This document shows positions 1-64,000 of a DNA stretch of 64,000 bases, piece by piece. This DNA comes from Escherichia coli. Its GTDB lineage: Bacteria; Pseudomonadota; Gammaproteobacteria; Enterobacterales; Enterobacteriaceae. The notes under the pieces were generated by a model. That model had not been told where the DNA came from, did no database searches, and saw only the letters and a program-made list of their open reading frames with translations. Made by a program: the position numbers and the translations under genes. The stretch is from the NCBI RefSeq assembly GCF_048403405.1, contig NZ_CP183136.1. One strand, 5' to 3'. How positions within the stretch are numbered: the first letter of the stretch is position 1; each line of letters begins with the position of its first letter.

Positions 1-1
1 A

Positions 2-223
2 CCTGAACAGATAATTACTCCCCGTCGTCGGGAAGACAAACAGAACGATCTCTGGACAACCTGGCAGCGGGTTCAGGAGAATATGATAAAAGGTGGATTA
101 TCGGGGCGAAGTGCCTCCGGGAAAAATACCAGGACAAGAGCCATTACAGGTATTGATGGTGATATAAGAATCAACAAGGCGTTATGGGTGATTGCCGAAC
201 AGTTCAGAAAGTGGAAGTCATGA
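2..223 (+). CDS. 3' end of a hypothetical ORF whose start lies outside the window
   Basis: Frame open from window edge to TGA at 221-223, followed by a hairpin terminator; no start codon in window. Confidence 0.4.
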   Translation, partial: PEQIITPRRREDKQNDLWTTWQRVQENMIKGGLSGRSASGKNTRTRAITGIDGDIRINKALWVIAEQFRKWKS

Positions 224-233
224 TAATATAAGT

Positions 234-261
234 AAAGCCCCGAAAAAATTTTCGGGGCTTT
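234..261. terminator. Rho-independent-type hairpin between two convergent genes
   Basis: Inverted repeat AAAGCCCCGAAAA / TTTTCGGGGCTTT with flanking A/T runs. Confidence 0.6.
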
Positions 262-418
262 ACTTATATTATCATTTTGCGGCATTGCTGTGTCGTCTGA
301 TATACCTCAATTTCATCAACCGGCTTTCCGGTTGTCTGTAAATATTGTGCCCGCGAAAAATGGTCTGGCAGGAGGCTGCACAGTTACCGGGTATATATAA
401 GATGGGTTCCCGCTTCGC

Positions 419-494
419 GGGGCTTCGGCCAGTCAGCATTATCACTCATATGATATTTTTGTGTGTGGCCTTCCATGCCGCTGTCGCGGCATAA
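419..494. repeat. Diverged copy of a short element (core CCTTCCATGCCGCTG.CGCGGCATAA) also found near 39.1 kb and 47.7 kb
   Basis: Shared core sequence read directly at three loci; boundaries approximate. Confidence 0.4.
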
Positions 495-584
495 CCGGTA
501 TTTGACAATGTCTATAAGATTAATTGTTCTGCACACTGTTAATTTGCGGAAAGTGATTTCTTCGTGGTCGGAAGCCGGATGCCT

Positions 585-1031
585 TTACTGCTTTTTATCC
601 CAGGTATAAATCCGGTAAACCTCTGATGCGTAGGCAAGACGTCTCTGGTTCTGGCGTTCGGTCTTCCTGAATCCGGCATTGTATGCACCAACGGCCTCCC
701 AGGTGACGCCCCATTTTTTAAAGGCTATTGCCAGATAATAAGCACCGGTATAAATGTTCATACAGGGATCTGTTGTCAGATGTTCCGGCTTAATTCCATA
801 GCGGGCCAGTTCGTTAAAATGCTGGGAATCTACCTGCATCAGTCCGCTGCCATATCCCGTTACCGGATTAATACCGATGGCATTAACCCGGTAACGGGAT
901 TCTTGCCATGATATCGCTCTCAGTAAATCCGGGTCTATTTTGTAATCCCGACCTGCAAGATCAAAGCAATCAGTGGCTTCGCAGATCTCATTTATAAACA
1001 TCAGGCAGATTGTTAACATCCATTTTTTCAT
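585..1031 (-). CDS. Lytic transglycosylase (F-plasmid gene X / orf169 family)
   Basis: Translation matches IncF orf169-type transglycosylase; likely start is the MKKWML methionine at 1031, the ORF-track start at 1124 runs into oriT. Confidence 0.85.
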
Positions 1032-1089
1032 TTTTCCACCTCTGGTGACTTTATCCGTAAATAATTTAACCCACTCCACAAAAAGGCTC

Positions 1090-1445
1090 AACAGGTTGGT
1101 GGTTCTCACCACCAAAAGCACCACACCCTACGCAAAAACAAGTTTTTGCTGATTTTTCTTTAATATCATAGAGTAGTATATGAAAAATTAGTATTGTCTT
1201 AACTCTCTTTATGATATTTAAAAAAGCGGTCGTCGACGCAGCTACAGCAACGCGCCGACACCGCTTTGTAGGGGTGGTACTGACTATTTTTATAAAAAAC
1301 ATTATTTTATATTAGGGGTGCTGCTAGCGGCGCGGTGTGTTTTTTTATAGGATACCGTCTAGGGGCGCTGCTAGCGGTGCGTCCCTGTTTGCACTATGAA
1401 TTCTAGTGTTTCGAAATTAACTTTGTTTTATGTTTAAAAAAGGTA
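1090..1445. other. oriT: Origin of transfer (oriT); predicted nic site on the minus strand near 1122/1123
   Basis: Minus strand reads GCGTAGGGTGT-GGTGCTTTT, the F/R100-type nic motif; sits between the transglycosylase gene and traM; AT-rich tracts. Confidence 0.8.
1310..1392. promoter_or_regulatory. Direct repeats consistent with TraM binding sites upstream of traM
   Basis: AGGGGTGCTGCTAGCGGCGCGGTG and AGGGGCGCTGCTAGCGGTGCG read as near-identical direct repeats. Confidence 0.5.
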
Positions 1446-1452
1446 ATATCTA

Positions 1453-1836
1453 ATGGCTAAGGTGAATCTGTATATCAGCAATGATGCTTATGAAAAAATA
1501 AACGCGATTATTGAAAAACGTCGACAGGAAGGGGCAAGAGAAAAAGATGTCAGTTTTTCAGCAACGGCTTCAATGCTTCTTGAACTGGGTCTTCGTGTAT
1601 ATGAGGCTCAGATGGAGCGCAAAGAGTCTGCATTTAATCAGGCCGAGTTTAATAAACTACTTCTTGAATGCGTTGTAAAAACACAGTCATCAGTAGCGAA
1701 AATTTTGGGTATTGAGTCTCTCAGTCCTCATGTCTCAGGAAATCCAAAGTTTGAATATGCCAATATGGTTGAAGATATCAGAGAGAAGGTGTCGGCTGAG
1801 ATGGAAAGGTTCTTTCCAAAAAATGATGATGAATAA
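1453..1836 (+). CDS. traM: TraM, oriT-binding relaxosome accessory protein
   Basis: 127-aa ORF whose sequence matches F-type TraM; immediately downstream of oriT. Confidence 0.95.
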   Translation: MAKVNLYISNDAYEKINAIIEKRRQEGAREKDVSFSATASMLLELGLRVYEAQMERKESAFNQAEFNKLLLECVVKTQSSVAKILGIESLSPHVSGNPKFEYANMVEDIREKVSAEMERFFPKNDDE

Positions 1837-1949
1837 AGGGAAATAAATTTTGACTTTGTTCAAATATCAGACTTTTTAATGGTTCAAACTGATGACAATA
1901 ATCGAGAGATAATTAGTATATTAATTACGTGGTTAATGCCACGTTAAAA

Positions 1950-2040
1950 TTTGAACTTGAAAATCGCCGATGCAGGGAGCTTGTCCCTCCCTGCATCGAC
2001 TGTCCATAGAATCCTTTGTGAGGAGGTTCCTATGTATCCG
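1950..2040 (-). ncRNA. finP: FinP antisense RNA region (approximate), complementary to the traJ leader
   Basis: Two inverted repeats (ACGTGG..CCACGT and GATGCAGGGA..TCCCTGCATC) just upstream of the traJ start; position conserved in F-like plasmids; ends not determined. Confidence 0.35.
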
Positions 2041-2726
2041 ATGGATCGTATTCAACAAAAACATGCTCGTCAAATCAGATCTGCTGGAAAATCTGACGGC
2101 AGTTATTCAGGATTATCCAAATCCAGCCTGTATCAGGGACGAAACTGGAAAATTTATTTTTTGCAATACGCTGTTTCATGAGTCATTTCTTACACATAGA
2201 TCAAAGTGCTGAAAAATGGCTTCTGTCGCAGAGAGATTTTTGTGAATTGATCTCTGTCACAGAGATGGAAGCATACAGGAATGAGCATACGCATCTTAAT
2301 CTTGTAGAGGATGTTTTTATTCAGAACAGATTCTGGACAATATCTGTCCAGTCATTTCTTAATGGACACAGAAATATTATTACTGGTGGCAATTTTATGA
2401 TGCTGCTCATGTTCGTCATAAAGACAGTTATAATCAAAAAACGATTGTCAGTGATGATATCAGAAATATAATCAGAAGAATGAGTGATGATTCTTCTGTA
2501 TCATCATATGTAAATGATGTCTTTTACTTATATAGCACCGGAATCAGTCATAATGCTATAGCAAGAATATTAAATATATCCATCTCCACATCAAAGATAA
2601 CACGCATCTCTGATATGCGACTACTTCTCTGTTTCTAATAAAGATGAGTTAATTATCTTACTCTACAATAAAAAGTTTATTTATTATTTATACGAGAAGG
2701 CTATGTGTATCATAAATACGCGTTAA
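2032..2726 (+). pseudogene. traJ: traJ (transfer activator), frame-disrupted as sequenced
   Basis: TraJ-like translation is spread over four reading frames (ORFs 1951-2181, 1970-2212, 2178-2471 and a further frame to 2726). Confidence 0.7.
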
Positions 2727-2824
2727 TAAGGTGTTGATAAAATATAGACTTTCCGTCTATTTACCTTTTCTGATTATTCTGTAAACATAAGTGGTAACCA
2801 GAAGATAAACAGCGGGAGGTGTTA

Positions 2825-3229
2825 TTGAAAAGATTTGGTACACGTTCTGCAACAGGTAAGATGGTAAAACTAAAATTACCTGTAGATGTGGAAAGTCTAT
2901 TAATTGAGGCAAGTAACAGAAGCGGAAGAAGTCGATCGTTTGAGGCAGTAATAAGACTTAAAGATCATCTTCACCGCTATCCAAAGTTTAACAGGGCAGG
3001 GAATATCTATGGTAAGTCGCTGGTTAAGTATCTGACAATGCGTCTGGATGATGAAACTAACCAGCTACTTACTTGCAGCCAAAAATCGTAGTGGATGGTG
3101 TAAAACAGATGAGGCATGCAGACAGAGTTATTGATCATTTGATCAAGTTATCCTGATTTTTATAACTCGGAGAAATATTCAGGGAGGCAGATAGAAGAGG
3201 AACGATATCAACATTTAAATACACTCTAG
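2825..3229 (+). pseudogene. traY: traY (F-type), frame-disrupted in the 3' half
   Basis: ORF 2819-3091 matches the TraY N-terminal part then stops early; the remaining TraY-like residues are in other frames. Confidence 0.65.
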
Positions 3230-3266
3230 TTTTATTCATTTATCCGTATTAATTAGAGGTAATCTT

Positions 3267-3637
3267 ATGAATGCTGTTTTAAGTGTTCAGGGTGCTTCTG
3301 CGCCCGTCGAAAAGAAGTCGTTTTTTTCTAAATTCACTCGTCTGAATATGCTTCGCCTGGCTCGCGCAGTGATCCCGGCTGCTGTTCTGATGATGTTCTT
3401 CCCTGCAGCTGGCGATGGCCGCTGGCAGCAATGGTCACGGACCTGATGGCTAAGCGGTCAGGACCACGGTTAAGGCGACCTTCGGTAAGGACTCCAGTAT
3501 CGTTAAATGGGTTGTTCTGGCTGAAGTTCTGGTCGGTGCAGTCATGTACATGATGACCAAAAACGTCAAGTTCCTGGTCGGCTTTGCCATACATCTCTGT
3601 ATTTATTGCTGTGGGTATGGCCGTCGTTGGCTTCTGA
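3267..3637 (+). pseudogene. traA: traA (propilin), frame-disrupted
   Basis: ATG at 3267 gives the pilin leader, then the frame breaks near 3400-3440; the pilin C-terminus appears in the frame of ORF 3544-3963. Confidence 0.7.
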
Positions 3638-3651
3638 CAGGAAATAAAACG

Positions 3652-3963
3652 ATGTCGGGAGACGAGAATAAACTTAAGAAATATCGTTTCCCGGAAACAC
3701 TGACCAACCAGAGCCGCTGGTTTGGCCTGCCACTGGATGAACTGATCCCCGCAGCAATCTGTATTGGCTGGGGTATCACAACATCGAAATATCTGTTCGG
3801 TATTGGTGCAGCGGTTCTGGTTTATTTCGGGATTAAAAAACTGAAAAAAGGGCGGGGCAGTTCCTGGTTACGTGACCTGATTTACTGGTATATGCCAACA
3901 GCCCTGCTGCGCGGTATTTTTCATAATGTTCCCGATTCGTGTTTCCGGCAGTGGATTAAATAG
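3652..3963 (+). CDS. traL: TraL, pilus assembly protein
   Basis: ATG at 3652 within ORF 3544-3963; translation [17 protein letters not shown]... matches TraL. Confidence 0.9.
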
Positions 3964-3984
3964 AACTGATACCAGGATTGTTAT

Positions 3985-4551
3985 ATGGAACACGGTGCCC
4001 GTTTAAGTACCAGTCGTGTAATGGCCATCGCCTTTATATTTATGTCAGTGCTTATTGTTCTCAGCCTCTCTGTTAACGTCATTCAGGGGGTGAATAACTA
4101 CCGTCTTCAGAATGAGCAACGCACTGCCGTGACGCCAATGGCATTTAATGCCCCCTTTGCCGTGTCACAGAACAGTGCCGACGCCTCTTATTTACAGCAG
4201 ATGGCGCTGTCATTTATTGCCCTCCGTCTGAATGTTTCATCAGAAACCGTCGATGCCTCACATCAGGCGCTTCTGCAATATATCCGCCCGGGCGCACAGA
4301 ACCAGATGAAAGTTATTCTGGCTGAAGAAGCGAAGCGTATTAAAAACGATAACGTGAACTCAGCCTTTTTCCAGACCAGTGTTCGTGTCTGGCCTCAGTA
4401 TGGCCGTGTGGAAATTCGAGGTGTGCTTAAAACCTGGATTGGTGATTCAAAACCTTTCACTGATATCAAACATTACATCCTTATTCTGAAGCGGGAAAAC
4501 GGGGTGACCTGGCTGGATAATTTCGGGGAAACAGACGATGAGAAAAAATAA
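3985..4551 (+). CDS. traE: TraE, pilus assembly protein
   Basis: 188-aa ORF with N-terminal membrane anchor; TraE family; conserved order. Confidence 0.9.
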
Positions 4552-5266
4552 TACGGCAATAATATTCGGCAGCCTGTTTTTTTCCTGCAGCGTGATGGCC
4601 GCAAACGGTACGCTGGCCCCCACCGTGGTGCCAATGGTGAACGGTGGTCAGGCCAGTATTGCCATCAGCAATACCAGCCCGAATCTGTTTACCGTTCCCG
4701 GTGACCGGATTATCGCCGTGAACAGTCTGGATGGTGCCCTGACCAATAATGAGCAGACCGCCTCCGGCGGTGTGGTGGTTGCCACCGTCAACAAAAAGCC
4801 CTTTACGTTCATTCTGGAAACAGAACGTGGTCTGAATCTTTCCATTCAGGCCGTTCCCCGTGAAGGCGCGGGGCGTACCATTCAGCTGGTCAGTGACCTG
4901 CGCGGAACCGGAGAAGAAGCCGGTGCGTGGGAAACGTCCACGCCTTACGAATCCCTGCTTGTGACCATCAGCCAGGCCGTCCGTGGCGGAAAATTACCCG
5001 CAGGCTGGTATCAGGTCCCAGTGACAAAGGAAACCCTGCAGGCCCCGGCGGGGCTGTCTTCAGTGGCAGATGCCGTATGGACGGGGAATCACCTGAAGAT
5101 GGTCCGCTTTGCCGTGGAAAATAAAACGCTGTCTGCCCTGAATATCCGGGAAAGTGACTTCTGGCAGCCGGGAACCCGTGCCGTGATGTTCAGCCAGCCT
5201 GCCAGCCAGTTACTGGCAGGTGCGCGCATGGATGTGTATGTCATCCGTGACGGGGAGGGCAACTGA
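4538..5266 (+). CDS. traK: TraK, secretin-like T4SS component
   Basis: 242-aa ORF with signal peptide; overlaps traE and traB as in F. Confidence 0.9.
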
Positions 5267-6693
5267 TGGCCAGTATCAATACCATTGTGAAACGCAAGCA
5301 GTACCTGTGGCTGGGGATTGTGGTTGTCGGTACAGCCTCCGCGATTGGTGGGGCACTGTATCTGTCTGATGTGGACATGTCCGGTAACGGTGAAACCGTG
5401 GCTGAACAGGAGCCTGTGCCGGATATGACCGGTGTGGTGGATACGACCTTTGATGACAAGGTGCGTCAGCATGCCACCACCGAGATGCAGGTGACGGCAG
5501 CGCAGATGCAGAAGCAGTATGAGGAAATCCGTCGTGAGCTGGATGTTCTGAACAAACAGCGCGGTGATGACCAGCGTCGTATTGAAAAGTTGGGACAGGA
5601 CAATGCCGCCCTGGCAGAGCAGGTAAAAGCCCTGGGTGCTAATCCCGTCACGGCGACCGGTGAGCCTGTACCGCAGATGCCTGCCTCACCGCCCGGCCCG
5701 GAAGGCGAACCACAGCCAGGAAACACCCCCGTATCCTTCCCGCCGCAGGGCAGCGTTGCTGTTCCACCGCCGACGGCGTTTTATCCCGGGAATGGTGTCA
5801 CGCCACCACCACAGGTGACGTACCAGTCTGTGCCGGTGCCTAACCGGATACAGCGTAAGGTGTTTACCCGTAATGAGGGAAAACAGGGACCATCACTGCC
5901 GTACATTCCGTCAGGAAGTTTTGCGAAAGCCATGCTGATTGAAGGGGCGGATGCCAATGCCTCTGTCACCGGTAATGAATCCACGGTGCCGATGCAGCTG
6001 CGTATCACCGGCCTGGTGGAAATGCCGAACAGCAAGACGTATGACGCAACGGGATGTTTTGTGGGTCTGGAAGCCTGGGGGGATGTGTCCAGTGAGCGTG
6101 CCATTGTACGCACCCGCAATATCAGTTGCCTGAAGGACGGCAAAACTATTGATATGCCGATTAAGGGGCATGTCAGCTTCCGGGGTAAAAACGGTATCAA
6201 GGGCGAAGTGGTGATGCGTAACGGCAAAATCCTCGGCTGGGCATGGGGCGCGGGATTTGTTGACGGTATCGGTCAGGGAATGGAGCGCGCCTCCCAGCCG
6301 GCTGTCGGGCTGGGTGCCACAGCCGCTTACGGGGCTGGTGATGTCCTGAAAATGGGTATCGGTGGCGGCGCATCGAAAGCCGCACAGACGCTCAGTGACT
6401 ACTACATCAAACGTGCCGAACAGTATCACCCGGTGATACCGATTGGTGCGGGCAACGAAGTGACCGTGGTGTTCCAGGACGGCTTCCAGCTGAAAACCGT
6501 GGAAGAGATGGCGCTGGAACGCACGCAGAGCAGAGCGGAAGAAGACAATCCGGAAAGTCCGGTTCCTGTTCCGCCATCGGCTGAAAGTCATCTTAACGGC
6601 TTTAATACTGACCAGATGCTGAAGCAGCTGGGCAACCTGAATCCGCAGCAGTTTATGTCCGGCAGCCAGGGAGGGGGCAACGATGGCAAATAA
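5266..6693 (+). CDS. traB: TraB, T4SS inner-membrane component (VirB10-like)
   Basis: 475-aa ORF with a proline-rich region and C-terminal conserved domain. Confidence 0.9.
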   Translation: MASINTIVKRKQYLWLGIVVVGTASAIGGALYLSDVDMSGNGETVAEQEPVPDMTGVVDTTFDDKVRQHATTEMQVTAAQMQKQYEEIRRELDVLNKQRGDDQRRIEKLGQDNAALAEQVKALGANPVTATGEPVPQMPASPPGPEGEPQPGNTPVSFPPQGSVAVPPPTAFYPGNGVTPPPQVTYQSVPVPNRIQRKVFTRNEGKQGPSLPYIPSGSFAKAMLIEGADANASVTGNESTVPMQLRITGLVEMPNSKTYDATGCFVGLEAWGDVSSERAIVRTRNISCLKDGKTIDMPIKGHVSFRGKNGIKGEVVMRNGKILGWAWGAGFVDGIGQGMERASQPAVGLGATAAYGAGDVLKMGIGGGASKAAQTLSDYYIKRAEQYHPVIPIGAGNEVTVVFQDGFQLKTVEEMALERTQSRAEEDNPESPVPVPPSAESHLNGFNTDQMLKQLGNLNPQQFMSGSQGGGNDGK

Positions 6694-7273
6694 TATGTCG
6701 TCCCGTCAGGCGTGCCATGCCGCCCGGTATGTTGTCGCCCGGGTTCTGCGAGGACTGTTCTGGTGTCTGAAGTACACCGTCATTCTGCCACTGGCCACAA
6801 TGGCCCTGATGGCTCTGTTTGTTTTATGGAAGGACAACACCACGCCGGGGAAATTACTGGTTAAGGAGATTAACTTCGTAAGACAAACAGCACCTGCCGG
6901 ACAGTTCCCGGTCAGTGAATGCTGGTTTTCTTCCTCTGATTCTTCAGGCAGATCAGAAATACAGGATATCTGCCATTACCGCGCGGCTGATGCTGCAGAT
7001 TATGTCAGGGAGACTGACCGGTCACTGATGCAACTGGTCACCGCATTATGGGCAACACTGGCACTGATGTATGTCTCGCTGGCAGCGATCACCGGGAAAT
7101 ATCCGGTGCGACCAGGAAAAATGAAATGTATCCGGGTGGTAACCGCAGATGAACATCTGAAGGAAGTTTATACGGAAGACGCTTCCCTGCCGGGAAAAAT
7201 CAGGAAATGCCCTGTTTATCTTCCTGATGACAGAACAAACAGAAACAACGGAGATAAAAATGAACATGCGTAA
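6683..7273 (+). CDS. traP: TraP
   Basis: 196-aa membrane protein ORF in the conserved position after traB. Confidence 0.85.
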   Translation: MANNMSSRQACHAARYVVARVLRGLFWCLKYTVILPLATMALMALFVLWKDNTTPGKLLVKEINFVRQTAPAGQFPVSECWFSSSDSSGRSEIQDICHYRAADAADYVRETDRSLMQLVTALWATLALMYVSLAAITGKYPVRPGKMKCIRVVTADEHLKEVYTEDASLPGKIRKCPVYLPDDRTNRNNGDKNEHA

Positions 7274-7457
7274 TATTAATGTTATTACAGCCCTCTCTGT
7301 GCCGGGTAAAACCGTGTCAGATGATTTTATGCATGCTGTTCTCAGTAACTGCGCCACAAGAATCGTACTTCCTGCACCGGAGAAATTCGGTTCTGAGTCA
7401 TTGCCGGACAATTTTAATATGACTGCTGTCGGTGTGATGAAGAATTCAGAAATATAA
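7260..7457 (+). CDS. trbD: TrbD
   Basis: Small ORF starting MNMRNINVIT... at the ATG at 7260 within ORF 7227-7457. Confidence 0.75.
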   Translation: MNMRNINVITALSVPGKTVSDDFMHAVLSNCATRIVLPAPEKFGSESLPDNFNMTAVGVMKNSEI

Positions 7458-7468
7458 GGAACCCTTCG

Positions 7469-7720
7469 ATGAATAAGCTGGTTTCTGATGGCAGCGTCAA
7501 AAAAATAAATTATCCGGTGCTGTATGAGTCCGGAATAACACCTCCGTTATGTGAAGTCAGTGCACCAGAACCTGATGCGGGTGGGAAACGCATTGTGGCA
7601 TATGTTTATAAATCATCACGGAGTACGGTTTTTGAAAATCCTGACATTGTAAAAACCTGTACGGTCAGGGATTTGAAGAAGGATTTTGTGAACTGCGATG
7701 AGAAAGGTGAGGGACAATGA
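7469..7720 (+). CDS. trbG: TrbG
   Basis: 83-aa ORF in conserved position between trbD and traV. Confidence 0.8.
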   Translation: MNKLVSDGSVKKINYPVLYESGITPPLCEVSAPEPDAGGKRIVAYVYKSSRSTVFENPDIVKTCTVRDLKKDFVNCDEKGEGQ

Positions 7721-8232
7721 AACAGATTTCTTTCTTTATTCCTCTGCTGGGGACCTTATTACTTTCCGGCTGTGCCGGAACCAGTACGGAATTTGAGTGT
7801 AACGCCACCACATCCGATACCTGTATGACGATGGAGCAGGCCAATGAGAAGGCCAAAAAACTGGAGCAGTCCTCAGAAGCAAAGCCGGTTGCGGCATCAC
7901 TGCCGCGCCTGGCTGAAGGGAACTTCCGGACAATGCCGGTGCAGACCGTCACCGCGACCACTCCGTCCGGCAGCAGACCTGCGGTGACAGCACATCCGGA
8001 GCAGAAACTGCTGGCACCTCGCCCGCTGTTTACCGCTGCCCGGGAAGTGAAAACGGTTGTTCCGGTCAGTTCAGTTACGCCGGTAACACCTCCTCGTCCG
8101 CTAAGAACGGGTGAGCAGACGGCAGCATTATGGATAGCGCCTTATATTGATAACCAGGATGTTTATCATCAGCCATCCAGCGTGTTTTTTGTTATTAAAC
8201 CGTCTGCGTGGGGAAAACCACGTATTAATTAA
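7717..8232 (+). CDS. traV: TraV, outer-membrane lipoprotein of the T4SS
   Basis: Lipobox LLSGCAG near the N-terminus; 171 aa. Confidence 0.9.
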   Translation: MKQISFFIPLLGTLLLSGCAGTSTEFECNATTSDTCMTMEQANEKAKKLEQSSEAKPVAASLPRLAEGNFRTMPVQTVTATTPSGSRPAVTAHPEQKLLAPRPLFTAAREVKTVVPVSSVTPVTPPRPLRTGEQTAALWIAPYIDNQDVYHQPSSVFFVIKPSAWGKPRIN

Positions 8233-8366
8233 CTGGCCCTGAAGTTGTATATCAGCCGGCAATGCCGGCGGGCTTTCTGTATTCAAAATCCGCCTGTAAA
8301 ACGAGTGCCCTGTGCGTGAAAAGGGATGGGCGGTAGCGTGTCAGAACATGTCGGGAGGAATATTCC

Positions 8367-8588
8367 GTGAGTGATGAAGCCGATGAAGCATATTCAGTGA
8401 CAGAACAACTGACCATGACAGGAATAAACCGGATACGCCAGAAAATAAATGCTCATGGTATTCCTGTTTATCTCTGTGAAGCATGCGGAAATCCTATTCC
8501 GGAAGCCCGGCGGAAAATATTTCCCGGTGTGACGTTGTGCGTTGAATGTCAGGCGTATCAGGAAAGACAGAGAAAACATTATGCATAA
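8367..8588 (+). CDS. traR: TraR, DksA/TraR-type zinc-finger protein
   Basis: 73-aa ORF with C4 motif CEACG...CVEC. Confidence 0.9.
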   Translation: MSDEADEAYSVTEQLTMTGINRIRQKINAHGIPVYLCEACGNPIPEARRKIFPGVTLCVECQAYQERQRKHYA

Positions 8589-8747
8589 GTCAGTCGCAGA
8601 ACATAGTGATTTAATTCCGGATGAACATGAGTGGATATTCAGAAAACAGAAATCTTTGTATATGCGCCGGGAAATGGCGCGTTAATTACAGGTATTCCCT
8701 TCATGGCTACCGCATTTCTCGCTTTATTTTTCAACTAAGGAATTCAT

Positions 8748-11375
8748 GTGAATAACCCACTTGAGGCCGTCACTCAGGCGGTTAACTCCCTCGTCACAGC
8801 ACTGAAACTGCCTGACGAATCCGCAAAGGCCAATGAAGTTCTGGGCGAAATGAGCTTCCCGCAGTTCAGCCGTCTGCTGCCGTACCGTGATTACAACCAG
8901 GAATCCGGTCTGTTCATGAATGACACCACGATGGGCTTTATGCTGGAAGCCATCCCCATCAATGGGGCGAATGAGTCCATTGTGGAGGCCCTCGATCACA
9001 TGCTGCGCACCAAACTGCCGCGCGGTATTCCGTTGTGTATCCATCTGATGTCCAGTCAGCTGGTTGGTGACAGGATTGAATACGGGCTGCGTGAGTTCTC
9101 CTGGTCAGGTGAACAGGCTGAACGGTTTAACGCCATTACCCGGGCCTATTATATGAAAGCGGCAGCGACACAGTTTCCGCTGCCGGAGGGGATGAATCTG
9201 CCCCTGACCCTGCGCCATTACCGGGTGTTTATCTCGTACTGTTCTCCTTCGAAGAAAAAAAGCCGGGCCGACATTCTGGAAATGGAAAACCTGGTGAAAA
9301 TCATCCGGGCGTCGTTACAGGGGGCCAGTATCACCACACAGACGGTGGATGCACAGGCCTTTATCGATATTGTCGGGGAGATGATTAACCATAACCCGGA
9401 CTCCCTGTACCCGAAAAGACGTCAGCTGGACCCGTATTCTGATCTGAATTATCAGTGTGTGGAGGACAGTTTTGATCTGAAAGTCCGGGCTGATTACCTG
9501 ACGCTGGGCCTGCGTGAGAACGGCAGGAACAGCACGGCCCGCATCCTGAATTTCCATCTGGCCCGTAACCCGGAAATCGCCTTCCTGTGGAACGTGGCCG
9601 ACAACTACAGCAACCTGCTGAACCCGGAACTGTCCATCTCCTGTCCGTTCATCCTGACGCTGACTCTGGTGGTGGAAGACCAGGTGAAAACCCACAGCGA
9701 AGCCAACCTGAAGTACATGGACCTGGAGAAAAAGTCGAAGACCTCCTATGCCAAATGGTTTCCGTCCGTGGAGAAAGAGGCGAAGGAGTGGGGGGAACTG
9801 CGTCAGCGGCTGGGCTCCGGTCAGTCCTCCGTGGTGTCCTACTTCCTCAACATCACAGCATTCTGCAAGGACAATAATGAAACGGCGCTGGAAGTGGAGC
9901 AGGACATCCTGAACAGCTTTCGTAAAAACGGTTTTGAGCTGATTTCACCGCGCTTTAACCACATGCGCAATTTCCTGACCTGCCTGCCCTTTATGGCCGG
10001 GAAAGGGCTGTTTAAACAGTTGAAAGAGGCCGGAGTGGTTCAGCGCGCAGAGAGCTTTAATGTTGCCAACCTGATGCCGTTAGTGGCGGATAACCCCCTG
10101 ACACCGGCAGGTCTGCTGGCACCCACCTACCGTAACCAGCTGGCGTTTATCGATATTTTCTTCCGGGGGATGAATAACACCAACTACAACATGGCGGTCT
10201 GTGGCACCTCCGGGGCCGGTAAAACCGGGCTGATACAGCCACTTATCCGCAGCGTGCTGGACTCCGGAGGCTTTGCCGTGGTGTTCGACATGGGGGATGG
10301 ATACAAGTCCCTGTGTGAGAACATGGGCGGGGTGTATCTGGACGGTGAAACCCTGCGTTTTAACCCGTTTGCGAACATCACCGATATTGACCAGTCAGCG
10401 GAGCGTGTCCGTGACCAGTTGTCAGTGATGGCCAGCCCCAACGGTAACCTGGATGAAGTGCATGAAGGTCTGCTGTTGCAGGCGGTCAGAGCCTCCTGGC
10501 TGGCCAAAGAGAACAGAGCACGTATTGATGACGTGGTGGATTTCCTGAAAAACGCCAGTGACAGCGAGCAGTATGCCGAGTCACCGACTATCCGCAGCCG
10601 TCTGGACGAAATGATTGTGCTGCTTGACCAGTACACTGCCAACGGCACTTACGGCCAGTATTTTAACTCTGATGAGCCGTCCCTGCGGGATGACGCAAAA
10701 ATGGTGGTGCTGGAGCTGGGCGGACTGGAAGACCGTCCGTCACTGCTGGTTGCGGTGATGTTCTCCCTGATTATCTACATCGAGAACAGGATGTACCGCA
10801 CGCCGCGTAACCTCAAGAAACTGAACGTTATTGATGAAGGCTGGCGTCTGCTGGACTTCAAAAATCACAAGGTCGGTGAATTTATTGAGAAAGGCTACCG
10901 TACGGCCCGCCGTCATACCGGTGCCTATATCACCATCACACAGAACATCGTCGACTTTGACTCTGATAAGGCCTCCAGTGCTGCCCGCGCGGCATGGGGT
11001 AACTCCTCCTACAAAATTATCCTCAAACAGAGTGCGAAGGAGTTCGCGAAATACAACCAACTGTATCCGGACCAGTTCCTGCCACTGCAGCGCGACATGA
11101 TTGGTAAGTTTGGTGCGGCCAAAGACCAGTGGTTCAGTTCCTTCCTGCTGCAGGTGGAAAACCATTCCTCCTGGCACCGTCTGTTTGTGGACCCGTTAAG
11201 CCGCGCCATGTACAGCTCTGACGGCCCGGATTTTGAGTTTGTGCAGCAGAAGCGTAAAGAGGGGCTGAGTATTCATGAGGCAGTGTGGCAGCTGGCGTGG
11301 AAGAAGTCAGGGCCGGAAATGGCTTCGCTGGAAGCCTGGCTGGAAGAACATGAGAAATACAGGAGTGTGGCATGA
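8748..11375 (+). CDS. traC: TraC, T4SS ATPase (VirB4-like)
   Basis: 875-aa ORF, GTG start, Walker A GTSGAGKT; matches F TraC along its length. Confidence 0.97.
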   Translation: MNNPLEAVTQAVNSLVTALKLPDESAKANEVLGEMSFPQFSRLLPYRDYNQESGLFMNDTTMGFMLEAIPINGANESIVEALDHMLRTKLPRGIPLCIHLMSSQLVGDRIEYGLREFSWSGEQAERFNAITRAYYMKAAATQFPLPEGMNLPLTLRHYRVFISYCSPSKKKSRADILEMENLVKIIRASLQGASITTQTVDAQAFIDIVGEMINHNPDSLYPKRRQLDPYSDLNYQCVEDSFDLKVRADYLTLGLRENGRNSTARILNFHLARNPEIAFLWNVADNYSNLLNPELSISCPFILTLTLVVEDQVKTHSEANLKYMDLEKKSKTSYAKWFPSVEKEAKEWGELRQRLGSGQSSVVSYFLNITAFCKDNNETALEVEQDILNSFRKNGFELISPRFNHMRNFLTCLPFMAGKGLFKQLKEAGVVQRAESFNVANLMPLVADNPLTPAGLLAPTYRNQLAFIDIFFRGMNNTNYNMAVCGTSGAGKTGLIQPLIRSVLDSGGFAVVFDMGDGYKSLCENMGGVYLDGETLRFNPFANITDIDQSAERVRDQLSVMASPNGNLDEVHEGLLLQAVRASWLAKENRARIDDVVDFLKNASDSEQYAESPTIRSRLDEMIVLLDQYTANGTYGQYFNSDEPSLRDDAKMVVLELGGLEDRPSLLVAVMFSLIIYIENRMYRTPRNLKKLNVIDEGWRLLDFKNHKVGEFIEKGYRTARRHTGAYITITQNIVDFDSDKASSAARAAWGNSSYKIILKQSAKEFAKYNQLYPDQFLPLQRDMIGKFGAAKDQWFSSFLLQVENHSSWHRLFVDPLSRAMYSSDGPDFEFVQQKRKEGLSIHEAVWQLAWKKSGPEMASLEAWLEEHEKYRSVA

Positions 11376-11758
11376 GTTCAACGCAGAAACCCGCCGACGT
11401 CATGGCAGAACGACGCAGCCACTGGTGGTGGACGGTGCCGGGATGCCTGGCAATGGTGTTACTGAACGCAGCCGTCAGTTACGGCATTGTCAGACTGAAC
11501 GCACCGGTGACTGTCGCCTTCAACATGAAACAGACCGTGGATGCGTTTTTTGACAGAGCCAGTCAGAAACAACTGTCAGAAGCGCAGTCAAAAGCCCTTT
11601 CAGCGCGTTTTAACACGGCACTGGAAGCCAGCCTGCAGGCGTGGCAGCAGAAACACCACGCGGTCATTCTGGTGTCGCCTGCTGTGGTACAGGGGGCACC
11701 GGATATCACCCGGGAAATCCAGCAGGATATTGCCCGGCGAATGAGGGCGGAACCATGA
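11372..11758 (+). CDS. trbI: TrbI
   Basis: 128-aa ORF overlapping the traC stop; conserved order. Confidence 0.85.
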   Translation: MSSTQKPADVMAERRSHWWWTVPGCLAMVLLNAAVSYGIVRLNAPVTVAFNMKQTVDAFFDRASQKQLSEAQSKALSARFNTALEASLQAWQQKHHAVILVSPAVVQGAPDITREIQQDIARRMRAEP

Positions 11759-12387
11759 GATGCCGGGGGCTGATTGCCCTGCTGATATGGGGGCAGAGTG
11801 TGGCCGCCGCCGATCTTGGTACCTGGGGCGATCTGTGGCCGGTAAAGGAGCCGGACATGCTGACGGTGATCATGCAGCGCCTGACGGCACTGGAGCAGTC
11901 CGGTGAGATGGGCCGGAAAATGGATGCCTTTAAGGAGCGGGTGATCCGCAACAGTCTGCGGCCCCCTGCCGTGCCCGGTATCGGACGCACGGAGAAATAC
12001 GGCAGCCGGTTGTTTGACCCGTCCGTCAGACTGGCTGCGGATATCCGGGATAACGAAGGGCGGGTGTTTGCCCGTCAGGGTGAAGTGATGAATCCGCTGC
12101 AGTATGTTCCTTTTAACCAGACGCTGTATTTCATCAATGGCGATGATCCGGCGCAGGTGGCCTGGATGAAACGCCAGACGCCGCCCACACTGGAGAGCAA
12201 AATTATCCTCGTGCAGGGCAGTATCCCGGAGATGCAGAAGTCTCTGGACAGCCGTGTTTACTTTGACCAGAACGGTGTGCTCTGCCAGCGCCTCGGCATT
12301 GATCAGGTCCCGGCACGGGTGAGCGCCGTTCCCGGCGATCGCTTCCTGAAGGTGGAATTTATTCCGGCAGAGGAGGGCAGAAAATGA
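11755..12387 (+). CDS. traW: TraW, pilus assembly protein
   Basis: ATG at 11755 within ORF 11641-12387 gives a signal peptide MRCRGLIALLIWGQSVAA. Confidence 0.85.
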   Translation: MRCRGLIALLIWGQSVAAADLGTWGDLWPVKEPDMLTVIMQRLTALEQSGEMGRKMDAFKERVIRNSLRPPAVPGIGRTEKYGSRLFDPSVRLAADIRDNEGRVFARQGEVMNPLQYVPFNQTLYFINGDDPAQVAWMKRQTPPTLESKIILVQGSIPEMQKSLDSRVYFDQNGVLCQRLGIDQVPARVSAVPGDRFLKVEFIPAEEGRK

Positions 12388-13376
12388 AGCGAAGGCTGTG
12401 GCTGCTGATGTTATTCCTTTTCGCCGGTCATGTCCCTGCGGCGTCTGCGGATTCTGCCTGTGAGGGGCGTTTTGTAAACCCGATCACAGATATCTGCTGG
12501 AGCTGTATTTTCCCGCTCTCGCTGGGCAGTATCAAAGTCAGTCAGGGGAAGGTCCCCGACACGGCGAACCCGTCGATGCCCATTCAGATTTGTCCGGCAC
12601 TGCCGCCGCTGTTCAGGCGTATCGGGCTGGCCATTGGTTACTGGGAGCCGATGGCGTTGACGGACGTCACCCGGTCACCGGGATGCATGGTGAACCTGGG
12701 CTTCAGCCTGCCGGCTTTTGGTAAAACGGCACAGGGAACGGCGAAAAAGGATGAGAAGCAGGTAAATGGGGCGTTCTATCACGTTCACTGGTACAAATAC
12801 CCGCTGACGTACTGGCTGAACATCATCACATCGCTGGGCTGTCTGGAAGGTGGTGACCTGGATATCGCTTATCTTTCTGAAATCGACCCCACCTGGACGG
12901 ACAGCAGCCTGACCACCATTCTCAATCCGGAAGCTGTCATCTTTGCCAATCCGATAGCACAGGGAGCCTGCGCAGCAGATGCGATTGCCAGCGCCTTTAA
13001 TATGCCTCTCGATGTTCTGTTCTGGTGTGCCGGTTCGCAGGGAAGTATGTACCCGTTCAATGGCTGGGTGAGTAATGAGTCCAGTCCGTTGCAGTCCTCC
13101 CTGCTGGTCAGTGAACGCATGGCGTTCAAGCTGCACCGTCAGGGCATGATTATGGAAACCATCGGGAAAAATAACGCCGTCTGTAATGAATATCCATCCC
13201 CAATCCTGCCCAAAGAACGCTGGCGTTACCAGATGGTGAATATGTACCCGGACAGCGGACAGTGCCACCCGTTCGGGCGCAGTGTGACCCGCTGGGAAAC
13301 CGGGAAAAATCCGCCCAATACAAAGAAAAACTTCGGCTACCTGATGTGGCGTAAACGTAACTGTGTCTTCCTGTGA
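12384..13376 (+). CDS. traU: TraU, pilus assembly / DNA transfer protein
   Basis: 330-aa ORF with signal peptide, conserved order. Confidence 0.9.
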   Translation: MKRRLWLLMLFLFAGHVPAASADSACEGRFVNPITDICWSCIFPLSLGSIKVSQGKVPDTANPSMPIQICPALPPLFRRIGLAIGYWEPMALTDVTRSPGCMVNLGFSLPAFGKTAQGTAKKDEKQVNGAFYHVHWYKYPLTYWLNIITSLGCLEGGDLDIAYLSEIDPTWTDSSLTTILNPEAVIFANPIAQGACAADAIASAFNMPLDVLFWCAGSQGSMYPFNGWVSNESSPLQSSLLVSERMAFKLHRQGMIMETIGKNNAVCNEYPSPILPKERWRYQMVNMYPDSGQCHPFGRSVTRWETGKNPPNTKKNFGYLMWRKRNCVFL

Positions 13377-13381
13377 GGTGA

Positions 13382-14023
13382 ATGATGAAGCTGAGTATGA
13401 AATCTCTGGCAGCACTGCTGATGATGCTGAACGGGGCGGTTATGGCGTCAGAAAACGTGAACACTCCTGAAAACCGCCAGTTCCTGAAGCAGCAGGAAAA
13501 TTTAAGCAGACAACTGCGTGAAAAACCTGACCATCAGCTGAAAGCCTGGGCGGAGAAGCAGGTGCTGGAAACCCCCCTTCAGCGTTCAGATAACCATTTC
13601 CTGGATGAGCTGGTTCGTAAACAGCAGGCTTCGCAGGACGGGAAACCCCGGCAGGGTGCCCTGTATTTTGTGTCGTTTTCCATTCCCGAAGAGGGGCTGA
13701 AACGAATGCTGGGCGAAACCCGGCACTACGGTATACCCGCCACACTGCGGGGCATGGTGAACAATGACCTGAAGACCACCGCTGAAGCCGTGCTGTCCCT
13801 GGTGAAAGACGGCGCGACTGATGGTGTTCAGATCGACCCGACGCTGTTTTCACAGTACGGCATTCGCAGTGTACCGGCACTGGTGGTGTTCTGCAGTCAG
13901 GGATACGACATCATCCGGGGAAACCTGCGGGTCGGCCAGGCGCTGGAGAAAGTGGCCGCCACGGGTGACTGCCGGCAGGTGGCTCATGATTTACTGGCAG
14001 GGAAAGGAGATTCCGGGAAATGA
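13382..14023 (+). CDS. trbC: TrbC, pilus assembly protein
   Basis: 213-aa ORF with signal peptide, conserved order. Confidence 0.85.
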   Translation: MMKLSMKSLAALLMMLNGAVMASENVNTPENRQFLKQQENLSRQLREKPDHQLKAWAEKQVLETPLQRSDNHFLDELVRKQQASQDGKPRQGALYFVSFSIPEEGLKRMLGETRHYGIPATLRGMVNNDLKTTAEAVLSLVKDGATDGVQIDPTLFSQYGIRSVPALVVFCSQGYDIIRGNLRVGQALEKVAATGDCRQVAHDLLAGKGDSGK

Positions 14024-15828
14024 AACGTATTTTACCTCTGATACTGGCTCTGGTTGCCGGCATGGCACAGGCTGACAGCAACAGTGATTACCGGGCCGGC
14101 TCTGATTTTGCTCACCAGATCAAAGGGCAGGGAAGCAGCAGTATTCAGGGCTTTAAGCCACAGGAGAGTATCCCCGGCTATAACGCGAATCCGGACGAGA
14201 CAAAATATTACGGTGGCGTGACTGCCGGCGGGGATGGCGGCCTGAAAAATGACGGCACCACGGAATGGGCGACCGGTGAAACCGGAAAAACCATCACAGA
14301 GTCATTCATGAACAAGCCGAAAGACATTCTTTCACCGGATGCACCGTTTATCCAGACCGGCAGGGATGTGGTGAACCGGGCTGACAGCATTGTGGGAAAC
14401 ACCGGGCAGCAGTGCAGTGCGCAGGAGATTAGCCGGAGTGAATACACGAATTACACCTGTGAGAGGGATTTACAGGTGGAGCAGTACTGCACACGAACTG
14501 CCCGTATGGAGCTGCAGGGGAGTACCACATGGGAAACCCGGACGCTGGAGTATGAAATGAGTCAGCTACCTGCACGTGAAGTGAATGGTCAGTATGTTGT
14601 CTCCATTACCTCTCCCGTTACCGGTGAAATTGTCGATGCGCATTACAGCTGGAGTCGTACTTACCTGCAGAAGAGTGTACCTATGACAATTACAGTACTG
14701 GGAACCCCACTGAGCTGGAATGCCAAATACTCAGCAGATGCCTCATTTACACCAGTACAGAAAACACTGACTGCCGGTGTTGCTTTTACGTCATCTCACC
14801 CCGTCCGGGTCGGGAATACAAAATTCAAACGTCATACGGCAATGAAGCTGCGTCTGGTTGTCAGGGTAAAAAAAGCCTCGTACACCCCGTATGTTGTCTG
14901 GTCTGAAAGCTGCCCGTTCAGCAAGGAGCTGGGGAAACTGACAAAAACAGAATGTACGGAGGCTGGCGGGAACAGGACGCTGGTGAAAGACGGTCAGTCA
15001 TACAGCATGTACCAGAGCTGCTGGGCATACCGGGACACGTATGTCACGCAGTCAGCAGACAAGGGAACCTGTCAGACCTACACCGACAATCCTGCCTGTA
15101 CCCTGGTGTCACACCAGTGTGCCTTTTACTCCGAAGAAGGTGCCTGTCTGCATGAATATGCCACGTACTCCTGTGAGTCAAAAACATCCGGGAAAGTGAT
15201 GGTCTGTGGGGGAGACGTCTTCTGTCTCGATGGCGAATGCGATAAGGCTCAGAGCGGGCAGAGTAATGATTTTGCCGAAGCCGTTTCTCAGCTGGCGGCA
15301 CTGGCCGCAGCAGGTAAGGATGTTGCGGCGCTGAACGGGGTGGATGTCCGTGCTTTCACCGGTCAGGCGAAATTTTGTAAGAAGGCTGCAGCCGGATACA
15401 GCAACTGCTGTAAGGACAGCGGCTGGGGACAGGATATCGGGCTGGCCAAATGCAGCAGTGATGAAAAGGCCCTGGCTAAAGCAAAATCAAACAAACTGAC
15501 CGTCAGCGTCGGGGAGTTCTGTTCGAAGAAAGTGCTGGGTGTCTGTCTGGAGAAAAAACGCAGCTACTGTCAGTTTGATTCGAAGCTGGCGCAGATAGTC
15601 CAGCAGCAGGGGCGCAACGGTCAGTTGCGTATCAGTTTTGGTAGTGCGAAGCATCCTGACTGTCGGGGGATTACGGTTGATGAGCTGCAGAAAATTCAGT
15701 TCAACAGACTGGATTTCACTAACTTCTACGAAGACCTGATGAATAACCAGAAAATCCCGGACAGTGGCGTTCTGACGCAGAAAGTGAAAGAGCAGATTGC
15801 TGACCAGCTGAAACAGGCAGGACAGTAA
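14020..15828 (+). CDS. traN: TraN, cysteine-rich outer-membrane mating-pair stabilisation protein
   Basis: 602-aa ORF with signal peptide and many Cys in the C-terminal half. Confidence 0.95.
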   Translation: MKRILPLILALVAGMAQADSNSDYRAGSDFAHQIKGQGSSSIQGFKPQESIPGYNANPDETKYYGGVTAGGDGGLKNDGTTEWATGETGKTITESFMNKPKDILSPDAPFIQTGRDVVNRADSIVGNTGQQCSAQEISRSEYTNYTCERDLQVEQYCTRTARMELQGSTTWETRTLEYEMSQLPAREVNGQYVVSITSPVTGEIVDAHYSWSRTYLQKSVPMTITVLGTPLSWNAKYSADASFTPVQKTLTAGVAFTSSHPVRVGNTKFKRHTAMKLRLVVRVKKASYTPYVVWSESCPFSKELGKLTKTECTEAGGNRTLVKDGQSYSMYQSCWAYRDTYVTQSADKGTCQTYTDNPACTLVSHQCAFYSEEGACLHEYATYSCESKTSGKVMVCGGDVFCLDGECDKAQSGQSNDFAEAVSQLAALAAAGKDVAALNGVDVRAFTGQAKFCKKAAAGYSNCCKDSGWGQDIGLAKCSSDEKALAKAKSNKLTVSVGEFCSKKVLGVCLEKKRSYCQFDSKLAQIVQQQGRNGQLRISFGSAKHPDCRGITVDELQKIQFNRLDFTNFYEDLMNNQKIPDSGVLTQKVKEQIADQLKQAGQ

Positions 15829-15851
15829 GGTATGGGAAATAACCGGGGGAA

Positions 15852-16112
15852 ATGATGAAAGTCATATTCACGTCGAACCGTTTTATTGATTTTCTTATCC
15901 GGCTTTTGATTACAGCGATTGTCATTTCTCTGGTAATTATCTGGTCGTGGGATACGGTAAAAGAAACCACGGCAGACGGGATGCTTGCCGCTGCTTTCGT
16001 TATCCTTTACTCCGGTGTGCTCCTGTTTATTCTGTATTTTTGTTTTTCTGCCCTGACTGACCTGCAGAAACCTGATGAAAGAAAAAGTGATGAAAGGAAT
16101 GAAGATGAATAA
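15852..16112 (+). CDS. trbE: TrbE
   Basis: 86-aa small membrane protein in conserved position. Confidence 0.8.
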   Translation: MMKVIFTSNRFIDFLIRLLITAIVISLVIIWSWDTVKETTADGMLAAAFVILYSGVLLFILYFCFSALTDLQKPDERKSDERNEDE

Positions 16113-16848
16113 AGCATTACTGCCACTGTTACTCTGCTGCTTTATTTTTCCGGCGTCAGGAAAAGATGCAGGCTGGCAGTGGTATAACGAGAAAATAAAT
16201 CCGAAGGAAAAAGAAAATAAACCTGTACCTGCAGCCCCCCGTCAGGAACCGGATATTATGCAGAAACTGGCCGCACTGCAGACGGCAACAAAGCGGGCGC
16301 TGTACGAAGCCATTCTGTATCCCGGCGTGGATAATTTTGTGAAATATTTCCGGCTGCAAAATTACTGGACTCAGCAGGCCGGGCTTTTCACCATGAGCGC
16401 CAGAAAGGCCATGCTGGCACATCCTGAACTGGACTATAACCTGCAGTACAGCCATTACAACGGCACGGTACGGAACCAGCTGGCAGCAGACCAGGCGCAG
16501 CAGCGACAGGCCATTGCGAAACTGGCTGAACACTACGGCATCATGTTTTTTTACCGGGGGCAGGACCCCATCGACGGGCAGCTGGCGCAGGTCATTAATG
16601 GCTTCCGGGATACCTATGGTCTGAGTGTTATTCCCGTTTCCGTGGATGGCGTGATTAATCCGCTGTTGCCGGATTCCCGGACTGACCAGGGGCAGGCGCA
16701 GCGCCTCGGCGTGAAATATTTCCCGGCCATGATGCTGGTTGACCCGAAACAGGGTAGTGTTCGTCCGTTATCATACGGTTTTATTTCGCAGGACGACCTG
16801 GCAAAACAGTTCCTGAATGTCTCTGAGGATTTTAAACCGAATTTTTAA
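16105..16848 (+). CDS. traF: TraF, thioredoxin-fold pilus assembly protein
   Basis: ATG at 16105 within ORF 16075-16848 gives a 247-aa protein with signal peptide MNKALLPLLLCCF. Confidence 0.9.
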   Translation: MNKALLPLLLCCFIFPASGKDAGWQWYNEKINPKEKENKPVPAAPRQEPDIMQKLAALQTATKRALYEAILYPGVDNFVKYFRLQNYWTQQAGLFTMSARKAMLAHPELDYNLQYSHYNGTVRNQLAADQAQQRQAIAKLAEHYGIMFFYRGQDPIDGQLAQVINGFRDTYGLSVIPVSVDGVINPLLPDSRTDQGQAQRLGVKYFPAMMLVDPKQGSVRPLSYGFISQDDLAKQFLNVSEDFKPNF

Positions 16849-16861
16849 CCAAAGGATATAT

Positions 16862-17203
16862 ATGCATACAGGGGATTTGTGTTTTTTTACAGGTGCCAGC
16901 CTGTTTATCGTGGGGGTTGTTGGTTATTTCTTTACAGGACTAAATAATAAAGGAGTTTATCTACTGAGCTCGTTTGTCTTCTTTGTAGTAAATGTCATAA
17001 GTGTATGTATGCTGCCAGATAATTTCTTGTTTCTTTGTGGTGCGGTTATGAATCAGTGTGCCGTACCGGTTGTTTCAATGGCAGTCAGCACCATGCCGAT
17101 TATCACGAAGTTTGACAGTTTCAGAAGGATGTTTATTTGTATTATGTTGTCAGCCATATGGTCTGGAGTGATGTGGTTTTTTATTATTTCATTAGTGAAA
17201 TGA
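16862..17203 (+). CDS. trbA: TrbA, small membrane protein
   Basis: ATG at 16862 (MHTGDLCFF...) within ORF 16817-17203; hydrophobic. Confidence 0.75.
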   Translation: MHTGDLCFFTGASLFIVGVVGYFFTGLNNKGVYLLSSFVFFVVNVISVCMLPDNFLFLCGAVMNQCAVPVVSMAVSTMPIITKFDSFRRMFICIMLSAIWSGVMWFFIISLVK

Positions 17204-17519
17204 CTGGTGCTAATTTGTCATAAATGCCAAATCCAATAGTGAGGTTGATTACCACAGACCAGAGGATAAACCAGACTGCTATCCAGTGACTTCTGAATAA
17301 ATCACAAAAATAAACATAGATGATTAGAAATAGCCATATCACAACAGCGATAATTGCTATAAATAACAGTATCGTCACAAATAAATCAGCAAAGGTTTTA
17401 ATGGGGAGAGTGTGCAATAATGAATACACCAGTAAAGCAAAAGCCGCATTACCTGATAATGACTCTCTTATGATGTTTCTCACTATTTCCAGTTTTTCTT
17501 TAAAAGATCGCTTTTCCAT
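17184..17519 (-). CDS. artA: ArtA-like antisense ORF
   Basis: 111-aa hydrophobic ORF on the opposite strand between trbA and traQ, as in F; expression not inferable. Confidence 0.45.
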   Translation of the reverse strand: MEKRSFKEKLEIVRNIIRESLSGNAAFALLVYSLLHTLPIKTFADLFVTILLFIAIIAVVIWLFLIIYVYFCDLFRSHWIAVWFILWSVVINLTIGFGIYDKLAPVISLMK

Positions 17520-17599
17520 TTGTACCTCTGACTAATATCACACAAACGCGAATATTACAGACATGAATACTCTCATGTAAATAATAACCGGAGTTTAAC

Positions 17600-17884
17600 A
17601 TGATAAGTAAACGCAGATTCTCTTTACCCCGGCTTGATATTACGGGAATGTGGGTATTTTCCCTGGGCGTCTGGTTTCATATCGTCGCCCGTCTTGTTCA
17701 CAGCAAACCCTGGATGGCTTTTTTTCTGGCGGAGCTGATTGCGGCCATCCTTGTGCTGTTCGGCGCATACCAGGTGCTGGATGCATGGATTGCCCGTGTC
17801 AGCCGGGAAGAGCGTGAGGCACTGGAAGCCAGGCAACAGGCCATGATGGCAGAGCAGCAGGAGGGCGGACATGTCTCTCACTAA
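17600..17884 (+). CDS. traQ: TraQ, pilin chaperone
   Basis: 94-aa membrane protein in conserved position. Confidence 0.9.
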   Translation: MISKRRFSLPRLDITGMWVFSLGVWFHIVARLVHSKPWMAFFLAELIAAILVLFGAYQVLDAWIARVSREEREALEARQQAMMAEQQEGGHVSH

Positions 17885-18425
17885 ATTACTGCCGGTTATT
17901 CTGTTGATGATGGCCACAGGTGTGCAGGCCTCCACCCGGGATGAAATTGAACGACTCTGGCATCCGCAGGGTATGGCTGCGCAGCCTGCACAACCGGCAG
18001 CAGACACGCCAGCCAGGACAGACAAGACAGAAAAGCCGGCTCCCCGCTGGTTCCGCCTCAGCAACGGCAGGCAGGTTAACCTGGCCGACTGGAAGGTGGT
18101 GCTGTTTATGCAGGGGCATTGCCCTTACTGTCACCAGTTTGACCCGGTACTGAAGCAGCTGGCACAGCAGTACGGCTTTTCCGTTTTTCCCTACACTCTG
18201 GATGGTCAGGGGGATATGGCCTTTCCGGAAGCATTACCGGTGCCACCGGACGTGATGCAGACCTTCTTCCCGAATATCCCGGTGGCCACACCGACCACCT
18301 TCCTGGTCAACGTCAACACGCTTGAGGCATTACCGCTTTTACAGGGGGCAACGGATGCCGCCGGTTTTATGGCGCGGATGGATACCGTTCTGCAGATGTA
18401 CGGAGGGAAAAAAGGTGCGAAATAA
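17871..18425 (+). CDS. trbB: TrbB, periplasmic thioredoxin-like disulfide isomerase
   Basis: Signal peptide and CPYC active-site motif. Confidence 0.9.
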   Translation: MSLTKLLPVILLMMATGVQASTRDEIERLWHPQGMAAQPAQPAADTPARTDKTEKPAPRWFRLSNGRQVNLADWKVVLFMQGHCPYCHQFDPVLKQLAQQYGFSVFPYTLDGQGDMAFPEALPVPPDVMQTFFPNIPVATPTTFLVNVNTLEALPLLQGATDAAGFMARMDTVLQMYGGKKGAK

Positions 18426-18729
18426 GCAGGTGGTGTTACTCATTGCCGGAATATCCGGCATCGCGACGGGAATAATCGTCAGCCTGAATATTCCCTTTAT
18501 CCGTCAGGGGCTTTTTTATCCCGCCAGTCCTGTAGAAATAGTCGTTTCGCTGTGTCTTACCTTTTCTGTTTCTGTTGTGTTTTTTGTGGGGGCAATTGTG
18601 GGATGGATTTCGGTGTCTGAAATATATTACAGCCGCATGACCGGTCTGAATGAATCATCAGTAATATCAGAGGAAACTTATAATGACAAAAAACAAAAAG
18701 AATCAGGAATTCAAAATCAGAAAAATTAG
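18415..18729 (+). CDS. trbJ: TrbJ
   Basis: GTG at 18415 within ORF 18322-18729 gives MRNKQVVLLIAG..., a small membrane protein. Confidence 0.7.
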   Translation: MRNKQVVLLIAGISGIATGIIVSLNIPFIRQGLFYPASPVEIVVSLCLTFSVSVVFFVGAIVGWISVSEIYYSRMTGLNESSVISEETYNDKKQKESGIQNQKN

Positions 18730-19075
18730 ACGGAATATTGAGTATAGTTTCAGAGGTTCTGACAGATATTTTTATTTGTTTATTGTTTTCCTTGTTGCCG
18801 GAATTGTTTTATGGGCTGTTATGCACGTTATTTTCGATGTCTGTATTGATTCGTGGATGGCCGACCCGAAATTACTTAATTTCCAGTATATGTGGAATGT
18901 TCTGATGAAAGTCATTCCGTTTACGTTATGGGCGCTGGCAGCAAGGTTTCTTGTTACATTTTTTCTGTCCCCAATGTGCGAATTAATATTCGGAAATATC
19001 ATGATATTCCTGCTGAAACGCCGTATGCGCCGGGAGAACACATTAAGGGAGGGCAAGAATGATGCCACGCATTAA
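18683..19075 (+). CDS. trbF: TrbF
   Basis: 130-aa membrane protein in conserved position. Confidence 0.8.
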   Translation: MTKNKKNQEFKIRKIRRNIEYSFRGSDRYFYLFIVFLVAGIVLWAVMHVIFDVCIDSWMADPKLLNFQYMWNVLMKVIPFTLWALAARFLVTFFLSPMCELIFGNIMIFLLKRRMRRENTLREGKNDATH

Positions 19076-20448
19076 ACCTCTTCTGGTTCTTTGTGCTGCT
19101 TTACTGACGGTCACACCCGCAGCGTCAGCGGATGTGAACAGCGACATGAATCAGTTCTTTAACAAGCTGGGCTTCGCCTCCAATACCACCCAGCCGGGCG
19201 TCTGGCAGGGGCAGGCCGCCGGCTATGCTTACGGTGGCTCCCTGTATGCCCGTACTCAGGTTAAAAATGTTCATCTGATTTCCATGACGCTGCCGGATAT
19301 CAATGCCGGATGTGGCGGCATCGACGCCTATCTCGGCTCGTTCAGCTTTATTAATAGCGAGCAGTTGCAGCGTTTTGTTAAGCAGATTATGAGCAATGCT
19401 GCCGGTTACTTCTTTGACCTTGCCCTGCAGACAACGGTGCCGGAAATCAAAACCGCAAAAGACTTCCTGCAGAAAATGGCAAGCGACATTAACAGTATGA
19501 ACCTCAGTTCCTGCCAGGCGGCACAGGGGATTATCGGCGGGCTTTTCCCCCGGACGCAGGTGTCCCAGCAGAAAGTCTGTCAGGACATTGCCGGTGAGAG
19601 CAATATTTTTGCTGACTGGGCTGCTTCCCGGCAGGGATGTACCGTTGGCGGGAAATCTCGACAGCGTCAGGGATAAAGCCAGCGACAAGGATAAGGAGCG
19701 GGTGACCGAAAAACATCAACATCATGTGGAATGCGCTTTCCAAAAACAGAATGTTTGACGGCAACAAAGAGCTGAAAGAGTTTGTGATGACGCTGACCGG
19801 CTCACTGGTGTTTGGTCCCAGACGGCGAAATCACACCGCTATCGGCGCAGAACCACTGACCGCTCATATTATCCGGGCCATGATGGAAGGCGGTACAGCA
19901 AAAATTTATCACTGCAACGATTCTGACAAATGCCTGAAAGTGGTGGCAGACACACCGGTGACCATCAGCCCGGGATAATGCACTGAAGTCTCAGATTACT
20001 AAACTTCTGGCCAGCATTCAGAACAAGGCTGTCAGTGACACGCCTCTGGATGACAAGGAAAAAGGCTTTATTTCCAGTACCACCATCCCCGTCTTCAAAT
20101 ACCTGGTTGACCCGCAGATGCTCGGTGTTTCCAACAGTATGATTTACCAGCTGACGGACTATATCGGTTACGACATCCTGCTGCAGTACATTCAGGAGCT
20201 GATACAGCAGGCCCGGGCGATGGTGGCCACCGGGAAATTATCGACGAAGCAGTTATCGAACAGTATTAACTGGACAATATGAATGATGCCACCGCGGCAG
20301 ATTGCGGCGTTTCCAGTCACAGGTACAGGTGCAGCAGGATGCGCTGCTGGTCGTCGACCGTCAGATGAGCTACATGCGTCAGCAGCTTTCCGCCCGCATG
20401 CTCAGTCGTTACCAGAACAACTATCACTTCGGAGGGAGCACGCTGTGA
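19059..20448 (+). pseudogene. traH: traH (pilus assembly), frame-disrupted
   Basis: ORF 19059-19676 matches the TraH N-terminal part with signal peptide; later TraH-like segments are in other frames (for example ORF 19724-19978); stop at 20446-20448. Confidence 0.75.
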
Positions 20449-23217
20449 ATGAAGTTTATGTGATTGCCGGTGGTGAATGGTTGCGGAATAACCTGAACGC
20501 CATTGCCGCCTTTATGGGAACCAGGACGTGGGATTCCATTGAAAAAATTGCTCTCACCCTGTCTGTTGTTGCGGTGGCCTTTATGTGGGTACAGCGGCAC
20601 AACGTGATGGATTTGCTGGGCTGGGCGGCGGTGTTTGTGCTTATCAGCCTGCTGGTTAATATCCGTACGTCGGTGCAGATTATTGATAACAGTGACCTGG
20701 TCAAAGTCCATCGGGTGGATAATGTGCCGGTCGGACTGGCGATGCCACTTTCACTGACGACCCGTATCGGGCATGCAATGGTGGCCAGTTACGAGATGAT
20801 CTACACGCAACCGGACAGTTTCACCTACAGCAAAACGGGGATGCTGTTTGGCGCAGAACCTGGTATGCAAAAAGCACCGACTTTTTGTCCCGCAATCCGG
20901 AAATCGCCAATCTTTTTCAGGATTATGTGCAGAACTGTGTGATGGGGGATATTTACCTGAACCACAAATACACGCTGGAGGAGCTGATGGCCTCCGCTGA
21001 TCCCTACACGCTGATTTTTTCCCGCCCCAGTCCGCTGCGGGGCGTTTATGACAGCAATAATAATTTCGTGACCTGTAAGGACGCGTCGGTTTCGCTGAAA
21101 GACAAGCTGAATCTGGACACACAGACGTGGCGGCAAAACCTGGCATTATTATGTGCAGCAGATATTTGGCGGTCAGCCCGGATCCGGACCTGTTATTCAG
21201 TGCAACTGGTTGAGTGACAGTTACCGTTATTTCTACGGCTCCAGCCAGTCTGCCAGTCAGATCATGCGCCAGAACGTCACCATGAATGCGCTGAAGGAGG
21301 GTATCACCAGTTATGCAGCCCGTAACGGTGACTACCGCCAGCCTGGTGAATCTGGCCACCACGTCATCGATGGAGAAGCAACGTCTGGCACATGTCTCCA
21401 TTGGTCATGTGGCTGATGCGAAACACTGCCGATGGCGCAGACCATTCTGGTGGGCATTACCATCGGTATTTTCCCGCTCCTGGTACTGGCGGCTGTCTTC
21501 AACAAACTGACGCTGTCTGTTCTGAGAGGCTATGTGTTTGCCCTGATGTGGTTGCAGTCATGGCCAATGTTGTATGCCATTCTGAACAGCGCCATGACAT
21601 TTTATGCGAAGCAGAATGGTGCACCGGTGGTGCTCTCGGAAATTTCACAGATACAGCTGAAATACTCCGATCTGGCTTCCACTGCCGGGTATCTTTCCAT
21701 GATGATACCCGCCATTATCCTGGATGATGGTCAGAGGCCTTGGCGCCGGTTTTTCCAGCGTGTACAGCCATTTCGCTTCCTCTGCTATCAGCCCGACTGC
21801 CAGTGCGGCAGGCAGTGTGGTTGACGGTAATTACTCCTACGGCAACATGCAGACGGAAAACGTGAACGGCTTCAGCTGGAGCACCAACAGCACCACGTCG
21901 TTTGGTCAGATGATGTACCAGACCGGCAGTGGCGCAACTGCCACACAGACCCGTGACGGTAATATGGTGATGGATGCAAGCGGAGCGATGTCCCGTTTAC
22001 CGGTTGGTATCAATGCAACGCGTCAGATTGCAGCGGCACAACAGGAAATGGCCCGGGAGGCGTCGAACAGAGCAGAAAGCGCCCTGCATGGTTTCAGCAG
22101 CAGTATTGCCAGTGCCTGGAACACGCTCAGTCAGTTTGGTTCTAACCGGGGGAGCAGTGATTCTGTCACCGGTGGCGCTGACAGCACCATGAGTGCACAG
22201 GACTCCATGATGGCCAGCCGTATGCGCAGTGCAGTGGAAAGCTATGCGAAGGCGCATAATATCAGTAATGAGCAGGCGACTCAGGAACTGGCATCAACAG
22301 GTTCTAGGTTCTCGTCTGGCGGAATGTATGCAGATGCTCATGCTGAATGGGGGATTAAACCTGAAATTCTTGGTGTTGGTGGTGGGGTTGGTGTCAGAGG
22401 CGGGTTTAAGGGAAGTCTTGGATGCGAACGGATGATGACTCACATTCTGCAAGTAGTGGCAGCAGAGCTACCCATGATGCTCGCCATGATATTGACGCTA
22501 AAGCCAGTACAGGACTTTAAAGAAGCCAGCGATTACTTTACCAGTCGCAAGGTCAGTGAGTCCGGCAGCCATACTGACAATAATGCTGACTCCCGGGTGG
22601 ACCAGTTGTCTGCAGCCCTGAACTCAGCGAAACAGAGTTACGACCAATACACGACGAATATGACCCGCAGCCATGAATATGCGGAAATGGCCTCCCGTAC
22701 TGAAAGCATGAGCGGGCAGATGAGTGAAGACCTGTCGCAACAGTTTGCACAGTATGTGATGAAACGCGCACCGCAGGATGCAGAAGCTATTCTGACAAAT
22801 ACCAGTTCGCCGGAGATTGCAGAACGTCGTCGGGCGATGGCATGGTCTTTTGTGCAGGAACAGGTACAGCCTGGTGTTGATAATGCCTGGCGGGAATCCC
22901 GTGGCGATATTGGTAAAGGAATGGAGAGCGTACCTTCGGGTGGTGGCAGTCAGGATATTATTGCTGACCATCAGGGACATCAGGCCATTATTGAGCAAAG
23001 AACGCAGAACAGTAATATCCGTAATGATGTAAAACATCAGGTTGATAATATGGTCACAGAATATCGTGGCAATATCGGAGATACTCAGAACAGTATCCGT
23101 GGCGAGGAAAATATTGTAAGACGGGCAGTATTCTGAACTGCAAAATCATCATAAAACAGGAGGCATTATCTACAGAATAATAAATATAATGAAGAGCAAG
23201 AAACGTCAGAAGATTAA
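20445..23217 (+). pseudogene. traG: traG (mating-pair stabilisation / entry exclusion), frame-disrupted in several places
   Basis: GTG at 20445 (MNEVYVIAGG...); TraG-like translation is split over ORFs 20283-20942, 20885-21217, 21153-21416, 21432-21824 and 21724-23136; 3' end approximate. Confidence 0.75.
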
Positions 23218-23290
23218 TACCTGACGCCATCAGAAGAGGCTGTGAAAACAGATGGTGGATGATAAGAAGGATACGACTGAAGGGGCCATT

Positions 23291-23699
23291 ATGATCACTC
23301 ACTATGATATAAAAACGGAGACACAGAAACTAAAGGATGTACTCTCTGTAGAGGGAGTTAATATTCCGCCATTATTACAAGTCATAAAGCCAGGGAACTG
23401 TATGTGTTTTTATGGGTTTTATTATGGCCAACTTTTCTGCGTTTAGCTATCAGTTAAAAGTTGATGTCCGGGATGCTGGCTTTGATATATGTGCTAGTGG
23501 CATGATGGGGTTCCTCCTTTTTGTGGCCATTACAAATGGAATGATGTTATACCTTGCGATTCCTGATAGTTTCAGAAATGAGTCGAAAATAATAACTTTT
23601 ATGTATGATAAGAACAAAACTTATATCTTGTCGTTTGTGATTGTTTTTTCTATGGTTTCCTTTGCTGCATACGTATCTTATTTGGGTTTTTGCATCTAA
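23291..23699 (+). pseudogene. traS: traS (entry exclusion), frame-disrupted
   Basis: ATG at 23291 (MITHYDIK...); hydrophobic translation is split between ORFs 23252-23446 and 23412-23699. Confidence 0.55.
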
Positions 23700-23824
23700 T
23701 GATTACTATTCGTAATTATTTCTCTTGGTGTATACCATAGATATAAATCGTTATAATCTCTCTGCAATAGTCTCAGTAATAGGTCTGTTCAAAAAAGAGT
23801 CTGTTAGTTAAAAGGATATTCTGG

Positions 23825-24556
23825 ATGAAAACAAAAAAATTGATGATGGTTGCACTGGTCAGTTCCACTCTGGCCCTTTCAGGGTGTGGTGCGATGAGCA
23901 CAGCAATCAAGAAGCGTAACCTTGAGGTGAAGACTCAGATGAGTGAGACCATCTGGCTTAAACCCGCCAGCGAACGCACGGTATTTCTGCAGATCAAAAA
24001 CACGTCTGATAAAGACATGAGTGGGCTGCAGGGCAAAATTGCTGATGCTGTGAAAGCAAAAGGATATCAGGTGGTGACTTCTCCGGATGCAGCCTACTAC
24101 TGGATTCAGGCGAATGTGCTGAAGGCCGATAAGATGGATCTGCGGGAGTCTCAGGGATGGCTGAACCGTGGTTATGAAGGCGCAGCTGTTGGTGCAGCGT
24201 TAGGTGCCGGTATTACCGGCTATAACTCAAATTCTGCCGGTGCCACACTCGGTGTAGGCCTTGCTGCTGGTCTGGTGGGTATGGCTGCAGATGCGATGGT
24301 GGAAGATGTGAACTATACCATGATCACGGATGTGCAGATTGCAGAGCGTACTAAGGCAACGGTGACAACGGATAATGTTGCCGCCCTGCGTCAGGGCACA
24401 TCAGGTGCGAAAATTCAGACCAGTACTGAAACAGGTAACCAGCATAAATACCAGACCCGTGTGGTCTCAAATGCGAACAAGGTTAACCTGAAATTTGAAG
24501 AGGCGAAGCCTGTTCTCGAAGACCAGCTGGCCAAATCAATCGCAAATATTCTCTGA
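23825..24556 (+). CDS. traT: TraT, surface-exclusion outer-membrane lipoprotein
   Basis: 243-aa ORF with lipobox LALSGCGAM; matches TraT. Confidence 0.95.
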
Positions 24557-24820
24557 TTATCTTCCGGAGGCTGGTCTGACCGGCCTCCTGACTGACGCCT
24601 CGCTTTGCTCGTTGTCCAACCCCGGAAAGAAATAAAATAAATTTTATTTCTCCCCGGCGTTTCCGAAATAAATATGAAAACACTGAGCGGTTGTGCAAAT
24701 TCTTTGTGCGACCGTGAAGTGTTGCCGGCGAAGCCCGGAATTCTGAACGTGATTATTGAATCTTATTGCGATACGATGTGAATAATCAGTCCGACTGACT
24801 TTTTTCTTCGGAATATCATC

Positions 24821-27155
24821 ATGAGTTTTAACGCAAAGGATATGACCCAGGGCGGTCAGATTGCGTCCATGCGTATCCGCATGTTCAGCCAGATCGCCAA
24901 TATCATGCTTTACTGCCTGTTTATTTTTTTCTGGATACTCGTTGGTCTGGTTTTATGGGTAAAAATAAGCTGGCAGACGTTTGTGAACGGCTGTATTTAC
25001 TGGTGGTGTACCACGCTGGAAGGCATGCGGGATTTAATCAAGTCCCAGCCGGTATATGAGATCCAGTATTACGGCAAAACCTTCCGGATGAACGCTGCTC
25101 AGGTACTGCATGATAAATATATGATTTGGTGCGGAGAGCAGCTATGGTCCGCATTCGTTCTGGCCACAGTTGTGGCACTGGTTATTTGCCTGATTACCTT
25201 CTTTGTTGTCTCCTGGATTCTGGGGCGTCAGGGTAAACAACAGAGCGAAAATGAAGTCACAGGTGGTCGTCAGCTGACAGACAATCCGAAAGACGTTGCC
25301 CGGATGCTGAAAAAAGACGGCAAGGACTCCGATATCCGGATTGGCGACCTGCCGATTATCCGGGATTCCGAAATCCAGAACTTCTGTCTGCACGGCACGG
25401 TCGGGGCCGGTAAGTCGGAGGTTATCCGTCGTCTGGCCAACTACGCCCGTCAGCGCGGTGATATGGTGGTGATTTATGACCGTTCAGGGGAATTTGTTAA
25501 AAGTTACTATGATCCCTCCATCGATAAAATCCTGAATCCGCTGGATGCCCGCTGTGCCGCATGGGATTTGTGGAAGGAGTGCCTGACACAGCCGGATTTT
25601 GATAATACCGCAAATACTCTGATCCCGATGGGTACAAAAGAGGACCCGTTCTGGCAGGGTTCAGGACGTACCATTTTTGCGGAAGCGGCGTACCTGATGC
25701 GTAATGACCCCAACCGCAGCTACAGCAAACTGGTGGACACACTGCTTTCCATCAAAATCGAAAAACTGCGTACCTTCCTGCGTAATTCACCGGCGGCCAA
25801 CCTGGTGGAAGAGAAAATCGAGAAAACGGCGATTTCCATCCGTGCTGTGCTGACCAACTACGTGAAAGCCATCCGTTACCTGCAGGGGATTGAGCATAAC
25901 GGTGAGCCCTTCACCATCCGTGACTGGATGCGTGGTGTCCGGGAAGATCAGAAAAACGGCTGGCTGTTTATCTCATCGAACGCCGACACCCATGCCTCCC
26001 TGAAGCCGGTGATCTCCATGTGGCTGTCCATTGCCATTCGTGGTCTGCTGGCAATGGGAGAAAACCGTAAACGTCGTGTGTGGTTTTTCTGTGACGAGTT
26101 ACCCACGTTACACAAACTGCCGGATCTGGTGGAGATCCTGCCGGAAGCCCGTAAGTTCGGTGGCTGTTATGTGTTTGGTATCCAGTCCTATGCCCAGCTG
26201 GAAGATATCTACGGTGAGAAAGCGGCGGCCACGCTGTTTGACGTCATGAACACCCGTGCTTTTTTCCGTTCTCCCGAGCCATAAGATTGCAGAGTTCGCT
26301 GCCGGTGAGATTGGTGAGAAAGAGCACCTGAAAGCCAGCGAGCAGTATTCCTACGGTGCTGATCCGGTACGTGACGGGGTATCGACCGGTAAGGATATGG
26401 AGCGTCAGACGCTGGTCAGTTATTCCGACATTCAGTCTCTGCCGGATCTGACCTGCTATGTCACTCTGCCCGGACCGTATCCGGCAGTAAAACTCTCTCT
26501 GAAATATCAGGCACGACCGAAGGTCGCTCCGGAGTTTATTCCGCGTGACATCAACCCGGAAATGGAGAACCGTCTGAGTGCCGTACTTGCCGCAAGGGAA
26601 GCAGAAGGTCGTCAGATGGCCAGCCTCTTCGAACCGGAGGTTGCCTCCGGAGAAGATGTGACTCAGGCTGAACAGCCACAACAGCCACAACAGCCACAAC
26701 AGCCACAACAGCCACAACAGTCACAACAGCCACAACAGCCACAACAGCCACAACAGCCACAACAGCCACAACAGCCACAACAGCCACAACAGCCACAACA
26801 GCCACAACAGCCACAACAGCCACAACAGCCACAACAGCCACAACAGCCACAACAGCCACAACAGCCACAACAGCCAGTGTCTCCTGCCATCAACGATAAG
26901 AAGTCAGATGCAGGTGTGAGTGTTCCGGCAGGGGGGATCGAGCAGGAGCTGAAAATGAAACCGGAAGAAGAGATGGAACAGCAACTGCCACCCGGGATCA
27001 GTGAATCCGGTGAAGTGGTGGATATGGCCGCTTATGAGGCATGGCAACAGGAAAATCATCCGGACACCCAGCAGCAGATGCAGCGTCGTGAAGAGGTGAA
27101 CATTAATGTGCACCGGGAGCGCGGGGAGGATGTTGAGCCGGGAGATGATTTCTGA
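24821..27155 (+). pseudogene. traD: traD (coupling protein), frameshifted near 26275 as sequenced
   Basis: ORF 24821-26284 has Walker A GTVGAGKS and ends [11 protein letters not shown]; the TraD C-terminal region with the QQP repeat continues in another frame (ORF 26256-27155). Confidence 0.85.
26673..26870 (+). repeat. Tandem 9-bp repeat (CAGCCACAA, about 22 units) encoding the TraD QQP tract
   Basis: Repeat units read directly; one variant unit CAGTCACAA. Confidence 0.9.
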
Positions 27156-30100
27156 TGTTGAGTTTCAGCGTTGGTTAAATCGGCAGGCAGTGCCGGAAAC
27201 TATTACACCGACAAGGATAATTACTATGTGCTGGGCAGCATGGGAGAACGCTGGGCTGGTCAGGGGGGCTGAACAGCTTGGGACTGCAGGGCAGCGTCGA
27301 TAAGGATGTTTTTACCCGTCTTCTGGAGGGCAGGCTGCCGGACGGAGCGGATTTAAGCCGCATGCAGGATGGCAGTAATAAGCATCGTCCCGGCTACGAC
27401 CTGACCTTCTCCGCCCCCAAAAGTGTCTCCATGATGGCCATGCTCGGGGGCGATAAACGCCTGATTGATGCACATAACCAGGCCGTGGATTTTGCTGTCC
27501 GTCAGGTGGAGGCGCTGGCTTCCACACGGGTGATGACGGACGGACAGTCAGAAACGGTGCTGACCGGTAATCTGGTGATGGCACTGTTTAACCATGACAC
27601 CAGTCGCGATCAGGACCCACAGTTACACACGCATGTAGTGGTGGCTAATGTCACGCAGCATAACGGCGAGTGGAAGACACTGAGCAGTGACAAAGTGGGG
27701 AAAACCGGATTTATCCGAGAACGTGCTACGCGAACCGGATTGCGTTCGGGAAGATCTATCAGAGTGAGTTACTGTCAGCGCAGGTTGAGGCGCTGGGTTA
27801 TGAAACCGAAGTGGTCGGTAAGCACGGTATGTGGGAGATGCCGGGCGTACCGGTGGAGGCCTTTTCCAGTCGTTCACAGGCTATCAGGGAGGCCGTCGGT
27901 GAAGACGCCTCGCTGAAATCCCGGGATGTGGCGGCACTGGATACGCGAAAATCCAAACAGCACGTCGATCCGGAAATCAGAATGGCTGAATGGATGCAGA
28001 CGCTGAAGGAAACCGGGTTCGACATCCGGGCATATCGTGACGCGGCGGATCAGCGTGCGGAGACCCGCACGCAGGCGCCCGGGGCTGTTTCACAGGAGGG
28101 GCCGGATGTGCAGCAGGCGGTGACACAGGCCATTGCCGGATTAAGTGAACGAAAAGTGCAGTTTACGTACACGGACGTGCTGGCCAGAACGGTCGGTATA
28201 CTGCCGCCGGAAAATGGTGTGATTGAACGGGCACGCGCCGGTATCGATGAGGCCATCAGTCGTGAGCAGCTTATCCCCCTCGACCGTGAGAAGGGGCTGT
28301 TCACATCAGGAATTCATGTGCTCGATGAGCTGTCCGTCCGGGCACTCAGTCGTGACATCATGAAACAGAACCGGGTGACCGTACATCCGGAGAAAAGTGT
28401 CCCCCGGACGGCTGGTTACAGCGATGCGGTCAGTGTTCTGGCACAGGACCGTCCGTCGCTGGCCATTGTGTCCGGGCAGGGCGGTGCAGCCGGGCAGCGT
28501 GAGCGGGTGGCTGAACTGGTCATGATGGCCCGGGAGCAGGGGCGGGAGGTGCAGATTATCGCTGCTGACCGTCGCTCGCAGATGAACCTGAAGCAGGATG
28601 AACGGCTGTCCGGTGAGCTGATAACCGGACGTCGTCAGCTGCAGGAGGGCATGGTCTTCACGCCGGGCAGTACTGTTATCGTCGACCAGGGCGAAAAACT
28701 CTCCCTGAAAGAGACGTTAACCCTGCTGGACGGTGCCGCACGTCATAACGTACAGGTCCTGATAACCGACAGCGGGCAGCGAACCGGTACAGGCAGTGCG
28801 CTGATGGCCATGAAGGATGCCGGGGTGAACACGTATCGCTGGCAGGGCGGAGAACAGCGACCGGCAACCATCATCAGTGAACCGGACCGGAATGTCCGCT
28901 ATGACCGGCTGGCCGGAGATTTTGCGGCCAGCGTGAAAGCCGGAGAAGAGAGCGTGGCACAGGTCAGCGGGGTACGGGAACAGGCCATACTGACACAGGC
29001 CATTCGCAGTGAGCTGAAAACACAGGGCGTGCTCGGACACCCGGAGGTGACCATGACCGCCCTGTCACCGGTCTGGCTGGACAGCCGGAGCCGTTATCTG
29101 CGGGATATGTACCGACCGGGGATGGTGATGGAGCAGTGGAACCCGGAGACACGCAGTCATGACCGCTATGTTATCGACCGGGTGACGGCGCAGAGTCACA
29201 GCCTGACCCTGCGGGATGCGCAGGGCGAAACGCAGGTGGTGCGTATTTCCTCCCTGGACAGCAGCTGGTCGCTGTTCCGGCCGGAAAAAATGCCGGTGGC
29301 AGACGGCGAGCGACTGAGGGTGACAGGGAAAATTCCCGGACTCCGCGTCTCCGGCGGTGACCGCCTGCAGGTGGCATCCGTCAGTGAAGATGCGATGACG
29401 GTTGTTGTGCCGGGGCGGGCTGAACCGGCCACCCTGCCTGTGGCTGATTCACCGTTCACGGCACTGAAGCTGGAGAACGGCTGGGTGGAAACGCCCGGGC
29501 ATTCCGTCAGTGACAGTGCGACGGTGTTTGCCTCCGTCACACAGATGGCAATGGACAACGCCACCCTGAACGGTCTGGCCCGCAGCGGTCGTGATGTCCG
29601 GCTGTATTCCTCACTGGATGAAACCCGTACTGCGGAAAAACTTGCCCGCCATCCCTCCTTTACGGTGGTTTCTGAGCAGATAAAGGCGCGGGCCGGTGAG
29701 ACATCGCTGGAAACCGCTATCAGTCTGCAGAAAACCGGGCTGCACACGCCGGCACAGCAGGCCATTCATCTGGCCCTTCCTGTGCTGGAAAGTAAAAACC
29801 TGGCCTTCAGCATGGTGGACCTGCTGACAGAGGCGAAGTCGTTTGCTGCAGAAGGAACCGGTTTTACTGAACTGGGAGGGGAAATCAATGCGCAGATAAA
29901 ACGCGGTGACTTACTGTATGTGGATGTGGCAAAAGGCTATGGCACAGGCCTGCTGGTTTCTCGTGCGTCGTATGAGGCAGAAAAAAGTATTCTTCGCCAT
30001 ATTCTCGAAGGTAAGGAGGCGGTCACGCCGCTGATGGAGAGAGTACCCGGCGAACTCATGGAGACGTTAACGTCGGGACAGCGTGCCGCCACCCGTATGA

Positions 30101-32433
30101 TACTGGAAACGTCCGACCGTTTCACGGTGGTACAGGGTTATGCCGGTGTGGGTAAGACCACACAGTTCCGGGCGGTGATGTCAGCCGTGAACATGCTGCC
30201 GGCGAGTGAGCGTCCCCGAGTTGTGGGGCTGGGGCCCACGCACCGTGCGGTCGGTGAGATGCGCAGCGCCGGCGTGGATGCACAGACGCTGGCGTCCTTT
30301 CTGCATGACACGCAGCTGCAGCAGCGCAGCGGAGAAACGCCGGATTTCAGCAACACGCTGTTCCTGCTCGATGAGAGCTCAATGGTGGGCAATACCGACA
30401 TGGCACGGGCATACGCCCTGATTGCGGCCGGTGGCGGTCGTGCCGTGGCCAGTGGTGACACGGACCAGCTGCAGGCCATCGCGCCCGGTCAGCCTTTCCG
30501 TCTCCAGCAGACGCGCAGTGCTGCCGATGTGGTCATCATGAAGGAGATTGTGCGTCAGACGCCGGAACTGCGGGAGGCGGTATACAGCCTGATTAACCGG
30601 GATGTGGAAAAGGCACTGTCCGGGCTTGAGAGTGTGAAACCGTCTCAGGTGCCACGTCTGGAGGGCGCATGGGCACCGGAGCACTCCGTGACGGAGTTCA
30701 GTCACAGCCAGGAAGCGAAACTGGCAGAAGCGCAGCAGAAGGCGATGCTGAAAGGTGAGACTTTTCCGGATGTCCCCATGACACTGTATGAAGCCATTGT
30801 CCGCGACTATACCGGCAGGACACCGGAAGCACGGGAGCAGACGCTGATTGTCACGCACCTGAATGAGGACCGGCGCGTACTGAACAGCATGATTCATGAT
30901 GCACGGGAAAAGGCCGGTGAGCTGGGGCAGGAGCAGGTCATGGTGCCTGTCCTGAACACAGCGAATATACGTGACGGGGAGCTGCGTCGTCTCTCCACCT
31001 GGGAGAATAACCCGGATGCCCTTGCCCTGGTGGATAGTGTGTATCACCGGATTGCCGGTATCAGCAAGGATGACGGGCTGATAACCCTGGAGGATGCGGA
31101 AGGTAACACGCGGCTGATTTCGCCCCGGGAGGCGGTGGCTGAAGGTGTCACACTGTACACCCCGGACAAAATCCGGGTGGGGACCGGCGACCGGATGCGC
31201 TTCACGAAGAGTGACCGGGAGCGCGGTTATGTGGCCAACAGCGTCTGGACGGTGACAGCGGTTTCCGGTGACAGTGTCACGCTGTCAGACGGACAGCAGA
31301 CCCGGGTGATTCGCCCCGGCCAGGAGCGGGCAGAGCAACATATTGACCTGGCTTATGCCATCACCGCCCACGGTGCGCAGGGGGCGAGTGAAACCTTTGC
31401 CATCGCGCTTGAAGGCACGGAAGGTAACCGGAAACTGATGGCCGGCTTTGAGTCAGCCTACGTGGCCCTGTCGCGTATGAAGCAGCATGTGCAGGTGTAC
31501 ACCGATAACCGTCAGGGCTGGACGGATGCCATTAACAATGCCGTACAGAAAGGAACTGCCCACGATGTGCTGGAGCCGAAACCGGACCGGGAGGTCATGA
31601 ATGCGCAGCGGCTGTTCAGTACGGCACGGGAACTGCGGGACGTGGCGGCAGGCCGTGCCGTTCTCCGTCAGGCAGGGCTGGCCGGGGGAGACAGCCCTGC
31701 ACGGTTTATTGCACCGGGACGTAAATATCCGCAGCCGTATGTGGCACTGCCGGCGTTTGACCGTAACGGCAAGTCAGCTGGTATCTGGCTGAACCCACTG
31801 ACCACGGATGACGGAAACGGGCTGCGGGGATTCAGTGGTGAAGGACGGGTGAAAGGCAGCGGGGATGCGCAGTTCGTGGCCCTGCAGGGCAGCCGTAACG
31901 GAGAGAGCCTGCTGGCTGATAATATGCAGGATGGCGTCCGGATTGCCCGTGATAATCCTGACAGCGGTGTGGTGGTGAGAATTGCCGGTGAAGGTCGTCC
32001 GTGGAATCCCGGTGCCATCACCGGTGGCCGCGTGTGGGGGGATATCCCGGATAACAGCGTCCAGCCGGGGGCCGGAAATGGCGAACCGGTCACGGCAGAG
32101 GTACTGGCACAGCGGCAGGCTGAAGAGGCCATCCGCCGTGAAACGGAACGCCGCGCAGATGAAATTGTCAGGAAAATGGCAGAGAACAAACCTGACTTGC
32201 CGGACGGCAAAACAGAGCTGGCTGTCAGGGATATTGCCGGGCAGGAACGTGACCGGACTGCCACTTCTGAACGGGAAACCGCACTGCCGGAGAGTGTGCT
32301 GCGTGAATCACAACGGGAGCGGGAAGCGGTCCGGGAGGTTGCCCGGGAAAATCTGCTGCAGGAGCGTCTGCAGCAGATGGAGCGGGATATGGTTCGTGAC
32401 CTGCAGAAAGAGAAAACCCTGGGCGGAGACTGA
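27155..32433 (+). pseudogene. traI: traI (relaxase-helicase), N-terminal roughly 650 nt frame-disrupted; remainder intact
   Basis: ATG at 27155 overlaps the traD stop but hits TAA after 7 codons; relaxase-domain residues are spread over three frames (ORFs 27106-27303, 27278-27916); ORF 27811-32433 (1540 aa) has helicase motif GYAGVGKT. Confidence 0.85.
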
Positions 32434-32452
32434 TACAGGAAGACAAACACTG

Positions 32453-33199
32453 ATGACAACGGATAACACGAACACGACACGTAACGATTCACTGGCTGCA
32501 CGGACCGATACCTGGTTGCAGTCGTTTCTGGTCTGGTCACCCGGACAGCGGGATATCATCAAAACGGTGGCGCTGGTGCTGATGGTACTGGACCACATCA
32601 ATCTGATATTCCAGCTGAAGCAGGAATGGATGTTTCTGGCCGGGCGAGGAGCCTTTCCGCTGTTTGCCCTGGTGTGGGGGCTGAATCTGTCCCGTCATGC
32701 GCATATCCGGCAACCGGCCATTAACCGGCTGTGGGGATGGGGAATTATTGCCCAGTTCGCATATTATCTGGCCGGCTTTCCCTGGCATGAGGGGAATATC
32801 CTGTTTGCCTTTGCAGTGGCGGCACAGGTGCTGACGTGGTGTGAAACGCGCAGTGGGTGGCGTACAGCAGCGGCCATTCTTCTGATGGCCCTGTGGGGGC
32901 CTTTGTCCGGCACCAGTTACGGCATTGCCGGGCTGCTGATGCTGGCGGTCAGTTACCGACTGTACCGGGCGGAAGACAGAGCGGAACGTCTGGCGCTGCT
33001 TGCATGCCTGCTGGCCGTTATTCCGGCACTTAACCTTGCCTCCAGTGATGCAGCGGCGGTGGCCGGTCTTGTAATGACGGTGCTGACCGTTGGTCTGGTG
33101 TCGTGTGCAGGAAAATCATTACCCCGTTTCTGGCCCGGGGATTTTTTCCCGGTATTCTACGCCTGTCATCTGGCTGTGCTGGGCGTTCTGGCGTTGTGA
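32453..33199 (+). CDS. traX: TraX, F-pilin acetyltransferase
   Basis: ATG at 32453 gives a 248-aa polytopic membrane protein; conserved position after traI. Confidence 0.9.
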   Translation: MTTDNTNTTRNDSLAARTDTWLQSFLVWSPGQRDIIKTVALVLMVLDHINLIFQLKQEWMFLAGRGAFPLFALVWGLNLSRHAHIRQPAINRLWGWGIIAQFAYYLAGFPWHEGNILFAFAVAAQVLTWCETRSGWRTAAAILLMALWGPLSGTSYGIAGLLMLAVSYRLYRAEDRAERLALLACLLAVIPALNLASSDAAAVAGLVMTVLTVGLVSCAGKSLPRFWPGDFFPVFYACHLAVLGVLAL

Positions 33200-33257
33200 C
33201 TGGTATGATACTGACGCTGATTCTGATTATTAATAAACAACATAACACAGGATATTT

Positions 33258-34118
33258 ATGAAAATTACGGATCACAAACTCTCTGAAGGTATTGCCCTGA
33301 CATTTCGTGTTCCTGAAGGAAATATAAAACATCCTTTGATTATCTTATGCCATGGGTTTTGCGGTATCAGGAATGTTCTGCTCCCTTGCTTTGCGAATGC
33401 CTTCACAGAAGCAGGATTCGCAACGATTACTTTTGATTATCGAGGATTCGGTGAGAGTGATGGAGAACGAGGGCGTCTGGTTCCTGCAATGCAGACCGAA
33501 GATATTATTTCAGTTATCAATTGGGCAGAAAAGCAGGAATGTATTGATAATCAGCGTATTGGGTTATGGGGAACATCGCTGGGAGGGGGGCATGTCTTCA
33601 GTGCAGCTGCGCAGGACCAACGCGTAAAATGTATTGTCAGCCAGCTGGCTTTTGCTGACGGTGATGTTCTGGTTACCGGAGAGATGAATGAATCGGAGAG
33701 AGCGTCTTTTCTGTCCACGCTGAATAAAATGGCAGAGAAGAAGAAAAACACCGGGAAAGAGATGTTTGTGGGGGTTACCCGGGTACTGAGTGATAATGAA
33801 TCAAAGGTATTCTTCGAGAAGGTAAAAGGTCAGTATCCTGAAATGGATATAAAAATACCTTTCCTTACGGTTATGGAGACGTTGCAATATAAACCGGCAG
33901 AGAGCGCAGCCAAAGTACAGTGCCCAGTTTTGATTGTTATTGCCGGCCAGGATAGTGTTAATCCACCAGAACAGGGAAAAGCCTTATATGATGCTGTTGC
34001 TTCTGGTACTAAGGAATTATACGAGGAAGCTGACGCATGCCATTATGATATTTATGAAGGCGCGTTTTTTGAACGTGTGGCGGCAGTACAGACGCAATGG
34101 TTTAAAAAACATCTTTAA
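33258..34118 (+). CDS. Alpha/beta-fold hydrolase
   Basis: 286-aa ORF with GTSLGG nucleophile-elbow motif; a hydrolase is common between traX and finO in IncF backbones. Confidence 0.75.
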   Translation: MKITDHKLSEGIALTFRVPEGNIKHPLIILCHGFCGIRNVLLPCFANAFTEAGFATITFDYRGFGESDGERGRLVPAMQTEDIISVINWAEKQECIDNQRIGLWGTSLGGGHVFSAAAQDQRVKCIVSQLAFADGDVLVTGEMNESERASFLSTLNKMAEKKKNTGKEMFVGVTRVLSDNESKVFFEKVKGQYPEMDIKIPFLTVMETLQYKPAESAAKVQCPVLIVIAGQDSVNPPEQGKALYDAVASGTKELYEEADACHYDIYEGAFFERVAAVQTQWFKKHL

Positions 34119-34220
34119 TTGTCGGTATTAATATGTCAGAGGTCGTTGAGGTCAGCTTAATATCATAGTGAGTAGTTTCAACGACCTGGAGGACATATTT
34201 TCACAAAGGTCAGGGCAATC

Positions 34221-34781
34221 ATGACAGAGCAGAAACGACCGGTACTGACACTGAAACGGAAAACGGAAGGGGAAACACCGACCCGGAGCCGGAAAACCAT
34301 CATCAATGTCACCACGCCACCAAAATGGAAGGTGAAAAAGCAGAAACTGGCGGAGAAGGCTGCCCGGGAAGCAGAGCTGACAGCAAAAAAAGCGCAGGCC
34401 AGACAGGCGCTGTCCATTTATCTGAACCTGCCCTCGCTGGATGAGGCCGTGAACACCCTGAAACCCTGGTGGCCGGGATTATTTGACGGTGACACACCCC
34501 GACTTCTGGCCTGCGGTATCCGGGACGTGTTACTGGAAGACGTGGCGCAGCGGAATATCCCGCTCTCGCATAAAAAACTGCGCAGGGCGCTGAAGGCCAT
34601 CACCCGTTCAGAAAGCTATCTGTGTGCCATGAAAGCCGGTGCCTGCCGGTATGACACGGAAGGGTATGTGACGGAGCATATTTCTCAGGAGGAAGAAGTG
34701 TATGCGGCAGAGCGTCTGGATAAAATCCGCCGCCAGAACCGGATAAAGGCAGAACTTCAGGCCGTGCTTGATGAACAATAA
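34221..34781 (+). CDS. finO: FinO, fertility-inhibition RNA chaperone
   Basis: 186-aa basic protein matching FinO; appears intact. Confidence 0.95.
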
Positions 34782-35353
34782 AAAAGCCTCCTTCACACTA
34801 AAGGAGGCGGAAAAATAAGGCTTCTCTGAAACCTTCTTCCATACCCGGCAGAAGAAGGTTATAAAAATTTATAACACATTCACCGGCCTGGATTAAAGGG
34901 GGAAGGAAAATGAACGGAACAGGGCGTGATTCGCAAAACTCCGGGGTATGGCGCTACCGGCAGGTCGGACGCCGGGCTGTCCGGCTGGAAGTCAGGGGGA
35001 CTGGCCGGGAGCCGCTGAGGCATGGCTACGGGCTGCGCAGTCTGCTCCCCGGACAGACTGGCAGCAGTTTGCCCGAAAAAGGGCTGAACACTGCCACCGG
35101 CGCTGCCGGGGAAGGGTGTAACGAAAAAGCAGCCTTCATTACTCCAGGGATTCAGAAGGCTGAATAATGCATGAGATTTGCTTTTTTTAATATCCGGTCG
35201 GAAAGTATGACCGGACAGTTCTGAGTAGCACAGAGTTTTTTCCATATTAAGTCGTGATTTTATATTTTGTGATTAATTTCACAAAATAAGGTGTTATTCA
35301 GTGTGTGCTGCGATATTCAGGATTACCTGAAATACAGGTGCCATTTATCTGAT

Positions 35354-35827
35354 ATGGAGAATAACATGAGGAAATATATTCCACTGGTATTATTTATCTT
35401 TTCATGGCCGGTATTGTGTGCAGATATTCATGGACGGGTTGTTCGTGTACTGGACGGTGATACCATCGAGGTCATGGACTCACGGAAGGCAGTGCGGATC
35501 AGGCTGATAAATATTGATGCACCGGAAAAGAAACAGGATTATGGCCGGTGGTCAACGGACATGATGAAATCACTGGTTGCAGGAAAAACGGTTACCGTCA
35601 CATATTTTCAGCGAGATCGTTATGGTCGTATTCTCGGGCAGGTTTATGCACCAGACGGAATGAATGTTAATCAGTTTATGGTCCGGGCCGGGGCTGCCTG
35701 GGTATATGAGCAGTACAACACAGATCCCGTGCTGCCTGTCCTTCAGAACGAAGCCAGACAACAAAAACGTGGGCTCTGGTCAGATGCTGATCCGGTTCCC
35801 CCCTGGATATGGAGACACCGTAAATAA
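35354..35827 (+). CDS. Secreted thermonuclease (SNase-like) family nuclease
   Basis: Signal peptide plus RLINIDAPE motif typical of staphylococcal-nuclease homologues; start at 35354 or 35366. Confidence 0.8.
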   Translation: MENNMRKYIPLVLFIFSWPVLCADIHGRVVRVLDGDTIEVMDSRKAVRIRLINIDAPEKKQDYGRWSTDMMKSLVAGKTVTVTYFQRDRYGRILGQVYAPDGMNVNQFMVRAGAAWVYEQYNTDPVLPVLQNEARQQKRGLWSDADPVPPWIWRHRK

Positions 35828-35872
35828 AGCGATGGCAATCTTATCATTCATCTGTTCTCAGCGGGAATAAAA

Positions 35873-36082
35873 ATGGCGAAAACAAAACAGGAATGGCTGT
35901 ATCAGTTACGGCGATGTTCATCAGTCAATACGCTGGAAAAAATTATTCATAAAAACAGAGACAGTTTATTAAACAGTGAACGTGAATCATTTAATTCAGC
36001 AGCAGACCACCGGTTAGCGGAATTAATCACCGGAAAGTTATATGACAGGATACCAAAAGAGATATGGAAATATGTAAGGTAA
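35873..36082 (+). CDS. Hypothetical small protein
   Basis: 69-aa ORF with upstream purine-rich stretch; no recognised domain. Confidence 0.45.
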   Translation: MAKTKQEWLYQLRRCSSVNTLEKIIHKNRDSLLNSERESFNSAADHRLAELITGKLYDRIPKEIWKYVR

Positions 36083-36119
36083 TAATTCAGAATAATTAAT
36101 TACCAGGAGCAGATAAACA

Positions 36120-36710
36120 ATGAAGCTGATTATTTTTATTCTCATTGTTCTGATTATTGCAGCGTTACTTATCCGGATTATCCTCAAAAGTGTAAATCAG
36201 CATTCTCCTTTGCTGATGCAGTTGCATGCGGCAGGTATACGGACCGGTGATGCAGAGCGAATACTGTCCGGCGGTGAATACTGGCAACGTCAGAAGACGC
36301 TGCTGACAGAAAGGGAAGTCAGTTTTATGAAAGGACTGTTCAGAATTGTGGATATGAAGCGGTGGTATCTGTGTCCGCAGGTACGGGTCGCGGATATCGT
36401 CCAGCTGAACGGGAATATCCGGCCACGATCACGCCAGTGGTGGCAGTTATTCAGGATGGTGTCTCAGTGGCATGTTGATGTGGTTATCGTTGAGCGGCGT
36501 TCGTTCAGTATTGTTGCAGCAGTAGAGCTGGATGATGCCAGCCATTTACGACCGGAACGCAGACGCCGGGATATTCTTCTGGAAGAGGTTCTGAGGCAGG
36601 CTGGTATTCCGTTGCTCAGAAGCCACGATGCCAGAAAACTGCTGCAGATGACCGGAGAATGGCTGAATACAACAGGAACTGATCAGCAATCACCGGAACA
36701 TCGTAGCTGA
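36120..36710 (+). CDS. Membrane-anchored hypothetical protein, possibly DUF2726 / nuclease-fold-like
   Basis: N-terminal TM helix; C-terminal region with D..E-type acidic motifs (VDVVIVERR); family assignment from recall only. Confidence 0.55.
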   Translation: MKLIIFILIVLIIAALLIRIILKSVNQHSPLLMQLHAAGIRTGDAERILSGGEYWQRQKTLLTEREVSFMKGLFRIVDMKRWYLCPQVRVADIVQLNGNIRPRSRQWWQLFRMVSQWHVDVVIVERRSFSIVAAVELDDASHLRPERRRRDILLEEVLRQAGIPLLRSHDARKLLQMTGEWLNTTGTDQQSPEHRS

Positions 36711-36949
36711 CGCCTTCGCGTTGCTCAGTTGTCCAACCCCGGAAACGGGAAAAAGCAAGTTTTCCCCGCTCCCGGCGTTTCCATAACTGAAAACCATACT
36801 ATTTCACAGTTTAAATCACATTAAACGACAGTAATCCCCGTTGATTTGTGCGCCAACACAGATCTTCGTCACAATTCTCAAGTCGCTGATTTCAAAAAAC
36901 TGTAGTATCCTCTGCGAAACGATCCCTGTTTGAGTATTGAGGAGGCGAG

Positions 36950-37207
36950 ATGTCGCAGACAGAAAATGCAGTGACTTCCTCATCTGGCGCAAAACGAGCA
37001 TACAGAAAGGGTAAACCTTTGAGTGAAGCAGAACGACAGAGAGCAGCTTCTGCGCGCAAACGATCTGTATGTAAAGAGATCAAGGTTTTCGTCAGACCAG
37101 AACTGAAAAACTACCTTACCAGTCTGTGTGCAGAGGAAGGGGTAACTCAGGCAGAGTTGATAGAAAGGCTTATCGAGAAAGAGGCCTGTCACAGGAACAT
37201 GATGTGA
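36950..37207 (+). CDS. copB: CopB (RepA2), transcriptional repressor of repA1
   Basis: 85-aa ORF starting MSQTENAVTSSSGAKRAYRKG..., characteristic of the IncFII replicon. Confidence 0.9.
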   Translation: MSQTENAVTSSSGAKRAYRKGKPLSEAERQRAASARKRSVCKEIKVFVRPELKNYLTSLCAEEGVTQAELIERLIEKEACHRNMM

Positions 37208-37269
37208 TGGGATCACATTCTTGCTAGTTTTTTCTGTCAGTGCTAGATTACTGATCGTTTAAGGAATTT

Positions 37270-37390
37270 TGTGGCTGGCCACGCCGTAAGGTGGCAGGGA
37301 ACTGGTTCTGATGTGGATTTACAGGAGCCAGAAAAGTGAAAACCCCGATAATCTTCAGCAAGTTTGGCGACTAAGAAGAAGATTAACGGG
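37270..37390 (-). ncRNA. copA: CopA antisense RNA region (approximate)
   Basis: Position between copB and tap on the opposite strand as in R1/R100; ends not determined. Confidence 0.35.
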
Positions 37391-37442
37391 GCTAACAAGA
37401 AACCGCATAGAAGCTGTTGCTCTATGCGGGGAGTATAGTTAT

Positions 37443-37517
37443 ATGCCCGGAAAAGTTCAAGACTTCTTTCTGTGCTCACTCCTTCTGTGCAACATAAGTG
37501 CAGGATGGTGTGACTGA
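37443..37517 (+). CDS. tap: Tap (RepA6) leader peptide, translationally coupled to repA1
   Basis: 24-codon [27 protein letters not shown] whose stop overlaps the repA1 GTG start. Confidence 0.7.
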
Positions 37518-38367
37518 TCTTCACCAAACGTATTACCGCCAGGTAAAGAACCCGAATCCGGTGTTTACACCCCGTAAAGGTGCCGGAACGCTGAAGTTCT
37601 GCGAAAAACTGATGGAAAAGGCGGTGGGCTTCACCTCCCGTTTTGACTTCGCCATTCATGTGGCGCATGCCCGTTCGCGTGGTCTGCGTCGACGCATGCC
37701 ACCGGTGCTGCGTCGACGGGCAATTGATGCGCTGCTGCAGGGGCTGTGTTTCCACTATGACCCGCTGGCCAACCGCGTCCAGTGCTCCATCACCACACTG
37801 GCCATTGAGTGCGGACTGGCGACAGAGTCCGGTGCAGGAAAACTCTCCATCACCCGTGCCACCCGGGCCCTGACGTTCCTGTCAGAGCTGGGACTGATTA
37901 CCTACCAGACGGAATATGACCCGCTTATCGGGTGCTACATTCCGACCGACATCACGTTCACACCGGCACTGTTTGCCGCTCTCGATGTGTCTGAGGTGGC
38001 GGTGGCTTCCGCACGCCGCAGTCGTGTGGAATGGGAAAACAGACAGCGCAAGAAGCAGGGACTGGATGCACTGGGCATGGATGAACTGATAGCGAAAGCC
38101 TGGCGTTTTGTTCGTGAGCGTTTTCGCAGTTATCAGACAGAGCTTAAGTCCCGGGGAATAAAGCGTGCCCGTGCGCGTCGTGATGCGGACAGGGAACGTC
38201 AGGATATTGTCACCCTGGTGAAACGGCAGCTGACGCGCGAAATCGCGGAAGGGCGCTTCACTGCCAATCGTGAGGCGGTAAAACGCGAAGTTGAGCGTCG
38301 TGTGAAGGAGCGCATGATTCTGTCACGTAACCGTAATTACAGCCGGCTGGCCACAGCTTCCCCCTGA
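37510..38367 (+). CDS. repA1: RepA1, IncFII replication initiator
   Basis: GTG at 37510 gives [19 protein letters not shown]..., matching IncFII RepA1 along its length. Confidence 0.95.
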
Positions 38368-38399
38368 AAGTGACCTCCTCTGAATAATCCGGCCCGCGC

Positions 38400-38700
38400 T
38401 GGAGGCATTCGCACGCCTGAAGCCCGTCGATGCACAAAAAAACAGCACCACATACAAAAAACAACCTCATCATCCAGCTTCTGGTGCATCCGGCCCCCCC
38501 TGTTTTCGATACAAAACACGCCTCACAGACGGGGAATTTTGCTTATCCACATTAAACTGCAAGGGACTTCCCCATAAGGTTACAACCGTTCATGTCATAA
38601 AGCGCCAGCCGCCAGTCTTACAGGGTGCAATGTATCTTTTAAACACCTGTTTATATCTCCTTTAAACTACTTAATTACATTCATTTAAAAAGAAAACCTA
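38400..38700. other. oriR, vegetative replication origin region (approximate)
   Basis: Perfect DnaA box TTATCCACA at 38543-38551 and AT-rich tract downstream of repA1. Confidence 0.6.
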
Positions 38701-39083
38701 TTCACTGCCTGTCCTGTGGACAGACAGATATGCACCTCCCACCGCAAGCGGCGGGCCCCGACCGGAGCCATTTTAGTTACAACACTCAAATACAAGCACC
38801 GGGAAAACCCCAGTCCAGCGCAGAACTGAAACCACAAAGCCCCTCCTCATAACTGAAAAGCGGCCCCGCCCCGGCCCGAAGGGCCGGAACAGAGTCGCTT
38901 TTAATTATGAATGTTGTAACTACATCATCATCGCTGTCAGTCTTCTGGCTGGAAGTTCTCAGTACACGCTCGTAAGCGGCCCTGACGGCCCGCTAACGCG
39001 GAGATACGCCCCGACTTCGGGTAAACCCTCGTCGGGACCACTCCGACCGCGCACAGAAGCTCTCTCATAGCTGAAAACGGGTA

Positions 39084-39217
39084 TAGTCTGGCAGGGCAAG
39101 GGATGGGTAAGGTGAAATCTATCAATCAGTACCGGCTTACGCCGGGCTTCGGCGGTTTTACTCCGGTATCACATGTAACCACAGCGTGCCGCCTTCCATG
39201 CCGCTGGCGCGGCATAA
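39084..39217. repeat. Copy of a short element (GGTAAGGTGAAA..CAGTACCGGCTTACGCCGG..GCCGCCTTCCATGCCGCTGGCGCGGCATAA) repeated near 47.7 kb in the same orientation
   Basis: Near-identical stretch at 47724-47815 and a diverged copy at 419-494; contains hairpin CCGGCTTACGCCGG. Confidence 0.6.
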
Positions 39218-39433
39218 GCATATGTTGGTGGCTGTGTCTGAAAGGTTATATACTCTGCATAAAACCTGACAACACGCAGATTGCCAGGCAAATGAGCATT
39301 ATGCATCCGGTTATCGCCTGCCTGTGAAACAATATCACCGGGGCGAATATCGATACTCTGACTCGTTATACCCATGCGTGCGGCATCAAAAAACCTGCAA
39401 TTGCCCTTTATTGAATGAAAGGGGGAGTCAATT

Positions 39434-39697
39434 ATGAATAGCACCACACATTACGAAAACGCCAATTTCCTGCGCGAGCTGGCCGAAAGCCTGCCTCGTA
39501 TTTTTCCAGAAGGCAGTACAGACAAGTCTGCACTATTGCAACGCCTCGCTAATGAAGAACTGGCACGGGCGGAATACGACGAACAGATCCGAGCGAAAGT
39601 TGCCGCTGCCCGCGCCGATAAGCGGCCGGGAATGAGTTCCGCGCAACTGCGCCAGCAACTACAGGGACGTTATCAGGAACTGCGCAATGAGTTATGA
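39434..39697 (+). CDS. Type II antitoxin (ParD/RelB-like)
   Basis: 87-aa ORF overlapping by 11 nt the downstream toxin ORF. Confidence 0.65.
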   Translation: MNSTTHYENANFLRELAESLPRIFPEGSTDKSALLQRLANEELARAEYDEQIRAKVAAARADKRPGMSSAQLRQQLQGRYQELRNEL

Positions 39698-39986
39698 AAT
39701 AGAATGGCGACCAGGTGCGATTGAGGATATAACGGCGTTGTTTGAATATCTGGTCGAGAATGCATCTCTTTGGGATGCAAGGAACGTGACAGAGCGTCTG
39801 ATCACTGCAACCGATCGCCTGGCTGATTACCCCAGGCTGTATGAAACGGATGAACGCTATGGTGAAGGGGTTCGCCGTATTAGCTTACTTGGACAGCATG
39901 TACTTTATGAAGTGAATGATGAGGCCAGTCGTGTCAATATCCTGGCGGTTGTAGGCCAGCGTCAGAATCCCCGATTCATTCTTTGA
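39687..39986 (+). CDS. Type II toxin of the RelE/ParE superfamily
   Basis: 99-aa ORF with RelE/ParE-like character, overlapping the upstream antitoxin. Confidence 0.7.
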   Translation: MSYEIEWRPGAIEDITALFEYLVENASLWDARNVTERLITATDRLADYPRLYETDERYGEGVRRISLLGQHVLYEVNDEASRVNILAVVGQRQNPRFIL

Positions 39987-40021
39987 GTGTCCGGCTTGGA
40001 ACTCCATCTTCAGAGAATCGA

Positions 40022-40687
40022 TCAACGTTCTTTAGCTCCTTCCACTAACAGCCGACCTATCTCAAACACCGCAGCTGACCGTCCCGACTTCACCGCTTCG
40101 GCTTTCTGTCCCTCAACAAACCAGTTATTACCGTCCGTTCGGACCAACTCAAACATCCATGACATATCGTAAACGTGTTCCGGGATCAGCGACCCTTCTC
40201 CGGCCAGAATACCCGCCGTTATGGAGTGGTTGCCCCCGTGCACAAAGCCAATACGCCAGGGCAACCACAGGTCAACATAGTGGTTGTTTTTATCTTGCTT
40301 CCACGGCTTCCCCTTATGGGTTCCAATGCGTGAAACGTTATCGATATAGCGTGGTAGGCTCCAAGGCCACGGCAGCACTATGTCGCTTGCCAGCGACAAC
40401 GGATAATCAGCGCCGTTCATCTCACACTCTTTCATCTTTTCGTAAGATTGTATTTGGGTAAGTCCCTTAAAGAAGAACTCCTGCGGGGTCATATCCGGGC
40501 GGGCATCTGTTCCCTCCTCAGCTACCGCCAGCAAGAAATCACTCTGTACTGGCCGCACGATAGCGCGAATGAGATCTGGTAGCGCCTTAACGGGTAGTTT
40601 CTCTGCCACAGAAAGCAGATGATTGAAGCGTTTTTTTTCATTGGCTATAGTTGCTTTATCTTTCTTGTTTCGGTTCCAGAACATCAC
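40022..40687 (-). CDS. Hypothetical protein, 221 aa, no recognised domain
   Basis: Clean ORF convergent with the TA pair, same strand as the mcb operon, separated from mcbG by about 570 bp without ORFs. Confidence 0.5.
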   Translation of the reverse strand: MMFWNRNKKDKATIANEKKRFNHLLSVAEKLPVKALPDLIRAIVRPVQSDFLLAVAEEGTDARPDMTPQEFFFKGLTQIQSYEKMKECEMNGADYPLSLASDIVLPWPWSLPRYIDNVSRIGTHKGKPWKQDKNNHYVDLWLPWRIGFVHGGNHSITAGILAGEGSLIPEHVYDMSWMFELVRTDGNNWFVEGQKAEAVKSGRSAAVFEIGRLLVEGAKER

Positions 40688-41256
40688 TGTCTGTAGCCCT
40701 CCTTATCGTGATCAGGATGATGGTTTTCATTCTAATGGTGTAGTAGTTTCACGTCACGCGCACGTGCATATTCTTCGAAAGCTTCGGCGTTAGCCGGTCA
40801 ACCAGGGGGTTGAGGCCCAACCGTACGAGATCGTACGCTAAGTTCATTTTTTGAGCAGAAGAGGTGAGTAAAGAAAACGAGGGTTTTGTTTACTCTTCCC
40901 GTCAATGCCAGTAGCCATGCGGTTTCAGGGACTTTCAGTGTTAATAAACTCGGTAATCAAATCAACGTAAACCTGCCTAACAACGCCACGACTTTATTGA
41001 CTTAAAATCATATAGTTAGCTTCTTAGCGTACGTTTCCGCTCCATTGGGCTTCAAACCCCACACCCAATGACATGAGAAAAGCTGGATCTGATTCTCAAA
41101 ATGCTGGGATACCCATCGAGATGGAGAACTCAGTCAATGTTCCATTCTTTCTGAAATATGTGTGGGGACACTGATCTGTCGGGAGCCGGATGCGGTAGTT
41201 CCGCAGGTCCGGTTCTGAGGAGGGGCCCGTCCGGGCAACCGGCGGGTCTACTCACC

Positions 41257-41820
41257 TCATCCCCCTACAACCACTCCCATTCGTTTAAGTATTTTTAAAC
41301 CTGCTTCCTGTGGTATCTTTATAGATAAGATCCTGTTTATCTCAGGATTTATATCGAGACCTTCTGTCATTGAAAAATCACAGTGAGACAAATCAGAATG
41401 TCTGAACTCTGTATTATTAAACTCCGAACCAGTAAAATCAGATTTACGAAGGTCTGTTTCCTCAAATAAACAATCACGGAAGCGACTGGATAAAAAAATA
41501 GATTTCTGTAACCGTAAACTAATAAAATCAACAAATCTCAAATCACAATTTACAAGAGAAAAAGTACAGGGAAACATAATGTCTGCTGCATTTACTCCTT
41601 GTAATAAACAATCTTTGAATTCACAGTCAATAAGTTTAAAAAAATTAAGTTTTAAATTCTTTATTGAGCAGTTTACGAAGCGACATTTTTCGAACTCACA
41701 ATCGCGAAAGTTAAAGTTGTCAAGCTGTATTCGTTCAAATATACAATTGTAATAATTTACACCTGATAATTCACTTTCACTGAGGTGTCGTTTTGTGATT
41801 CTTTTTTCTATTATATCCAT
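41257..41820 (-). CDS. mcbG: McbG, pentapeptide-repeat microcin B17 immunity protein
   Basis: 187-aa ORF made of pentapeptide-like repeats; last gene of the operon. Confidence 0.9.
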   Translation of the reverse strand: MDIIEKRITKRHLSESELSGVNYYNCIFERIQLDNFNFRDCEFEKCRFVNCSIKNLKLNFFKLIDCEFKDCLLQGVNAADIMFPCTFSLVNCDLRFVDFISLRLQKSIFLSSRFRDCLFEETDLRKSDFTGSEFNNTEFRHSDLSHCDFSMTEGLDINPEINRILSIKIPQEAGLKILKRMGVVVGG

Positions 41821-41823
41821 GTG

Positions 41824-42555
41824 TCAGTCTCCTGTTCCCATAACTTCTTTAATAAATGCCTTTTCTGGAGTTGTTTCATTATTGGATTGAATAAAATCAC
41901 TCATATCAGAATAACGATTTATACTATTTTTTGAAAGCATATAGAAGGGGATTTTATCTCTTGTTAATTCATCAAAAATATGAGTTGAGAAAAATACAGT
42001 TTTCCCGTCAGCGGTGATCTTATTTATCAGTTCCCATAACATCATTCTGTACTGAATATCAATGCCTACAGTTGGTTCATCCAGTAAAAATAAACGGGCA
42101 TTTTTGCAAAGCGTTAGCATCAAAGATATGATAAGCCAACGCTTCTCTCCATAACTTACCGTGTAAGTCCTTTTACGTCTTATTTTATCATAGCGAATGA
42201 AAAAATTATCATTCCATTTATGATTAAGCTCTGTCCATGCCTGTTTTTTAGTTAACTTATTGAAGCAGCAAATCAAATCAAGAACCTCCTCATTCCTTAG
42301 TGTACCTGAAAGATTTATGACTTGAGGTAGACTTACTAATTCTCCATCAGAGAAATTTCGCTTGAGGGTCCCTTCATAATTACTGACTCCGCCCCTGATA
42401 AGGTTAAAAAGAGTGGTCTTCCCGGCTCCATTTTCTCCAAGCAGACCTATCAACTCTCCCTGCTCAATCTTAAGCGACAGATTATTGAAAACAGGGGGTA
42501 AATTTACTTTATATGAAAAGCTCAGAGAGTTGATTTCTAAAAGAGGTATGGTCAT
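41824..42555 (-). CDS. mcbF: McbF, ABC transporter ATP-binding protein (microcin B17 export/immunity)
   Basis: Walker A GENGAGKTT; overlaps mcbE. Confidence 0.9.
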   Translation of the reverse strand: MTIPLLEINSLSFSYKVNLPPVFNNLSLKIEQGELIGLLGENGAGKTTLFNLIRGGVSNYEGTLKRNFSDGELVSLPQVINLSGTLRNEEVLDLICCFNKLTKKQAWTELNHKWNDNFFIRYDKIRRKRTYTVSYGEKRWLIISLMLTLCKNARLFLLDEPTVGIDIQYRMMLWELINKITADGKTVFFSTHIFDELTRDKIPFYMLSKNSINRYSDMSDFIQSNNETTPEKAFIKEVMGTGD

Positions 42556-43277
42556 TGAGAACTCCAGACTGGCTCAGTTTTGAAGGTTAGTGCTGAAATA
42601 ATACTTATGATTAACATTATACTATAGAAAAATATCGTCATCAGAGACAACTCCTGATCTGACTGGAGTATTGTAGAATAGATGGCGATAGGATTAACCT
42701 GATTTATCCAGTAAACGATCCCCTCATTATATTTTAATGATACAATTCCTGATACCATACAGACAGTTATTAATACAGAATAGATAGTGCTGGCTGTTTG
42801 GAATGTGACTCTGAACGATGCCATGAAAGTGAGTGAAACCATCATAAATGCATTTATGTATATCGATTTTAAAATAATCATTACTATTTGATAATCTGGA
42901 CTTGCCTGGAATCCTGTTAGTACGACTAAAATGAAAAAAAACACATACAAAATAGACATGATAAGTGAGGCTATTAATTGAGAACGAATAAATAATAGTC
43001 GACCATCCATATTATGCACGAAGGTAGCAATAAAACCACTTTCTCTTCTTCCGACCAGATACAGACAGTAATTAAACAGAACAACAGAAAAAGAAATGTA
43101 GCCTACAAACCATGATATTTGTTTTCCGAGCCATGCTGTATCACCATAATGAAGTTCAATTTCATTGAAATGAAGGAAAAAGAACAACACTGTAGGTGAC
43201 ATAATTGTCCATATTAAGCTGAAAGGGGTTCTGATTTGTTCCATCAGAAAAATTATCGCCATTTTTAATGTAACCAT
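42552..43277 (-). CDS. mcbE: McbE, ABC transporter permease (microcin B17 export/immunity)
   Basis: 241-aa polytopic membrane protein directly upstream of mcbF. Confidence 0.9.
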   Translation of the reverse strand: MVTLKMAIIFLMEQIRTPFSLIWTIMSPTVLFFFLHFNEIELHYGDTAWLGKQISWFVGYISFSVVLFNYCLYLVGRRESGFIATFVHNMDGRLLFIRSQLIASLIMSILYVFFFILVVLTGFQASPDYQIVMIILKSIYINAFMMVSLTFMASFRVTFQTASTIYSVLITVCMVSGIVSLKYNEGIVYWINQVNPIAIYSTILQSDQELSLMTIFFYSIMLIISIISALTFKTEPVWSSQ

Positions 43278-43286
43278 TTGTTATCC

Positions 43287-44477
43287 TTATGGGAATGGTA
43301 CCATCTTTGATTCTCTGACTTTAATACCGTCCCCGGTATGGTAAATTTTATTATTAATGTTTATTGCACCTGAGTTATTCATATGAAGGAAAAAATCAGG
43401 GCTTACTATTTTTGTGTACCAGACAAGGCTGTTACTTACTCTTTCCCTGGCATAGTAAACAAAAATATTATCAGAAATTTGTTGAAGATAGTTTAATAAA
43501 TTTGTGTCTGACGTAATATTTTCCTCAAGCGTTAACTTGACATCATCAGACAGTAGTACCGTATTTTCACACAAATCCGTAAACGACTCGTACTTGTTGC
43601 ATGACATAAAGTGACGCTGGTAACTATCAATGATGTCATCATCAGTATAACCGCCAATAAGAAAGTTGTGCAGGCATATATACGATTGCCACAATTCCAC
43701 TACGGATTTACAAAGTGCTTTTTTCAGACTATTAGCATAGGATAATCCGGTACTGTATTTTATTCGACTGATTTTGTTTTTTGTGCCATACAGGGTTAGT
43801 ACTGCGTGTCCAGGAGCTCCGGGCAGGGTGATATCGAAAATCCTGATATCTCCTTCTGACCTGAGAGCCAGTAAAATCTCATCTATATGATTTATGCCTG
43901 TTACTATTTCACTGGATATTTCAGTATTGGCTTTTCCCTGTAACCAGTAAAGAAGGAGGGACTGTCTCTCCATAAATTCACACAAGGAACCTTCTATGGC
44001 ATCGTTCAAACTACCATGAAAGCTACATCCGCATGTATCTCTGTCAGGATAAAATTTCAGATCATCTGCAGCGGTTATATTGTCGAGTGCAATTATGACT
44101 GCAGGTATTTCTTGTTGTTCAAGGCTAAACAGATTAAAGGCTCTGACCGTTTTAAATTTATGGGTTATGATTTCATCGCGGGTCAGTGATGAGATCTGAA
44201 AAAATGCTTCGGTAAAAGCCTTTGCAGCAGATGGAGGCATCATCTCATATAATGTTTTCTGACCACCGGTGACTATCTCATTAAAAAAATGACGGCGTTC
44301 AAAATATTCACCTATTGCCCCCTGAATTGACTTCAGAGTTTCACCGGCCGCGCTGGCTGGTGTAATACGCTCATAGTCCCATATCTGAGAAAACGTTGGC
44401 ATATTTCTGTTCAGTTTTGGACTCATGGCCATTGTGGCCGGCCATGCGGACATAAGGTTACTGTAGACATTTATCAT
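43287..44477 (-). CDS. mcbD: McbD, YcaO-type cyclodehydratase of microcin B17 synthetase
   Basis: 396-aa ORF in operon position; matches McbD. Confidence 0.9.
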   Translation of the reverse strand: MINVYSNLMSAWPATMAMSPKLNRNMPTFSQIWDYERITPASAAGETLKSIQGAIGEYFERRHFFNEIVTGGQKTLYEMMPPSAAKAFTEAFFQISSLTRDEIITHKFKTVRAFNLFSLEQQEIPAVIIALDNITAADDLKFYPDRDTCGCSFHGSLNDAIEGSLCEFMERQSLLLYWLQGKANTEISSEIVTGINHIDEILLALRSEGDIRIFDITLPGAPGHAVLTLYGTKNKISRIKYSTGLSYANSLKKALCKSVVELWQSYICLHNFLIGGYTDDDIIDSYQRHFMSCNKYESFTDLCENTVLLSDDVKLTLEENITSDTNLLNYLQQISDNIFVYYARERVSNSLVWYTKIVSPDFFLHMNNSGAININNKIYHTGDGIKVRESKMVPFP

Positions 44478-45276
44478 CGTTTACATCTCCAAAAAACTGA
44501 ACGATCAGTGGCGCTACAGTCCTCTGATCCAGATTCATTGTTTTTGCTACGTATGAATCGGTATATCCCGCCCATACCCGGTTTTTCAGTCCTATTTGAT
44601 CTGCAACCAATACTGCGTTCTGATACATCGAACCTGTTTCCATTAAGGCCATCCGGTATCCTCTGTAGCGATATTTGAACAAAGCTTTTTCAAAAATAAT
44701 GCAATAGACGAGAGCAAAATGGGGTTTACCAAGACGTTCCGAATCCCCACCGGACAGGCTTCGGTAGAGTGACTGAGTATTACATGTAGCAACAGGTTCC
44801 AGTGCCTGACTTAGCGGCAGGTAGTGATAAACATTAGTTCCTGCCTGCCAGTTTTCTGTATTTTCAGATAATCTGCATAAAAAAACTTCAATCGGGTACA
44901 ATGCCCCCCCAGAAGGATAAGGTCTTCTTACAGAGCCAGGATCAGGTGAGCTGAATGCATTGACTAATAACTTTTCAATAGTACGAATGGAAAGTTTATT
45001 TTTGTCGCAAAAGTTTATTCCTGATGGGAGCCTTTCACGACTAAAATTATGTGATGAGGATATGTTTATTACGGAGCTGAAACCTGGCCTGAAGAGAACT
45101 TCTTTATTTTCAAATTTCTCCAGATGGGCAAGAGGTACCGCGGACACGAAAGTTCGTTCAGCAAATTCGGGGAGGGAAGCAAAGTTACCTCTGACATGAA
45201 AATCTTTAACAATGGCCAGAACTTCAGGATCTGTGTAATGCGTTACTTCCACTAAAGAGAGTTCGTGTTTTGACAT
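44458..45276 (-). CDS. mcbC: McbC, FMN-dependent dehydrogenase of microcin B17 synthetase
   Basis: 272-aa ORF in operon position; matches McbC. Confidence 0.9.
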   Translation of the reverse strand: MSKHELSLVEVTHYTDPEVLAIVKDFHVRGNFASLPEFAERTFVSAVPLAHLEKFENKEVLFRPGFSSVINISSSHNFSRERLPSGINFCDKNKLSIRTIEKLLVNAFSSPDPGSVRRPYPSGGALYPIEVFLCRLSENTENWQAGTNVYHYLPLSQALEPVATCNTQSLYRSLSGGDSERLGKPHFALVYCIIFEKALFKYRYRGYRMALMETGSMYQNAVLVADQIGLKNRVWAGYTDSYVAKTMNLDQRTVAPLIVQFFGDVNDDKCLQ

Positions 45277-46065
45277 GTTATCTCTCCAGACAGCTGCAAG
45301 CCTGCCAGTGAATTACCGGCTCTTTACATAAAATACAGGTGATTAAATCAGCGCTAACAGATGACATAAAGTTATCGACATGACTTTTAACCAGTGAAGT
45401 ACCTGTCAACTCCTGAAGTCGCCGTTTTATTAAATGATAGCTGAATCCTCTTTCTGATTCGCCTAAAGCCAATGCTGGTAGTGTCATTTGGTATTTTTTC
45501 AGTAACTGAAGTAAGTTTGCCCAGGACATTTCGTTACGTCTGAAGCTTTTTTCTTCCCTGCTCAGCCATCTATCTATATGACAAAAATGGCAGGGAGTAC
45601 CAAGATCAGGTGAATATACTCCATCTATCCTGAATGACTCCTTTAGGTAGTAGCTTTGGATGAAGGCAACACCAGGGTTACTTTCAAATTTTGAATAGAT
45701 TCTTTTTACAATGTCTGAATGATAGTTTTCGAGATGTAACCAGATTAGTGTTGAATCGCTCACATTAATATTATTATCTTTTATATCAATGATATGAGAA
45801 ACAAAAACACCATCAGATTTCCATTGTTCCCGGGCATTACTGAAAAGATGTGGAACATCGCTTATTATGACTGAGTTTACCCAGAGAGGTGATGTTTTCG
45901 TTTTATTTATCACGCCTGTGGTAATAAGAAACTCTTTGCCCTTGTCTTTATCAATAAGCGATTCGTCCAGTAGTTTATCAAGGAGGTATTCAGAAATAAT
46001 ACCCTGTTTGGATCGTAGGCTTTCGAGTACTTTTTTCATTCCCTCATGTGTAATGTCTACTGAAG

Positions 46066-46074
46066 AAATGTAGG
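46066..46074. repeat. Target-site duplication AAATGTAGG, left copy
   Basis: Identical 9 bp directly flank both IS ends. Confidence 0.9.
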
Positions 46075-47131
46075 GGCTTTGTTGAATAAATCGAACTTTT
46101 GCTGAGTTGAAGGATCAGATCACGCATCTTCCCGACAACGCAGACCGTTCCGTGGCAAAGCAAAAGTTCAAAATAACCAACTGGCCCACCTACAATAAAG
46201 CCCTCATCAACCGTGGCTCCATAACTTTCTGGCTGGATGATGAAGCTATTCAGGCCTGGTATGAGTCAGCAACACCTTCTTCACGAGGCAGACCTCAGCG
46301 CTATTCTGACCTTGCCATCACGACTGTGCTGGTCATTAAACGCGTATTCAGGCTGACCCTGCGCGCTGCGCAGGGCTTTATTGATTCCATTTTTTCTCTG
46401 ATGAACGTTCCGCTACGCTGCCCGGATTACAGCTGTGTCAGCAGGCGGGCAAAGTCGGTTAATATCAGTTTCAAAACGCCCACCCGGGGTGAAATCGCAC
46501 ACCTGGTAATTGATTCCACCGGGCTGAAGGTCTTCGGTGAAGGCGAGTGGAAAGTCAAAAAGCATGGTCAGGAACGCCGCCGTATCTGGCGTAAGCTGCA
46601 TCTGGCAGTTGACAGCAACACACATGAAATCATCTGTGCAGACCTGTCGCTGAACAATGTGACGGACTCAGAAGCCTTCCCGGGTCTTATCCGGCAGACT
46701 CACAGAAAAATCAGGGCAGCATCGGCAGACGGCGCTTACGACACCCGGCTCTGTCACGATGAACTGCGGCGTAAGAAAATCAGCGCGCTTATCCCACCCC
46801 GAAAAGGCGCGGGTTACTGGCCCGGTGAATATGCAGACCGTAACCGTGCTGTTGCGAATCAGCGAATGACCGGGAGTAATGCGCGGTGGAAATGGACAAC
46901 AGATTACAACCGTCGCTCGATAGCGGAAACGGCGATGTACCGGGTAAAACAGCTGTTCGGGGGTTCACTGACGCTGCGTGACTACGATGGTCAGGTTGCG
47001 GAGGCTATGGCCCTGGTACGAGCGCTGAACAAAATGACGAAAGCAGGTATGCCTGAAAGCGTGCGTATTGCCTGAAAACACAACCCGCTACGGGGGAGAC
47101 TTACCCGAAATCTGATTTATTCAACAAAGCC
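46075..47131 (+). mobile_element. IS903-type insertion sequence (IS5 family), 1057 bp
   Basis: 18-bp terminal inverted repeats GGCTTTGTTGAATAAATC at both ends, single transposase ORF, 9-bp direct duplication. Confidence 0.9.
46152..47075 (+). CDS. IS903 transposase (DDE)
   Basis: GTG at 46152 within ORF 46107-47075 gives 307 aa; fills the IS. Confidence 0.85.
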   Translation: MAKQKFKITNWPTYNKALINRGSITFWLDDEAIQAWYESATPSSRGRPQRYSDLAITTVLVIKRVFRLTLRAAQGFIDSIFSLMNVPLRCPDYSCVSRRAKSVNISFKTPTRGEIAHLVIDSTGLKVFGEGEWKVKKHGQERRRIWRKLHLAVDSNTHEIICADLSLNNVTDSEAFPGLIRQTHRKIRAASADGAYDTRLCHDELRRKKISALIPPRKGAGYWPGEYADRNRAVANQRMTGSNARWKWTTDYNRRSIAETAMYRVKQLFGGSLTLRDYDGQVAEAMALVRALNKMTKAGMPESVRIA

Positions 47132-47140
47132 AAATGTAGG
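47132..47140. repeat. Target-site duplication AAATGTAGG, right copy
   Basis: Identical 9 bp directly flank both IS ends. Confidence 0.9.
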
Positions 47141-47257
47141 TAATAAGCAGGGTCTTTGTATTTCTGGAAATTATCTCAAACGGCAGAATATTGATCATAT
47201 CTTTTCCTTTTTTAATATCAGGGAGCACCATGCTCCCTGAACGGTTAATTCAACGTA

Positions 47258-47467
47258 TCAGATATGTGAACCACTTCCGCCGCTGCCACCGTTTCCACCA
47301 CTACAACCGTTGCTGCAACCACCACAACCGCCACCTTGACCACCGCAGCTACCGCCGCCGCCGCCGCCGCCACCACCACCAATGCCAACACCTAATGGAG
47401 ACTGGCGTGATAATTTAAGAGCATCAACGGACAAAACTACACCAAATTCACTCGCTTTTAATTCCAT
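47258..47467 (-). CDS. mcbA: McbA, microcin B17 precursor peptide
   Basis: 69-aa ORF with leader then Gly/Ser/Cys-rich core (GGGGGGGGGGSCGGQGGGCGGCSNGCSGGNGGSGGSGSHI). Confidence 0.95.
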   Translation of the reverse strand: MELKASEFGVVLSVDALKLSRQSPLGVGIGGGGGGGGGGSCGGQGGGCGGCSNGCSGGNGGSGGSGSHI

Positions 47468-47620
47468 AAGGACTCCTTTTTTAAGGGAAATTAATGCTTA
47501 TGACATCTGAATAGTATGTTGGCCAACACTAGTTACTTGCCGTAATTAACTATATTTTGCAATGATAATTTGAACTAAATTTGTACGCTTGTTAAATATT
47601 TAATAATAATATCAGTTGGT
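47468..47620 (-). promoter_or_regulatory. Probable mcb operon promoter region
   Basis: AT-rich sequence immediately upstream of mcbA; individual promoter elements not resolved. Confidence 0.35.
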
Positions 47621-47723
47621 TATGTTTATGCTGTTATTGTTTTTTTACAAAAATTAATATTGTGTTTACATTTTGCTTTCAGTTGCTGTCAGGATGTCAC
47701 ACTACCCCTTTAAGCCCCCACTG

Positions 47724-47815
47724 GTCTGGCAGGGCCGGGGGTGGGTAAGGTGAAACCTGTCAATCAGTACCGGCTTACGCCGGTATCATATGCAACAACT
47801 GAGTGCCGCCTTCCA
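47724..47815. repeat. Second copy of the element at 39084-39217, shorter by an internal gap
   Basis: Shares GGTAAGGTGAAA..CAGTACCGGCTTACGCCGG..GCCGCCTTCCAT in the same orientation. Confidence 0.6.
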
Positions 47816-47996
47816 TATCATATCATTTGCCCGTTTCCCGCCGTGCAGATCCGGTTTCCGGCTGAAGTGGATCCAGACCTGATTTGTTGCTGAGTATCGG
47901 TAAAAGAGCGGCTTATAATCTATTCTGAAACATGGCAAGTGAATCTGGGCTGTATAATTCCGGCAAGTGTCATCTGTATTTAAAGGTCGTGTGAGT

Positions 47997-48449
47997 ATGA
48001 AATTTATGGAATGTGCTGTCCGGGATGTGATTTATGGGACCAATGTCCGTATTGTCAAACCGGTCAACATTTATGAATGTGAACTCAGGGACAATGTGTT
48101 TGTCGGCCCCTTCGTTGAGATACAGAAAGGCTGTGTCATTGGTAGTGGAAGCCGGATACAGTCGCACACGTTTATTTGTGAGAACGTAACACTGGGGGAG
48201 AACTGCTTCATTGGTCATAACGTGACGTTCGCCAACGATCTGTTTCGTTCAGGAGCACCAGATCCGTCACCGGATAACTGGATCAGCATTACCCTGGGGG
48301 ATTCGGTTACTGTTGGCAGTGGAGCCATTATTCTGTCTCCGTATATATGCAGCGGAGCTGTTATTGGTGCGGGGGCAGTTGTAGTAAAACCGATTGAGAA
48401 CAAAGGCATTTATGCAGGAAACCCGGCAAGACTGATCAGAATATTATGA
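47997..48449 (+). CDS. Hexapeptide-repeat (left-handed beta-helix) acyltransferase
   Basis: Tandem imperfect hexapeptide repeats (IGSGSRIQSHTFICENVTLGENCFIGHNVTF...); ATG at 47997 within ORF 47967-48449. Confidence 0.7.
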   Translation: MKFMECAVRDVIYGTNVRIVKPVNIYECELRDNVFVGPFVEIQKGCVIGSGSRIQSHTFICENVTLGENCFIGHNVTFANDLFRSGAPDPSPDNWISITLGDSVTVGSGAIILSPYICSGAVIGAGAVVVKPIENKGIYAGNPARLIRIL

Positions 48450-48454
48450 AAAAG

Positions 48455-48480
48455 AAAAGGGCCGTTACTGGCCCTTTTTA
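48455..48480. terminator. Hairpin terminator after the acyltransferase gene
   Basis: AAGGGCC-GTTACT-GGCCCTT followed by a T-run. Confidence 0.6.
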
Positions 48481-48851
48481 TCAGAGGTAGGTCTGTGAAT
48501 ACGGCAGGTGTACAGAAATCGACTGCCGGGGATCGATTTCCAGGGCCGCCCGGTATTCTGCGTCAGTGATATCACCTTTTTTCAGTAAATAACCGAGAGC
48601 ATCGTTTCCCAGCCCTGACAGTATGCGTATTCTGGCGATCCGGACTGGCAAATAACCCATCAAAAACGTTATTGCCAGACATTGCGAACTCACCAATTTT
48701 GATTATTGGAGCCACTTTTTCATAAGTTCCGTGAAATTATTTCATAATAACGACCCTGTTTATTTTATGTAATGACTGGCAATAAAATAACTTGATTAAG
48801 TTCCCTTTATCCAGCCTGATAGTGGATAAAGGAAACTCAATCATAATTTAA

Positions 48852-49205
48852 TTAGTTTATTAACTTCATCGCATTCTTTTTTGTCTCCTCATCACTTTTT
48901 TGCTCCGATTGTGAAGAGGACTGAATGATTGTTGAAGAATTTAAATCGGCCATCTCTTTTGGAAATAGCGATCTCAATATATTCACGATATCTGAAAATG
49001 TGGTTTCTTTCGTCAGCAGTTCACATAAAAGGAAAGGGGCCCTGGGATCTTGTCTGTATAAGGCCAGACCTGCCGTCAGTGCAGCCCGGTTAAGGCGGCT
49101 GCGTTCCCCTTGCGGGATACTGTCCAGTGTATCACAAACAATTTTATCTGTTTGATTTACATCTGGATTTAGCTTAAAGGCAATGGTTCTGCGCTTGTCC
49201 ATCAT
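48852..49205 (-). CDS. parR: ParR (StbB), partition adaptor/repressor
   Basis: 117-aa ORF matching R1-type ParR; directly downstream of parM. Confidence 0.9.
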   Translation of the reverse strand: MMDKRRTIAFKLNPDVNQTDKIVCDTLDSIPQGERSRLNRAALTAGLALYRQDPRAPFLLCELLTKETTFSDIVNILRSLFPKEMADLNSSTIIQSSSQSEQKSDEETKKNAMKLIN

Positions 49206-50167
49206 TAATTACCTATGAGATACATACCGTTAACTAAATCATATTGAGAGTTATTGGTTTTAAAAAAACGTTCATCACGAATCTGTGTGTGTTTTTTTAC
49301 TGCATCGCATATTAATTCTGCGCCACCACCTATAACCATAACATGAGTATAACCAGAAAATTCATTGAGTGTATTTAATACACGTTGCTCAAGTTTACGA
49401 AGTGCTTCATTCATTGCTTCGGTGACTATTGATATTTTGTTCTCATCATTAATTCGTTGCTTCAGATAGTTATTATCTTTTCTGTGAATAATTATATCAT
49501 CAGCAAGATAGCTACTTCCTTTTGTTCTCGCAAGAGAAAGGGCATCTTTTACTGCAGATGTGACCAGAGATACACCAAGAGATGAGTCTCCGTATATTTT
49601 ACTGATCCCCGATAATTTCCCCATTACCTGAGAAATATCTAATGTGGTGCCCCCGAGATCTATAATTAATAAAGAATCTAACTCATCCAGTTCTTGTAGA
49701 ACTTCATAACCTGCCGGTATAGATTCAGGCATGACTTTTACATCTTTTATTGTGAATGTATCCCCACCATTTAATGTAATTTTTTTCCGGAAGTTTGCTT
49801 TCTTACGCTCAATATTTTCCGTATTGGGTTGGTTATTCCTGTCGTAATACTCTGTCAGAGGAAGTGTGCAAACAATATCCACTTCGCTTACCGGCAGACC
49901 ACTGGTCAGTAAGGCGTGGTGCACCGCAACGACATTAACGTCGCTGTATTGCCATGCGATATTGGTTGTGACTACAGCATCCGGGCTGATTGGATCAAAT
50001 GAATACTGTTCGCCGTTCAGTGTGTAGTTAAAGACCTTTTTATCACCAAAAGAAACTGCCCACTCGCGTTTGAAGCTGTTCGGGCTAATGTGCTGTTTAA
50101 TTGTTCCGTCGCTTTCCTGCCACTGTAGTTTGATGTTTGTTGAACCGTCATCAATGAATACCAACAT
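49205..50167 (-). CDS. parM: ParM (StbA), actin-like partition ATPase
   Basis: 320-aa ORF matching R1-type ParM. Confidence 0.95.
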
Positions 50168-50335
50168 TTATAAAACTCCTTATGGTGTTTTTTTGGTGTT
50201 TGTTTGGGTGTGTTTTGGGCTTTAAATGGGTTTATTTGTCAAGTTTACCCCATTTTAACTATCAATCAATGATTATTTGTCTTGTTTTGGTGTTTTGTTG
50301 GGCTTGGTATGGGTTGTTTTTGGGTTTTGTTTGGC
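50168..50335. promoter_or_regulatory. parC: parC-like centromere/promoter region
   Basis: Clustered short direct repeats (GGTGTTTT/GGGTGTGTTTTGG-type) upstream of parM; boundaries approximate. Confidence 0.55.
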
Positions 50336-50347
50336 GGATAACAAAAG

Positions 50348-50660
50348 ATGTCGCCGGGCTCCTCTTTTTACTGCGCCGGCTGACGCGGCGCGGCATAAAC
50401 GCTGCCTGTGGTCAGTGTCCCGCGTCCGGTGGGCACGGGACGGGCGCTTTTACCGCTCCCGGCTGGCGTCGGTGACAGTGTACGCCAGCCTGTCGCCCTT
50501 TTCTGATGAACGCCCTTCAAGCCGCTTTCGCGGCATAGCCTTGCCGTCAGAAAGACGACGGCTGCGGTATTCCACGGTCGGCCTGACCCGTTACCGGACG
50601 CGGTGAACAGCCCACAGGCAGCGGGGAACGGGCGCCACAGGGGCGCCCTCCCGATGCTCC
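50348..50660 (+). repeat. Large repeat, family A copy 1 (about 315 bp, GC-rich, structured); candidate Frpo-type single-strand promoter
   Basis: Near-identical to 51652-51970; ORF-track entries 50277-50606 and 51567-51911 are the same sequence translated. Confidence 0.7.
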
Positions 50661-50661
50661 T

Positions 50662-51603
50662 GTGAGGATAATTCCCATGCCAAACTGGTGCTCGAATCGT
50701 ATGTATTTTTCTGGTGAACCGGCACAGATCGCTGAGATTAAACGACTGGCCAGCGGTGCAGTCACACCGCTTTATCGCCGCGCCACAAATGAAGGTATTC
50801 AGCTGTTTCTGGCCGGAAGTGCCGGACTTCTGCAGATCACTGAAAATATCCGCTCTGAGCAGTGCCCCGGAGTGACGGCTGCCGGACGTGGTGCTGTATC
50901 ACTGGAAAATATCGCGTTCACCCGCTGGCTGACACACCTGCAGAACGGTGTACTGCTGGATGAGCAAAACTGCCTGATGCTGCATGAACTCTGGCTGCAG
51001 AGCGGTACTGGACAGCGTCGCTGGGAAGGGTTACCGGATGATGTCAGGGAAACTATCACTGTGCATTTCACCGCAAAAAGAGGTGACTGGTGTGACATCT
51101 GGGGTAACGAGGATGTATCGGTGTGGTGGAACCGTCTGTGTGACAACGTACTGCCGGAAAAAACCATGCCGTTTGACCTGCTGACGGTTTTGCCGACCCG
51201 CCTGGATATTGAAGTGAATGGCTTTAACGGCGGTGTTCTGAACGGTGTTCCTTCTGCATATCACTGGTATACAGAACGGTATGGCGTGAAGTGGCCTTGT
51301 GGGTATGACCTGAATATCAGCAGTCAGGGGGAAAACTTCATTCAGGTGGATTTCGACACGCCGTGGTGTCAGCCGGAAAGCGACGTTGTTGCAGAATTAA
51401 GCCGCCGTTTCGGCTGCACGCTGGAGCACTGGTACGCCGAACAGGGCTGCAATTTCTGTGGCTGGCAGTTGTATGAGCGCGGAGAGCTTGTTGATGTGCT
51501 GTGGGGGGAACTGGAATGGTCTTCCCCGACAGATGACGATGAGCTGCCGGAAGTCACCGGACCTGCGTGGATAGTCGACAATGTGACGCATTATGGCGGA
51601 TGA
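50662..51603 (+). CDS. Hypothetical leading-region protein, 313 aa (possibly DUF1281-like)
   Basis: Clean ORF between the two family-A repeat copies; family name from recall only. Confidence 0.55.
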   Translation: MRIIPMPNWCSNRMYFSGEPAQIAEIKRLASGAVTPLYRRATNEGIQLFLAGSAGLLQITENIRSEQCPGVTAAGRGAVSLENIAFTRWLTHLQNGVLLDEQNCLMLHELWLQSGTGQRRWEGLPDDVRETITVHFTAKRGDWCDIWGNEDVSVWWNRLCDNVLPEKTMPFDLLTVLPTRLDIEVNGFNGGVLNGVPSAYHWYTERYGVKWPCGYDLNISSQGENFIQVDFDTPWCQPESDVVAELSRRFGCTLEHWYAEQGCNFCGWQLYERGELVDVLWGELEWSSPTDDDELPEVTGPAWIVDNVTHYGG

Positions 51604-51651
51604 AGTATGACGGAGACGGGCGGGCAACCGCCCGTTTCTTTTCCGACAAAG

Positions 51652-51970
51652 GATGTCGCCGTGCTCCTCTTTTTACTGCGCCGGCTGACGCGGCGCGGCA
51701 TAAACGCTGCCTGTGGTCAGTGTCCCGCGTCCGGCGGGCACGGGGCGGGCGCTTTTACCGCTCCCGGCTGGCGTCGGTGACAGTGTACGCCAGCCCGTCG
51801 CCCTTTTCTGATGAACGCCCTTCAAGCCGCTTTCGCGGCATAACCTTGCCGTCAAAAAGACGACGGCTGCGGTATTCCACGGTCGGCCTGACCCGTTACC
51901 GGACGCGGTGAACAGCCCACAGGCAGCGGGGAACGGGCACCACAGGGGTGCCCTCCCGGTGCCCTCTGTA
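51652..51970 (+). repeat. Large repeat, family A copy 2; candidate single-strand promoter upstream of the methyltransferase operon
   Basis: Near-identical to 50348-50660. Confidence 0.7.
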
Positions 51971-51986
51971 AGAGAAGGAGTTTCGT

Positions 51987-52670
51987 ATGTCCCGTTTTGT
52001 CCTCGGTAACTGCATCGATGTTATGGCCCGTATTCCTGATAACGCCATTGATTTCATCCTCACCGACCCGCCATATCTCGTCGGTTTCCGTGACCGTTCC
52101 GGGCGCACCATCGCCGGCGATAAAACCGATGAGTGGCTGCAACCGGCCTGTAATGAAATGTTCCGCGTGCTGAAAAAAGACGCGTTAATGGTGAGCTTCT
52201 ACGGCTGGAACCGCGTCGATCGCTTTATGGCCGCCTGGAAAAATGCGGGATTCAGCGTTGTTGGTCACCTGGTCTTCACCAAAAACTATACATCGAAGGC
52301 CGCATATGTGGGCTATCGCCACGAATGCGCCTACATCCTGGCAAAAGGCCGTCCACGTCTGCCACAAAACCCGCTGCCGGACGTGCTGGGCTGGAAATAT
52401 TCGGGCAATCGCCATCACCCGACGGAAAAGCCCGTTACCAGCCTGCAACCGCTGATTGAGAGCTTCACACACCCGAACGCAATTGTGCTGGACCCGTTTG
52501 CAGGCAGCGGCTCAACCTGCGTCGCCGCCCTCCAGTCCGGACGCCGGTATATCGGTATCGAGCTGCTTGAGCAGTATCACCGTGCCGGGCAGCAACGCCT
52601 TGCCGCCGTGCAACGGGCCATGCAGCAGGGGGCCGCGAATGATAACTGGTTTATGCCGGAGGCTGCGTAA
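51987..52670 (+). CDS. Orphan DNA amino-methyltransferase (N6-adenine or N4-cytosine)
   Basis: DPPY catalytic motif followed by FAGSGST AdoMet motif; no adjacent restriction endonuclease ORF. Confidence 0.85.
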   Translation: MSRFVLGNCIDVMARIPDNAIDFILTDPPYLVGFRDRSGRTIAGDKTDEWLQPACNEMFRVLKKDALMVSFYGWNRVDRFMAAWKNAGFSVVGHLVFTKNYTSKAAYVGYRHECAYILAKGRPRLPQNPLPDVLGWKYSGNRHHPTEKPVTSLQPLIESFTHPNAIVLDPFAGSGSTCVAALQSGRRYIGIELLEQYHRAGQQRLAAVQRAMQQGAANDNWFMPEAA

Positions 52671-52892
52671 ATGAACTATGCAGGACACGAAAAACTGCGC
52701 GCCGAAGTGGCGGAGGTGGCCAATGCCATGTGCGACCTGCGTACAACCATGAATGAGATGGAGCAGCGGTACAGCTTTAATGCCGACACCCTGCCGGAAC
52801 GTCTGGTGCGTCAGACGCTGTTTCGCGCAAACCGCCTCCTGATGGAGGCATATACCGAAATTCTGGAACTGGATGCGTGCTTTAAAGATTGA
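52671..52892 (+). CDS. Hypothetical small protein
   Basis: 73-aa ORF immediately after the methyltransferase gene. Confidence 0.5.
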   Translation: MNYAGHEKLRAEVAEVANAMCDLRTTMNEMEQRYSFNADTLPERLVRQTLFRANRLLMEAYTEILELDACFKD

Positions 52893-52905
52893 GAAGGAGA
52901 CGAGA

Positions 52906-53340
52906 ATGTACGGAACATGCGAAACGCTATGCCGGGAGCTGGCAGTAAAGTATCCGGGAGACATGCCGCTGATGCTGGTTATCTGGTCCCCGGAAGAGAT
53001 TCAGGCCCTCGCTGACGGAATGGATATTTCCCTGTCCGATCATGAAATCAGAACCGTCCTGGCGCGCCTGGAGGACATCCCGGAAGACCAGCGGACTGAA
53101 TCCGGTATTTCTTCCGGCGTGGCGATGGAGATCATCAATAACGTGAGCGAAAACCGCCAGGTGACCGTCCCTGCTGAACTGCTGGCGTCCCTGATTCAGA
53201 CCGCTGAACAGGCATTGTGGAAACGTGAATGGGCCGCCCGGGATCATGGCCTCGCCGTCCCGGAATGCGTCACCCGCCGTCAGGCGGTGATTAATCAGGC
53301 CCGCACCCTGCTGAAAAACAACAGACACGAAAACGACTGA
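52906..53340 (+). CDS. Hypothetical protein (DUF1380-like), paralogue of 55048-55467
   Basis: Shares MY.T..E...E and RQVTVPA motifs with the paralogue; start chosen at the MYGTCETL methionine. Confidence 0.55.
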   Translation: MYGTCETLCRELAVKYPGDMPLMLVIWSPEEIQALADGMDISLSDHEIRTVLARLEDIPEDQRTESGISSGVAMEIINNVSENRQVTVPAELLASLIQTAEQALWKREWAARDHGLAVPECVTRRQAVINQARTLLKNNRHEND

Positions 53341-53385
53341 TGTTATCGCCGCCTCCGGGCGGCGATTCAGGGAGAACGATTAATC

Positions 53386-54162
53386 ATGAACGAAAACACA
53401 ACGCTGAACGCACTGATTTGTCGCCACGCCCGTAACCTGCTGCTGGCGCAGGGCTGGCCGGAAGAGACGGATGTTGACCAGCGAAATCCGAACCATCCGG
53501 GCTGGATCAGCATTTACGTGCGGCTGGATGCGCCCCGGCTGGCGACGTTACTTATCAACCGTCACGGCGGCGTACTGCCGCCGGTCCTGGCGTCTGCCAT
53601 GCAAAAACTGACCGGAACCGTGGCGGAACTTGTACTGTCCGGCAGCCAGTGGCAGGCGCTGCCGGTACTTCCGGCAGACGGAACGCAGGTGTTTTTCCCG
53701 TATGCCGGTGAATGGCTGACGGAGGAAGAAATCAGGGCAGTTCTTGATGCGGTGCGCAATGCAGTACGAAGCATCTGTTACCAGGTGGCAGACGATGCGC
53801 GGCGTATCCGGGCGGCGCTGACCACCACCGGTCAGACGTTGCTGACCCGGCAGACGCGCCGCTTTCGTCTGGTTGTGAAGGAAAGCGATTACCCCTGCTG
53901 GCTTGATGAAGATGACGAAAATCTGCCCGTGGTGCTCGATGCCATTCTGAACCGTGGCGCCCGTTTTTCCTCTGTGGAAATGTACCTGGTCTGTGAGTGT
54001 GTGGAGCATATCCTGGCCAGTGGTCTGGTCTGTGATGTGCTGCGTATACCGGATGAACCGTCCCGTCGCTGGTTTGACAGGGATATTCTGCGGGAGGTTG
54101 TTCTGGAGGCACGGGATGAAATCCGCAGCATGGCGGATGCACTGGCGAAAATCAGGGGCTGA
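53386..54162 (+). CDS. Hypothetical leading-region protein, 258 aa
   Basis: Clean ORF in the same-strand array. Confidence 0.5.
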
Positions 54163-54575
54163 TGATGGCGGGGAAAATCCCCGCCTTTTTCCTGCCGGTC
54201 CCCGGACAGAGCACAAAGGAAGTCGCCGCCGGCTCCGCTTTACCCGGCCATGCGGGGCATGGCCTTGTGGGGGTTCAGTTATGTGGCCTCAGCGTCGTGT
54301 GCGGGCTGTGCCGTGCCTCCATCGTAGCCGGGCTTCTGCGGGCGGGTTGCAAGGTAAGGTGAACCGCTGCGGTCACCCGGTCCCTCCTTCCCGTCTGCCG
54401 TGATTTTCCGGTCGTTCACCCGCTCAGATTTCGCGGTCTCACCCTCCAACTCCCGCCAGCCGTGTGCGTCAGGCTGCGGCTTCCCTTGCGCCCTTGCAAC
54501 CCTGCAGGCCCGGCAAAGATGGAGGCACGGCACCGCCCGGTGTCGCGGAATATGTGAACAACGGAGGAAAACATC

Positions 54576-55001
54576 ATGCAATATGCGAAACCTGTCACTC
54601 TGAACGTTGAAGAGTGTGACCGTCTCTCCTTTCTGCCTTACCTGTTTGGCAACGATTTTCTGTATGCCGAGGCGTATGTGTACGCGCTGGCGCAAAAAAT
54701 GATGCCGGAATATCAGGGAGGCTTCTGGCATTTCATCCGCCTGCCGGACGGTGGCGGTTACATGATGCCGGATGGCGACCGTTTTCATCTGGTCAACGGT
54801 GAAAACTGGTTTGACCGCACTGTGAGTGCTGATGCCGCAGGTATCATCCTGACTTCCCTTGTGATTAACCGCCAGTTGTGGCTGTACCACGACAGCGGGG
54901 ATGCGGGACTGACACACCTTTACCGGATGCGCGATGCGCAGTTGTGGCGTCACATCGAATTTCACCCCGAATGCAATGCGATTTACGCGGCACTGGACTG
55001 A
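54576..55001 (+). CDS. Antirestriction protein of the ArdB/KlcA family (likely)
   Basis: 141-aa ORF with size and sequence character of KlcA-type proteins; family from recall only. Confidence 0.6.
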
Positions 55002-55047
55002 TTAACGGACGGGGCGGCGATGCCGCCCCTGTAAAGGAGACGAGAAC

Positions 55048-55467
55048 ATGTACTGTACTGTTAAAGAAATTATCCGCGAAGTGCTGGATACAGACGTGCC
55101 GGACAGTGAATGCGTTTTTGCCGTGGTGCTGACCCGTGGGGATGTGCGTCACATAGCCCAGGACTGGAGTCTGACAGACGATGAGCTGGAAACCGTCATG
55201 CAGCGGCTGGACGATGCCTTTGAGCATGGTGCTGATGTCAGCATTGTTCACGACGTTGTTTGTGAACTGATGGAAGAAAAGCGCGCCAGCCGTCAGGTGA
55301 CAGTCCCGGCGGTGATGCTGGAAAAAGTGATGGCGCTGGCAGGCAGTGAAATGAAGCGCCTGTATGCCGTCGGGAGTGAGAACGGGGGCGACGGTGACGC
55401 ATTTGTCAGGGAAGAACGTGAGATTATGCGGGTGATGCGTCAGGCGCTGGACGGGGAGAATGGGTAA
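55048..55467 (+). CDS. Hypothetical protein (DUF1380-like), paralogue of 52906-53340
   Basis: 139-aa ORF sharing motifs with the paralogue. Confidence 0.55.
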   Translation: MYCTVKEIIREVLDTDVPDSECVFAVVLTRGDVRHIAQDWSLTDDELETVMQRLDDAFEHGADVSIVHDVVCELMEEKRASRQVTVPAVMLEKVMALAGSEMKRLYAVGSENGGDGDAFVREEREIMRVMRQALDGENG

Positions 55468-55658
55468 TGAATATCAGCAAGGAAACCCGCGAAATTCTGC
55501 GTAATTACAGGGCCGTGATTAATGCGCGGCGTCGTGAAATGGGGCAGAAACCGCTCACCACCGCGCAGATTGTTGATGAAATATGTGATTTTGTGGTGAA
55601 TCAGCAGGCTGTTTTCCTCGGTGGTCACTACATCCTTCAGGGCAGCAGGCACAGGTGA
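55467..55658 (+). CDS. Hypothetical small protein
   Basis: 63-aa ORF overlapping the upstream stop codon. Confidence 0.4.
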   Translation: MNISKETREILRNYRAVINARRREMGQKPLTTAQIVDEICDFVVNQQAVFLGGHYILQGSRHR

Positions 55659-55789
55659 TACAGGGCAGGCGGTGGAGGCCGCCTGTCAGCCCGCGCGAAA
55701 ACCCCTGGCAGGCTGGCGCCTGCCGGAAGGGAAGCGGGCCACGCTGGCGCGTCGCCCGTTACCCTTCCCGTTTGTGATGTGTCCGGAAT

Positions 55790-56395
55790 GTTTTTTCCTG
55801 ATGTTATGTTTCTGTGGTTACTGTTCTTCTTCTTCCTCTTCTTTCCGTTCCTCTCCTGTTTATGCCTTTTCCGGGCGTCCCCCTGGCGGGGCGGGCTGTC
55901 GTGAACGGAGCCAGCGGAGCTGTCTCCGCCCTGGCGGGCTTCCATCCCTGACGCAAAACCCCGGGTTTGCAGCGACCGGAACGGTCGCGCCACCCCTGTC
56001 GCGCCGTGGCCTGCGCTCCCGGCATCCCGGCAAAAAGACGCCGGGATGTAAGGAGCAACGCCGTTTCGCAAACCGCGCTTCACGTCGTTGCAGCGGGTCC
56101 CTGCTCATTGCCTGCCGGGTGCCACACACCCGTATGAGTCCCTGTCGCCGGGGGCTGATACAGCCACAACCTGCCGCACTGACTGTCCAGGGTAAATGAA
56201 CAGCCCACAAAATTTTTTACCCAAAACCCGGTAAAAAATTTTGCGTTCTGCCCAGGACAGGTGCGTCAGGCCGTGGCAGTGATGCCCCTTGCGGCGAAGG
56301 TTCTCAAACGGGTGAAGTTCATACCACAGGGAATACAGCAGCAGGTTCCCGCGAAACGTCAAAACCGCGGCTCCCGAAACTCAACGGGTGATGTT
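55790..56395 (+). repeat. Large repeat, family B copy 1 (about 600 bp); Frpo-type single-strand promoter candidate
   Basis: Long near-identity with 59040-59695, including hairpin CAAAATTTTTTACCC..GGGTAAAAAATTTTG. Confidence 0.7.
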
Positions 56396-56625
56396 CTTTA
56401 AAAATCAGGATTTATTTCAGGCTCCGGCAATACGCATTTATGTGTTCTGTCAGTCATCCGGCTGGCAGGTAATGAAAACGCAGGAACAGAAGGAGGAAAA
56501 CACCGGAAAGCGTCAGATGCAGATATGAAAAAAAGCAGGTCAGGGACCTGCTTAATCCACGCCGTAAGAATTGTGCGACCAATTTTGACGGCATTGTTAA
56601 CCAATTTGTCATAAGGAATCCATTT

Positions 56626-56856
56626 ATGACTGTAAGCATTGTTTCACCTTCCGCAGCGGCTGTAAAGCCCCGCCGTCATCCCCGTTTCAGACGCGAAGAC
56701 ATCCCCGCGCCGGAACTTGACCCCGTGCTGAAAGCCTTCGGGCGACACATTGCCCGGAGTTTTCGCCGGGGGCGTGGTGTACACATCCCCGCCATGAAAA
56801 ACACGGCCTTCGGGCAGGTGCTCCGCACACTCGAACTGAAACGCGCTTTTAACTGA
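56626..56856 (+). CDS. Hypothetical small basic protein
   Basis: 76-aa ORF, first after the family-B repeat. Confidence 0.4.
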   Translation: MTVSIVSPSAAAVKPRRHPRFRREDIPAPELDPVLKAFGRHIARSFRRGRGVHIPAMKNTAFGQVLRTLELKRAFN

Positions 56857-56907
56857 TGAGGTGAGCCGCCCCGCGAGGGGCGGCAACAGACGGAAGGAGA
56901 ACATTTT

Positions 56908-58269
56908 ATGACATTAGCAGCAATCACCATGACCGCCCCGGAAGCCGCCAGCCCGGTGCAGATGTACCGCGCGACCTACTCACCGGATGACAACAAACTG
57001 CGCCTGTATGCCGTGTCACGTCTTGACCCGGAGACGTATAAAAAAGTGCATGATGCCGGTTTTCGCTGGGCACCAGAACAGGCGCTGTTTGTGGCTCCAG
57101 CCTGGACACCGGGCCGGGAAGACGTGCTCCTCTCACTTGCCGGAGAGATTGAGGATGAAGACAGCACGCTCGCTGAACGTCAGGAAGCACGGGCGGAGCG
57201 GTTTACCGGATACAGCGGAAAGCGGGCCAGTGAATCCGCACAGGCACTTGATGAAGTGGAAAGACTGGCCGCGATGATCCCGCCCGGTCAGCCCATTCTT
57301 GTGGGGCATCACAGCGAACGCCGCGCCCGTCGTGATGCGCAGCGTATTGAAAACGGCATGAAACGTGCCGTGATGCTCTTTGAACGTGCGGAATACTGGG
57401 AAGAACGTGCGCGGTCGGCACTGCTTCACGCGAAGTATAAAGAACGTCCGGACGTTCGCTGGCGTCGTATCAAAAAAATCGAAGCTGATTTGCGCAAGGC
57501 TGAAAAGACCATCGCACAGTCGCAGAAATATCTGACGATGTGGCGGGCTGAATCGCTGGATCTGAATATGGCAAAACTCATCAGCAGTCATGACCATATC
57601 AGCGCCTGTTTCCCGCTGGATACGTATCCGCGCCCGGCAGAAAAAAGCCAGTATGAAGGAAGTCGATCGTTATGGTCGGCCCTGGATGATGACATCATCA
57701 CCACGGAGCAGGCCCGCGAAATTGCGATCCGCTGTCATGAACGGCAGATTCAGCATCAGCAACGCTGGGTTAACCACTATCAGAACCGCCTGATCTATGA
57801 GCGTGCCATGCTGGACGAAAGCGGCGGCGTGGTTACCCGGACACAGGATTTTGAGCCGGGCGGACAGGTTTTCAGCCGGGGCGAGTGGCTGACCATCATC
57901 CGCGTGAACAAAAGCAACGGGGCGGTGAGTTCAGTCACAACGCCGAATTACAGTTTTCTCGGGTACAGCGGCACGATGAAAGTGACGCCCGATCGCATCA
58001 CGGACTACAAAGCACCATCGGCAGAAGAGGCTGCCGTCGCCAGCCAGGCCGCGAAGCGTCCGCCGGTAGTCAACTATCCGGGGGAAGGTTTCCGGGAAAT
58101 GACAAAGGCGCAGTGGGCCGCCCTGCCCCGGGACTGTAAGGCCGTGCGCAGTGTGGCAGAGACAGAAGACCACGGGGCATACCGCTACCGCCGCACAATG
58201 GACAATAATTTCCGCCTGGTGAATGTGTATATCACCGACATGAAAATCACGGAAATCCCGCAGAAATAA
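56908..58269 (+). CDS. Hypothetical leading-region protein, 453 aa
   Basis: Clean ORF with coiled-coil-like central region; no domain recognised. Confidence 0.55.
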   Translation: MTLAAITMTAPEAASPVQMYRATYSPDDNKLRLYAVSRLDPETYKKVHDAGFRWAPEQALFVAPAWTPGREDVLLSLAGEIEDEDSTLAERQEARAERFTGYSGKRASESAQALDEVERLAAMIPPGQPILVGHHSERRARRDAQRIENGMKRAVMLFERAEYWEERARSALLHAKYKERPDVRWRRIKKIEADLRKAEKTIAQSQKYLTMWRAESLDLNMAKLISSHDHISACFPLDTYPRPAEKSQYEGSRSLWSALDDDIITTEQAREIAIRCHERQIQHQQRWVNHYQNRLIYERAMLDESGGVVTRTQDFEPGGQVFSRGEWLTIIRVNKSNGAVSSVTTPNYSFLGYSGTMKVTPDRITDYKAPSAEEAAVASQAAKRPPVVNYPGEGFREMTKAQWAALPRDCKAVRSVAETEDHGAYRYRRTMDNNFRLVNVYITDMKITEIPQK

Positions 58270-58315
58270 GGTATATCCCCCCGGGAAATCCCCGGGGGAT
58301 GACGGAGATAATGAT

Positions 58316-58879
58316 ATGCACAGTCAGTTAAAAGAACGTATCCGGCTGATGCGCGCAAGGCTGGATAACGCCGCGCCGGTTGCTGAAATCCGGGCTGAAT
58401 CTCAGCTTTTTGTGACTCCTGCCCCGGTCTGTGATCGCCTGGTGACGCTGGCGGAGATCAGCAACCGTGATCACATTCTGGAACCCTCTGCCGGCACCGG
58501 GGCCATACTGCGGGCGATTCGTCATGTCGCGCCGGGGGCCATGTGTGATGCGGTGGAGATTAACAGCGGGCTGGTCCGGTATCTGCGGGATAATTTTAAC
58601 GGTGTCAGGGTTCAGTGTGGCGACTTCATGGAATGGCAGCCGGTGCAGTATTACAGCCGGATTATCATGAATCCGCCGTTCAGTCACGGGCAGGATATCC
58701 GGCATATCCTGCGGGCTTTTTCCCTGTTGCGTCCGGGTGGTGTGCTGGTTGCCGTCTGTCTGAACGGGCCGCGCCAGCAGGAGAAGCTGTTACCGTTTTC
58801 TGATGTCCGCGAGGTGCTGCCGTGCGGCACATTTGCTTATACCCGTGTTCCGACGATGATTATTCGTCTGCGTGCCTGA
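58316..58879 (+). CDS. Small orphan AdoMet-dependent methyltransferase (probable DNA amino-methyltransferase)
   Basis: EPSAGTG AdoMet motif and NPPF catalytic motif; no adjacent endonuclease. Confidence 0.75.
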   Translation: MHSQLKERIRLMRARLDNAAPVAEIRAESQLFVTPAPVCDRLVTLAEISNRDHILEPSAGTGAILRAIRHVAPGAMCDAVEINSGLVRYLRDNFNGVRVQCGDFMEWQPVQYYSRIIMNPPFSHGQDIRHILRAFSLLRPGGVLVAVCLNGPRQQEKLLPFSDVREVLPCGTFAYTRVPTMIIRLRA

Positions 58880-59039
58880 TGACTCCGGGCAGGCGGGAGG
58901 ATAAATGCCCGTCTGCCCGCGCCGGGAAAAGACCGCGCGCCGGTGGCGCTGAAAGGGGCCGCGCTTACGCGCCGCCCCTTTCATTACGCGGACGTTCTGC
59001 TGTGGGCTTCTGTCTTTTCAGACCTGTCATTTGCTTGTT

Positions 59040-59695
59040 ACTGATGATGTTGTTGTTCCTGCTACTGCTACTGCTACTGCTACTGCTACTGCTACTGCTA
59101 CTGCTACTGCTACTGTTCTTCTTTTTTCTGCTGCTCTGATTACTGTCTGTTTTGTTGTTCTCCTGCTTATGCCTTTTCCGGGCGTCCCCCTGGCGGGGCG
59201 GGCTGTCGTGAACGGAGCCAGCGGAGCTGTCTCCGCCCTGGCGGGCTTCCATCCCTGACGCAAAAACCCGGGTTTGCAGCGACCGGAACGGTCGCGCCAC
59301 CCTTGTCGCGCCGTGGCCTGCGCTCCCGGCATCCCGGCAAAAGACGCCGGGATGTAAGGAGCAACGCCGTTTCGCAAACCGCGCTTCACGTCGTTGCGGC
59401 GGGTCCCTGCCCGTTGTTCTGTCCGGTGCCATTCACCTGTTTAAGCCCCTGTCGCCGGGGGCATAGACAGCCACAACCTGCCGCACTGACTGTCCAGGGT
59501 AAATGAACAGCCCACAAAATTTTTTACCCAAAACCCGGTAAAAAATTTTGCGTTCTGCCCAGGACAGGTGCGTCAGGCCGTGGCAGTGATGCCCCATGCG
59601 GCGAAGGTTCTCAAACAGGTGATGGTGAATACCGGAGGGAACAAAAGGCAGGTCCCCGCAAAACGTCAAAACCGCGGCTCCCGAAACTCAACAGA
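59040..59695 (+). repeat. Large repeat, family B copy 2, upstream of ssb; Frpo-type single-strand promoter candidate
   Basis: Near-identical to 55790-56395 apart from the hexanucleotide tract and a short variable segment. Confidence 0.7.
59059..59115 (+). repeat. Hexanucleotide microsatellite (CTGCTA), about 9.5 units
   Basis: Read directly; absent from the paralogous repeat copy, which has an irregular pyrimidine tract instead. Confidence 0.9.
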
Positions 59696-59733
59696 TGATG
59701 GGGGCTGAAAACATCAACAGAAGGAGACACATC

Positions 59734-60261
59734 ATGGCAGTTCGTGGCATTAACAAGGTCATTCTTGTCGGTCGTCTGGGAAAAGATCCGGAAGTCCGTT
59801 ACATCCCCAACGGGGGCGCAGTGGCAAACCTGCAGGTGGCCACGTCAGAAACCTGGCGCGACAAACAGACGGGGGAAATGAAGGAGCAGACGGAATGGCA
59901 CCGCGTGGTGCTGTTCGGCAAGCTCGCGGAAGTGGCAGGTGAATATCTGCGTAAGGGGGCGCAGGTCTACATTGAAGGCCAGCTTCGCACCCGTAGCTGG
60001 GAAGATAACGGTATTACCCGTTACGTCACCGAAATCCTTGTTAAAACCACGGGCACCATGCAGATGCTGGGGAGTGCACCACAGCAGAACGCTCAGGTGC
60101 AACCGCAGCCTCAGCAGAATGGTCAGTCACAGAGTGCTGACGCGACGAAAAAAGGGAGCGCGAAAACGAAAGGCCGTGGACGTAAGGCTGCGCAGCCGGA
60201 GCCTCAGCCGCAACCACCGGAGGGGGAGGATTACGGGTTTTCAGACGATATCCCGTTCTGA
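59734..60261 (+). CDS. ssb: Plasmid single-stranded DNA-binding protein
   Basis: 175-aa ORF with SSB fold sequence and acidic C-terminal tail DDIPF; ATG at 59734 within ORF 59695-60261. Confidence 0.95.
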
Positions 60262-60279
60262 CTGGCCTGACTGTGATAA

Positions 60280-60552
<273 letters not shown>

Positions 60553-60612
60553 GAGAGGTGCCGGACGGGGATCACGTCCGGCAGACATTAACTACACAAT
60601 AAGGGGATAGTC

Positions 60613-62577
60613 ATGTCAGTAACAAAGTCTGAACCAAAATCTACCCGTAAAGCAAGCCGTAAACCTGCAAAAACGCAGGAAACTGTCCTGTCTGCCCTGC
60701 TGGCGCAGACGGAGGAAGTGAGCGTGCCGCTGGCCTCGCTGATTAAGTCACCACTGAATGTGCGCACGGTGCCGTATTCTGCGGAGTCCGTCAGCGAACT
60801 GGCTGATTCCATTAAGGGGGTCGGCCTGCTGCAGAATCTGGTTGTTCATGCCCTGCCAGGTGACCGCCACGGTGTCGCCGCAGGTGGTCGCCGACTGGCA
60901 GCACTCAACATGCTGGCAGAGCGTGGCATCATTCCGGCTGACTGGCCTGTCCGCGTGAAAATTATTCCGCAGGAACTGGCGACGGCCGCATCGATGACCG
61001 AGAACGGTCATCGTCGGGATATGCACCCAGCCGAACAGATTGCCGGATTCTGTGCAATGGCGCAGGAAGGCAAAACACCTGCACAAATCGGTGATTTGCT
61101 GGGCTATTCACCCCGCCACGTTCAGCGAATGCTGAAACTGGCTGACCTTGCGCCTGTCATCCTCGATGCGCTGGCAGAAGACCTCATCACCACCGAGCAC
61201 TGTCAGGCGCTGGCGCTGGAGAACGACACCGCGCGTCAGGTGCAGGTGTTTGAAGCCGCCTGTCAGTCGGGATGGGGCGGTAAACCGGAAGTACAGACCA
61301 TTCGTCGTCTGGTGACCGAAAGTGAAGTGGCGGTGGCAGGGAACAGTAAATTCCGCTTCGTGGGGGCTGATGCCTTCTCGCCAGATGAACTGCGCACTGA
61401 CCTGTTCAGCGACGACGAGGGTGGCTATGTGGACTGCGTGGCGCTCGATGCCGCCCTGCTGGAAAAACTCCAGGCTGTTGCTGAACACCTTCGGGAAGCC
61501 GAAGGCTGGGGATGGTGCGCCGGACGCATGGAGCCTGTCGGTGAGTGCCGTGAGGATGCCGGAACATACCGCTGTCTGCCGGAGCCGGAAGCGGTGCTGA
61601 CGGAGGCGGAAGAAGAACGTCTGAACGAACTGATGACGCGTTACGACGCGCTGGAAAACCAGTGTGAGGAATCTGACCTGCTGGAAGCAGAAATGAAGCT
61701 GATGCGCTGCATGGCGAAGGTCAGGGCGTGGACGCCGGAGATGCGTGCCGGAAGCGGTGTGGTGGTGTCCTGGCGTTATGGCAACGTGTGTGTCCAGCGT
61801 GGTGTGCAGTTGCGCAGCGAGGATGATGCGGCTGACGACGCTGACCGCACGGAACAGGTGCAGGAGAAAGCGCCCGTGGAGGAAATCAGTCTGCCACTGC
61901 TGACGAAAATGTCTTCCGAACGCACGCTGGCAGTCCAGGCAGCACTGATGCAGCAACCGGACAAATCTCTGTCACTGCTGGCATGGACGCTCTGCCTGAA
62001 TGTGTTTGGCAGCGGAGCGTACAGTAAACCAGCACAAATCAGCCTGGAATGTAAACATTATTCGCTGACCAGCGATGCGCCATCGGGGAAGGACGGTGCC
62101 GCATTCCTGGCGCTGATGGCAGAAAAAGCCCGTCTTGCAGCCCTGTTACCGGAGGGATGGTCACGGGATATGACGACATTCCTGTCACTCAGCCAGGAGG
62201 TACTGTTATCCCTGCTCAGTTTCTGCACCGCGTGCAGCATCCACGGCGTTCAGACCCGCGAGCATGGTCACACGTCACGCAGTCCGCTGGACTCGCTGGA
62301 GAGCGCTATCGGATTCCACATGCGCGACTGGTGGCAGCCGACGAAAGCAAACTTCTTCGGACACCTGCAAAAGCCGCAGATTATCGATGCCCTGAATGAT
62401 GCCGGACTGTCCGGTGCTGCGCGGGACGCGGAGAAAATGAAGAAAGGCGATGCCGCTGAACATGCAGAGTTCCACATGAAAGACAACCGCTGGGTGCCTG
62501 GCTGGATGTGTACACCACGTCCACAGGCAGAGACGGAAACCACGGAGTACCGTGACGACCAGGCAGAAGCCGCCTGA
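60613..62577 (+). CDS. ParB-like nuclease-domain protein of the leading region
   Basis: 654-aa ORF with N-terminal ParB/Srx-like region; conserved position between ssb and psiB. Confidence 0.8.
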
Positions 62578-62645
62578 CCGCCAGTCATAAACCATTTATC
62601 ACGCCGCCCTGCCGGAGACGGGGCGGCAGCAAGGGAGATACCGTG

Positions 62646-63080
62646 ATGAAAACTGAACTGACCCTGAATGTATTACAGACCATGAGCGCACAGGAATATG
62701 AAGATATCCGGGCTGCCGGAAGTGATGAACGTCGTGAACTCACACATGCCGTGATGCGGGAGCTGGATGCGCCGGATAACTGGACGATGAACGGCGAGTA
62801 TGGCAGCGAGTTCGGCGGCTTTTTCCCCGTCCAGGTCCGTTTCACGCCTGCCCACGAACGTTTTCACCTGGCGTTATGTTCACCGGGCGATGTCTCTCAG
62901 GTCTGGGTGCTGGTTCTGGTGAATGCCGGTGGTGAGCCGTTTGCGGTGGTTCAGGTACAGCGGCGGTTTGCACCGGAAGCCGTCAGCCATTCACTGGCAC
63001 TGGCGGCGTCACTGGACGCGCAGGGGTACAGCGTCAGTGACATCATCCATATCCTGATGGCGGAAGGAGGTCAGGCATGA
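62646..63080 (+). CDS. psiB: PsiB, plasmid SOS-inhibition protein
   Basis: Translation [12 protein letters not shown]... matches PsiB; ATG at 62646. Confidence 0.95.
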
Positions 63081-63796
63081 GCGCACGTTCACAGGCACTG
63101 GTTCCCCTCAGCGCAGAGCAACAGGCCGCATGGCGGGCGGTGGCGGAGACAGAAAAACGCCGCCACCAGGGAAACACGCTGGCGGAATATCCGTATGCGG
63201 GGGCGTTTTTCCGCTGTCTGAACGGAAGCCGCAGGATATCGCTGTCTGACCTGCGATTTTTCATGCCGTCCCTGACCGCAGAAGAACTGCGCGGCAACCG
63301 TTCTCAGTGGCTGTATGCCGTCGATGTGCTGATTGAAACTCAGGGCGAGGTCTGCCTTCTTCCCCTTCCCGGCGATGCAGCAGAGCGGCTGTTCCCGTCG
63401 GTGCGGTTCCGTGTCAGGGAGCGCAGTCGCCACAAATCCGCACTGGTCATGCAAAAGTACAGCCGCCAGCAGGCGAGGGAGGCAGAGCAGAAAGCCCGTG
63501 CGTACCAGGCGCTGGTCGCTCAGGCTGAAATCGAACTGGCATTCCATTCGCCGGAAACAGTCGGAAGCTGGCATGCCCGCTGGAGTGACCGGGTGGCAGA
63601 GCATGACCTGGAAACCCTGTTCTGGCAGTGGGGTGAGCGTTTTCCGTCACTGGCCGGAATGGAACGCTGGCAGTGGCAGGATATGCCGTTCTGGCAGGTT
63701 ATTGCGGAAGCCAGTCTTGCAGCAAGAGAGGCCGGTCACGCTGTCCGTGAGATGGAGCGGTGGATGGTGCCGAACAAACTCCGGGAGGCGGCGTGA
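63077..63796 (+). CDS. psiA: PsiA
   Basis: 239-aa ORF overlapping the psiB stop; matches PsiA. Confidence 0.95.
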
Positions 63797-63799
63797 TGC

Positions 63800-64000
63800 G
63801 GCAACAATCACACAGATTACCCGTAAACAGCCTGAATGAGCGGGTTATTTTCAGGAAAAGTGAGTGTGGTCAGCGTGCAGGTATATGGGCTATGATGTGC
63901 CCGGCGCTTGAGGCTTTCTGCCTCATGACGTGAAGGTGGTTTGTTACCGTGTTGTGTGGCAGAAAGAAGATAGCCCCGTAGTAAGTTAATTTTCATTAAC
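63800..64000. other. 5' part of a hok/sok-type (flm) post-segregational killing locus, cut by the window end
   Basis: Sequence after psiA matches the upstream/leader part of hok/sok loci from recall (GTGCAGGTATATGGGCTATGATGTGCCCGGCGCTTGAGGCTTTCTGCCTCATGACGTGAAGG); the hok ORF lies beyond the window. Confidence 0.6.

Follow-up and report, generated by a model that had tools for sequence, protein, structure and literature searches.

The window (the whole stretch of 64,000 nucleotides of Escherichia coli DNA analysed here) carries an IncFII basic replicon of the R1/R100 type. To the right of a DUF2726 gene come copB, the gene for the CopA RNA, tap and repA, and then the origin oriR and a hairpin-rich stretch (Table 1). 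A DnaA box downstream of repA1 is described in a review of IncFII replicons, and the one found here marks the origin. The sequence at 38690-39216 is present at more than 90% identity in at least 5000 plasmid records and is about 96% identical to the "repA4 region" of R100, which reportedly holds the ter sites and is needed if the plasmid is to be stably maintained. The preliminary description of this DNA had found no credible open reading frame (ORF) in the 700 bp or so after oriR, and our analysis agrees, as all ORFs in 38690-39430 have at most 92 amino acids and none gave a Pfam match. A search of 36000-40500 against all Rfam families (E up to 1) returned only CopA and a sub-threshold PK-repZ match, both in the control region and neither in the hairpin-rich stretch. 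A promoter and terminator scan of 38700-39100 found nothing convincing, its yield being two hairpins, one on the minus strand at 38798-38814 that is specific to the window and one on the plus strand at 39140-39154.

Table 1. Features of the replicon and of the stretch downstream of oriR (positions in the window)
Feature	Position	Strand	Description
DUF2726 gene	ends 36710		
Motif copy 1	36782-36793	+	3' flank of the DUF2726 gene, upstream of the start of family homology
copB	36950-37207		ORF
CopA RNA	37334-37425	-	Rfam match, 86 bits
tap and repA	up to 38367		ORFs
oriR DnaA box	38543-38551	+	TTATCCACA; anchors the origin to the left of the hairpin-rich stretch
H1	38738-38760	-	small conserved hairpin, CCCACCGC-AAG-CGGCGGG, on the permissive side of terRL
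terRL	38770-38792	-	23-bp Ter site, core GAGTGTTGTAACTA; oriented against leftward-moving forks
H2	38846-38911	-	30-pair, minus-biased hairpin between the Ter sites; base pairs terRR positions 1-8 including C6 (predicted)
H2 A/T-GCG stem	38856-38902		
H2 inner stem	38871-38887		
Motif copy 2	38848-38859	+	CATAACTGAAAA; complement of the 3' arm of minus-strand H2 (T tract and partner of terRR positions 1-6)
terRR	38904-38926	+	23-bp Ter site, ATTATGAATGTTGTAACTACATC; oriented against rightward-moving forks
Candidate primer-start CTG	38960-38962	-	CAG on the plus strand; just 3' of the G-site hairpins; this lineage only
Putative G site	38966-39052	-	nearly invariant structured block; includes the CCCGAC..GTCGGG hairpin
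Motif copy 3	39066-39077	+	CATAGCTGAAAA; in a variable stretch after the G site

Divergent relatives were collected by a RepA-based scan of species-representative genomes, which gave 32 loci with RepA proteins 73-97% identical, from Klebsiella, Yersinia, Pantoea, Erwinia, Hafnia, Citrobacter and other genera. The 23 loci with an exact terRR core were aligned with the window (n = 24), and an exact-pattern scan with the G-site core added metagenome loci, for a total of 125 unique sequences. All 24 aligned replicons keep the element order H1, terRL, variable spacer, H2, terRR, spacer and invariant block. Measured against the window in 20 divergent loci, identity is 0.92 in the terRR core, 0.86 in the block (38965-39052) and 0.80 in H2, as against 0.40-0.58 in the spacers. 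The sample also includes IncFII replicons in assemblies labelled as a Lachnospiraceae MAG (L004), Streptomyces morookaense (L006), a Nanosynbacter MAG (L008) and Acinetobacter idrijaensis (L034), which are probably contaminating or mis-binned enterobacterial plasmid contigs.

Ter sites and the structured block beyond them

The pattern RNRTGTTGTAACTA matches exactly twice in the 64 kb, in inverted orientation, with 0.2 matches expected, and the two matches are terRL and terRR. Taking the core positions and the lock role of GC(6) and T5 from published work, we find that terRR has T5, G6 and all of positions 8-18 in agreement with the consensus G..ATGTTGTAACT. The terRL site, which is conserved among the aligned divergent loci, matches the Ter core except for a G in place of the consensus A at position 8, a base that it shares with R100. 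Since the G6 end is the blocking face in the lock model, terRL would halt leftward and terRR rightward forks. Reading rightwards from the DnaA box, terRL on the minus strand and terRR on the plus strand are met before the block, the arrangement of a polar pair. The same layout is given in a review of plasmid R1, with two ter sites between oriR and the leading-strand start, of which terRL halts the counter-clockwise fork at once and terRR halts the clockwise fork after one round. We see no substantive difference between the sites in the window and terRL/terRR (TerR1/TerR2) of R1 and R100, which are likewise two inverted 23-bp sites between oriR and the leading-strand start, between which forks may enter but from which they may not leave, in a region about 96% identical in R100. 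Judged from their sequences, both sites would be bound by Tus. A third GTTGTAAC octamer lies inside oriR (38579-38586, minus strand) and is conserved in position in most IncFII-like loci; it lacks the G6/A8/T9 context of a Ter site and may belong to the RepA-binding region.

On the minus strand of the block beyond terRR, 29 pairs make up the consensus structure, and this strand folds better than its complement in 24 of 24 loci with both RNA and DNA parameters, z-scores against shuffles of the same strand agreeing. Single-sequence DNA folds of 38930-39110 gave no significant gain over shuffles (z = -1.7 and -0.5). R1 and R100 reportedly have a primase-dependent single-strand initiation signal, the G site, and the block resembles it as a structured element on the leading-strand template just past terRR. 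Because a rightward fork uses the minus strand as the template of its leading strand, we read the block as this G site, a putative primase-dependent start for that strand. Away from the primer start, plasmid G sites are not known to resemble those of phages. In the window, in two further loci (L003 and L006) and in R100, the minus strand has TACTG (38959-38963) after the hairpins, as at the annotated primer start of the phage G4 complementary-strand origin; in most divergent IncFII-like replicons the CTG is missing at this place. BLAST shows no similarity to the G4 origin: when 38930-39110 was compared by blastn with 50,697 phage records (E up to 10), all matches were at the level of chance and none was to the G4 oric. 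The boundaries that we propose for the G site are inferred from conservation, strand bias, background knowledge and the position stated in the R1 review.

Conserved non-coding sequence (39078-39216, with GTCTGGCAGGG, ATCTATCAA and a CCGGCTnCGCCGG hairpin) extends to about 165 bp past the putative G site and folds without strand bias, and homology with thousands of plasmids stops near 39216. Within it, on the plus strand at 39140-39164, a terminator-like hairpin CGCCGGGCTTCGGCG is followed by GTTTTACTCC, whose T run is not conserved in divergent replicons. Further right, a two-gene cassette on the plus strand (39434-39986) consists of an ORF of 87 aa, whose PaaA2-like match is weak, and, overlapping it, the gene of a 99-aa ParE-family toxin; the cassette is probably a toxin-antitoxin pair of the yacA/yacB type, unlike the pemIK pair at this place in R100.

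A minus-strand hairpin joined to terRR

Both GC hairpins that the preliminary description had singled out are present: CCGGCCC-GAA-GGGCCGG is the inner stem of H2, and CCCGAC..GTCGGG (39010-39036) is one of the G-site hairpins. The smaller hairpin H1 has a conserved G.T pair on the minus strand that becomes an A.C mismatch on the plus strand, has no T tract, and is more stable on the minus strand in 15 of 18 loci folded individually. H2 shows a similar bias. Its plus strand forms two stems separated by a 5x6 internal loop, and on the minus strand this loop closes through G.U pairs to give a single 30-pair stem, with energies of -43 to -47 kcal/mol on the minus and -27 to -32 on the plus strand (z = -6.2 and -4.4, respectively, in the window). 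Over the 24 sequences the stem is 91% paired, with two-sided changes at 11 pairs, compared with 37-56% pairing in slid controls. The mean z with RNA parameters is -5.55 on the minus and -3.14 on the plus strand (minus favoured in 22 of 24 loci), and with DNA parameters only -3.12 and -2.86 (15 of 24). The A4 and T4 runs of H2 are nearly invariant rather than covarying. Beyond the T tract the stem gains nine pairs, 91.6% paired and with double changes at four, in which the complement of CATAAC (CACCAC in divergent loci) is joined to terRR positions 1-8; in the R1/R100 clade, Ter position 7 and its distant partner, as well as neighbouring pairs, have changed together on both sides.

The stem ends at terRR positions 6-8 and includes C6, the base that flips into Tus in the lock of the E. 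coli chromosome. We took the 85-nt piece of minus strand, up to terRR position 6, that would become free as a helicase moved rightwards, and on folding it the predicted mean probability that C6 is paired was 0.53 with DNA and 0.90 with RNA parameters, the partner always being a G at a median distance of about 62 nt. For the C6 of terRL, folded on its own freed strand, the predicted probability was 0.04-0.06. Among 52 representatives differing at more than 8 of 88 positions, terRR positions 6-7 show the most pairing, which has dropped by position 9. The terRR site resembles the chromosomal sites in having T5, G6/C6 and the full 8-18 core that the lock requires. Its C6 strand has a predicted built-in pairing partner in H2, which the C6 of terRL does not. 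We know of no such pairing arrangement for C6 at chromosomal Ter sites.

The distribution of H2 follows that of terRR. In the 125 unique sequences, which are phylogenetically related so that the counts are not independent events, terRR and the H2 sequence motif occur together in 107 and are both absent in 11; terRR occurs without the motif in seven, and the motif never occurs without terRR (0 sequences). Six of the seven sequences with terRR and no H2 motif retain a strong minus-strand hairpin abutting terRR, among them two loci (L048 and L130) in which its A4/T4 runs are swapped for AUCAGCC/GGCUGGU, leaving no U tract. The 11 sequences without terRR include one that retains terRL (L014) and a subfamily without either Ter site. 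The first of these is an Izhakiella locus (L014, 4311-4640) in which H2 and terRR are both deleted and terRL and the G site are kept. In a Salmonella arizonae locus (L030, 4321-4650), H2 and a variant terRR, GATGTAAC, are kept and the G-site core is missing. The subfamily without Ter sites or H2 bears a G site (L061, L083, L103, L105, L108, L118 and L146) and has, in the 170 nt upstream of the G-site pattern, other conserved hairpins, GGCTAACAGCTCGCCTGTTAGCC and CCGGCCACGCCGG, after one that resembles H1.

Two readings of H2 remain. The first is that it acts in RNA, as a Rho-independent terminator for leftward transcripts, with motif copy 2 corresponding to the U run, that would shield oriR and repA from transcription coming in from the variable DNA at the right. 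The minus-strand layout suits such a role, with an A tract, a 14-bp GC-rich stem containing G.U pairs, a 3-nt loop, GCG/CGC and UUUU, and a GC-rich stem flanked by A4 and T4 is what is seen in bidirectional Rho-independent terminators; the energy of the fold (z about -5.5), the strand asymmetry that is strong with RNA and weak with DNA parameters, and the near invariance of the A4/T4 runs point the same way. Terminators of this kind, however, do not explain a stem that runs past the T tract into terRR, since the nine pairs there, some of them covarying, would not be contained in the terminated RNA, nor the loci in which the hairpin persists without a U tract, nor the same strand bias in H1, which has no T tract at all. 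The consensus terminator scan did not call H2, and to its right we found no minus-strand promoter-like site or gene that could make up a transcription unit feeding it. We therefore regard termination of transcription as possible but improbable. The second reading is that H2 is a hairpin of single-stranded minus-strand DNA tied to terRR. It is suggested by the overlap with C6, the co-occurrence with terRR, the survival of the hairpin where the T tract is lost and a strand bias that H2 has in common with H1 and the G site; against it stands the little stability that G.T pairs add in DNA.

Copies of the recurring motif

The preliminary description reported a motif, CATAACTGAAAA, recurring at three places. 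Two of these are exact (36782 and 38848), and the third, at 39066, reads CATAGCTGAAAA with one mismatch, so that within 2.3 kb a single strand carries two exact copies and one near copy; other one-mismatch matches lie at 37098, inside copB, and at the distant position 45835. Recurrence at this level exceeds chance only in part. At least one repeated exact 12-mer arose between 36600 and 39450 in 17.6% of dinucleotide shuffles, and four occurrences of the 8-mer AACTGAAA, one of them inside the copB coding sequence, were reached in 1.4%.

Only copy 2 is conserved. Here ACTGAAAA has 96% identity across the 20 divergent IncFII-like replicons, the conserved form being CAyyACTGAAAAGCG and the divergent loci reading CACCACTGAAAA. 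We attribute this conservation to minus-strand pairing of the copy with the T tract and terRR positions 1-8. In R100, with which the preliminary description had proposed a comparison, copy 2 is part of a hairpin contiguous with terRR; the conserved copy is explained by a known element of a reference replicon, which that description had named as grounds against its own reading. Copy 3, in contrast, has 46% identity in the 20 divergent loci, the level of spacer DNA, and most loci have CGCTTTTAGCGGG in its place. The R100 equivalents of copies 1 and 3 are AATAACTGAAAA and CATGGCTGAAAG, the latter degenerate. Family-wide homology begins near 36848, downstream of copy 1; this copy occurs only where the upstream gene is the same, is gone where another gene precedes copB, and is likely a chance match. 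Copies 1 and 3 are on this evidence best read as chance, lineage-specific resemblances and not as a feature of the family.

It is very unlikely, then, that CATAACTGAAAA is a genuine recognition site for a protein or for primase repeated at three places in the replicon. The closeness of the three copies on one strand, the shuffles for AACTGAAA and the loosely similar contexts of copies 2 and 3 would fit such a site, but a repeated cis-acting motif should have several copies at equivalent places in relatives, and here copy 1 is outside the replicon, copy 3 has decayed even in R100, the repeated exact 12-mer is common in shuffles, and a profile built from the copy-2 element and scanned over 24 loci found no consistent second site. 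The extra AACTGAAA copies may have a weak lineage-specific role, four occurrences being somewhat unusual. The idea of one unexplained recurring motif is not supported, two of its three copies being unconserved look-alikes. The accompanying guess that the stretch holds single-strand initiation signals or terminators was right in kind, except that the terminators are Tus-dependent Ter sites, which the description had missed, and not terminators of transcription. Compared by eye with consensus sequences, the motif did not match binding sites of IHF or DnaA, the Kid cleavage site or the Dam site. The sequence CAGAACTGAAA occurs at 37096-37108, inside the copB coding sequence, and at 38819-38831, in the spacer between the Ter sites, and the CTGAA of the latter is semi-conserved in divergent loci.

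That the stretch encodes a RepA4 protein, as in the older annotation of R100-type plasmids, is scarcely tenable: an ORF does begin at 38730, where relatives have an annotated repA4 and at the same place downstream of the origin as the repA4 ORF of NR1/R100, whose region is the one reported as needed for stable maintenance, but unlike that ORF it is truncated, ending after 40 codons at a TAA inside the motif, and it is no credible gene, as the four small ORFs searched in the stretch had no Pfam match, RefSeq has no gene there in R100 and close relatives, and conservation tracks the Ter sites and stems instead of the reading frame.

A proposed passage across terRR

The stretch at 38700-39100 is very probably the known cis-acting module that follows oriR in R1/R100-type (IncFII) replicons, the "repA4 region", in which the motif is not a repeated signal. 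The homology to R100, the sequences and orientation of the Ter sites, and the conservation, covariation and strand bias of the elements all point to this module, whose content is two Ter sites and a DNA-priming signal, and its biology is already known. The steps of its action are those established for R1 in the literature and in general knowledge, and they are transferred to the window by homology, sequence features and strand bias. RepA and DnaA would open oriR, and DnaB would unwind rightwards, exposing the minus strand as the leading-strand template. Primase would then recognise the folded G site and prime the leading strand. Leftward synthesis would be halted almost immediately by Tus at terRL, and the single rightward fork would circle the plasmid until Tus at terRR halted it just short of its own start.

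Since terRR has oriR on its left and the G site on its right, a helicase loaded at oriR must cross terRR from the blocking face before the G site can be exposed. A conditional anti-lock role of H2 at this step is a doubtful proposal, which we set out as a model. During initiation no leading strand is made, which would leave the excluded minus strand able to fold; H2 would close in the wake of the helicase, pairing C6 and positions 7-8 of terRR with a pre-positioned G, and this pairing would be in competition with C6 flipping into Tus, so that the helicase could pass. When the round ends, the polymerase of the leading strand would copy the minus strand at once, H2 would not form, the lock would close and the fork would stop. 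The model draws support from the stem ending exactly at terRR positions 6-8, from the prediction that the C6 of terRR is paired and that of terRL is not, from the covariation of Ter position 7 with a distant partner, and from the finding that H2 is never seen without terRR among the 125 unique loci. The link between H2 and the C6 of terRR is the only point in this analysis that might be new.

The Ter sites, the putative G site and the hairpins are carried by at least 5000 sequenced plasmids and lack annotation in the matching records that we inspected, where they can now be labelled. H2 deserves notice as a conserved, strand-biased hairpin that is predicted to pair the lock cytosine only of that Ter site which the initiating helicase must cross. 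If its proposed function were true, it would explain how a unidirectional replicon can start across its own terminator, and H2 would be a natural modulator of the Tus-Ter lock.

Follow-up and report, generated by a model that had tools for sequence, protein, structure and literature searches.

Direct repeats around the microcin B17 region of an IncFII plasmid: the last conserved block of the replicon, a paralogue near oriT, and an orphan fragment

In the IncFII plasmids R1 and R100 (NR1), leading-strand synthesis reportedly starts at a primase-dependent site downstream of oriR, the G site or ssiA, which is said to have been described by Masai and Arai in 1989, Bernander et al. in 1992, and Jiang et al. 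in 1993. The start reportedly lies ~380-400 bp past oriR in R1, and in NR1 it is close to where repA4 ends at its 3' side. The origin of phage G4 is the prototype of a signal used by DnaG only. The leading regions of F-like plasmids hold another type of signal, the single-stranded DNA promoters Frpo/ssi/ssp, which Masai and Arai are said to have described in 1997. These structured signals of the transferred strand are strand-specific, recur in direct orientation, and are implicated in the priming of complementary-strand synthesis (Samuel et al. 2024, PMC11541004; bioRxiv 10.64898/2026.01.09.698686). According to a review, two ter sites of R1 separate its minimal oriR from the point at which the leading strand starts (PMC10331603).

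In the 64,000-nucleotide stretch of Escherichia coli plasmid DNA analysed here (the window), an 8.6-kb accessory segment with the microcin B17 (mcb) operon is bracketed by two direct repeats, copies A and B, and a third copy, C, lies elsewhere (Table 1). Copy A belongs to the same replicon family as the G site of R1 and R100, with the same order of repA, oriR, ter, and element. Its distance from oriR matches that reported for the start site, and its orientation fits rightward leading-strand synthesis, with the hairpins and a CTG on the template strand. The G site comparison differs in two respects: copies B and C are outside any replicon, and the signal may also take in a block just upstream of copy A (38965-39050).

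Table 1. Features of the window discussed in the text.
Feature	Position	Strand	Remark
Copy C	361-494	+	full-length, diverged paralogue
CAG of copy C	369-371		
Hairpin 1 of copy C, CCCGC-TTC-GCGGG	408-420		
3' hairpin of copy C	475-492		
oriT nic-like sequence AGGGTGT/GGTGCTTT	1115..1129	-	motif match; nic consensus of F and R100
DnaA box TTATCCACA	38543..38551	+	left end of oriR; conserved across genera
ter-like Tus-binding core GTTGTAACTA	38774..38783	-	leftward-facing member of inverted pair
ter-like Tus-binding core GTTGTAACTA	38913..38922	+	rightward-facing member of inverted pair
Copy A	39084-39217	+	complete, resident
CAGG of copy A	39092-39095	+	invariant
Second CAG of copy A	39127-39129	+	
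Hairpin 1 of copy A	39132-39145		
Alternative hairpin 2 of copy A	39140-39154		
CACATG box of copy A	39170-39175		
3' hairpin of copy A, ATGCCGC-TGGC-GCGGCAT	39198-39215		
Toxin-antitoxin pair	39434..39986	+	antitoxin 39434-39697; RelE/ParE-family toxin 39687-39986
221-aa gene	40022..40687	-	annotation: hypothetical or DUF6710
Microcin B17 operon, mcbG to mcbA	41257..47467	-	mcbA 47258-47467; mcbB interrupted by IS903
IS903, 1057 bp	46075..47131	+	in mcbB; IS5-family transposase 46107-47075
Copy B	47722-47816	+	decayed orphan
Acyltransferase segment	47817..48449	+	gene 47997-48449; left end adjoins copy B

The replicon block and its copies

Copy A is the last conserved block, structured and ~135 bp long, of the basic replicon of IncFII (RepFIIA-type) plasmids. 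The replicon is ordered as repA1, oriR, the pair of ter-like cores, and copy A; repA1 stops at 38367, copy A is found 717-850 bp beyond it, and 162 bp separate the second core from copy A. A search of the window found no ter-like cores beyond this pair. By analogy with R1 and NR1, oriR presumably extends from ~38535 to 38722. Among the 5000 best-scoring plasmid records, 4998 hold the element over at least 80% of its length, identity is at least 90% in all but two, and the offset from repA is constant (~0.7-0.9 kb past the stop). Among 32 diverged replicons (RepA 73-79% identical), 22 carry the element, from other genera such as Pantoea, Erwinia, Yersinia, and Hafnia, and in them it keeps its strand and commonly lies ~775 bp downstream of the repA stop. 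With an element-containing probe, 5426 complete E. coli genomes gave 5768 plasmid places versus 123 chromosomal ones. In R100 the element is at 40382-40526, and a plus-strand ORF in the repA4 position (40033-40419) begins just after ori, spans the ter sites, and ends within the 5' part of the element.

Most of the 5000 best matches stop at ~39216-39218 of the window, which is the 3' end of copy A, and cross-genus conservation falls from ~0.6 to 0.19 past ~39230. Since IncFII likeness ends there, cargo recurrently starts right after copy A.

All three copies share one orientation. The sequence-only reading had noticed two bracketing direct repeats, the second with an internal gap, and both observations hold with the refined limits of Table 1. 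Two blocks align between A and B (39086-39145 with 47724-47783, 92% identity; 39158-39199 with 47775-47816, 86% identity), separated by a 21-bp indel with the flanks TTACGCCGG/TTACTCCGG; the longest perfect match is 24 bp. A diverged third copy beside the transglycosylase gene is likewise present, with an extent of 361-494 rather than the 419-494 first given. By nhmmer in the 64-kb window, A matches B with E=1.2e-16 and C over its full length with E=4-6e-7. A profile built solely from 17 replicons of other genera found exactly three sites in the window, A (7e-23), C (4e-9), and B (1e-7), and none besides. Therefore, the likeness of the three copies is far above chance. Two further candidates, 50507-50538 and 51812-51843, were rejected as members: only a 30-nt hairpin matched (E 0.008-0.05), and the 17-replicon profile did not recover them.

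A putative leading-strand priming site

The most probable reading, to which we assign a probability of about 0.6, is that the element is the leading-strand priming zone (G site) of IncFII plasmids, with A as the resident copy, C as a paralogue, and B as a relic of mosaic assembly. Under this scheme, oriR would be opened in a RepA- and DnaA-dependent manner, and the helicase would unwind rightward and expose the minus strand, on which the hairpins of the element would remain free of SSB. DnaG would then start the primer at the CTG that is the minus-strand counterpart of the invariant CAGG, or possibly at that of the second CAG, and Pol III would extend it rightward as the leading strand. Copy A would thus be the functional resident priming site, and the start mapped in R1 and NR1 may be exactly this block.

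The CAGG is the same in all 20 sequences compared, and two hairpins are found in the element alignment by RNAalifold. Both sides of the pair are changed in 6 of 12 base pairs versus 0.7 expected, and 97.5% of cells are paired; none of 500 shuffles reaches the observed level, and slid controls collapse. The CAG adjoining hairpin 1 is not kept in the diverged replicons.

The likeness to the phage G4 origin is architectural: within ~130 nt, a template-strand CTG has several stable hairpins on its 5' side. The minus strand of both A and B shows (T)ACTG after a GC-rich hairpin, and G4 has ...GCCGCCGTCC-CTACTG; however, the invariant CTG is ~36 nt from the nearest hairpin in the element versus 3 nt in G4. 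Since no significant sequence similarity between the element and the G4 complementary-strand origin was found on either strand, the label 'G4-type' rests on architecture, not homology. The Frpo/ssi/ssp signals resemble the element as structured, strand-specific, directly repeated sequences with a putative part in priming, but they are long hairpins of the 300-nt class that rebuild -35 and -10 boxes for RNA polymerase, whereas the element has 135 nt, short hairpins, and no promoter boxes. It is also unrelated in sequence to the large leading-region repeats of the window itself.

The covariation fits either strand, and DNA or RNA alike. It is equally compatible with an element that acts as RNA, whether as a structured 3'-UTR, a transcript-end or processing element, or a small RNA, with copy A placed after the ORF in the repA4 position and copy C after a DUF932 gene, ~130 nt past its stop in F. 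The E. coli-type copy has GTTTT directly after hairpin 2, and two C-type variants are G·U-compatible on the plus strand. However, the T-run is not kept in the diverged replicons, the conserved 3' hairpin lacks a U-tract on both strands, an Rfam search gave no family match at any copy, and no promoter-like site was found in or before the elements. The constant distance to oriR and ter is also easier to reconcile with a replication signal than with a transcript feature, and a role as RNA is considered unlikely.

A different cis-acting site is a lesser possibility, namely a PriA-type (phiX174-type) primosome site, a duplex bound on the double strand by a host or plasmid protein, or part of the stability and termination determinant of the repA4 region, with 38965-39050 as the actual primase site. 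This upstream block is hairpin-rich and better conserved (0.85-0.99 column identity), and the true priming signal might lie wholly or partly within it; the lack of sequence similarity to G4 points the same way. The whole repA4 region is also needed for stable maintenance, as TraDIS of pEC958 indicated (PMC4398462), which agrees with the priming zone too. However, copy C duplicates the 39084-39217 block without the upstream block, and therefore 39084-39217 appears to be an autonomous module. Moreover, an invariant CAGG that has hairpins on its template-5' side agrees with a DnaG start. R1 is not known to depend on the PriA primosome for its replication.

Copy C is an old paralogue of the replicon element near oriT. 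It sits between convergent genes, the DUF932 gene (plus strand) and an SLT transglycosylase gene (minus strand, 585-1124), and it is conserved in 4189 F-like plasmids, F itself included. The orientation of the nic motif makes the minus strand the transferred one, so that copy C is ~630-750 nt from nic on that strand, and the minus strand is also the leading-strand template at copy A. Copy C may plausibly prime the first complementary-strand fragment in the recipient. The two C-type variants form G·T on the plus strand, corresponding to A·C on the minus strand, and this mildly favours the plus strand or a relaxed constraint. Since copy C is absent from F-like plasmids of the Klebsiella and Enterobacter types, it is not essential for F-type transfer.

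Copy B and the composite cargo

Copy B retains the 5' box (CAG 47730-47732) with the invariant CAGG, a G-rich tract, a second CAG (47765-47767) beside the perfect 7-bp hairpin TACCGGC-TTAC-GCCGGTA (47768-47785), and a CATATG box. It has lost two of three hairpins, that is, the 21-nt segment of hairpin 2 and the whole 3' hairpin. Its identity is 89.2% to copy A versus 93.7-94.7% to the elements of R100 and pJNE151685-2. It is confined to mcb plasmids, ~80-100 in number (~83 and 102 records in two counts), and both of its edges are module junctions. With its hairpins lost and its sequence nearer the R100 type than its own copy A, copy B appears to be a relic orphaned where mosaic segments join: a fragment from another IncFII lineage, probably with little or no function, which past recombination between F-like plasmids may have left between mcb and the acyltransferase-parMR segment. 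pMRE600-2, with four element copies in one orientation, offers a parallel in the half-copy beside tir-pemIK, which has its own internal deletion; like copy B, it is a partial, decaying right-end piece between independently assorting modules, as in other orphan replicon fragments of IncF plasmids. The left edge of copy B is within ~10 nt of the natural 5' edge common to A and C, and in this it differs from such fragments, as random breakage would not predict it.

It is doubtful that copy B is a working extra priming site, kept for faster complementary-strand synthesis across mcb on the transferred or leading-strand template strand. It is oriented as A and C, the motifs named above are retained, and it is ~99% conserved in all mcb plasmids; however, these plasmids are all nearly identical, and the conservation is therefore uninformative. 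Furthermore, both hairpins that are conserved or covarying in every replicon copy are absent from B, and the comparable orphan of pMRE600-2 is decaying as well.

The cargo between A and B is composite. Gene names were taken from near-identical plasmids as annotated by their depositors or by PGAP, and the content first proposed (toxin-antitoxin pair, 221-aa gene, mcb operon, and IS903) agrees with them. An ncbifam scan gave a sub-threshold match to RelB antitoxin and a match to IS5-family transposase, and no match for the toxin or the 221-aa protein. A separate 9-bp target duplication (AAATGTAGG at 46066-46074 and 47132-47140) flanks IS903, which is missing from most other mcb plasmids, as their 90% coverage and intact McbB show. 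Two plasmids that lack mcb, pJNE151685-2 and pMRE600-2, have copy A together with the toxin-antitoxin pair, and the 221-aa gene lies in the segment missing from pJNE151685-2. A ColV/ColIa plasmid has the acyltransferase segment by itself, its left boundary falling at ~47817 of the window, and homology to a diverged mcb locus of Klebsiella ends at ~47564, short of copy B. Since these segments assort independently and IS903 brought its own duplication, the 8.6-kb module is not a unit.

The sequence-only reading had taken the repeats to mark a recurrent site of cargo integration, or to allow loss of the whole module by homologous recombination. If the module were mobile and excised by recombination between the copies, these would be its target duplication or att-like sites; they do flank accessory genes in direct orientation, and IncFII cargo does start right after copy A; that part of the proposal stands. 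The repeats themselves are not derived from insertion, as copy A is resident at this position in thousands of plasmids whose cargo is unrelated. Copy B is truncated, internally deleted, and nearer other lineages than A, no integrase or recombinase was found in the 8.6-kb module, its segments move separately, and perfect identity between A and B is at most 24 bp. Neither a single-copy empty site nor an A×B recombinant junction was found in PLSDB or the 5426 complete E. coli genomes, which speaks against the suggested loss. In one mcb-less relative, copy A and the toxin-antitoxin pair are kept and copy B is missing. In the only such relative with both flanks close, the junctions are at ~39996 and ~47923, outside the repeats. 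The model of insertion and excision is thus largely refuted and highly improbable. A deletion between A and B would also remove the toxin-antitoxin pair.

Overall, the bracket arose incidentally from mosaic assembly beside a sequence common to all IncFII plasmids and is not a device for insertion and excision. The bracketing repeats, though real, largely reflect ordinary plasmid mosaicism.

Copy A and the boundary of the IncFII replicon

The window covers an F-like plasmid (IncFII, pMccB17 type) almost in full, and in it a hairpin element of ~135 nt occurs three times in the same orientation (copies A, B, and C; see the table of features). By nhmmer, copies A and B match with E=1e-16 and copies A and C with E~5e-7; a profile built from 17 non-E. 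coli replicons recovered copy A (7e-23), copy C (4e-9), and copy B (1e-7), with no further match in the window. The A/B alignment consists of two blocks, 39086-39145 against 47724-47783 (92% identity) and 39158-39199 against 47775-47816 (86% identity), separated by a 21-bp indel with flanks TTACGCCGG/TTACTCCGG. Copy B ends in ...CCTTCCAT, without the terminal hairpin of copy A, ATGCCGC-TGGC-GCGGCAT. Therefore, the sequence-only reading was right that direct repeats bracket the ~8.6-kb cargo (toxin-antitoxin pair, 221-aa gene, mcb operon, and IS903) and that the second repeat has an internal gap. The diverged third copy that it placed beside the transglycosylase gene is also present, but it is full-length and not confined to 419-494.

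Features of the window, with window positions
Feature	Position	Strand	Remark
Copy C	361-494		between 3' ends of DUF932 gene (+) and SLT transglycosylase gene (-)
nic-like motif	1115-1129	-	AGGGTGT/GGTGCTTT
tra genes	~1.9 to 35 kb	+	
(QQP)n tract	26619-26921		~30 tandem 9-bp units
repA1	37498-38367		
oriR DnaA box	38543-38551		upstream of copy A
ter-like core (GTTGTAACTA)	38774-38783	-	inverted pair with 38913-38922
ter-like core (GTTGTAACTA)	38913-38922	+	inverted pair with 38774-38783
Conserved block	38965-39050		between second ter site and copy A
Copy A	39084-39217		
IS903	46075-47131		1057 bp; 9-bp duplication AAATGTAGG at 46066-46074/47132-47140
Copy B	47722-47816		
parR/parM	48852-50167	-	
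Iteron clusters	50174-50338		just upstream of parM
Direct repeats, 300 bp	50341-50640/51646-51945		97% identity
Direct repeats, ~590 bp	55807-56393/59114-59700		90-96% identity
188-aa ORF	59695-60261		putative ssb
Leading-region genes	beyond parR/parM to 64 kb	+	

A 150-nt probe of copy A matched at least 5000 PLSDB plasmids. Among the 5000 best-scoring records, 4998 cover at least 80% of the probe, and identity is at least 90% in all but 2 of these 4998. The element lies at ~1570-1720 in records that begin at repA, and the majority of alignments stop at window 39216-39218, which is its 3' end. With RepA1 as bait and one genome per species, 32 IncFII-like replicons with RepA 73-79% identical were collected from Pantoea, Erwinia, Yersinia pestis, Hafnia, Mixta, Izhakiella, Citrobacter, Klebsiella, and Enterobacter; 22 of them carry the element, in every case on the repA strand and typically ~775 bp past the repA stop. 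Copy A occupies this fixed position (~0.7-0.9 kb past the repA stop, beyond oriR and the ter sites, on the repA strand), and copies B and C lie outside the replicon. In the conservation profile of the post-repA region across genera, the conserved blocks are oriR, the ter sites, 38965-39050, and then the element, and identity falls to 0.19 beyond ~39230. The element, as the last block before this collapse, therefore ends the conserved IncFII replicon.

The two ter-like cores are the only ones in 64 kb, and they are placed as the R1 terR sites are, past oriR and short of the point where the leading strand starts. For R1, a review (PMC10331603) puts two ter sites in the interval from the minimal oriR to the start of leading-strand synthesis. 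The R100 record (L046) has the element at 40382-40526, and a + strand ORF at the repA4 position (40033-40419) starts just past ori, spans the ter sites, and ends in the 5' part of the element. TraDIS of pEC958 showed that the repA4 region is needed for maintenance (PMC4398462).

A chromosomal dispersed repeat of the REP, BIME, or MITE kind was considered and rejected: a probe that includes the element, run against 5426 complete E. coli genomes, found 5768 plasmid places versus 123 chromosomal ones, the median genome having one place, and the window holds three copies only. Near-identical E. coli-type or enterobacterial IncFII replicon contigs also occur in assemblies labelled as a Lachnospiraceae MAG, Streptomyces morookaense, Candidatus Nanosynbacter, and Acinetobacter idrijaensis (L009, L011, L013, and L039), most likely as contamination or by mis-binning.

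Fold of the element and its probable role in leading-strand priming

In an alignment of 20 sequences, the element opens with a 5' box that contains an invariant CAGG; a G-rich tract and a CTATCAA motif follow, then hairpin 1 (CCGGC-TNC-GCCGG) overlapping an alternative hairpin 2 (CGCCG-GGCTA-CGGCG), and finally a CATAT box and a 3' hairpin (ATGCCGC-N3-4-GCGGCAT). RNAalifold predicted hairpin 1 and the 3' hairpin, with 97.5% of cells paired, and both are present and paired in copies A and C. Both-side changes occur in 6 of 12 pairs as against 0.7 in shuffles (none of 500 shuffles reached 6), a signal that is the same for DNA or RNA and for either strand, and that is lost when pairing partners are slid. 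Copies C of F-like plasmids vary too little for a separate covariation test. Because hairpin covariation exceeds both the shuffled and the slid controls, it appears that the element functions as a folded single strand; wobble asymmetry between strands is too sparse to tell which strand folds. Single-sequence folding energy is unremarkable for copies A and B (z -1.0 to -1.6), and copy C has z -2.7 to -2.9.

Several other identities were examined. Rfam gave no family match at any of the three copies. A promoter was rejected since no promoter-like hexamers lie in or around copies A or B, and a terminator since the one weak terminator-like hairpin is not kept across genera. The Frpo/ssp single-stranded DNA promoter is a long hairpin that rebuilds -35/-10 hexamers upstream of a leading-region gene; copies A and B lack promoter hexamers and have short stems, and copy C lies between convergent gene ends, so this identity was not adopted.

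Probable Frpo/ssp-type elements are found elsewhere, in the two large direct-repeat families of the leading region, both of which lie upstream of + strand leading-region genes. One 590-bp copy ends at the start of the 188-aa ORF, whose naming is taken from size and position. The 300-bp family has in common with the element only a GCCGC-N4-GCGGC hairpin; its copies were rejected as members since only a 30-nt hairpin is alike (E 0.008-0.05) and the independent profile missed them. Among other repeats of the window, the iterons are T/G-rich and spaced by 11 bp, as expected for a parC-type centromere, and the (QQP)n tract is encoded near the C terminus of an ORF ending ...GDDF, a putative TraD.

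The R1 leading strand is reportedly primed by primase alone at the "G site", ~380-400 bp past oriR, and that of NR1 is said to start near the 3' end of repA4. Both descriptions presumably fall on window ~39090-39130, inside copy A, which is the next conserved block past the ter sites. With a probability of roughly 0.6, copy A belongs to a known kind of site, the zone in which the IncFII replicon starts its leading strand (single-strand initiation). Because IncFII replication proceeds in one direction only, away from repA, the - strand is the template of the leading strand. DnaG starts at the trinucleotide CTG, and the invariant CAGG of the + strand corresponds to CTG on the - strand, with the covarying hairpins to its right, on the template-5' side. 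A helicase loaded at oriR would expose the - strand, the hairpins of the element would resist SSB, and DnaG would prime at the CTG of 39092-39094, or at 39127-39129, a trinucleotide that adjoins hairpin 1 in E. coli-type copies. Pol III would then carry the primer rightward, and the ter pair on the left would halt the returning fork.

The block at 38965-39050 is the most conserved post-repA stretch across genera (column identity 0.85-0.99), more so than the element; its GC-rich sequence contains hairpins nested in one another, such as CCCGAC-TTC-GGG-TAAA-CCC-TC-GTCGGG. The block may belong to the priming signal, or be that signal itself. The general layout resembles that of the phage G4 origin, with hairpins on the template-5' side of CTG when the element is read on the - strand. 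As for homology to the G4 complementary-strand origin, blastn against 50,697 phages gave nothing significant, and Smith-Waterman local alignment scores of the G4 origin with the element (both strands) and with the upstream block fell within the shuffled range.

Copy B and the composite cargo

Copy B is found only alongside mcb; PLSDB has 83-102 such records, and there are 83 among the complete E. coli genomes. Its identity is 89.2% with the copy A of its own plasmid versus 93.7-94.7% with the R100 and pJNE151685-2 elements, so copy B is not a local duplicate of copy A. It keeps hairpin 1 and has lost hairpin 2 and the 3' hairpin, both of which are kept in every replicon copy. By these comparisons, copy B appears to be a decayed orphan of the element. 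Both of its edges are junctions. The right edge meets an acyltransferase segment that starts at ~47817 and is found alone in a ColV/ColIa plasmid; on its left is the mcb promoter region, where homology with a diverged mcb locus of Klebsiella ends at ~47564, well short of copy B. The cargo is thus a composite and not a unit.

Stray pieces of the element also occur elsewhere. In pMRE600-2 (L047), IS elements come after copy A and the toxin-antitoxin pair, and at 22102-22186, beside its partition genes, the orphan 3' half of an R100-type element, with an internal deletion of its own, is joined to tir-pemIK. Partial second copies lie directly past the resident one in an Enterobacter replicon (L025, 4772-4877) and an Izhakiella replicon (L021, 4817-4902), and all of these orphan or tandem pieces share the orientation of the resident copy. 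Recombination among F-like plasmids, all of which share the block, therefore repeatedly leaves stray pieces of it behind.

The proposal that the repeats mark a recurrent cargo integration site survives in one respect: cargo repeatedly begins at the 3' end of copy A (alignments stop at 39216-39218), but the rest of that proposal found no support. Repeats made by integration, whether a target-site duplication or of the att type, were rejected since identity between copies A and B is 89%, an indel and a truncation set them apart, and copy B is closer to other lineages; moreover, no recombinase was found in the module, and neither PLSDB nor the 5426 genomes yielded an empty site carrying a hybrid copy. 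The one near hit, pJNE151685-2 (L002), lacks the 221-aa gene, mcb, and copy B, and has other breakpoints: copy A and the toxin-antitoxin pair are followed by ~50 unique bases and the acyltransferase upstream region. Its join at 3989-4050 connects window 39996, on the toxin gene side, with 47923, and since the ~50 bp are foreign to both window flanks, this plasmid did not arise from the mcb arrangement by deletion alone.

Loss of the module by recombination between copies A and B is possible in principle but unsupported: no match in PLSDB or the 5426 complete E. coli genomes spans a synthetic A/B junction. The longest stretch without mismatch between copies A and B measures 24 bp, at the lower limit for RecA-dependent exchange, and deletion would remove the toxin-antitoxin pair, which should select against deletants.

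The main result is a correction, as the repeats define neither a mobile mcb island nor a built-in deletion switch. To predict loss of microcin B17 through A x B recombination is unwarranted, and mcbB is already broken in the window plasmid by IS903, inserted ~66 bp into the gene with a perfect target duplication. Most other mcb plasmids have mcbB intact (855 bp). Maturation of microcin B17 is probably knocked out here, and the immunity and export genes remain. For annotation, a block that is present in nearly all IncFII plasmids and lies beside variable DNA will recur as "flanking repeats" wherever F plasmids are mosaic or have several replicons, and such repeats are to be recognised as part of the replicon.

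Copy C near oriT

Copy C is conserved, at 90% or above, in 4189 F-like plasmids, F among them, and lies by the SLT gene in F, pSE11-2, and pMRE600-2. It is weak (E 2.6e-4) in a Salmonella IncFIB/IncFII plasmid (L040) and absent from the four Klebsiella- or Enterobacter-type F-like plasmids examined. It is an old paralogue of the replicon element. Since the nic-like motif is on the - strand, the - strand is the one transferred, and it is also where copy A would act; copy C follows the 5' end into the recipient at a distance of ~630-750 nt.

Recent single-cell work argues that the incoming F strand is primed repeatedly and that F conversion is not abolished by rifampicin (bioRxiv 10.64898/2026.01.09.698686). 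A primase site at copy C would fit such repeated, rifampicin-resistant priming, although we regard this hypothesis as doubtful. It is conceivable, if rather unlikely, that the element is a portable, strand-specific DnaG priming module, used twice on the same strand in E. coli/Salmonella-type F-like plasmids and scattered as stray copies by recombination. The site downstream of oriR would then serve the vegetative leading-strand start, copy C, ~0.7 kb from nic, would provide the primer for the first complementary-strand fragment on the entering T-strand, independently of RNA polymerase, and stray copies such as B would spread through recombination at the shared block.

The only part likely to be new to specialists is that the replicon element has, with support from covariation, a paralogue at an oriT-proximal site on the transferred strand. 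F-like plasmids encode no primase; if copy C is a primase site, it would be a testable cis element for a transcription-free start of the complementary strand in the recipient, and would give rifampicin-resistant priming of F conversion a concrete site in cis.

Follow-up and report, generated by a model that had tools for sequence, protein, structure and literature searches.

In the IncFII replicons of R100 and R1, the site just beyond oriR is held by pemIK/parD (kis-kid), which encode an RNase of the MazF type (PemK/Kid) and an antitoxin of the AbrB/MazE type (PemI). Which module occupies this site in the plasmid considered here, and how would it act? The window, i.e., the whole 64-kb stretch of DNA that was analyzed, represents an IncFII conjugative plasmid in which the tra genes are followed by finO, repA, a DnaA box, a toxin-antitoxin (TA) pair, a convergent DUF6710 gene and the microcin B17 operon. 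It is collinear with published pMccB17 at a constant coordinate offset of 16676, and the region is 100% identical to many plasmids of roughly 70 kb. We found no similarity to PemK, PemI or CcdB anywhere in the 64-kb window. The first-pass annotation had described two overlapping small ORFs of 87 and 99 aa downstream of oriR, at the pemIK site and at the edge of the cargo segment. Both ORFs were recovered on the plus strand, with an overlap of 11 nt between the stop of the first and the start of the second. The pair lies ~1.07 kb past the repA stop (38367) and ~0.9 kb past the DnaA box (38543), between the IncFII replicon and the cargo, which is the pemIK/parD position of R1/R100-type plasmids. 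It probably represents an addiction module. The features concerned are as follows.

39421..39427, plus strand: Shine-Dalgarno sequence of the antitoxin gene, GGGGGAG, 6 nt 5' of the ATG (read from the sequence)
39434..39697, plus strand: ORF A, antitoxin gene, 87 aa, ATG start (ORF list and Shine-Dalgarno sequence)
39675..39679, plus strand: Shine-Dalgarno sequence of the toxin gene, AGGAA, inside the antitoxin coding sequence (read from the sequence)
39687..39986, plus strand: ORF T, toxin gene, 99 aa, ATG start (ORF list and Shine-Dalgarno sequence)
40022-40687, minus strand: DUF6710 gene, 221 aa, Pfam E 1e-48, convergent with the toxin gene and situated before mcbG
41257-~46400, minus strand: complete microcin B17 operon, mcbG to mcbA

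The A-T pair constitutes an ordinary addiction-type module and is already known, since both public records and the pMccB17 paper annotate it. The exact A and T proteins are each found on >1000 contigs, under the database names 'plasmid stabilization protein' or 'hypothetical protein' (A) and 'RelE/ParE family toxin' (T). In the pMccB17 annotation they appear as 'relB/parD 56110..56373' and 'relE/parE 56363..56662', followed by gene_14 and mcbG, and the accompanying paper mentions a type II ParDE system downstream of repA, on which it reports no experiment (PMC10912980). Our literature searches retrieved no toxicity or stability experiment on the pair, and the search with the RefSeq protein accessions of the two products yielded no paper. 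As for the neighboring genes, the DUF6710 protein had no match in NCBIfam, PHROG or PADLOC. We observed that microcin B17, McbG and a putative gyrase-poisoning ParE are encoded within 2 kb of each other; microcin B17 itself poisons gyrase, and McbG is a gyrase-protecting pentapeptide-repeat protein.

A and T are real genes and not chance ORFs, because T passes the ParE_toxin HMM and because the reading frames and lengths of both are kept in diverged copies, in which pN is low and pS is saturated. Five diverged copies (72–78% nucleotide identity) retain the two frames together with the 11-nt overlap, which measures 4 nt in a sixth (L020), and the products of the diverged copies are 86–88 aa (A) and 99–100 aa (T) long. 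In these copies pS reaches ~0.6–0.8, i.e., saturation, against a pN of 0.06–0.24 (0.09–0.24 for the toxin), and across lineages dN/dS does not exceed 0.15 for either gene (0.05–0.15 for the antitoxin). Within the IncFII lineage, the window differs from a Salmonella Poona plasmid (L017) by 10 synonymous and 2 non-synonymous codon changes. Such substitution patterns point to strong purifying selection on both genes. The translation signals are retained as well: the GGGGGAG of the antitoxin gene is also present in L017, in a Salmonella IncI plasmid (L016) and in an E. coli IncF plasmid (L018; CP077268), while the AGGAA of the toxin gene is kept in a 4-kb Klebsiella plasmid (L003; NZ_AP022083) and in two further copies (L004 and L006). 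Two small, co-oriented and overlapping genes that are inherited together make up the generic type II TA architecture, and most of the contexts that we inspected retain both the pairing and the 11-nt overlap.

Based on profile comparisons and on the predicted fold, we assign T to the ParE family. The protein matches the Pfam ParE_toxin profile (PF05016) at 49.1 bits, with a cut-off of 23 and an E-value of 8.6e-13, over profile positions 1–88 of 89. With a T family profile built from 36 full-length relatives, the best match in PDB was ParE2 of E. coli O157 (5cw7_B; E 6.2e-17), and the next ten matches were all ParE-type toxins or ParE-like homologues, including those of C. crescentus, Mesorhizobium, M. 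tuberculosis, P. aeruginosa and V. cholerae. The ParE fold consists of an N-terminal alpha-hairpin on a three-stranded antiparallel sheet; the AF2 model of T has the order helix-helix-strand-strand-strand, with pLDDT of 96–98. When this model was compared with PDB by Foldseek, the top 16 matches were all ParE-type toxins, and it superposes on ParE2 at an rmsd of 1.3–1.4 Å with ~24% sequence identity. Within the family, T belongs to a fairly narrow subfamily, since a phmmer search over 1.84 billion representative proteins gave just 98 matches at E <= 0.001, with many of the matching sequences carrying frameshifts or truncations. The close subfamily conserves a tryptophan, W29 (39771–39773), where the predicted alpha-hairpin turns (SLWDA). 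In V. cholerae ParE2, a tryptophan of the ParE-specific alpha-hairpin is reported to be key to gyrase binding (preprint 10.1101/2025.07.24.666505).

The HMM family search proposed in the first-pass annotation thus placed the toxin (PF05016) and left the antitoxin under every cut-off. A passes no Pfam or NCBIfam library model; the single sequence scores 18.7 bits against Pfam PaaA2 (PF21217; cut-off 27) and 21.6 bits against NCBIfam RelB_antitoxin (cut-off 50), the latter over residues 46–68 alone. In a phmmer search of PDB, PaaA2 was retrieved at E 0.003, and the A family profile matches PaaA2 chain 5czf_A at E 2.9e-6 over residues 46–85. Several members of the A family carry a precomputed PF21217 match, and PHROG 3936, a 63-position profile, matches A at E 9e-4. 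We presume that residues 46–85 of A represent a PaaA2-like toxin-binding region. The best solved relatives of A and T are the two chains of one complex, PaaA2 and ParE2.

A had initially been read as an antitoxin of the ParD/RelB type, and this assignment did not hold. No ribbon-helix-helix match to A was found in Pfam or NCBIfam. Since AF2 gives three helices (residues 3–23, 28–61 and 69–88) and no strand, both for A alone and for A with the toxin, A is predicted to be an all-helical protein rather than a ribbon-helix-helix protein of the ParD/RelB type, with a C-terminal half that is PaaA2-like. A ribbon-helix-helix reading of the N-terminus, made by eye from a G-S-T turn, was likewise discarded, as AF2 gives helices only. 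Residues 51–87 are modeled at pLDDT 61–79 in A alone and at 88–97 when A is fused to the toxin, and the pTM is 0.54 for A alone and 0.80 for the fused A-T pair (pLDDT 87.5), which fits a tail that becomes ordered upon contact with the toxin. In turn, the N-terminal hairpin (residues 1–45, ~44 residues) is confidently predicted with or without the toxin; a Foldseek search with A alone retrieved generic helical hairpins only, at E >= 0.96, and nothing at E <= 0.001. This hairpin is, unexpectedly, the most conserved stretch of A, and all of the 26 diverse A sequences compared share HYENANFLRELAESLP and LLQRLANEEL without change. With a pN of 0.055 and a pS of 0.69 over codons 1–22, the conservation of the hairpin acts at the level of the protein. 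Residues 1–45 have a net charge of about -2, and DNA binding by the modeled hairpin is unlikely.

How the pair may be expressed was approached through the region upstream of the antitoxin gene, in which the following elements were distinguished.

39140..39164, plus strand: terminator-like GC hairpin with a T run, located between oriR and the module and conserved in L017 and L018 (consensus scan)
39225..39254, plus strand: candidate sigma-70 promoter, TTGGTG-18 nt-TATACT, at a deletion junction (permissive scan, 8/12 consensus)
39277..39414, plus strand: XRE-family HTH pseudogene, the C-terminal 45 codons with an internal stop (PGAP annotation of an identical E. coli plasmid)

There is no intact regulator gene next to the pair in the window. 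In L016 (positions 1390–1981 compared), intact genes for a 109-aa Gp49 protein and a 93-aa HTH_3 protein are positioned directly upstream of the pair. This alignment indicates that the XRE pseudogene is a remnant of the HTH_3 antitoxin from a HigBA-like (Gp49 + HTH_3) module and not a working part of the pair. Relative to L016, the IncFII lineage shows a ~480-bp deletion with its junction at 39220–39263, and it is this deletion that removed the HigBA-like module from the lineage of the window. The possibility that the pseudogene is a decayed third gene of the PaaR type was rejected, as its L016 counterpart is an HTH_3 antitoxin beside a Gp49/HigB-like toxin. In L018 (~1880–1925), the junction carries a 12-bp perfect inverted repeat, AAGGTTATATAC-N8-GTATATAACCTT, of which the window lacks the right arm.

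The hairpin at 39140..39164 would shield the pair against transcription entering from the replicon. Between this hairpin and the antitoxin gene, the site at 39225..39254 is the sole promoter-like one, and a stricter scan upstream of the antitoxin gene, with a threshold of 9/12, yielded no site. L017 and L018 carry its TTGGTG and TATACT hexamers unchanged despite ~10% divergence elsewhere, and transcription probably starts at this weak promoter made by the deletion junction. A putative hairpin sequestering the Shine-Dalgarno sequence (CCCTTT-N8-AAAGGG, 39404–39423) was dismissed, as its stability does not exceed that of shuffled sequence (z = +0.6). Homology to the 72–78% copies extends from precisely the antitoxin ATG to a point ~14 nt short of the toxin stop. 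Upstream of the ATG, the diverged copies are unrelated, and no motif common to them rose above chance; on this ground a conserved operator or promoter of the cassette was also rejected. We noted an extended -10-like motif, TGCTA(A/C)ACT, 35–45 nt upstream of the antitoxin ATG in L004, L006 and L020, which is absent in the window. Because the upstream contexts vary and include stand-alone copies, the cassette appears to bring along neither an operator nor a regulator gene.

The cassette was detected on IncFII, IncI, ColRNAI, Rep3 and roughly 3-kb Mob_Pre plasmids, in hosts belonging to Escherichia, Klebsiella, Salmonella, Pectobacterium, Dickeya, Xenorhabdus and Serratia. Across these contexts, the antitoxin gene invariably precedes the toxin gene, and the cassette moves as a unit. 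It is fused behind a rep-like gene in L013, and in L016 it is located 19 nt behind the XRE antitoxin gene. In L003, the pair is preceded at a distance of 14 nt by a 41-aa ORF (799–924) similar to the C-terminus of PemI/Kis (BLASTP E 6e-11), which suggests that the cassette of this plasmid sits in or beside a former pemIK site. Stand-alone cassettes with divergent or unrelated neighbors are found in L004, L020, L022 and L024. We had considered that the cassette always follows a gene for a small DNA-binding protein, as in the window, L003, L006, L009, L013 and L016, and abandoned this rule, since it was not borne out by four further contexts, in which the neighbors are divergent or of unrelated kinds. 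In L017 (3019–3578), a second TA pair, composed of a ribbon-helix-helix protein and a RelE/ParE protein, follows the homologous pair at a distance of 466 bp. TA modules seem to accumulate at the replicon-proximal site.

Some copies of the cassette are decayed. In L018 (2000–2540), the antitoxin gene is a pseudogene with an indel and a stop, and the toxin gene has several substitutions in an almost intact frame. The toxin of L016 (2254–2553) has 7 non-synonymous changes, which are clustered and include V62G, R64C and L68S, and numerous database variants of the toxin, with L026 (595–848) among the loci noted, show frameshifts or truncations close to the C-terminus or clustered substitutions. Such variants would fit either repeated attenuation, in nature, of a toxin that is costly or errors of assembly.

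We consider it likely that A and T form a two-gene type II TA operon in which a ParE toxin, probably a gyrase poison, is paired with a PaaA2-like antitoxin, and which stabilizes the plasmid by post-segregational killing. Gyrase is the established target of several ParE toxins. By analogy with RK2 ParE, V. cholerae ParE2 and ParE^I, T would poison DNA gyrase and so provoke DNA damage, SOS induction and filamentation. A would neutralize T by wrapping its PaaA2-like C-terminal helices (about residues 46–87) around the toxin, and is presumably protease-unstable; upon plasmid loss T would be freed, and growth would stop or the cell would die. The low-copy IncFII microcin plasmid, which also carries parMR and hok/sok, would be stabilized in this manner alongside these two systems. 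The analysis itself shows the gene pair, its family membership, the predicted folds, the selection, the distribution and the context, while toxicity, the gyrase target, antitoxin lability, post-segregational killing and the promoter are inferred, the steps of the mechanism from related systems. The paaR2-paaA2-parE2 locus stabilizes mini-F, and ParE2 induces SOS and colocalizes with the nucleoid, its target being unproven (PMC8630535). In turn, ParE^I encoded on IncI/IncF plasmids is toxic, SOS-inducing and plasmid-stabilizing (PMC6614396). That the pair is a type II TA system of the RelE/ParE type, as first proposed, is borne out by the HMM, profile and predicted-fold evidence, which agree with the pMccB17 annotation (PMC10912980).

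Three other explanations, i.e., an RNase of the RelE type, an inert remnant and a non-segregational role, are less likely than a ParE addiction module. That T acts as a RelE-type, ribosome-dependent mRNA endonuclease and not as a gyrase poison is highly improbable. ParE and RelE share one superfamily fold, and T scores 14.6 bits against NCBIfam RelE_StbE (cut-off 27.9), aligns with E. coli RelE in hhalign at E 3.5e-5 and retrieves RelE and YoeB structures in Foldseek. Yet, the latter rank after the ParE-type toxins that fill the first 16 places, with lower TM-scores for RelE, and in the profile search against PDB, where RelE/YoeB reach near 1e-3 at best, the ParE-type toxins are ahead of them by 6 to 14 orders of magnitude. 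The catalytic residues of RelE are Lys52, Lys54, Arg61, Arg81 and Tyr87; in the hhalign alignment with RelE, Arg61 stands opposite His71 of T, Lys52/Lys54 fall in an unaligned region, and the alignment ends before Arg81 and Tyr87. A PaaA2-like partner, moreover, pairs with a ParE. Because of the profile ranking, the top Foldseek matches and the position of Arg61 opposite His71, T appears to be of the ParE type and not an RNase of the RelE type. From the double RelE/ParE label of the first-pass annotation, ParE is therefore retained (PF05016, ParE2 profile and fold matches), while RelE is dropped.

The pair might instead be an inert or poorly expressed leftover, whose promoter was taken by the deletion together with the HigBA-like module and whose genes hitch-hike beside the replicon. 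The ~480-bp deletion relative to L016, which leaves the XRE pseudogene directly upstream, the lack of a promoter site at the 9/12 threshold and the decayed copies in related IncF and IncI plasmids (L018, L016) would fit this explanation, which we nevertheless find unlikely. Both ORFs are intact and identical on >1000 contigs, and the TTGGTG and TATACT hexamers are invariant while the flanking pseudogene decays. Decay would be expected of a silent toxin gene; as the changes in the deletion-bearing IncFII lineage are mostly synonymous (10 vs. 2), decay of the pair in the window is argued against. An active pair could also serve mainly another benefit, such as stress or antibiotic tolerance, plasmid competition or abortive infection against phages. 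ParDE^I of IncI/IncF plasmids raises antibiotic and heat tolerance (PMC6614396), some cassettes reside on multicopy ColRNAI plasmids and on plasmids of roughly 3 kb, for which the killing of plasmid-free segregants matters less, and relatives of the pair in PHROG families come from prophages. However, a role in stability agrees with the replicon-adjacent site on a low-copy plasmid, the related paaR2-paaA2-parE2 locus stabilizes mini-F (PMC8630535), and the PADLOC anti-phage defense models gave no match to the pair, all of which makes a different main benefit quite improbable.

Alongside the reading as a ParE addiction module, we put forward with some reserve a broader proposal, namely that the A family may form a distinct class of ParE antitoxins. 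Its members would combine a PaaA2-like tail with an invariant hairpin that does not bind DNA, and would be part of a portable two-gene cassette that has no operator or regulator of its own and borrows expression wherever it lands. Expression could be borrowed from ad hoc promoters or from a gene lying in front, either a rep gene or an antitoxin gene of the HigA-like or PemI-like kind, and the hairpin could act in oligomerization, as a protease degron or in contact with a host factor. If true, the existence of such a class bears on whether the ancestor of PaaA2 had a DNA-binding domain, a question raised earlier (PMC8630535). If A is truly devoid of DNA binding and of a dedicated regulator, the pair offers a simple two-gene model for the balancing of ParE modules without autoregulation.

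The practical value of these findings is modest. They sharpen the annotation of a very common plasmid pair, in that the upstream 'hypothetical' or 'plasmid stabilization protein' would be a PaaA2-like antitoxin and the toxin is of the ParE type. They also indicate that pMccB17-type IncFII plasmids use the A-T module, and not pemIK, at the replicon-proximal TA site. A microcin B17 plasmid with McbG provides, furthermore, a natural setting in which to ask whether a pentapeptide-repeat protein guards against a ParE toxin.

Among known systems, the closest is PaaA2-ParE2, encoded by the paaR2-paaA2-parE2 locus of the E. coli O157:H7 prophage CP-933P (PDB 5cw7, 5cze, 5czf and 3zbe), which is the best solved relative of both A and T. 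Like PaaA2, A is predicted to be helical, has no recognizable DNA-binding domain and is encoded upstream of the toxin gene. In contrast to the three-gene prophage locus, the A-T pair consists of two genes without a PaaR-type regulator and is plasmid-borne, and A, unlike the 63-aa PaaA2, possesses an additional invariant N-terminal helical hairpin of 44 residues. 

The ParDE systems of RK2 and of chromosomes (C. crescentus ParDE1, 3kxe; M. tuberculosis ParDE1, 8c24; V. cholerae ParDE2, 7r5a) share with the A-T pair the ParE fold, the order of the antitoxin gene before the toxin gene and, presumably, a role in plasmid stability. Yet, their ParD proteins have an N-terminal ribbon-helix-helix domain that dimerizes and binds the operator, whereas A has no predicted strand and its cassette no conserved operator. 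The ParDE^I/YacAB systems of IncI and IncF plasmids and of Shigella pINV (PMC6614396; PMC9455713) are, like the A-T pair, ParE-superfamily TA pairs located near the replicon. We rejected the identity of the two systems. The published yacAB primer that was tested has no match in the window, and tblastn against the yacA(B) locus of pWR501 gave a chance-level match for A (E 2.5) and none for T. Similarly, hhalign of the A family with Shigella YacA reached E 0.099 over 18 columns, which is not significant, and YacA/ParD^I is a ribbon-helix-helix protein, unlike A (PMC6614396). Finally, the pair resembles pemIK in its position beyond oriR and in its presumed addiction role, while the proteins of the two modules are unrelated.

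Follow-up and report, generated by a model that had tools for sequence, protein, structure and literature searches.

The window that we analysed is a stretch of 64,000 nucleotides of Escherichia coli DNA, and the locus described here lies in it between a ParE/RelE-type toxin-antitoxin pair and mcbG (Table 1). It consists of an open reading frame of 221 codons, in the same orientation as the mcb operon, and of the gap that separates this frame from mcbG, which covers 569 bp (40688-41256) and contains no ORF longer than 41 aa. A sequence-only reading had described a clean ORF and a spacer of about 570 bp without an ORF of at least 60 aa, and on both points, as on the flanking genes, it was correct. 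The toxin-antitoxin pair is convergent with the 221-aa gene, with 35 bp between the stop codons. The RefSeq annotation of an E. coli plasmid with 100% identity, p0.1229_2 (NZ_CP028322.1), confirms this context: its plus strand carries IncFII repA, an antitoxin and a toxin of the ParE/RelE type, after which the minus strand encodes a "DUF6710 family protein", then mcbG, mcbF, mcbE, the YcaO, SagB and McbB proteins, and lastly the precursor of microcin B17.

Table 1. Features of the locus (window coordinates unless stated otherwise)
Feature	Position	Strand	Description and evidence
ParE/RelE-type toxin-antitoxin pair	39434-39697, 39687-39986	plus	ORFs and RefSeq annotation
fipA-like ORF	40022..40687	minus	221 aa; ORF list and sequence; identical to RefSeq WP_001535733.1
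Shine-Dalgarno AAGGAGGG	40697..40704	minus	about 10 nt ahead of the fipA-like GTG start
Dead traI/mobF 3' remnant, IncN-type MOBF relaxase	40688..40804	minus	blastn and alignment to pSW25H01 and R46
Promoter-like hexamers GTGACG-17-TAGAAT	40729..40757	minus	within the traI remnant; consensus scan, 9/12 match, weak
Miniature inverted-repeat element, 256 bp	40805..41060		Tn3-family-type 38-bp terminal repeats; no transposase gene
256-bp element, three other copies	2501-2757; 3001-3256; 345-600		positions in the plasmid segments compared
Group II intron 3' end, ~196 nt	41061..41256	plus	frameshifted ltrA C-terminal end and domains V/VI
mcbG	41257..41820	minus	last microcin B17 operon gene; annotated pentapeptide-repeat protein near mcbE/mcbF and the microcin B17 TOMM gene

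The ORF starts with GTG at 40687, the next codon (40684) being ATG, as read from the sequence. The AAGGAGGG Shine-Dalgarno sequence ahead of it is unchanged in alignments of the window, an IncN plasmid copy and an orphan copy on a Klebsiella plasmid. A homology search with the ORF found 287 homologues, and the protein family comprises 975 cluster representatives at E<=0.001. Given these counts and a dN/dS of 0.135 (dS 0.49) against the nearest IncN homologue, the ORF is a real gene. This ratio and that of 0.17 against the Klebsiella orphan copy indicate purifying selection on the gene, a signal that is not assignable to the orphan branch, since most of the divergence may be older than the capture.

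The sequence-only reading had placed the protein in no recognisable family, a view that did not survive profile and structure searches. The protein matches Pfam family PF20457 (DUF6710) with E=1.3e-48, residues 13-216 of the 221 aligning with model positions 8-200 of 205, and it is 50% identical over 200 aa, which is nearly its full length (E=1e-76), to Fip of R46, the IncN parent of pKM101. The R46 protein is deposited as WP_010999966.1, AAB97288.1, AAL13396.1 and UniProt Q56054 'Fip', and R46 is listed in the FipA-homologue column of Table S2 of Getino et al. 2017. The exact 221-aa sequence carries the name 'Fip' in UniRef (A0A0J2H1J2), as do its close homologues, and it is from these names that the gene can be identified. 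Foldseek comparison of the AF2 model with AFDB50 returned family members only, many of them labelled Fip/FipA, "fertility inhibition of IncP plasmids protein". The window protein has all of the residues that are invariant in DUF6710, as read in alignments of 32 and 110 sequences: W109, W129, N135-H136, P143, G152-N153-H154-S155, D174, D185-G186, E209 and G211-R212. N135-H136, G152-N153-H154-S155, D174, E209 and R212 are among the invariant positions shared with pKM101/R46 FipA. Scans of the protein against NCBIfam, PADLOC and PHROGs gave no match. Judged by its sequence, the gene is an orphan fipA and belongs to a family that is already known and named (Fip/FipA = DUF6710). The exact sequence is already present in RefSeq and UniRef, and the gene is not an unknown. 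We regard the family identity, together with the anatomy of the spacer given below, as almost certain.

Naming of the family differs between databases. RefSeq (PGAP) calls the R46 FipA prototype and all of its relatives 'DUF6710 family protein', UniProt calls them 'Fip', and one AFDB entry wrongly spells out Fip as 'Filamentous bacteriophage production protein'. DUF6710 thus has an experimentally characterised member, FipA, which the family name does not show. In the literature searched, no paper mentions DUF6710 or PF20457, and none connects DUF6710 with FipA. On hundreds of plasmids (IncF, IncN, Klebsiella), genes that are annotated as "hypothetical" or as "DUF6710 family protein" become readable as fipA-type fertility inhibitors.

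R46 carries one DUF6710 gene (14184-14810, 208 aa), which directly follows and overlaps the MOBF relaxase gene traI/mobF and faces nuc, a gene of the phospholipase D family; the same traI-fipA-nuc layout is repeated in two other IncN plasmids. The closest relatives of the window protein, with 87-88% amino acid identity, are encoded on IncN-typed plasmids of 43-82 kb, where the gene likewise follows mobF and so holds the traI-fipA position. At the DNA level, homology to IncN-typed plasmids covers 40031-40776, one limit lying only a few bases from the fipA stop codon. The part upstream of the gene is 82-85% identical to mobF 3' ends by blastn; it is clearly homologous over 40693-40776, while the final ~28 nt before the inverted-repeat element are assigned to traI by position only. 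In IncN plasmids the fipA Shine-Dalgarno AAGGAGGG is embedded in the final traI codons. Ahead of the fipA start in the window, the traI frame is still legible (…EEYARARDVKLLHH, stop, NENHHPDHDKEGYRQ, stop), and because of the two in-frame stops this remnant is a dead stump. On sequence comparison, then, both the origin of the gene and its junctions are established. We propose that a fragment of ~785 bp (about 40020-40804) would have been cut from an IncN2/N3-like traK-traJ-traI-fipA operon and transferred to the IncFII microcin-B17 plasmid; its content is the intact fipA with its own Shine-Dalgarno sequence and at most 117 nt of traI.

Unlike IncN fipA, the window gene is not directly downstream of a MOBF relaxase traI, an arrangement that the wider family does not require. 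It stands alone on an IncFII microcin plasmid, split from traK-traJ-traI, with only the dead 117-nt traI stump upstream, and it adjoins a toxin-antitoxin pair and a replicon. Comparable cases were found on a Klebsiella IncFIB plasmid, where an orphan fipA-type gene lies beside RepB and has kept a decayed, frameshifted traI tail, and on a Burkholderia Rep3 plasmid, where a DUF6710 member lies between parAB and a YefM/YoeB toxin-antitoxin pair. From these two cases, orphan fipA-type genes beside maintenance modules (replication, partition, toxin-antitoxin) are recurrent. Non-IncN plasmids with FipA homologues had already been tabulated in 2017 (Getino et al. 2017, Table S2).

The whole 569-bp spacer is a three-part scar that consists of the traI remnant, a Tn3-type miniature element and the 3' remnant of a group II intron. 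The earlier suggestion that it might be the scar of an older rearrangement therefore holds over its full length, and the suggestion of a small RNA does not: at a permissive threshold, Rfam matched nothing in the spacer region beyond the domain V/VI remnant of the intron and chance hits. The terminal repeats of the miniature element, at 40805-40842 and 41023-41060, are 38 nt long (GGGGGTTGAGGCCCAACCGTACGAGATCGTACGCTAAG and its partner), are 76% complementary and match Tn3-family transposon termini in many plasmids by blastn. In its 256-bp length, its Tn3-family-type repeats (GGGG...ACGCTAAG), its lack of a transposase gene and its presence in several unrelated plasmid contexts the element resembles Tn3-derived miniature elements of the TIME/MITE type. 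We found it with unrelated flanks in four plasmids, namely that of the window, pEC488-3, pKP46_1 and the MS 196-1 mcb plasmid. Unlike Tn3-type insertions, none of the four aligned copies has a 5-bp target-site duplication, the flanks being different, and no named element was matched. The element may be a recombination joint and may not be a simple insertion. The MS 196-1 mcb plasmid has the same element-intron-mcbG junction and another left flank, so the point at which fipA was attached is the left end of this element; according to our model, the fipA fragment would have been linked to the mcb region through this element. The left-hand flanks of these two mcb plasmids diverge at the 256-bp element.

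The intron remnant shares ~94% identity with the 3' termini of ltrA-annotated full-length introns, such as those of E. coli plasmids, and has a recognisable domain V/VI (Rfam RF00029, 41181-41256, 34.4 bits, E=2.9e-4, below the gathering score of 40). For comparison, an intact relative in pMS6198B has domains D1-D4 (101 bits), an ORF of 531 aa and D5/D6 at 39.9 bits. Unlike complete group II introns, the copy in the window has lost domains I-IV together with almost the entire reverse transcriptase gene: homology begins only at 41061, the residual reading frame is frameshifted, and Rfam gave no match to D1-D4 in this region. It is a dead remnant. It lies antisense to mcbG, its last base immediately next to the mcbG stop codon, and we suppose that the intron would have inserted antisense right after that codon, the 256-bp element now sitting against its 3' stump. 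For ~20 nt past the intron end, the window (41245-41280; TCACCTCATCCCCCTACAAC) and the pMS6198B site (5190-5225 in the segment compared; TCAACTCAGACCCCTTGAAC) are ~70% alike, which suggests a shared homing-site preference that overlaps the last mcbG codons by chance. A 13-nt inverted repeat (GAAGAGGTGAGTA / TACTCACCTCATC; 40858-40870 and 41249-41261), 92% complementary with 378 nt between its arms, spans from the interior of the 256-bp element to the intron end and the mcbG stop codon. It is probably due to chance and could pair on a read-through transcript. The locus is thus largely explained, with a spacer that is mobile-element debris throughout.

Transfer of the fragment has deprived the window fipA of its native operon promoter and of translational coupling to traI. 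A consensus scan for promoters found 3 sites where 1.7 were expected, which is no excess over chance. One of them lies in the traI remnant, where a substitution at 40731-40733 (minus strand) changes the IncN GAG to TAG and thereby produces an in-frame traI stop and completes the -10-like TAGAAT. This hexamer lies 42 nt upstream of the fipA start and is absent from the IncN copy, which has GAGCAC there, and from the Klebsiella orphan copy. We did not rely on this site as a promoter, as it matches the consensus at only 9 of 12 positions and is lineage-specific. Between mcbG and fipA, the minus strand has no terminator-like site. The fipA transcript could come from read-through of the co-oriented mcb operon, from the weak promoter-like site in the traI remnant, or from both; read-through would be the simplest source, and translation would start from the gene's own Shine-Dalgarno sequence.

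A possible role for the gene can be drawn from pKM101. In PMC5696584, fipA of IncN plasmids is described as an inhibitor of IncP plasmid fertility; pKM101 FipA is reported there to inhibit RP4 conjugation via the TraG coupling protein (citing Santini and Stanisich 1998) and also to block Agrobacterium T-DNA transfer (citing Maindola et al. 2014). PMC5027574 names fipA at the traI-adjacent position of the IncN backbone, where the gene is a known insertion hot-spot and hence dispensable for IncN plasmids. By analogy, when a rival IncP or VirB/D4-type conjugative plasmid is in the same cell, the window FipA would block its transfer via the TraG/VirD4-type coupling protein of the rival, and the F-type transfer of the host plasmid itself would be left untouched. 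Taken as a whole, the reading of the orphan fipA as a plasmid-captured IncN gene that blocks the transfer of rivals is the best explanation and, in our judgement, a very probable one. That this copy does inhibit fertility we hold to be somewhat probable, the functional argument resting on homology to one prototype that is 50% identical; we infer its inhibitory activity, target range and promoter by analogy. If the activity is retained, a microcin-producing IncFII plasmid that is often met in clinical E. coli may also hold back broad-host-range resistance plasmids of the IncP type that share its cell. Such suppression, if true, would have an effect on plasmid epidemiology, and is a modest testable point and no discovery.

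Its place between a toxin-antitoxin pair and a bacteriocin operon had led to the idea that the gene could serve in immunity, stress or defence, and one could take it for an accessory immunity, export or stress factor of the mcb operon. It has the same orientation as mcbA-G and lies 569 bp downstream without a terminator-like site between, and the arrangement is 100% conserved across dozens of plasmids. However, homologues occur, without any mcb genes, in the transfer operons of IncN plasmids, in ICEs and on unrelated plasmids, and three mobile-element fragments separate the gene from mcbG. Among PLSDB plasmids, mcbEFG is present at >=95% identity in ~129, and the fipA-spacer-mcbG arrangement at >=80% coverage in only 71 records; other left flanks occur, and some mcb plasmids have a truncated fipA or none, from which it follows that the gene is dispensable. 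It is a facultative neighbour of the mcb operon and not a part of it, and nothing links the locus to microcin immunity. We rejected an accessory microcin role on this synteny, and consider it extremely improbable. What is left of the idea is defence in the restricted sense of conflict between plasmids. A broader version, in which DUF6710 proteins would be effectors of a general defence against invaders such as phages and not specific inhibitors of conjugation, draws on the width of the family (the 975 representatives range from Proteobacteria to Firmicutes), on its enzyme-like invariant residues and on a Pseudomonas alliivorans member that lies in a chromosomal defence island, directly behind a CBASS-like operon. 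That island is one context among ~10 sampled, though, neither PADLOC nor PHROGs gave a match, and fertility inhibition is the sole experimental phenotype in the family, so that this version is very unlikely.

Lack of expression is a more serious rival to capture of a working fertility inhibitor. The gene could be a silent hitch-hiker, that is, a fragment of an IncN plasmid that is intact and unexpressed and has its decay still to come. Its operon promoter has been cut off, the adjoining piece of traI is already dead, no convincing promoter was found, and truncated variants of the gene occur. Copies in this plasmid lineage are ~100% identical, which points to a recent capture that would have left little time for decay. 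Against this, the ends of the fragment fit tightly round the intact gene and its Shine-Dalgarno sequence, and read-through from the mcb operon is possible. Moreover, two independent orphan lineages, those of the window and of the Klebsiella IncFIB plasmid, have kept the ORF intact while their traI tails decayed, with the dN/dS of 0.17 between them. On balance we think a silent passenger unlikely, and prefer capture of a gene that blocks rival plasmids.

For hints of the way in which FipA might act, we examined its modelled fold and its conserved residues. The AF2 model of the 221-aa protein is confident (pLDDT 93.8, pTM 0.88) and comprises a pair of long helices at the N-terminus and an alpha/beta core. 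In the 110-sequence alignment N135-H136, G152-N153-H154-S155, D174, D185-G186, E209 and G211-R212 form a nearly invariant polar set, a pattern that looks catalytic. The sulfiredoxin (Srx) fold has the order beta-alpha-beta-beta-motif-alpha-beta, with GGCHR at the motif junction. We hypothesize that the order of elements around GGNHS in the model agrees with this fold. According to PMC4619093, which quotes Maindola 2014, the IncW fertility inhibitor Osa is an ATPase/DNase with a ParB/Srx fold; its structures are in the PDB (4o7k/4ovb). Osa/FiwA (PF22162) are IncW/IncP fertility inhibitors of the ParB/Srx fold, and PMC5696584 regards FipA as unrelated in sequence to Osa/FiwA and to PifC. In a tentative extension of these observations, FipA/DUF6710 proteins would be cryptic, highly diverged ParB/sulfiredoxin-fold enzymes, and their stand-alone genes a widespread anti-conjugation weapon. 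GGNHS (152-155, at a strand-to-helix junction) would then be the counterpart of Srx GGCHR and of the ParB DGxHR/GERR phosphate-binding motif, and FipA would be catalytic like Osa, as an NTPase and/or nuclease on DNA docked at the coupling protein. Beside replicons and in defence islands, fipA genes of the stand-alone kind would act autonomously in this role.

Comparison of profiles and structures argues against this extension. Foldseek of the AF2 model against the PDB gave no significant match, and PDB sequence searches with the 32- and 110-sequence profiles gave only chance matches (FtsE, plastin, arginase). By hhalign, DUF6710 reached a probability of 0.6% against Osa and 0.2% each against human Srx and a plasmid ParB; against an Srx alignment it scored 0.15%, a weak test, the alignment being one of vertebrate sequences with low diversity. 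ParB_N of Pfam was matched by none of the 110 DUF6710 members, and no sequence-profile link to PF02195 or to Osa PF22162 was found. We regard the ParB/Srx proposal as doubtful. A possible ParB/Srx-like catalytic core is the only moderately interesting thread left at this locus, and if true would offer a first way into the mechanism of FipA and bring together two "unrelated" fertility inhibitors.

DUF6710 spans Proteobacteria and Firmicutes, and the members sampled all lie on mobile elements, namely IncN plasmids, an MPF_G-type ICE, a primase-bearing element and other plasmids, with one in the P. alliivorans defence island; no conserved partner gene was seen among the ~10 contexts sampled. In the P. 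alliivorans chromosome (4724-8705 of the segment), the DUF6710/FipA gene is on the same strand as, and directly downstream of, the CBASS-like operon, which encodes a SMODS cyclase, a bacterial HORMA protein, a Trip13-like AAA protein and an RNase_T exonuclease. The opposite strand of this island carries a BrxR/WYL regulator and a Cap17-like/PNP effector. In a metagenomic ICE-like contig (2145-5800), a DUF6710 gene lies between the type IV secretion genes RAQPRD, DUF3262, DUF2976 and DUF3487 and a TraG-D_C coupling-protein gene. In this MPF_G-type ICE the gene therefore adjoins the class of coupling protein that is thought to be the target of FipA.

Follow-up and report, generated by a model that had tools for sequence, protein, structure and literature searches.

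The closest described system is the microcin B17 operon of pMccB17 (ON989342; Ajeigbe et al. 2024, PMC10912980), a prototype without any IS. Decayed forms of this operon are also found in five sequenced plasmids: pB16EC0942-7 has IS1 in mcbB, pB1172_77638 has an IS3-family element in mcbD, pCUPSTF6_1_02 has IS2 and has lost the sequence between mcbB and mid-mcbD, pFHI_NMBU_10_01 has a deletion from mcbB' to mcbE', and pLH10-b-1-A retains only mcbG and a fragment of mcbF between IS1414 and IS91. In all five, synthetase genes have been lost and mcbF and mcbG kept, mcbF as a fragment only in pLH10-b-1-A. A literature search returned no description of IS-disrupted mcb operons. San Millan and colleagues in 1985 and Yorgey and colleagues in 1993 reportedly made insertion mutants of the pMccB17 production genes in the laboratory, and insertions in mcbB would be expected to abolish production and leave immunity in place. 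In the locus analysed here, by contrast, the IS903B insertion is natural and the plasmid is of a clinical lineage.

The locus lies in a 64,000-nucleotide stretch of Escherichia coli DNA (contig NZ_CP183136.1), referred to below as the window. It shares gene order and orientation with the pMccB17 operon, as well as its flanks, with a DUF6710 gene on one side and an acetyltransferase gene and stbAB/parM on the other. With the IS taken out, all seven product lengths equal those of pMccB17, and McbB has S117 in both. The two differ in that mcbB is split here by IS903B and McbF carries G70D. The five decayed loci differ in the IS and its position; here mcbB is the only gene affected, and the insertion happened very recently. 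The mcbB::IS903B locus is a further case of a known, recurrent decay pattern, with no new mechanism. Its features are as follows.

41257–41820, minus strand: mcbG, pentapeptide-repeat immunity protein, 187 aa, intact (PGAP WP_000351267.1)
41824–42555, minus strand: mcbF, ABC ATPase of the export/immunity pump, 243 aa, full length, with the rare G70D
42552–43277, minus strand: mcbE, membrane component of the export/immunity pump, 241 aa, intact
43287–44477, minus strand: mcbD, YcaO cyclodehydratase, 396 aa, intact
44458–45276, minus strand: mcbC, SagB-type FMN dehydrogenase, 272 aa, intact
45278–46074, minus strand: mcbB 3' fragment, residues 32–295, stop included
46066–46074: target-site duplication, left copy, AAATGTAGG
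46075–47131, plus strand: IS903B, 1057 bp, transposase transcribed opposite to the mcb operon
46075–46092: IRL, GGCTTTGTTGAATAAATC, exact reverse complement of IRR
46107–47075, plus strand: IS903B transposase ORF, 322 aa from TTG (PGAP WP_000654802.1)
47114–47131: IRR, pairing with IRL
47121–47231, minus strand: mcbB 5' fragment, 33 native codons, after which the IS right end supplies W-L-C-stop
47132–47140: target-site duplication, right copy, AAATGTAGG
47220–47240, minus strand: native mcbA–mcbB hairpin, 10-bp stem with the mcbB ATG within its loop, not altered by the insertion
47258–47467, minus strand: mcbA, microcin B17 precursor, 69 aa, intact (PGAP WP_001535752.1)

The first-pass annotation had recognised an mcb operon with an IS903-type element of 1057 bp inside mcbB, perfect 18-bp inverted repeats and a perfect 9-bp duplication, and the identification was correct, each of these details being read directly from the coordinates. 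All 18 bases of IRL and IRR match and the likeness ends past base 18, while the two direct repeats around the element are identical. Its transposase ORF, for which a 307-aa form starting at GTG 46152 is an alternative, scores 356 bits against the IS5 family transposase profile NF033579 (cutoff 140). In size, terminal repeats, duplication length and its single IS5-family DDE transposase, the element agrees with the IS903 group. The name IS903B was taken from PGAP-annotated copies used for comparison, which lie on five other E. coli plasmids and are 100% identical to the element over 1057 bp. The element is particular only in its insertion site, which separates the first base of mcbB codon 34 from the base preceding it, and it occurs once within the window. 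Because the IS is 100% identical to annotated copies and an uninterrupted mcb operon is present in about 100 public E. coli plasmids, a chance match is of no concern.

Excision of the IS together with one repeat copy yields an 888-bp ORF encoding a 295-aa McbB, which bore out the proposal that mcbB was split after codon 33 and could be restored in frame. The restored protein matches PDB 6GOS over residues 1–295, differing only at the known variant positions S117C and D198E, and scores 288 bits against TIGR04424. As it stands, residues 32–33 are present twice owing to the target duplication, and tblastn places residues 32–295 at 46072–45281 with 100% identity. The remaining operon genes had been called intact, and the comparison with the definitive pMccB17 sequence agrees with this. 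McbA scores 132 bits against NF041037 (cutoff 70), in keeping with a McbA-type precursor made up of a leader and a Gly/Ser/Cys-rich core, and McbC 95.7 bits against TIGR03605 (cutoff 78.4); mcbD shows zero gaps and zero substitutions relative to plasmids with intact operons. The synthetase gene set of McbB, McbC and McbD is therefore incomplete, since mcbB is split while mcbC and mcbD are whole. Downstream, mcbE, mcbF and mcbG follow in the same orientation; PGAP names the mcbE product 'microcin B17 immunity protein McbE' (WP_000258040.1), and McbG has Qnr-family pentapeptide similarity.

The insertion was compared with empty and occupied sites in public records. In pKP121-3 the empty site carries a single AAATGTAGG, and the excised region is collinear with 4 SNPs and 0 gaps in 8535 bp. 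The closest intact relative, NZ_JBQJRS010000007.1 from Taiwan, equals window positions 39000–59035, with the IS excluded, except for the length of one T-run. Since about 19 kb of non-IS flank thus equals an intact relative apart from a single homopolymer length, the insertion is recent. Recency had already been proposed on the grounds of the perfect duplication; the conclusion stands, but a perfect 9-bp repeat is a poor clock and the argument now rests on flank identity. One RefSeq record, pCREC774-5 of E. coli 774, Taiwan (NZ_CP183140.1), has the identical junction; its differences from the window are clustered in tra blocks. The idea that the window is pCREC774-5 wrapped around its origin was tested and rejected. 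Because the same junction sits on a backbone differing in the tra blocks, the allele is real and inherited; it is present on two backbones and is not a one-off. Repeat misassembly could in principle have placed an IS in mcbB, as many E. coli genomes hold several copies of IS903B, but the perfect duplication, the exact element ends and the recurrence of the junction in an independent record with a backbone that differs elsewhere leave this explanation a negligible probability.

The functional consequence depends on what the severed segment of McbB does. The N-terminal winged-helix domain of McbB binds the McbA leader, which pairs with its sheet (Ghilarov 2019, PMC6395948). In an alignment of 20 family members, residues 12–44 are among the most conserved; P17, E19 and L28 are invariant, and M12, F18, K26, L29, I30, Y32, S34–D37, H40 and G42–K44 are nearly so. 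All 19 aligned homologues begin at the Met12 position. Single-sequence AlphaFold modelling of McbB gave an unusable pLDDT of 36 and was replaced by a model based on the 20-sequence alignment, in which pLDDT is 76–94 across residues 10–80, strands are predicted at 12–15, 19–23, 26–30 and 35–38, and helices begin from residue 41. The first canonical start in the 3' fragment is ATG 46039, giving a 253-aa product (ORF 45278–46039). This internal methionine, that of the MKKVLES product considered in the first-pass annotation, is McbB residue 43, which corrects the earlier reading. As the modelled strands of the domain all lie at residues 12–38, a product restarted at Met43 would lack every beta-strand of the leader-binding domain, and hence the leader-pairing sheet. 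We therefore strongly infer, from the gene structure and the model, that microcin B17 maturation is lost, because the insertion cuts the leader-binding domain and the Met43 restart would lack its strands.

Production could be retained if a truncated McbB were functional, whether begun at Met43 or encoded by the 269-aa ORF for which PGAP picks an ATT start in the IS end, or if an intact mcbB elsewhere complemented the lesion. The mcbB frame is open from the IS end into the 3' part of the gene, a GAGG motif precedes Met43, and domain 2, at the C-terminus, and the four zinc-binding cysteines are unbroken in the 3' fragment. The motif, however, is just 2 nt from the ATG, and the residues missing from such a product, 12–42, make up the best-conserved stretch of domain 1, contain all its beta-strands and form the sheet with which the leader pairs. 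They are kept by all full-length family members, the sole 253-aa form coming from a 1555-bp contig. A tblastn search found no second mcbB in the window. Taken together, retained production is very improbable.

Whether the downstream genes remain expressed bears on immunity. Beyond the premature stop lies about 1.1 kb in which the mcbB frame offers no canonical start codon, for which reason polarity on the downstream genes is probable. The first-pass annotation had suggested that IS-borne promoters might serve the immunity and export genes, a suggestion that found no sequence support: a relaxed scan of the IRL end for −35/−10 pairs of at least 8/12 reading into mcbB' gave no outward or hybrid promoter, and the two pairs it returned both lie wholly in mcbB sequence. 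Retained immunity must consequently rest on read-through or internal promoters. A consensus promoter scan of 41100–47800 returned 21 sites against 18 expected and is uninformative, the count being at chance level; the promoter and terminator scan of the same interval predicted no intrinsic terminator within the IS on the strand of the operon. Literature searches gave nothing relevant on an outward promoter of IS903, and the reviews consulted contain no description of internal mcb promoters. Older work by Genilloud, from 1989, is said to place the main promoter upstream of mcbA and an internal promoter in mcbC, and Tn5 insertions in mcbA–D were reportedly immune in work by San Millan from 1985. 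On these reported promoter data, retained immunity is plausible. Full immunity takes all three immunity genes and is otherwise partial (PMC6795089), and a precedent for protection in a non-producer comes from MccB17-resistant E. coli with only mcbG and an mcbF orthologue, with transposase genes on both sides (PMC10926693). Remnants similar to these mcbG/mcbF-only loci exist in RefSeq.

An alternative is that the IS silences everything downstream, including mcbEFG, leaving neither microcin nor protection. The promoter reported upstream of mcbA, the premature stop with its start-poor stretch and the lack of a convincing downstream promoter in the sequence scans would all fit such a fully polar null. 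Set against these are the mcbC promoter and immune Tn5 production mutants reported in 1985–1989, the zero terminators predicted within the IS, the correlation of mcbG and mcbF remnants alone with MccB17 resistance (PMC10926693), and the lesion-free state of the immunity genes on two diverged backbones. Complete silencing is accordingly unlikely, although it is the most probable of the alternatives to the immune non-producer.

The immune non-producer is thus very probably the correct description: IS903B in mcbB would abolish active microcin B17, reduce downstream transcription and leave at least partial immunity. In this reading one copy of IS903B entered mcbB by a single simple transposition, the DDE transposase of this IS5-family element cutting its target with a 9-bp stagger. 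The recipient was an IncFII F-like microcin-B17 plasmid whose lineage circulates in Taiwan. Full-length McbB could then no longer be made, as the 5' part would stop after 33 residues plus WLC and the 3' part offers no canonical start before Met43. The Met43 product would be devoid of the winged-helix strands that clamp the McbA leader in the McbB4C2D2 synthetase, so that conversion of McbA to the thiazole/oxazole peptide would fail, and with it the formation of active microcin B17. Downstream of the insertion, Rho-type polarity would probably lower the level of transcripts started at the main promoter, which lies ahead of mcbA. We infer that the intact mcbE, mcbF and mcbG are most likely still transcribed, by read-through or from the reported mcbC promoter, which would confer at least partial immunity.

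This finding matters mainly for annotation and surveillance. Screens that score a plasmid as 'microcin B17 positive' by the presence of mcb genes would miscount this one as a producer, and the RefSeq record with the same junction lists a 269-aa 'McbB family protein' beginning at an ATT inside the IS end, with no pseudogene flag. The locus is also a clean instance, of very recent date, of bacteriocin plasmids dropping production and keeping immunity, and a nearly identical sister plasmid with the operon intact comes from strain 2020N21-110. As a naturally isogenic pair, the IS-bearing and intact plasmids could be used to measure what microcin production costs and how strongly promoter-distal immunity genes are expressed. 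Among the handful of disrupted loci that were looked at, every lesion affects mcbB, mcbC or mcbD and none starts in mcbF or mcbG, and the insertion allele is kept on two backbones. It is conceivable, if doubtful, that the insertion, rather than being neutral decay, represents one of several independent, selected switch-offs of mcbBCD that keep mcbEFG in clinical IncFII plasmids. Were this true, such 'cheater' plasmids would shield their host from MccB17-producing neighbours and perhaps confer slight fluoroquinolone tolerance; a handful of loci is too few to tell selection from the lethality of immunity loss in producers.

The G70D substitution of McbF, due to T at 42347, is present in 4 of the 111 E. 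coli records and in none of 111 PLSDB records, and this rare change was counted among the points against the immune non-producer. The closest intact relative has the same allele, so G70D predates the IS, and its interpretation as a relaxed-selection change following the loss of production was rejected for this reason. Rfam searches matched only backbone RNAs, with zero matches between 41 and 48 kb, and the native mcbA–mcbB hairpin has a predicted energy of −17.6 kcal/mol with a z-score of −2.9.

The seven microcin B17 genes stand in canonical order, mcbA to mcbG, on the minus strand at 41257-47467. The products of mcbA, C, D, E, F and G (69, 272, 396, 241, 243 and 187 residues) have the same lengths as in the definitive pMccB17 sequence; the first-pass annotation had called these six genes intact. 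It had also described mcbB as split by an IS903-type element with perfect 18-bp repeats and a 9-bp duplication, leaving a restorable 295-aa ORF, and this was confirmed on the sequence. The features concerned are listed below.

46075-47131: inserted element, 1057 bp, between mcbA and most of mcbB
46107-47075, plus strand: IS903B transposase, the sole long ORF in the element, opposite to the operon
47231-47133, minus strand: McbB residues 1-33, followed by W-L-C-stop from the IS end
46072-45281, minus strand: McbB residues 32-295, the second mcbB piece

The first 18 bases of the element, GGCTTTGTTGAATAAATC, and its last 18 are perfect reverse complements, after which the likeness of the termini ends, and the perfect 9-mer AAATGTAGG lies on both sides (46066-46074 and 47132-47140). 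The transposase ORF scored 356 bits against the NCBIfam IS5-family transposase model (cutoff 140). Annotated IS903B copies in five further E. coli plasmids are 100% identical to the entire element, and many more copies match it at 99.6–99.9%; no second copy was found in the window. Deleting the IS and one 9-mer copy in silico yielded an 888-bp ORF encoding a 295-aa protein that aligns over its full length with crystallised McbB (PDB 6GOS), differing only by S117C and D198E; S117 is the correct residue according to the 2024 re-sequencing of pMccB17 (PMC10912980). The two-residue overlap of the pieces is the target duplication, and the earlier placement of the break after codon 33 proved exact, as it falls just past the first base of codon 34. 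The mcbB start codon itself lies in the 3-nt loop of a perfect 10-bp hairpin (47220-47240, minus strand, -17.6 kcal/mol). This hairpin occurs natively in every mcb operon and probably keeps translation or transcription of mcbB below that of mcbA.

The position of the break bears directly on synthetase function. Within the McbB4C2D2 complex, the leader is recognised by the small N-terminal winged-helix domain of McbB, whose beta-sheet gains a fourth strand from McbA leader residues 9-14 (PMC6395948). An AlphaFold model of McbB, built on an alignment of 20 McbB-family proteins (pLDDT 76–94 over residues 10-80), has its strands at 12-15, 19-23, 26-30 and 35-38, with helices beginning at residue 41; with the modelled strands at 12-38, the IS cuts within the sheet. 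In that alignment P17, E19 and L28 are invariant, and M12, F18, K26, L29, I30, Y32, S34-D37, H40 and G42-K44 nearly so. A database search returned 36 family proteins, of which the full-length ones (283–296 aa) start at the Met12 position. The internal methionine of MKKVLES is McbB residue 43; a GAGG motif lies upstream, 2 bases from its ATG, and a product restarted there would, according to the model, keep the helices only. We therefore predict with high confidence that McbA maturation is impossible with the split gene. A public 253-aa McbB that starts at the Met43 equivalent comes from a 1555-bp contig.

PLSDB does not contain the exact IS-mcbB junction; among 5426 complete E. coli genomes it occurs once, on plasmid pCREC774-5 (NZ_CP183140.1) of strain 774 (urine, Taiwan). 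Sequence differences rule out that the window is that record: a single homopolymer T differs within 14.2 kb around mcb and three positions differ over 28-59.7 kb, with hundreds of clustered substitutions in the tra blocks (0-3.9 kb and 19-27.9 kb). A junction common to records with differing tra blocks represents one insertion allele on two mosaic backbones; the allele is thus inherited, and an assembly artefact is excluded. Mosaicism in the tra region affects the surroundings of traJ/traY and of traG/traS/traT/traD (window 0-3900 and 19000-27900): these blocks share 90–98% identity with the two closest mcb plasmids, and the remainder is nearly identical. The pattern indicates that F-like backbones recombined after the insertion.

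With the IS removed, window 39600-49200 aligned gaplessly with pKP121-3, a plasmid with an intact operon, with 4 substitutions in 8535 bp; its empty site holds one AAATGTAGG, whereas the window has two flanking the IS. Of these four, only T at 42347 (mcbF codon 70) is private to the lineage among the loci compared. It causes McbF G70D, a rare, non-conservative change situated between Walker A and the Q-loop region and carried by 4 of 111 E. coli records and by none of 111 in PLSDB. The other three G70D records come from strain 2020N21-110 and its derivatives (Taiwan) and are 70.6-kb plasmids with an uninterrupted operon; G70D is therefore older than the insertion. Window 39000-59035, IS left out, is identical to this sister plasmid (NZ_JBQJRS010000007.1) bar one T-run length at 47639. 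On this near-identity the insertion is judged recent; the first-pass annotation had concluded the same from the perfect duplication, a weak argument for a conclusion that stands. The sister plasmid carries about 2.7 kb, not in the window, at 59772/59773 in the ssb region, among it the gene for a group II intron reverse transcriptase (ltrA), and a CTGCTA-type short tandem repeat (59059-59070) differs by 12 bp in copy number.

Regarding immunity, the transposase gene opposes the operon, so IS-borne drive of mcbB'CDEFG needs an outward promoter at the IRL (left inverted repeat) end. None was found there even under relaxed criteria, leaving the suggested IS-borne promoter for the immunity genes without sequence evidence; hits in a general promoter scan were at chance level. 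These results bear on the main rival to retained immunity, a fully polar null. Within the IS, the operon strand has no predicted intrinsic terminator, so polarity would depend on Rho, which would act on about 1.1 kb of RNA lacking a canonical start in the mcbB frame. Genilloud et al. reportedly mapped a weaker promoter inside mcbC in 1989, and San Millan et al. (1985) are reported to have obtained insertion mutants that were immune and non-producing. We consider a fully polar null improbable and predict that immunity is likely retained. Full immunity requires mcbE, mcbF and mcbG together and is otherwise partial (PMC6795089); natural E. coli whose sole mcb genes are mcbG and an mcbF orthologue, with transposase genes on either side, is MccB17-resistant (PMC10926693). 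Overall, the observation is confirmed and its interpretation supported, with caveats concerning the IS-borne promoter, the reported internal promoter and the rare McbF allele.

At least 80% of the mcb operon is present in approximately 100 of the 5426 complete E. coli genomes, and several of the loci examined are decayed: IS1 inserted in mcbB; an IS3-family element inserted in mcbD; IS2 with loss of mcbB to mid-mcbD; mcbB' joined to mcbE' by deletion; and remnants of mcbG and an mcbF fragment between IS1414 and IS91. Synthetase loss with immunity genes kept is thus recurrent, and the IS903B insertion is a clean, recent instance of this decay rather than a novel type of event. Both parts are known already, the mechanism being textbook and the junction standing in RefSeq. 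An extra interruption was present in 3 of the best 40 PLSDB matches. The protein search also gave three damaged public McbB forms (P0003, P0022 and P0024): an mcbB-mcbC deletion fusion of 328 aa, a Salmonella McbB in which 34 unrelated N-terminal residues join the protein near residue 62, and the 253-aa form described above.

The finding is of practical use for annotation correction, and the near-isogenic natural pair of IS-bearing and intact plasmids could serve to test production cost and the autonomy of immunity expression. In pCREC774-5 (45413-46222; window 46040-46087), PGAP calls a 269-aa 'McbB family protein' with an ATT start within the left inverted repeat of IS903B; this call is best regarded as an artefact of annotation. 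PGAP gives mcbB no pseudogene mark there, so gene-presence screens would overlook the disruption. At window 51670-51674, the T-run is 5 rather than the 4 of pCREC774-5, in which the overlapping gene bears the PGAP label 'frameshifted'; the 5-T version keeps the frame, like the 312-bp gene of the sister plasmid, and the RefSeq record of pCREC774-5 probably contains a homopolymer error. At the edge of the mcb region, between a DUF6710 gene and mcbG, a 256-bp unit (40805-41060) is bounded by 38-nt inverted repeats, GGGGGTTGAGG...ACGCTAAG, 76% complementary, with GGGG at the start and TAAG at the end, like Tn3-family terminal repeats. No flanking 5-bp duplication was seen; the unit, which pKP121-3 shares, may be a miniature remnant derived from Tn3.
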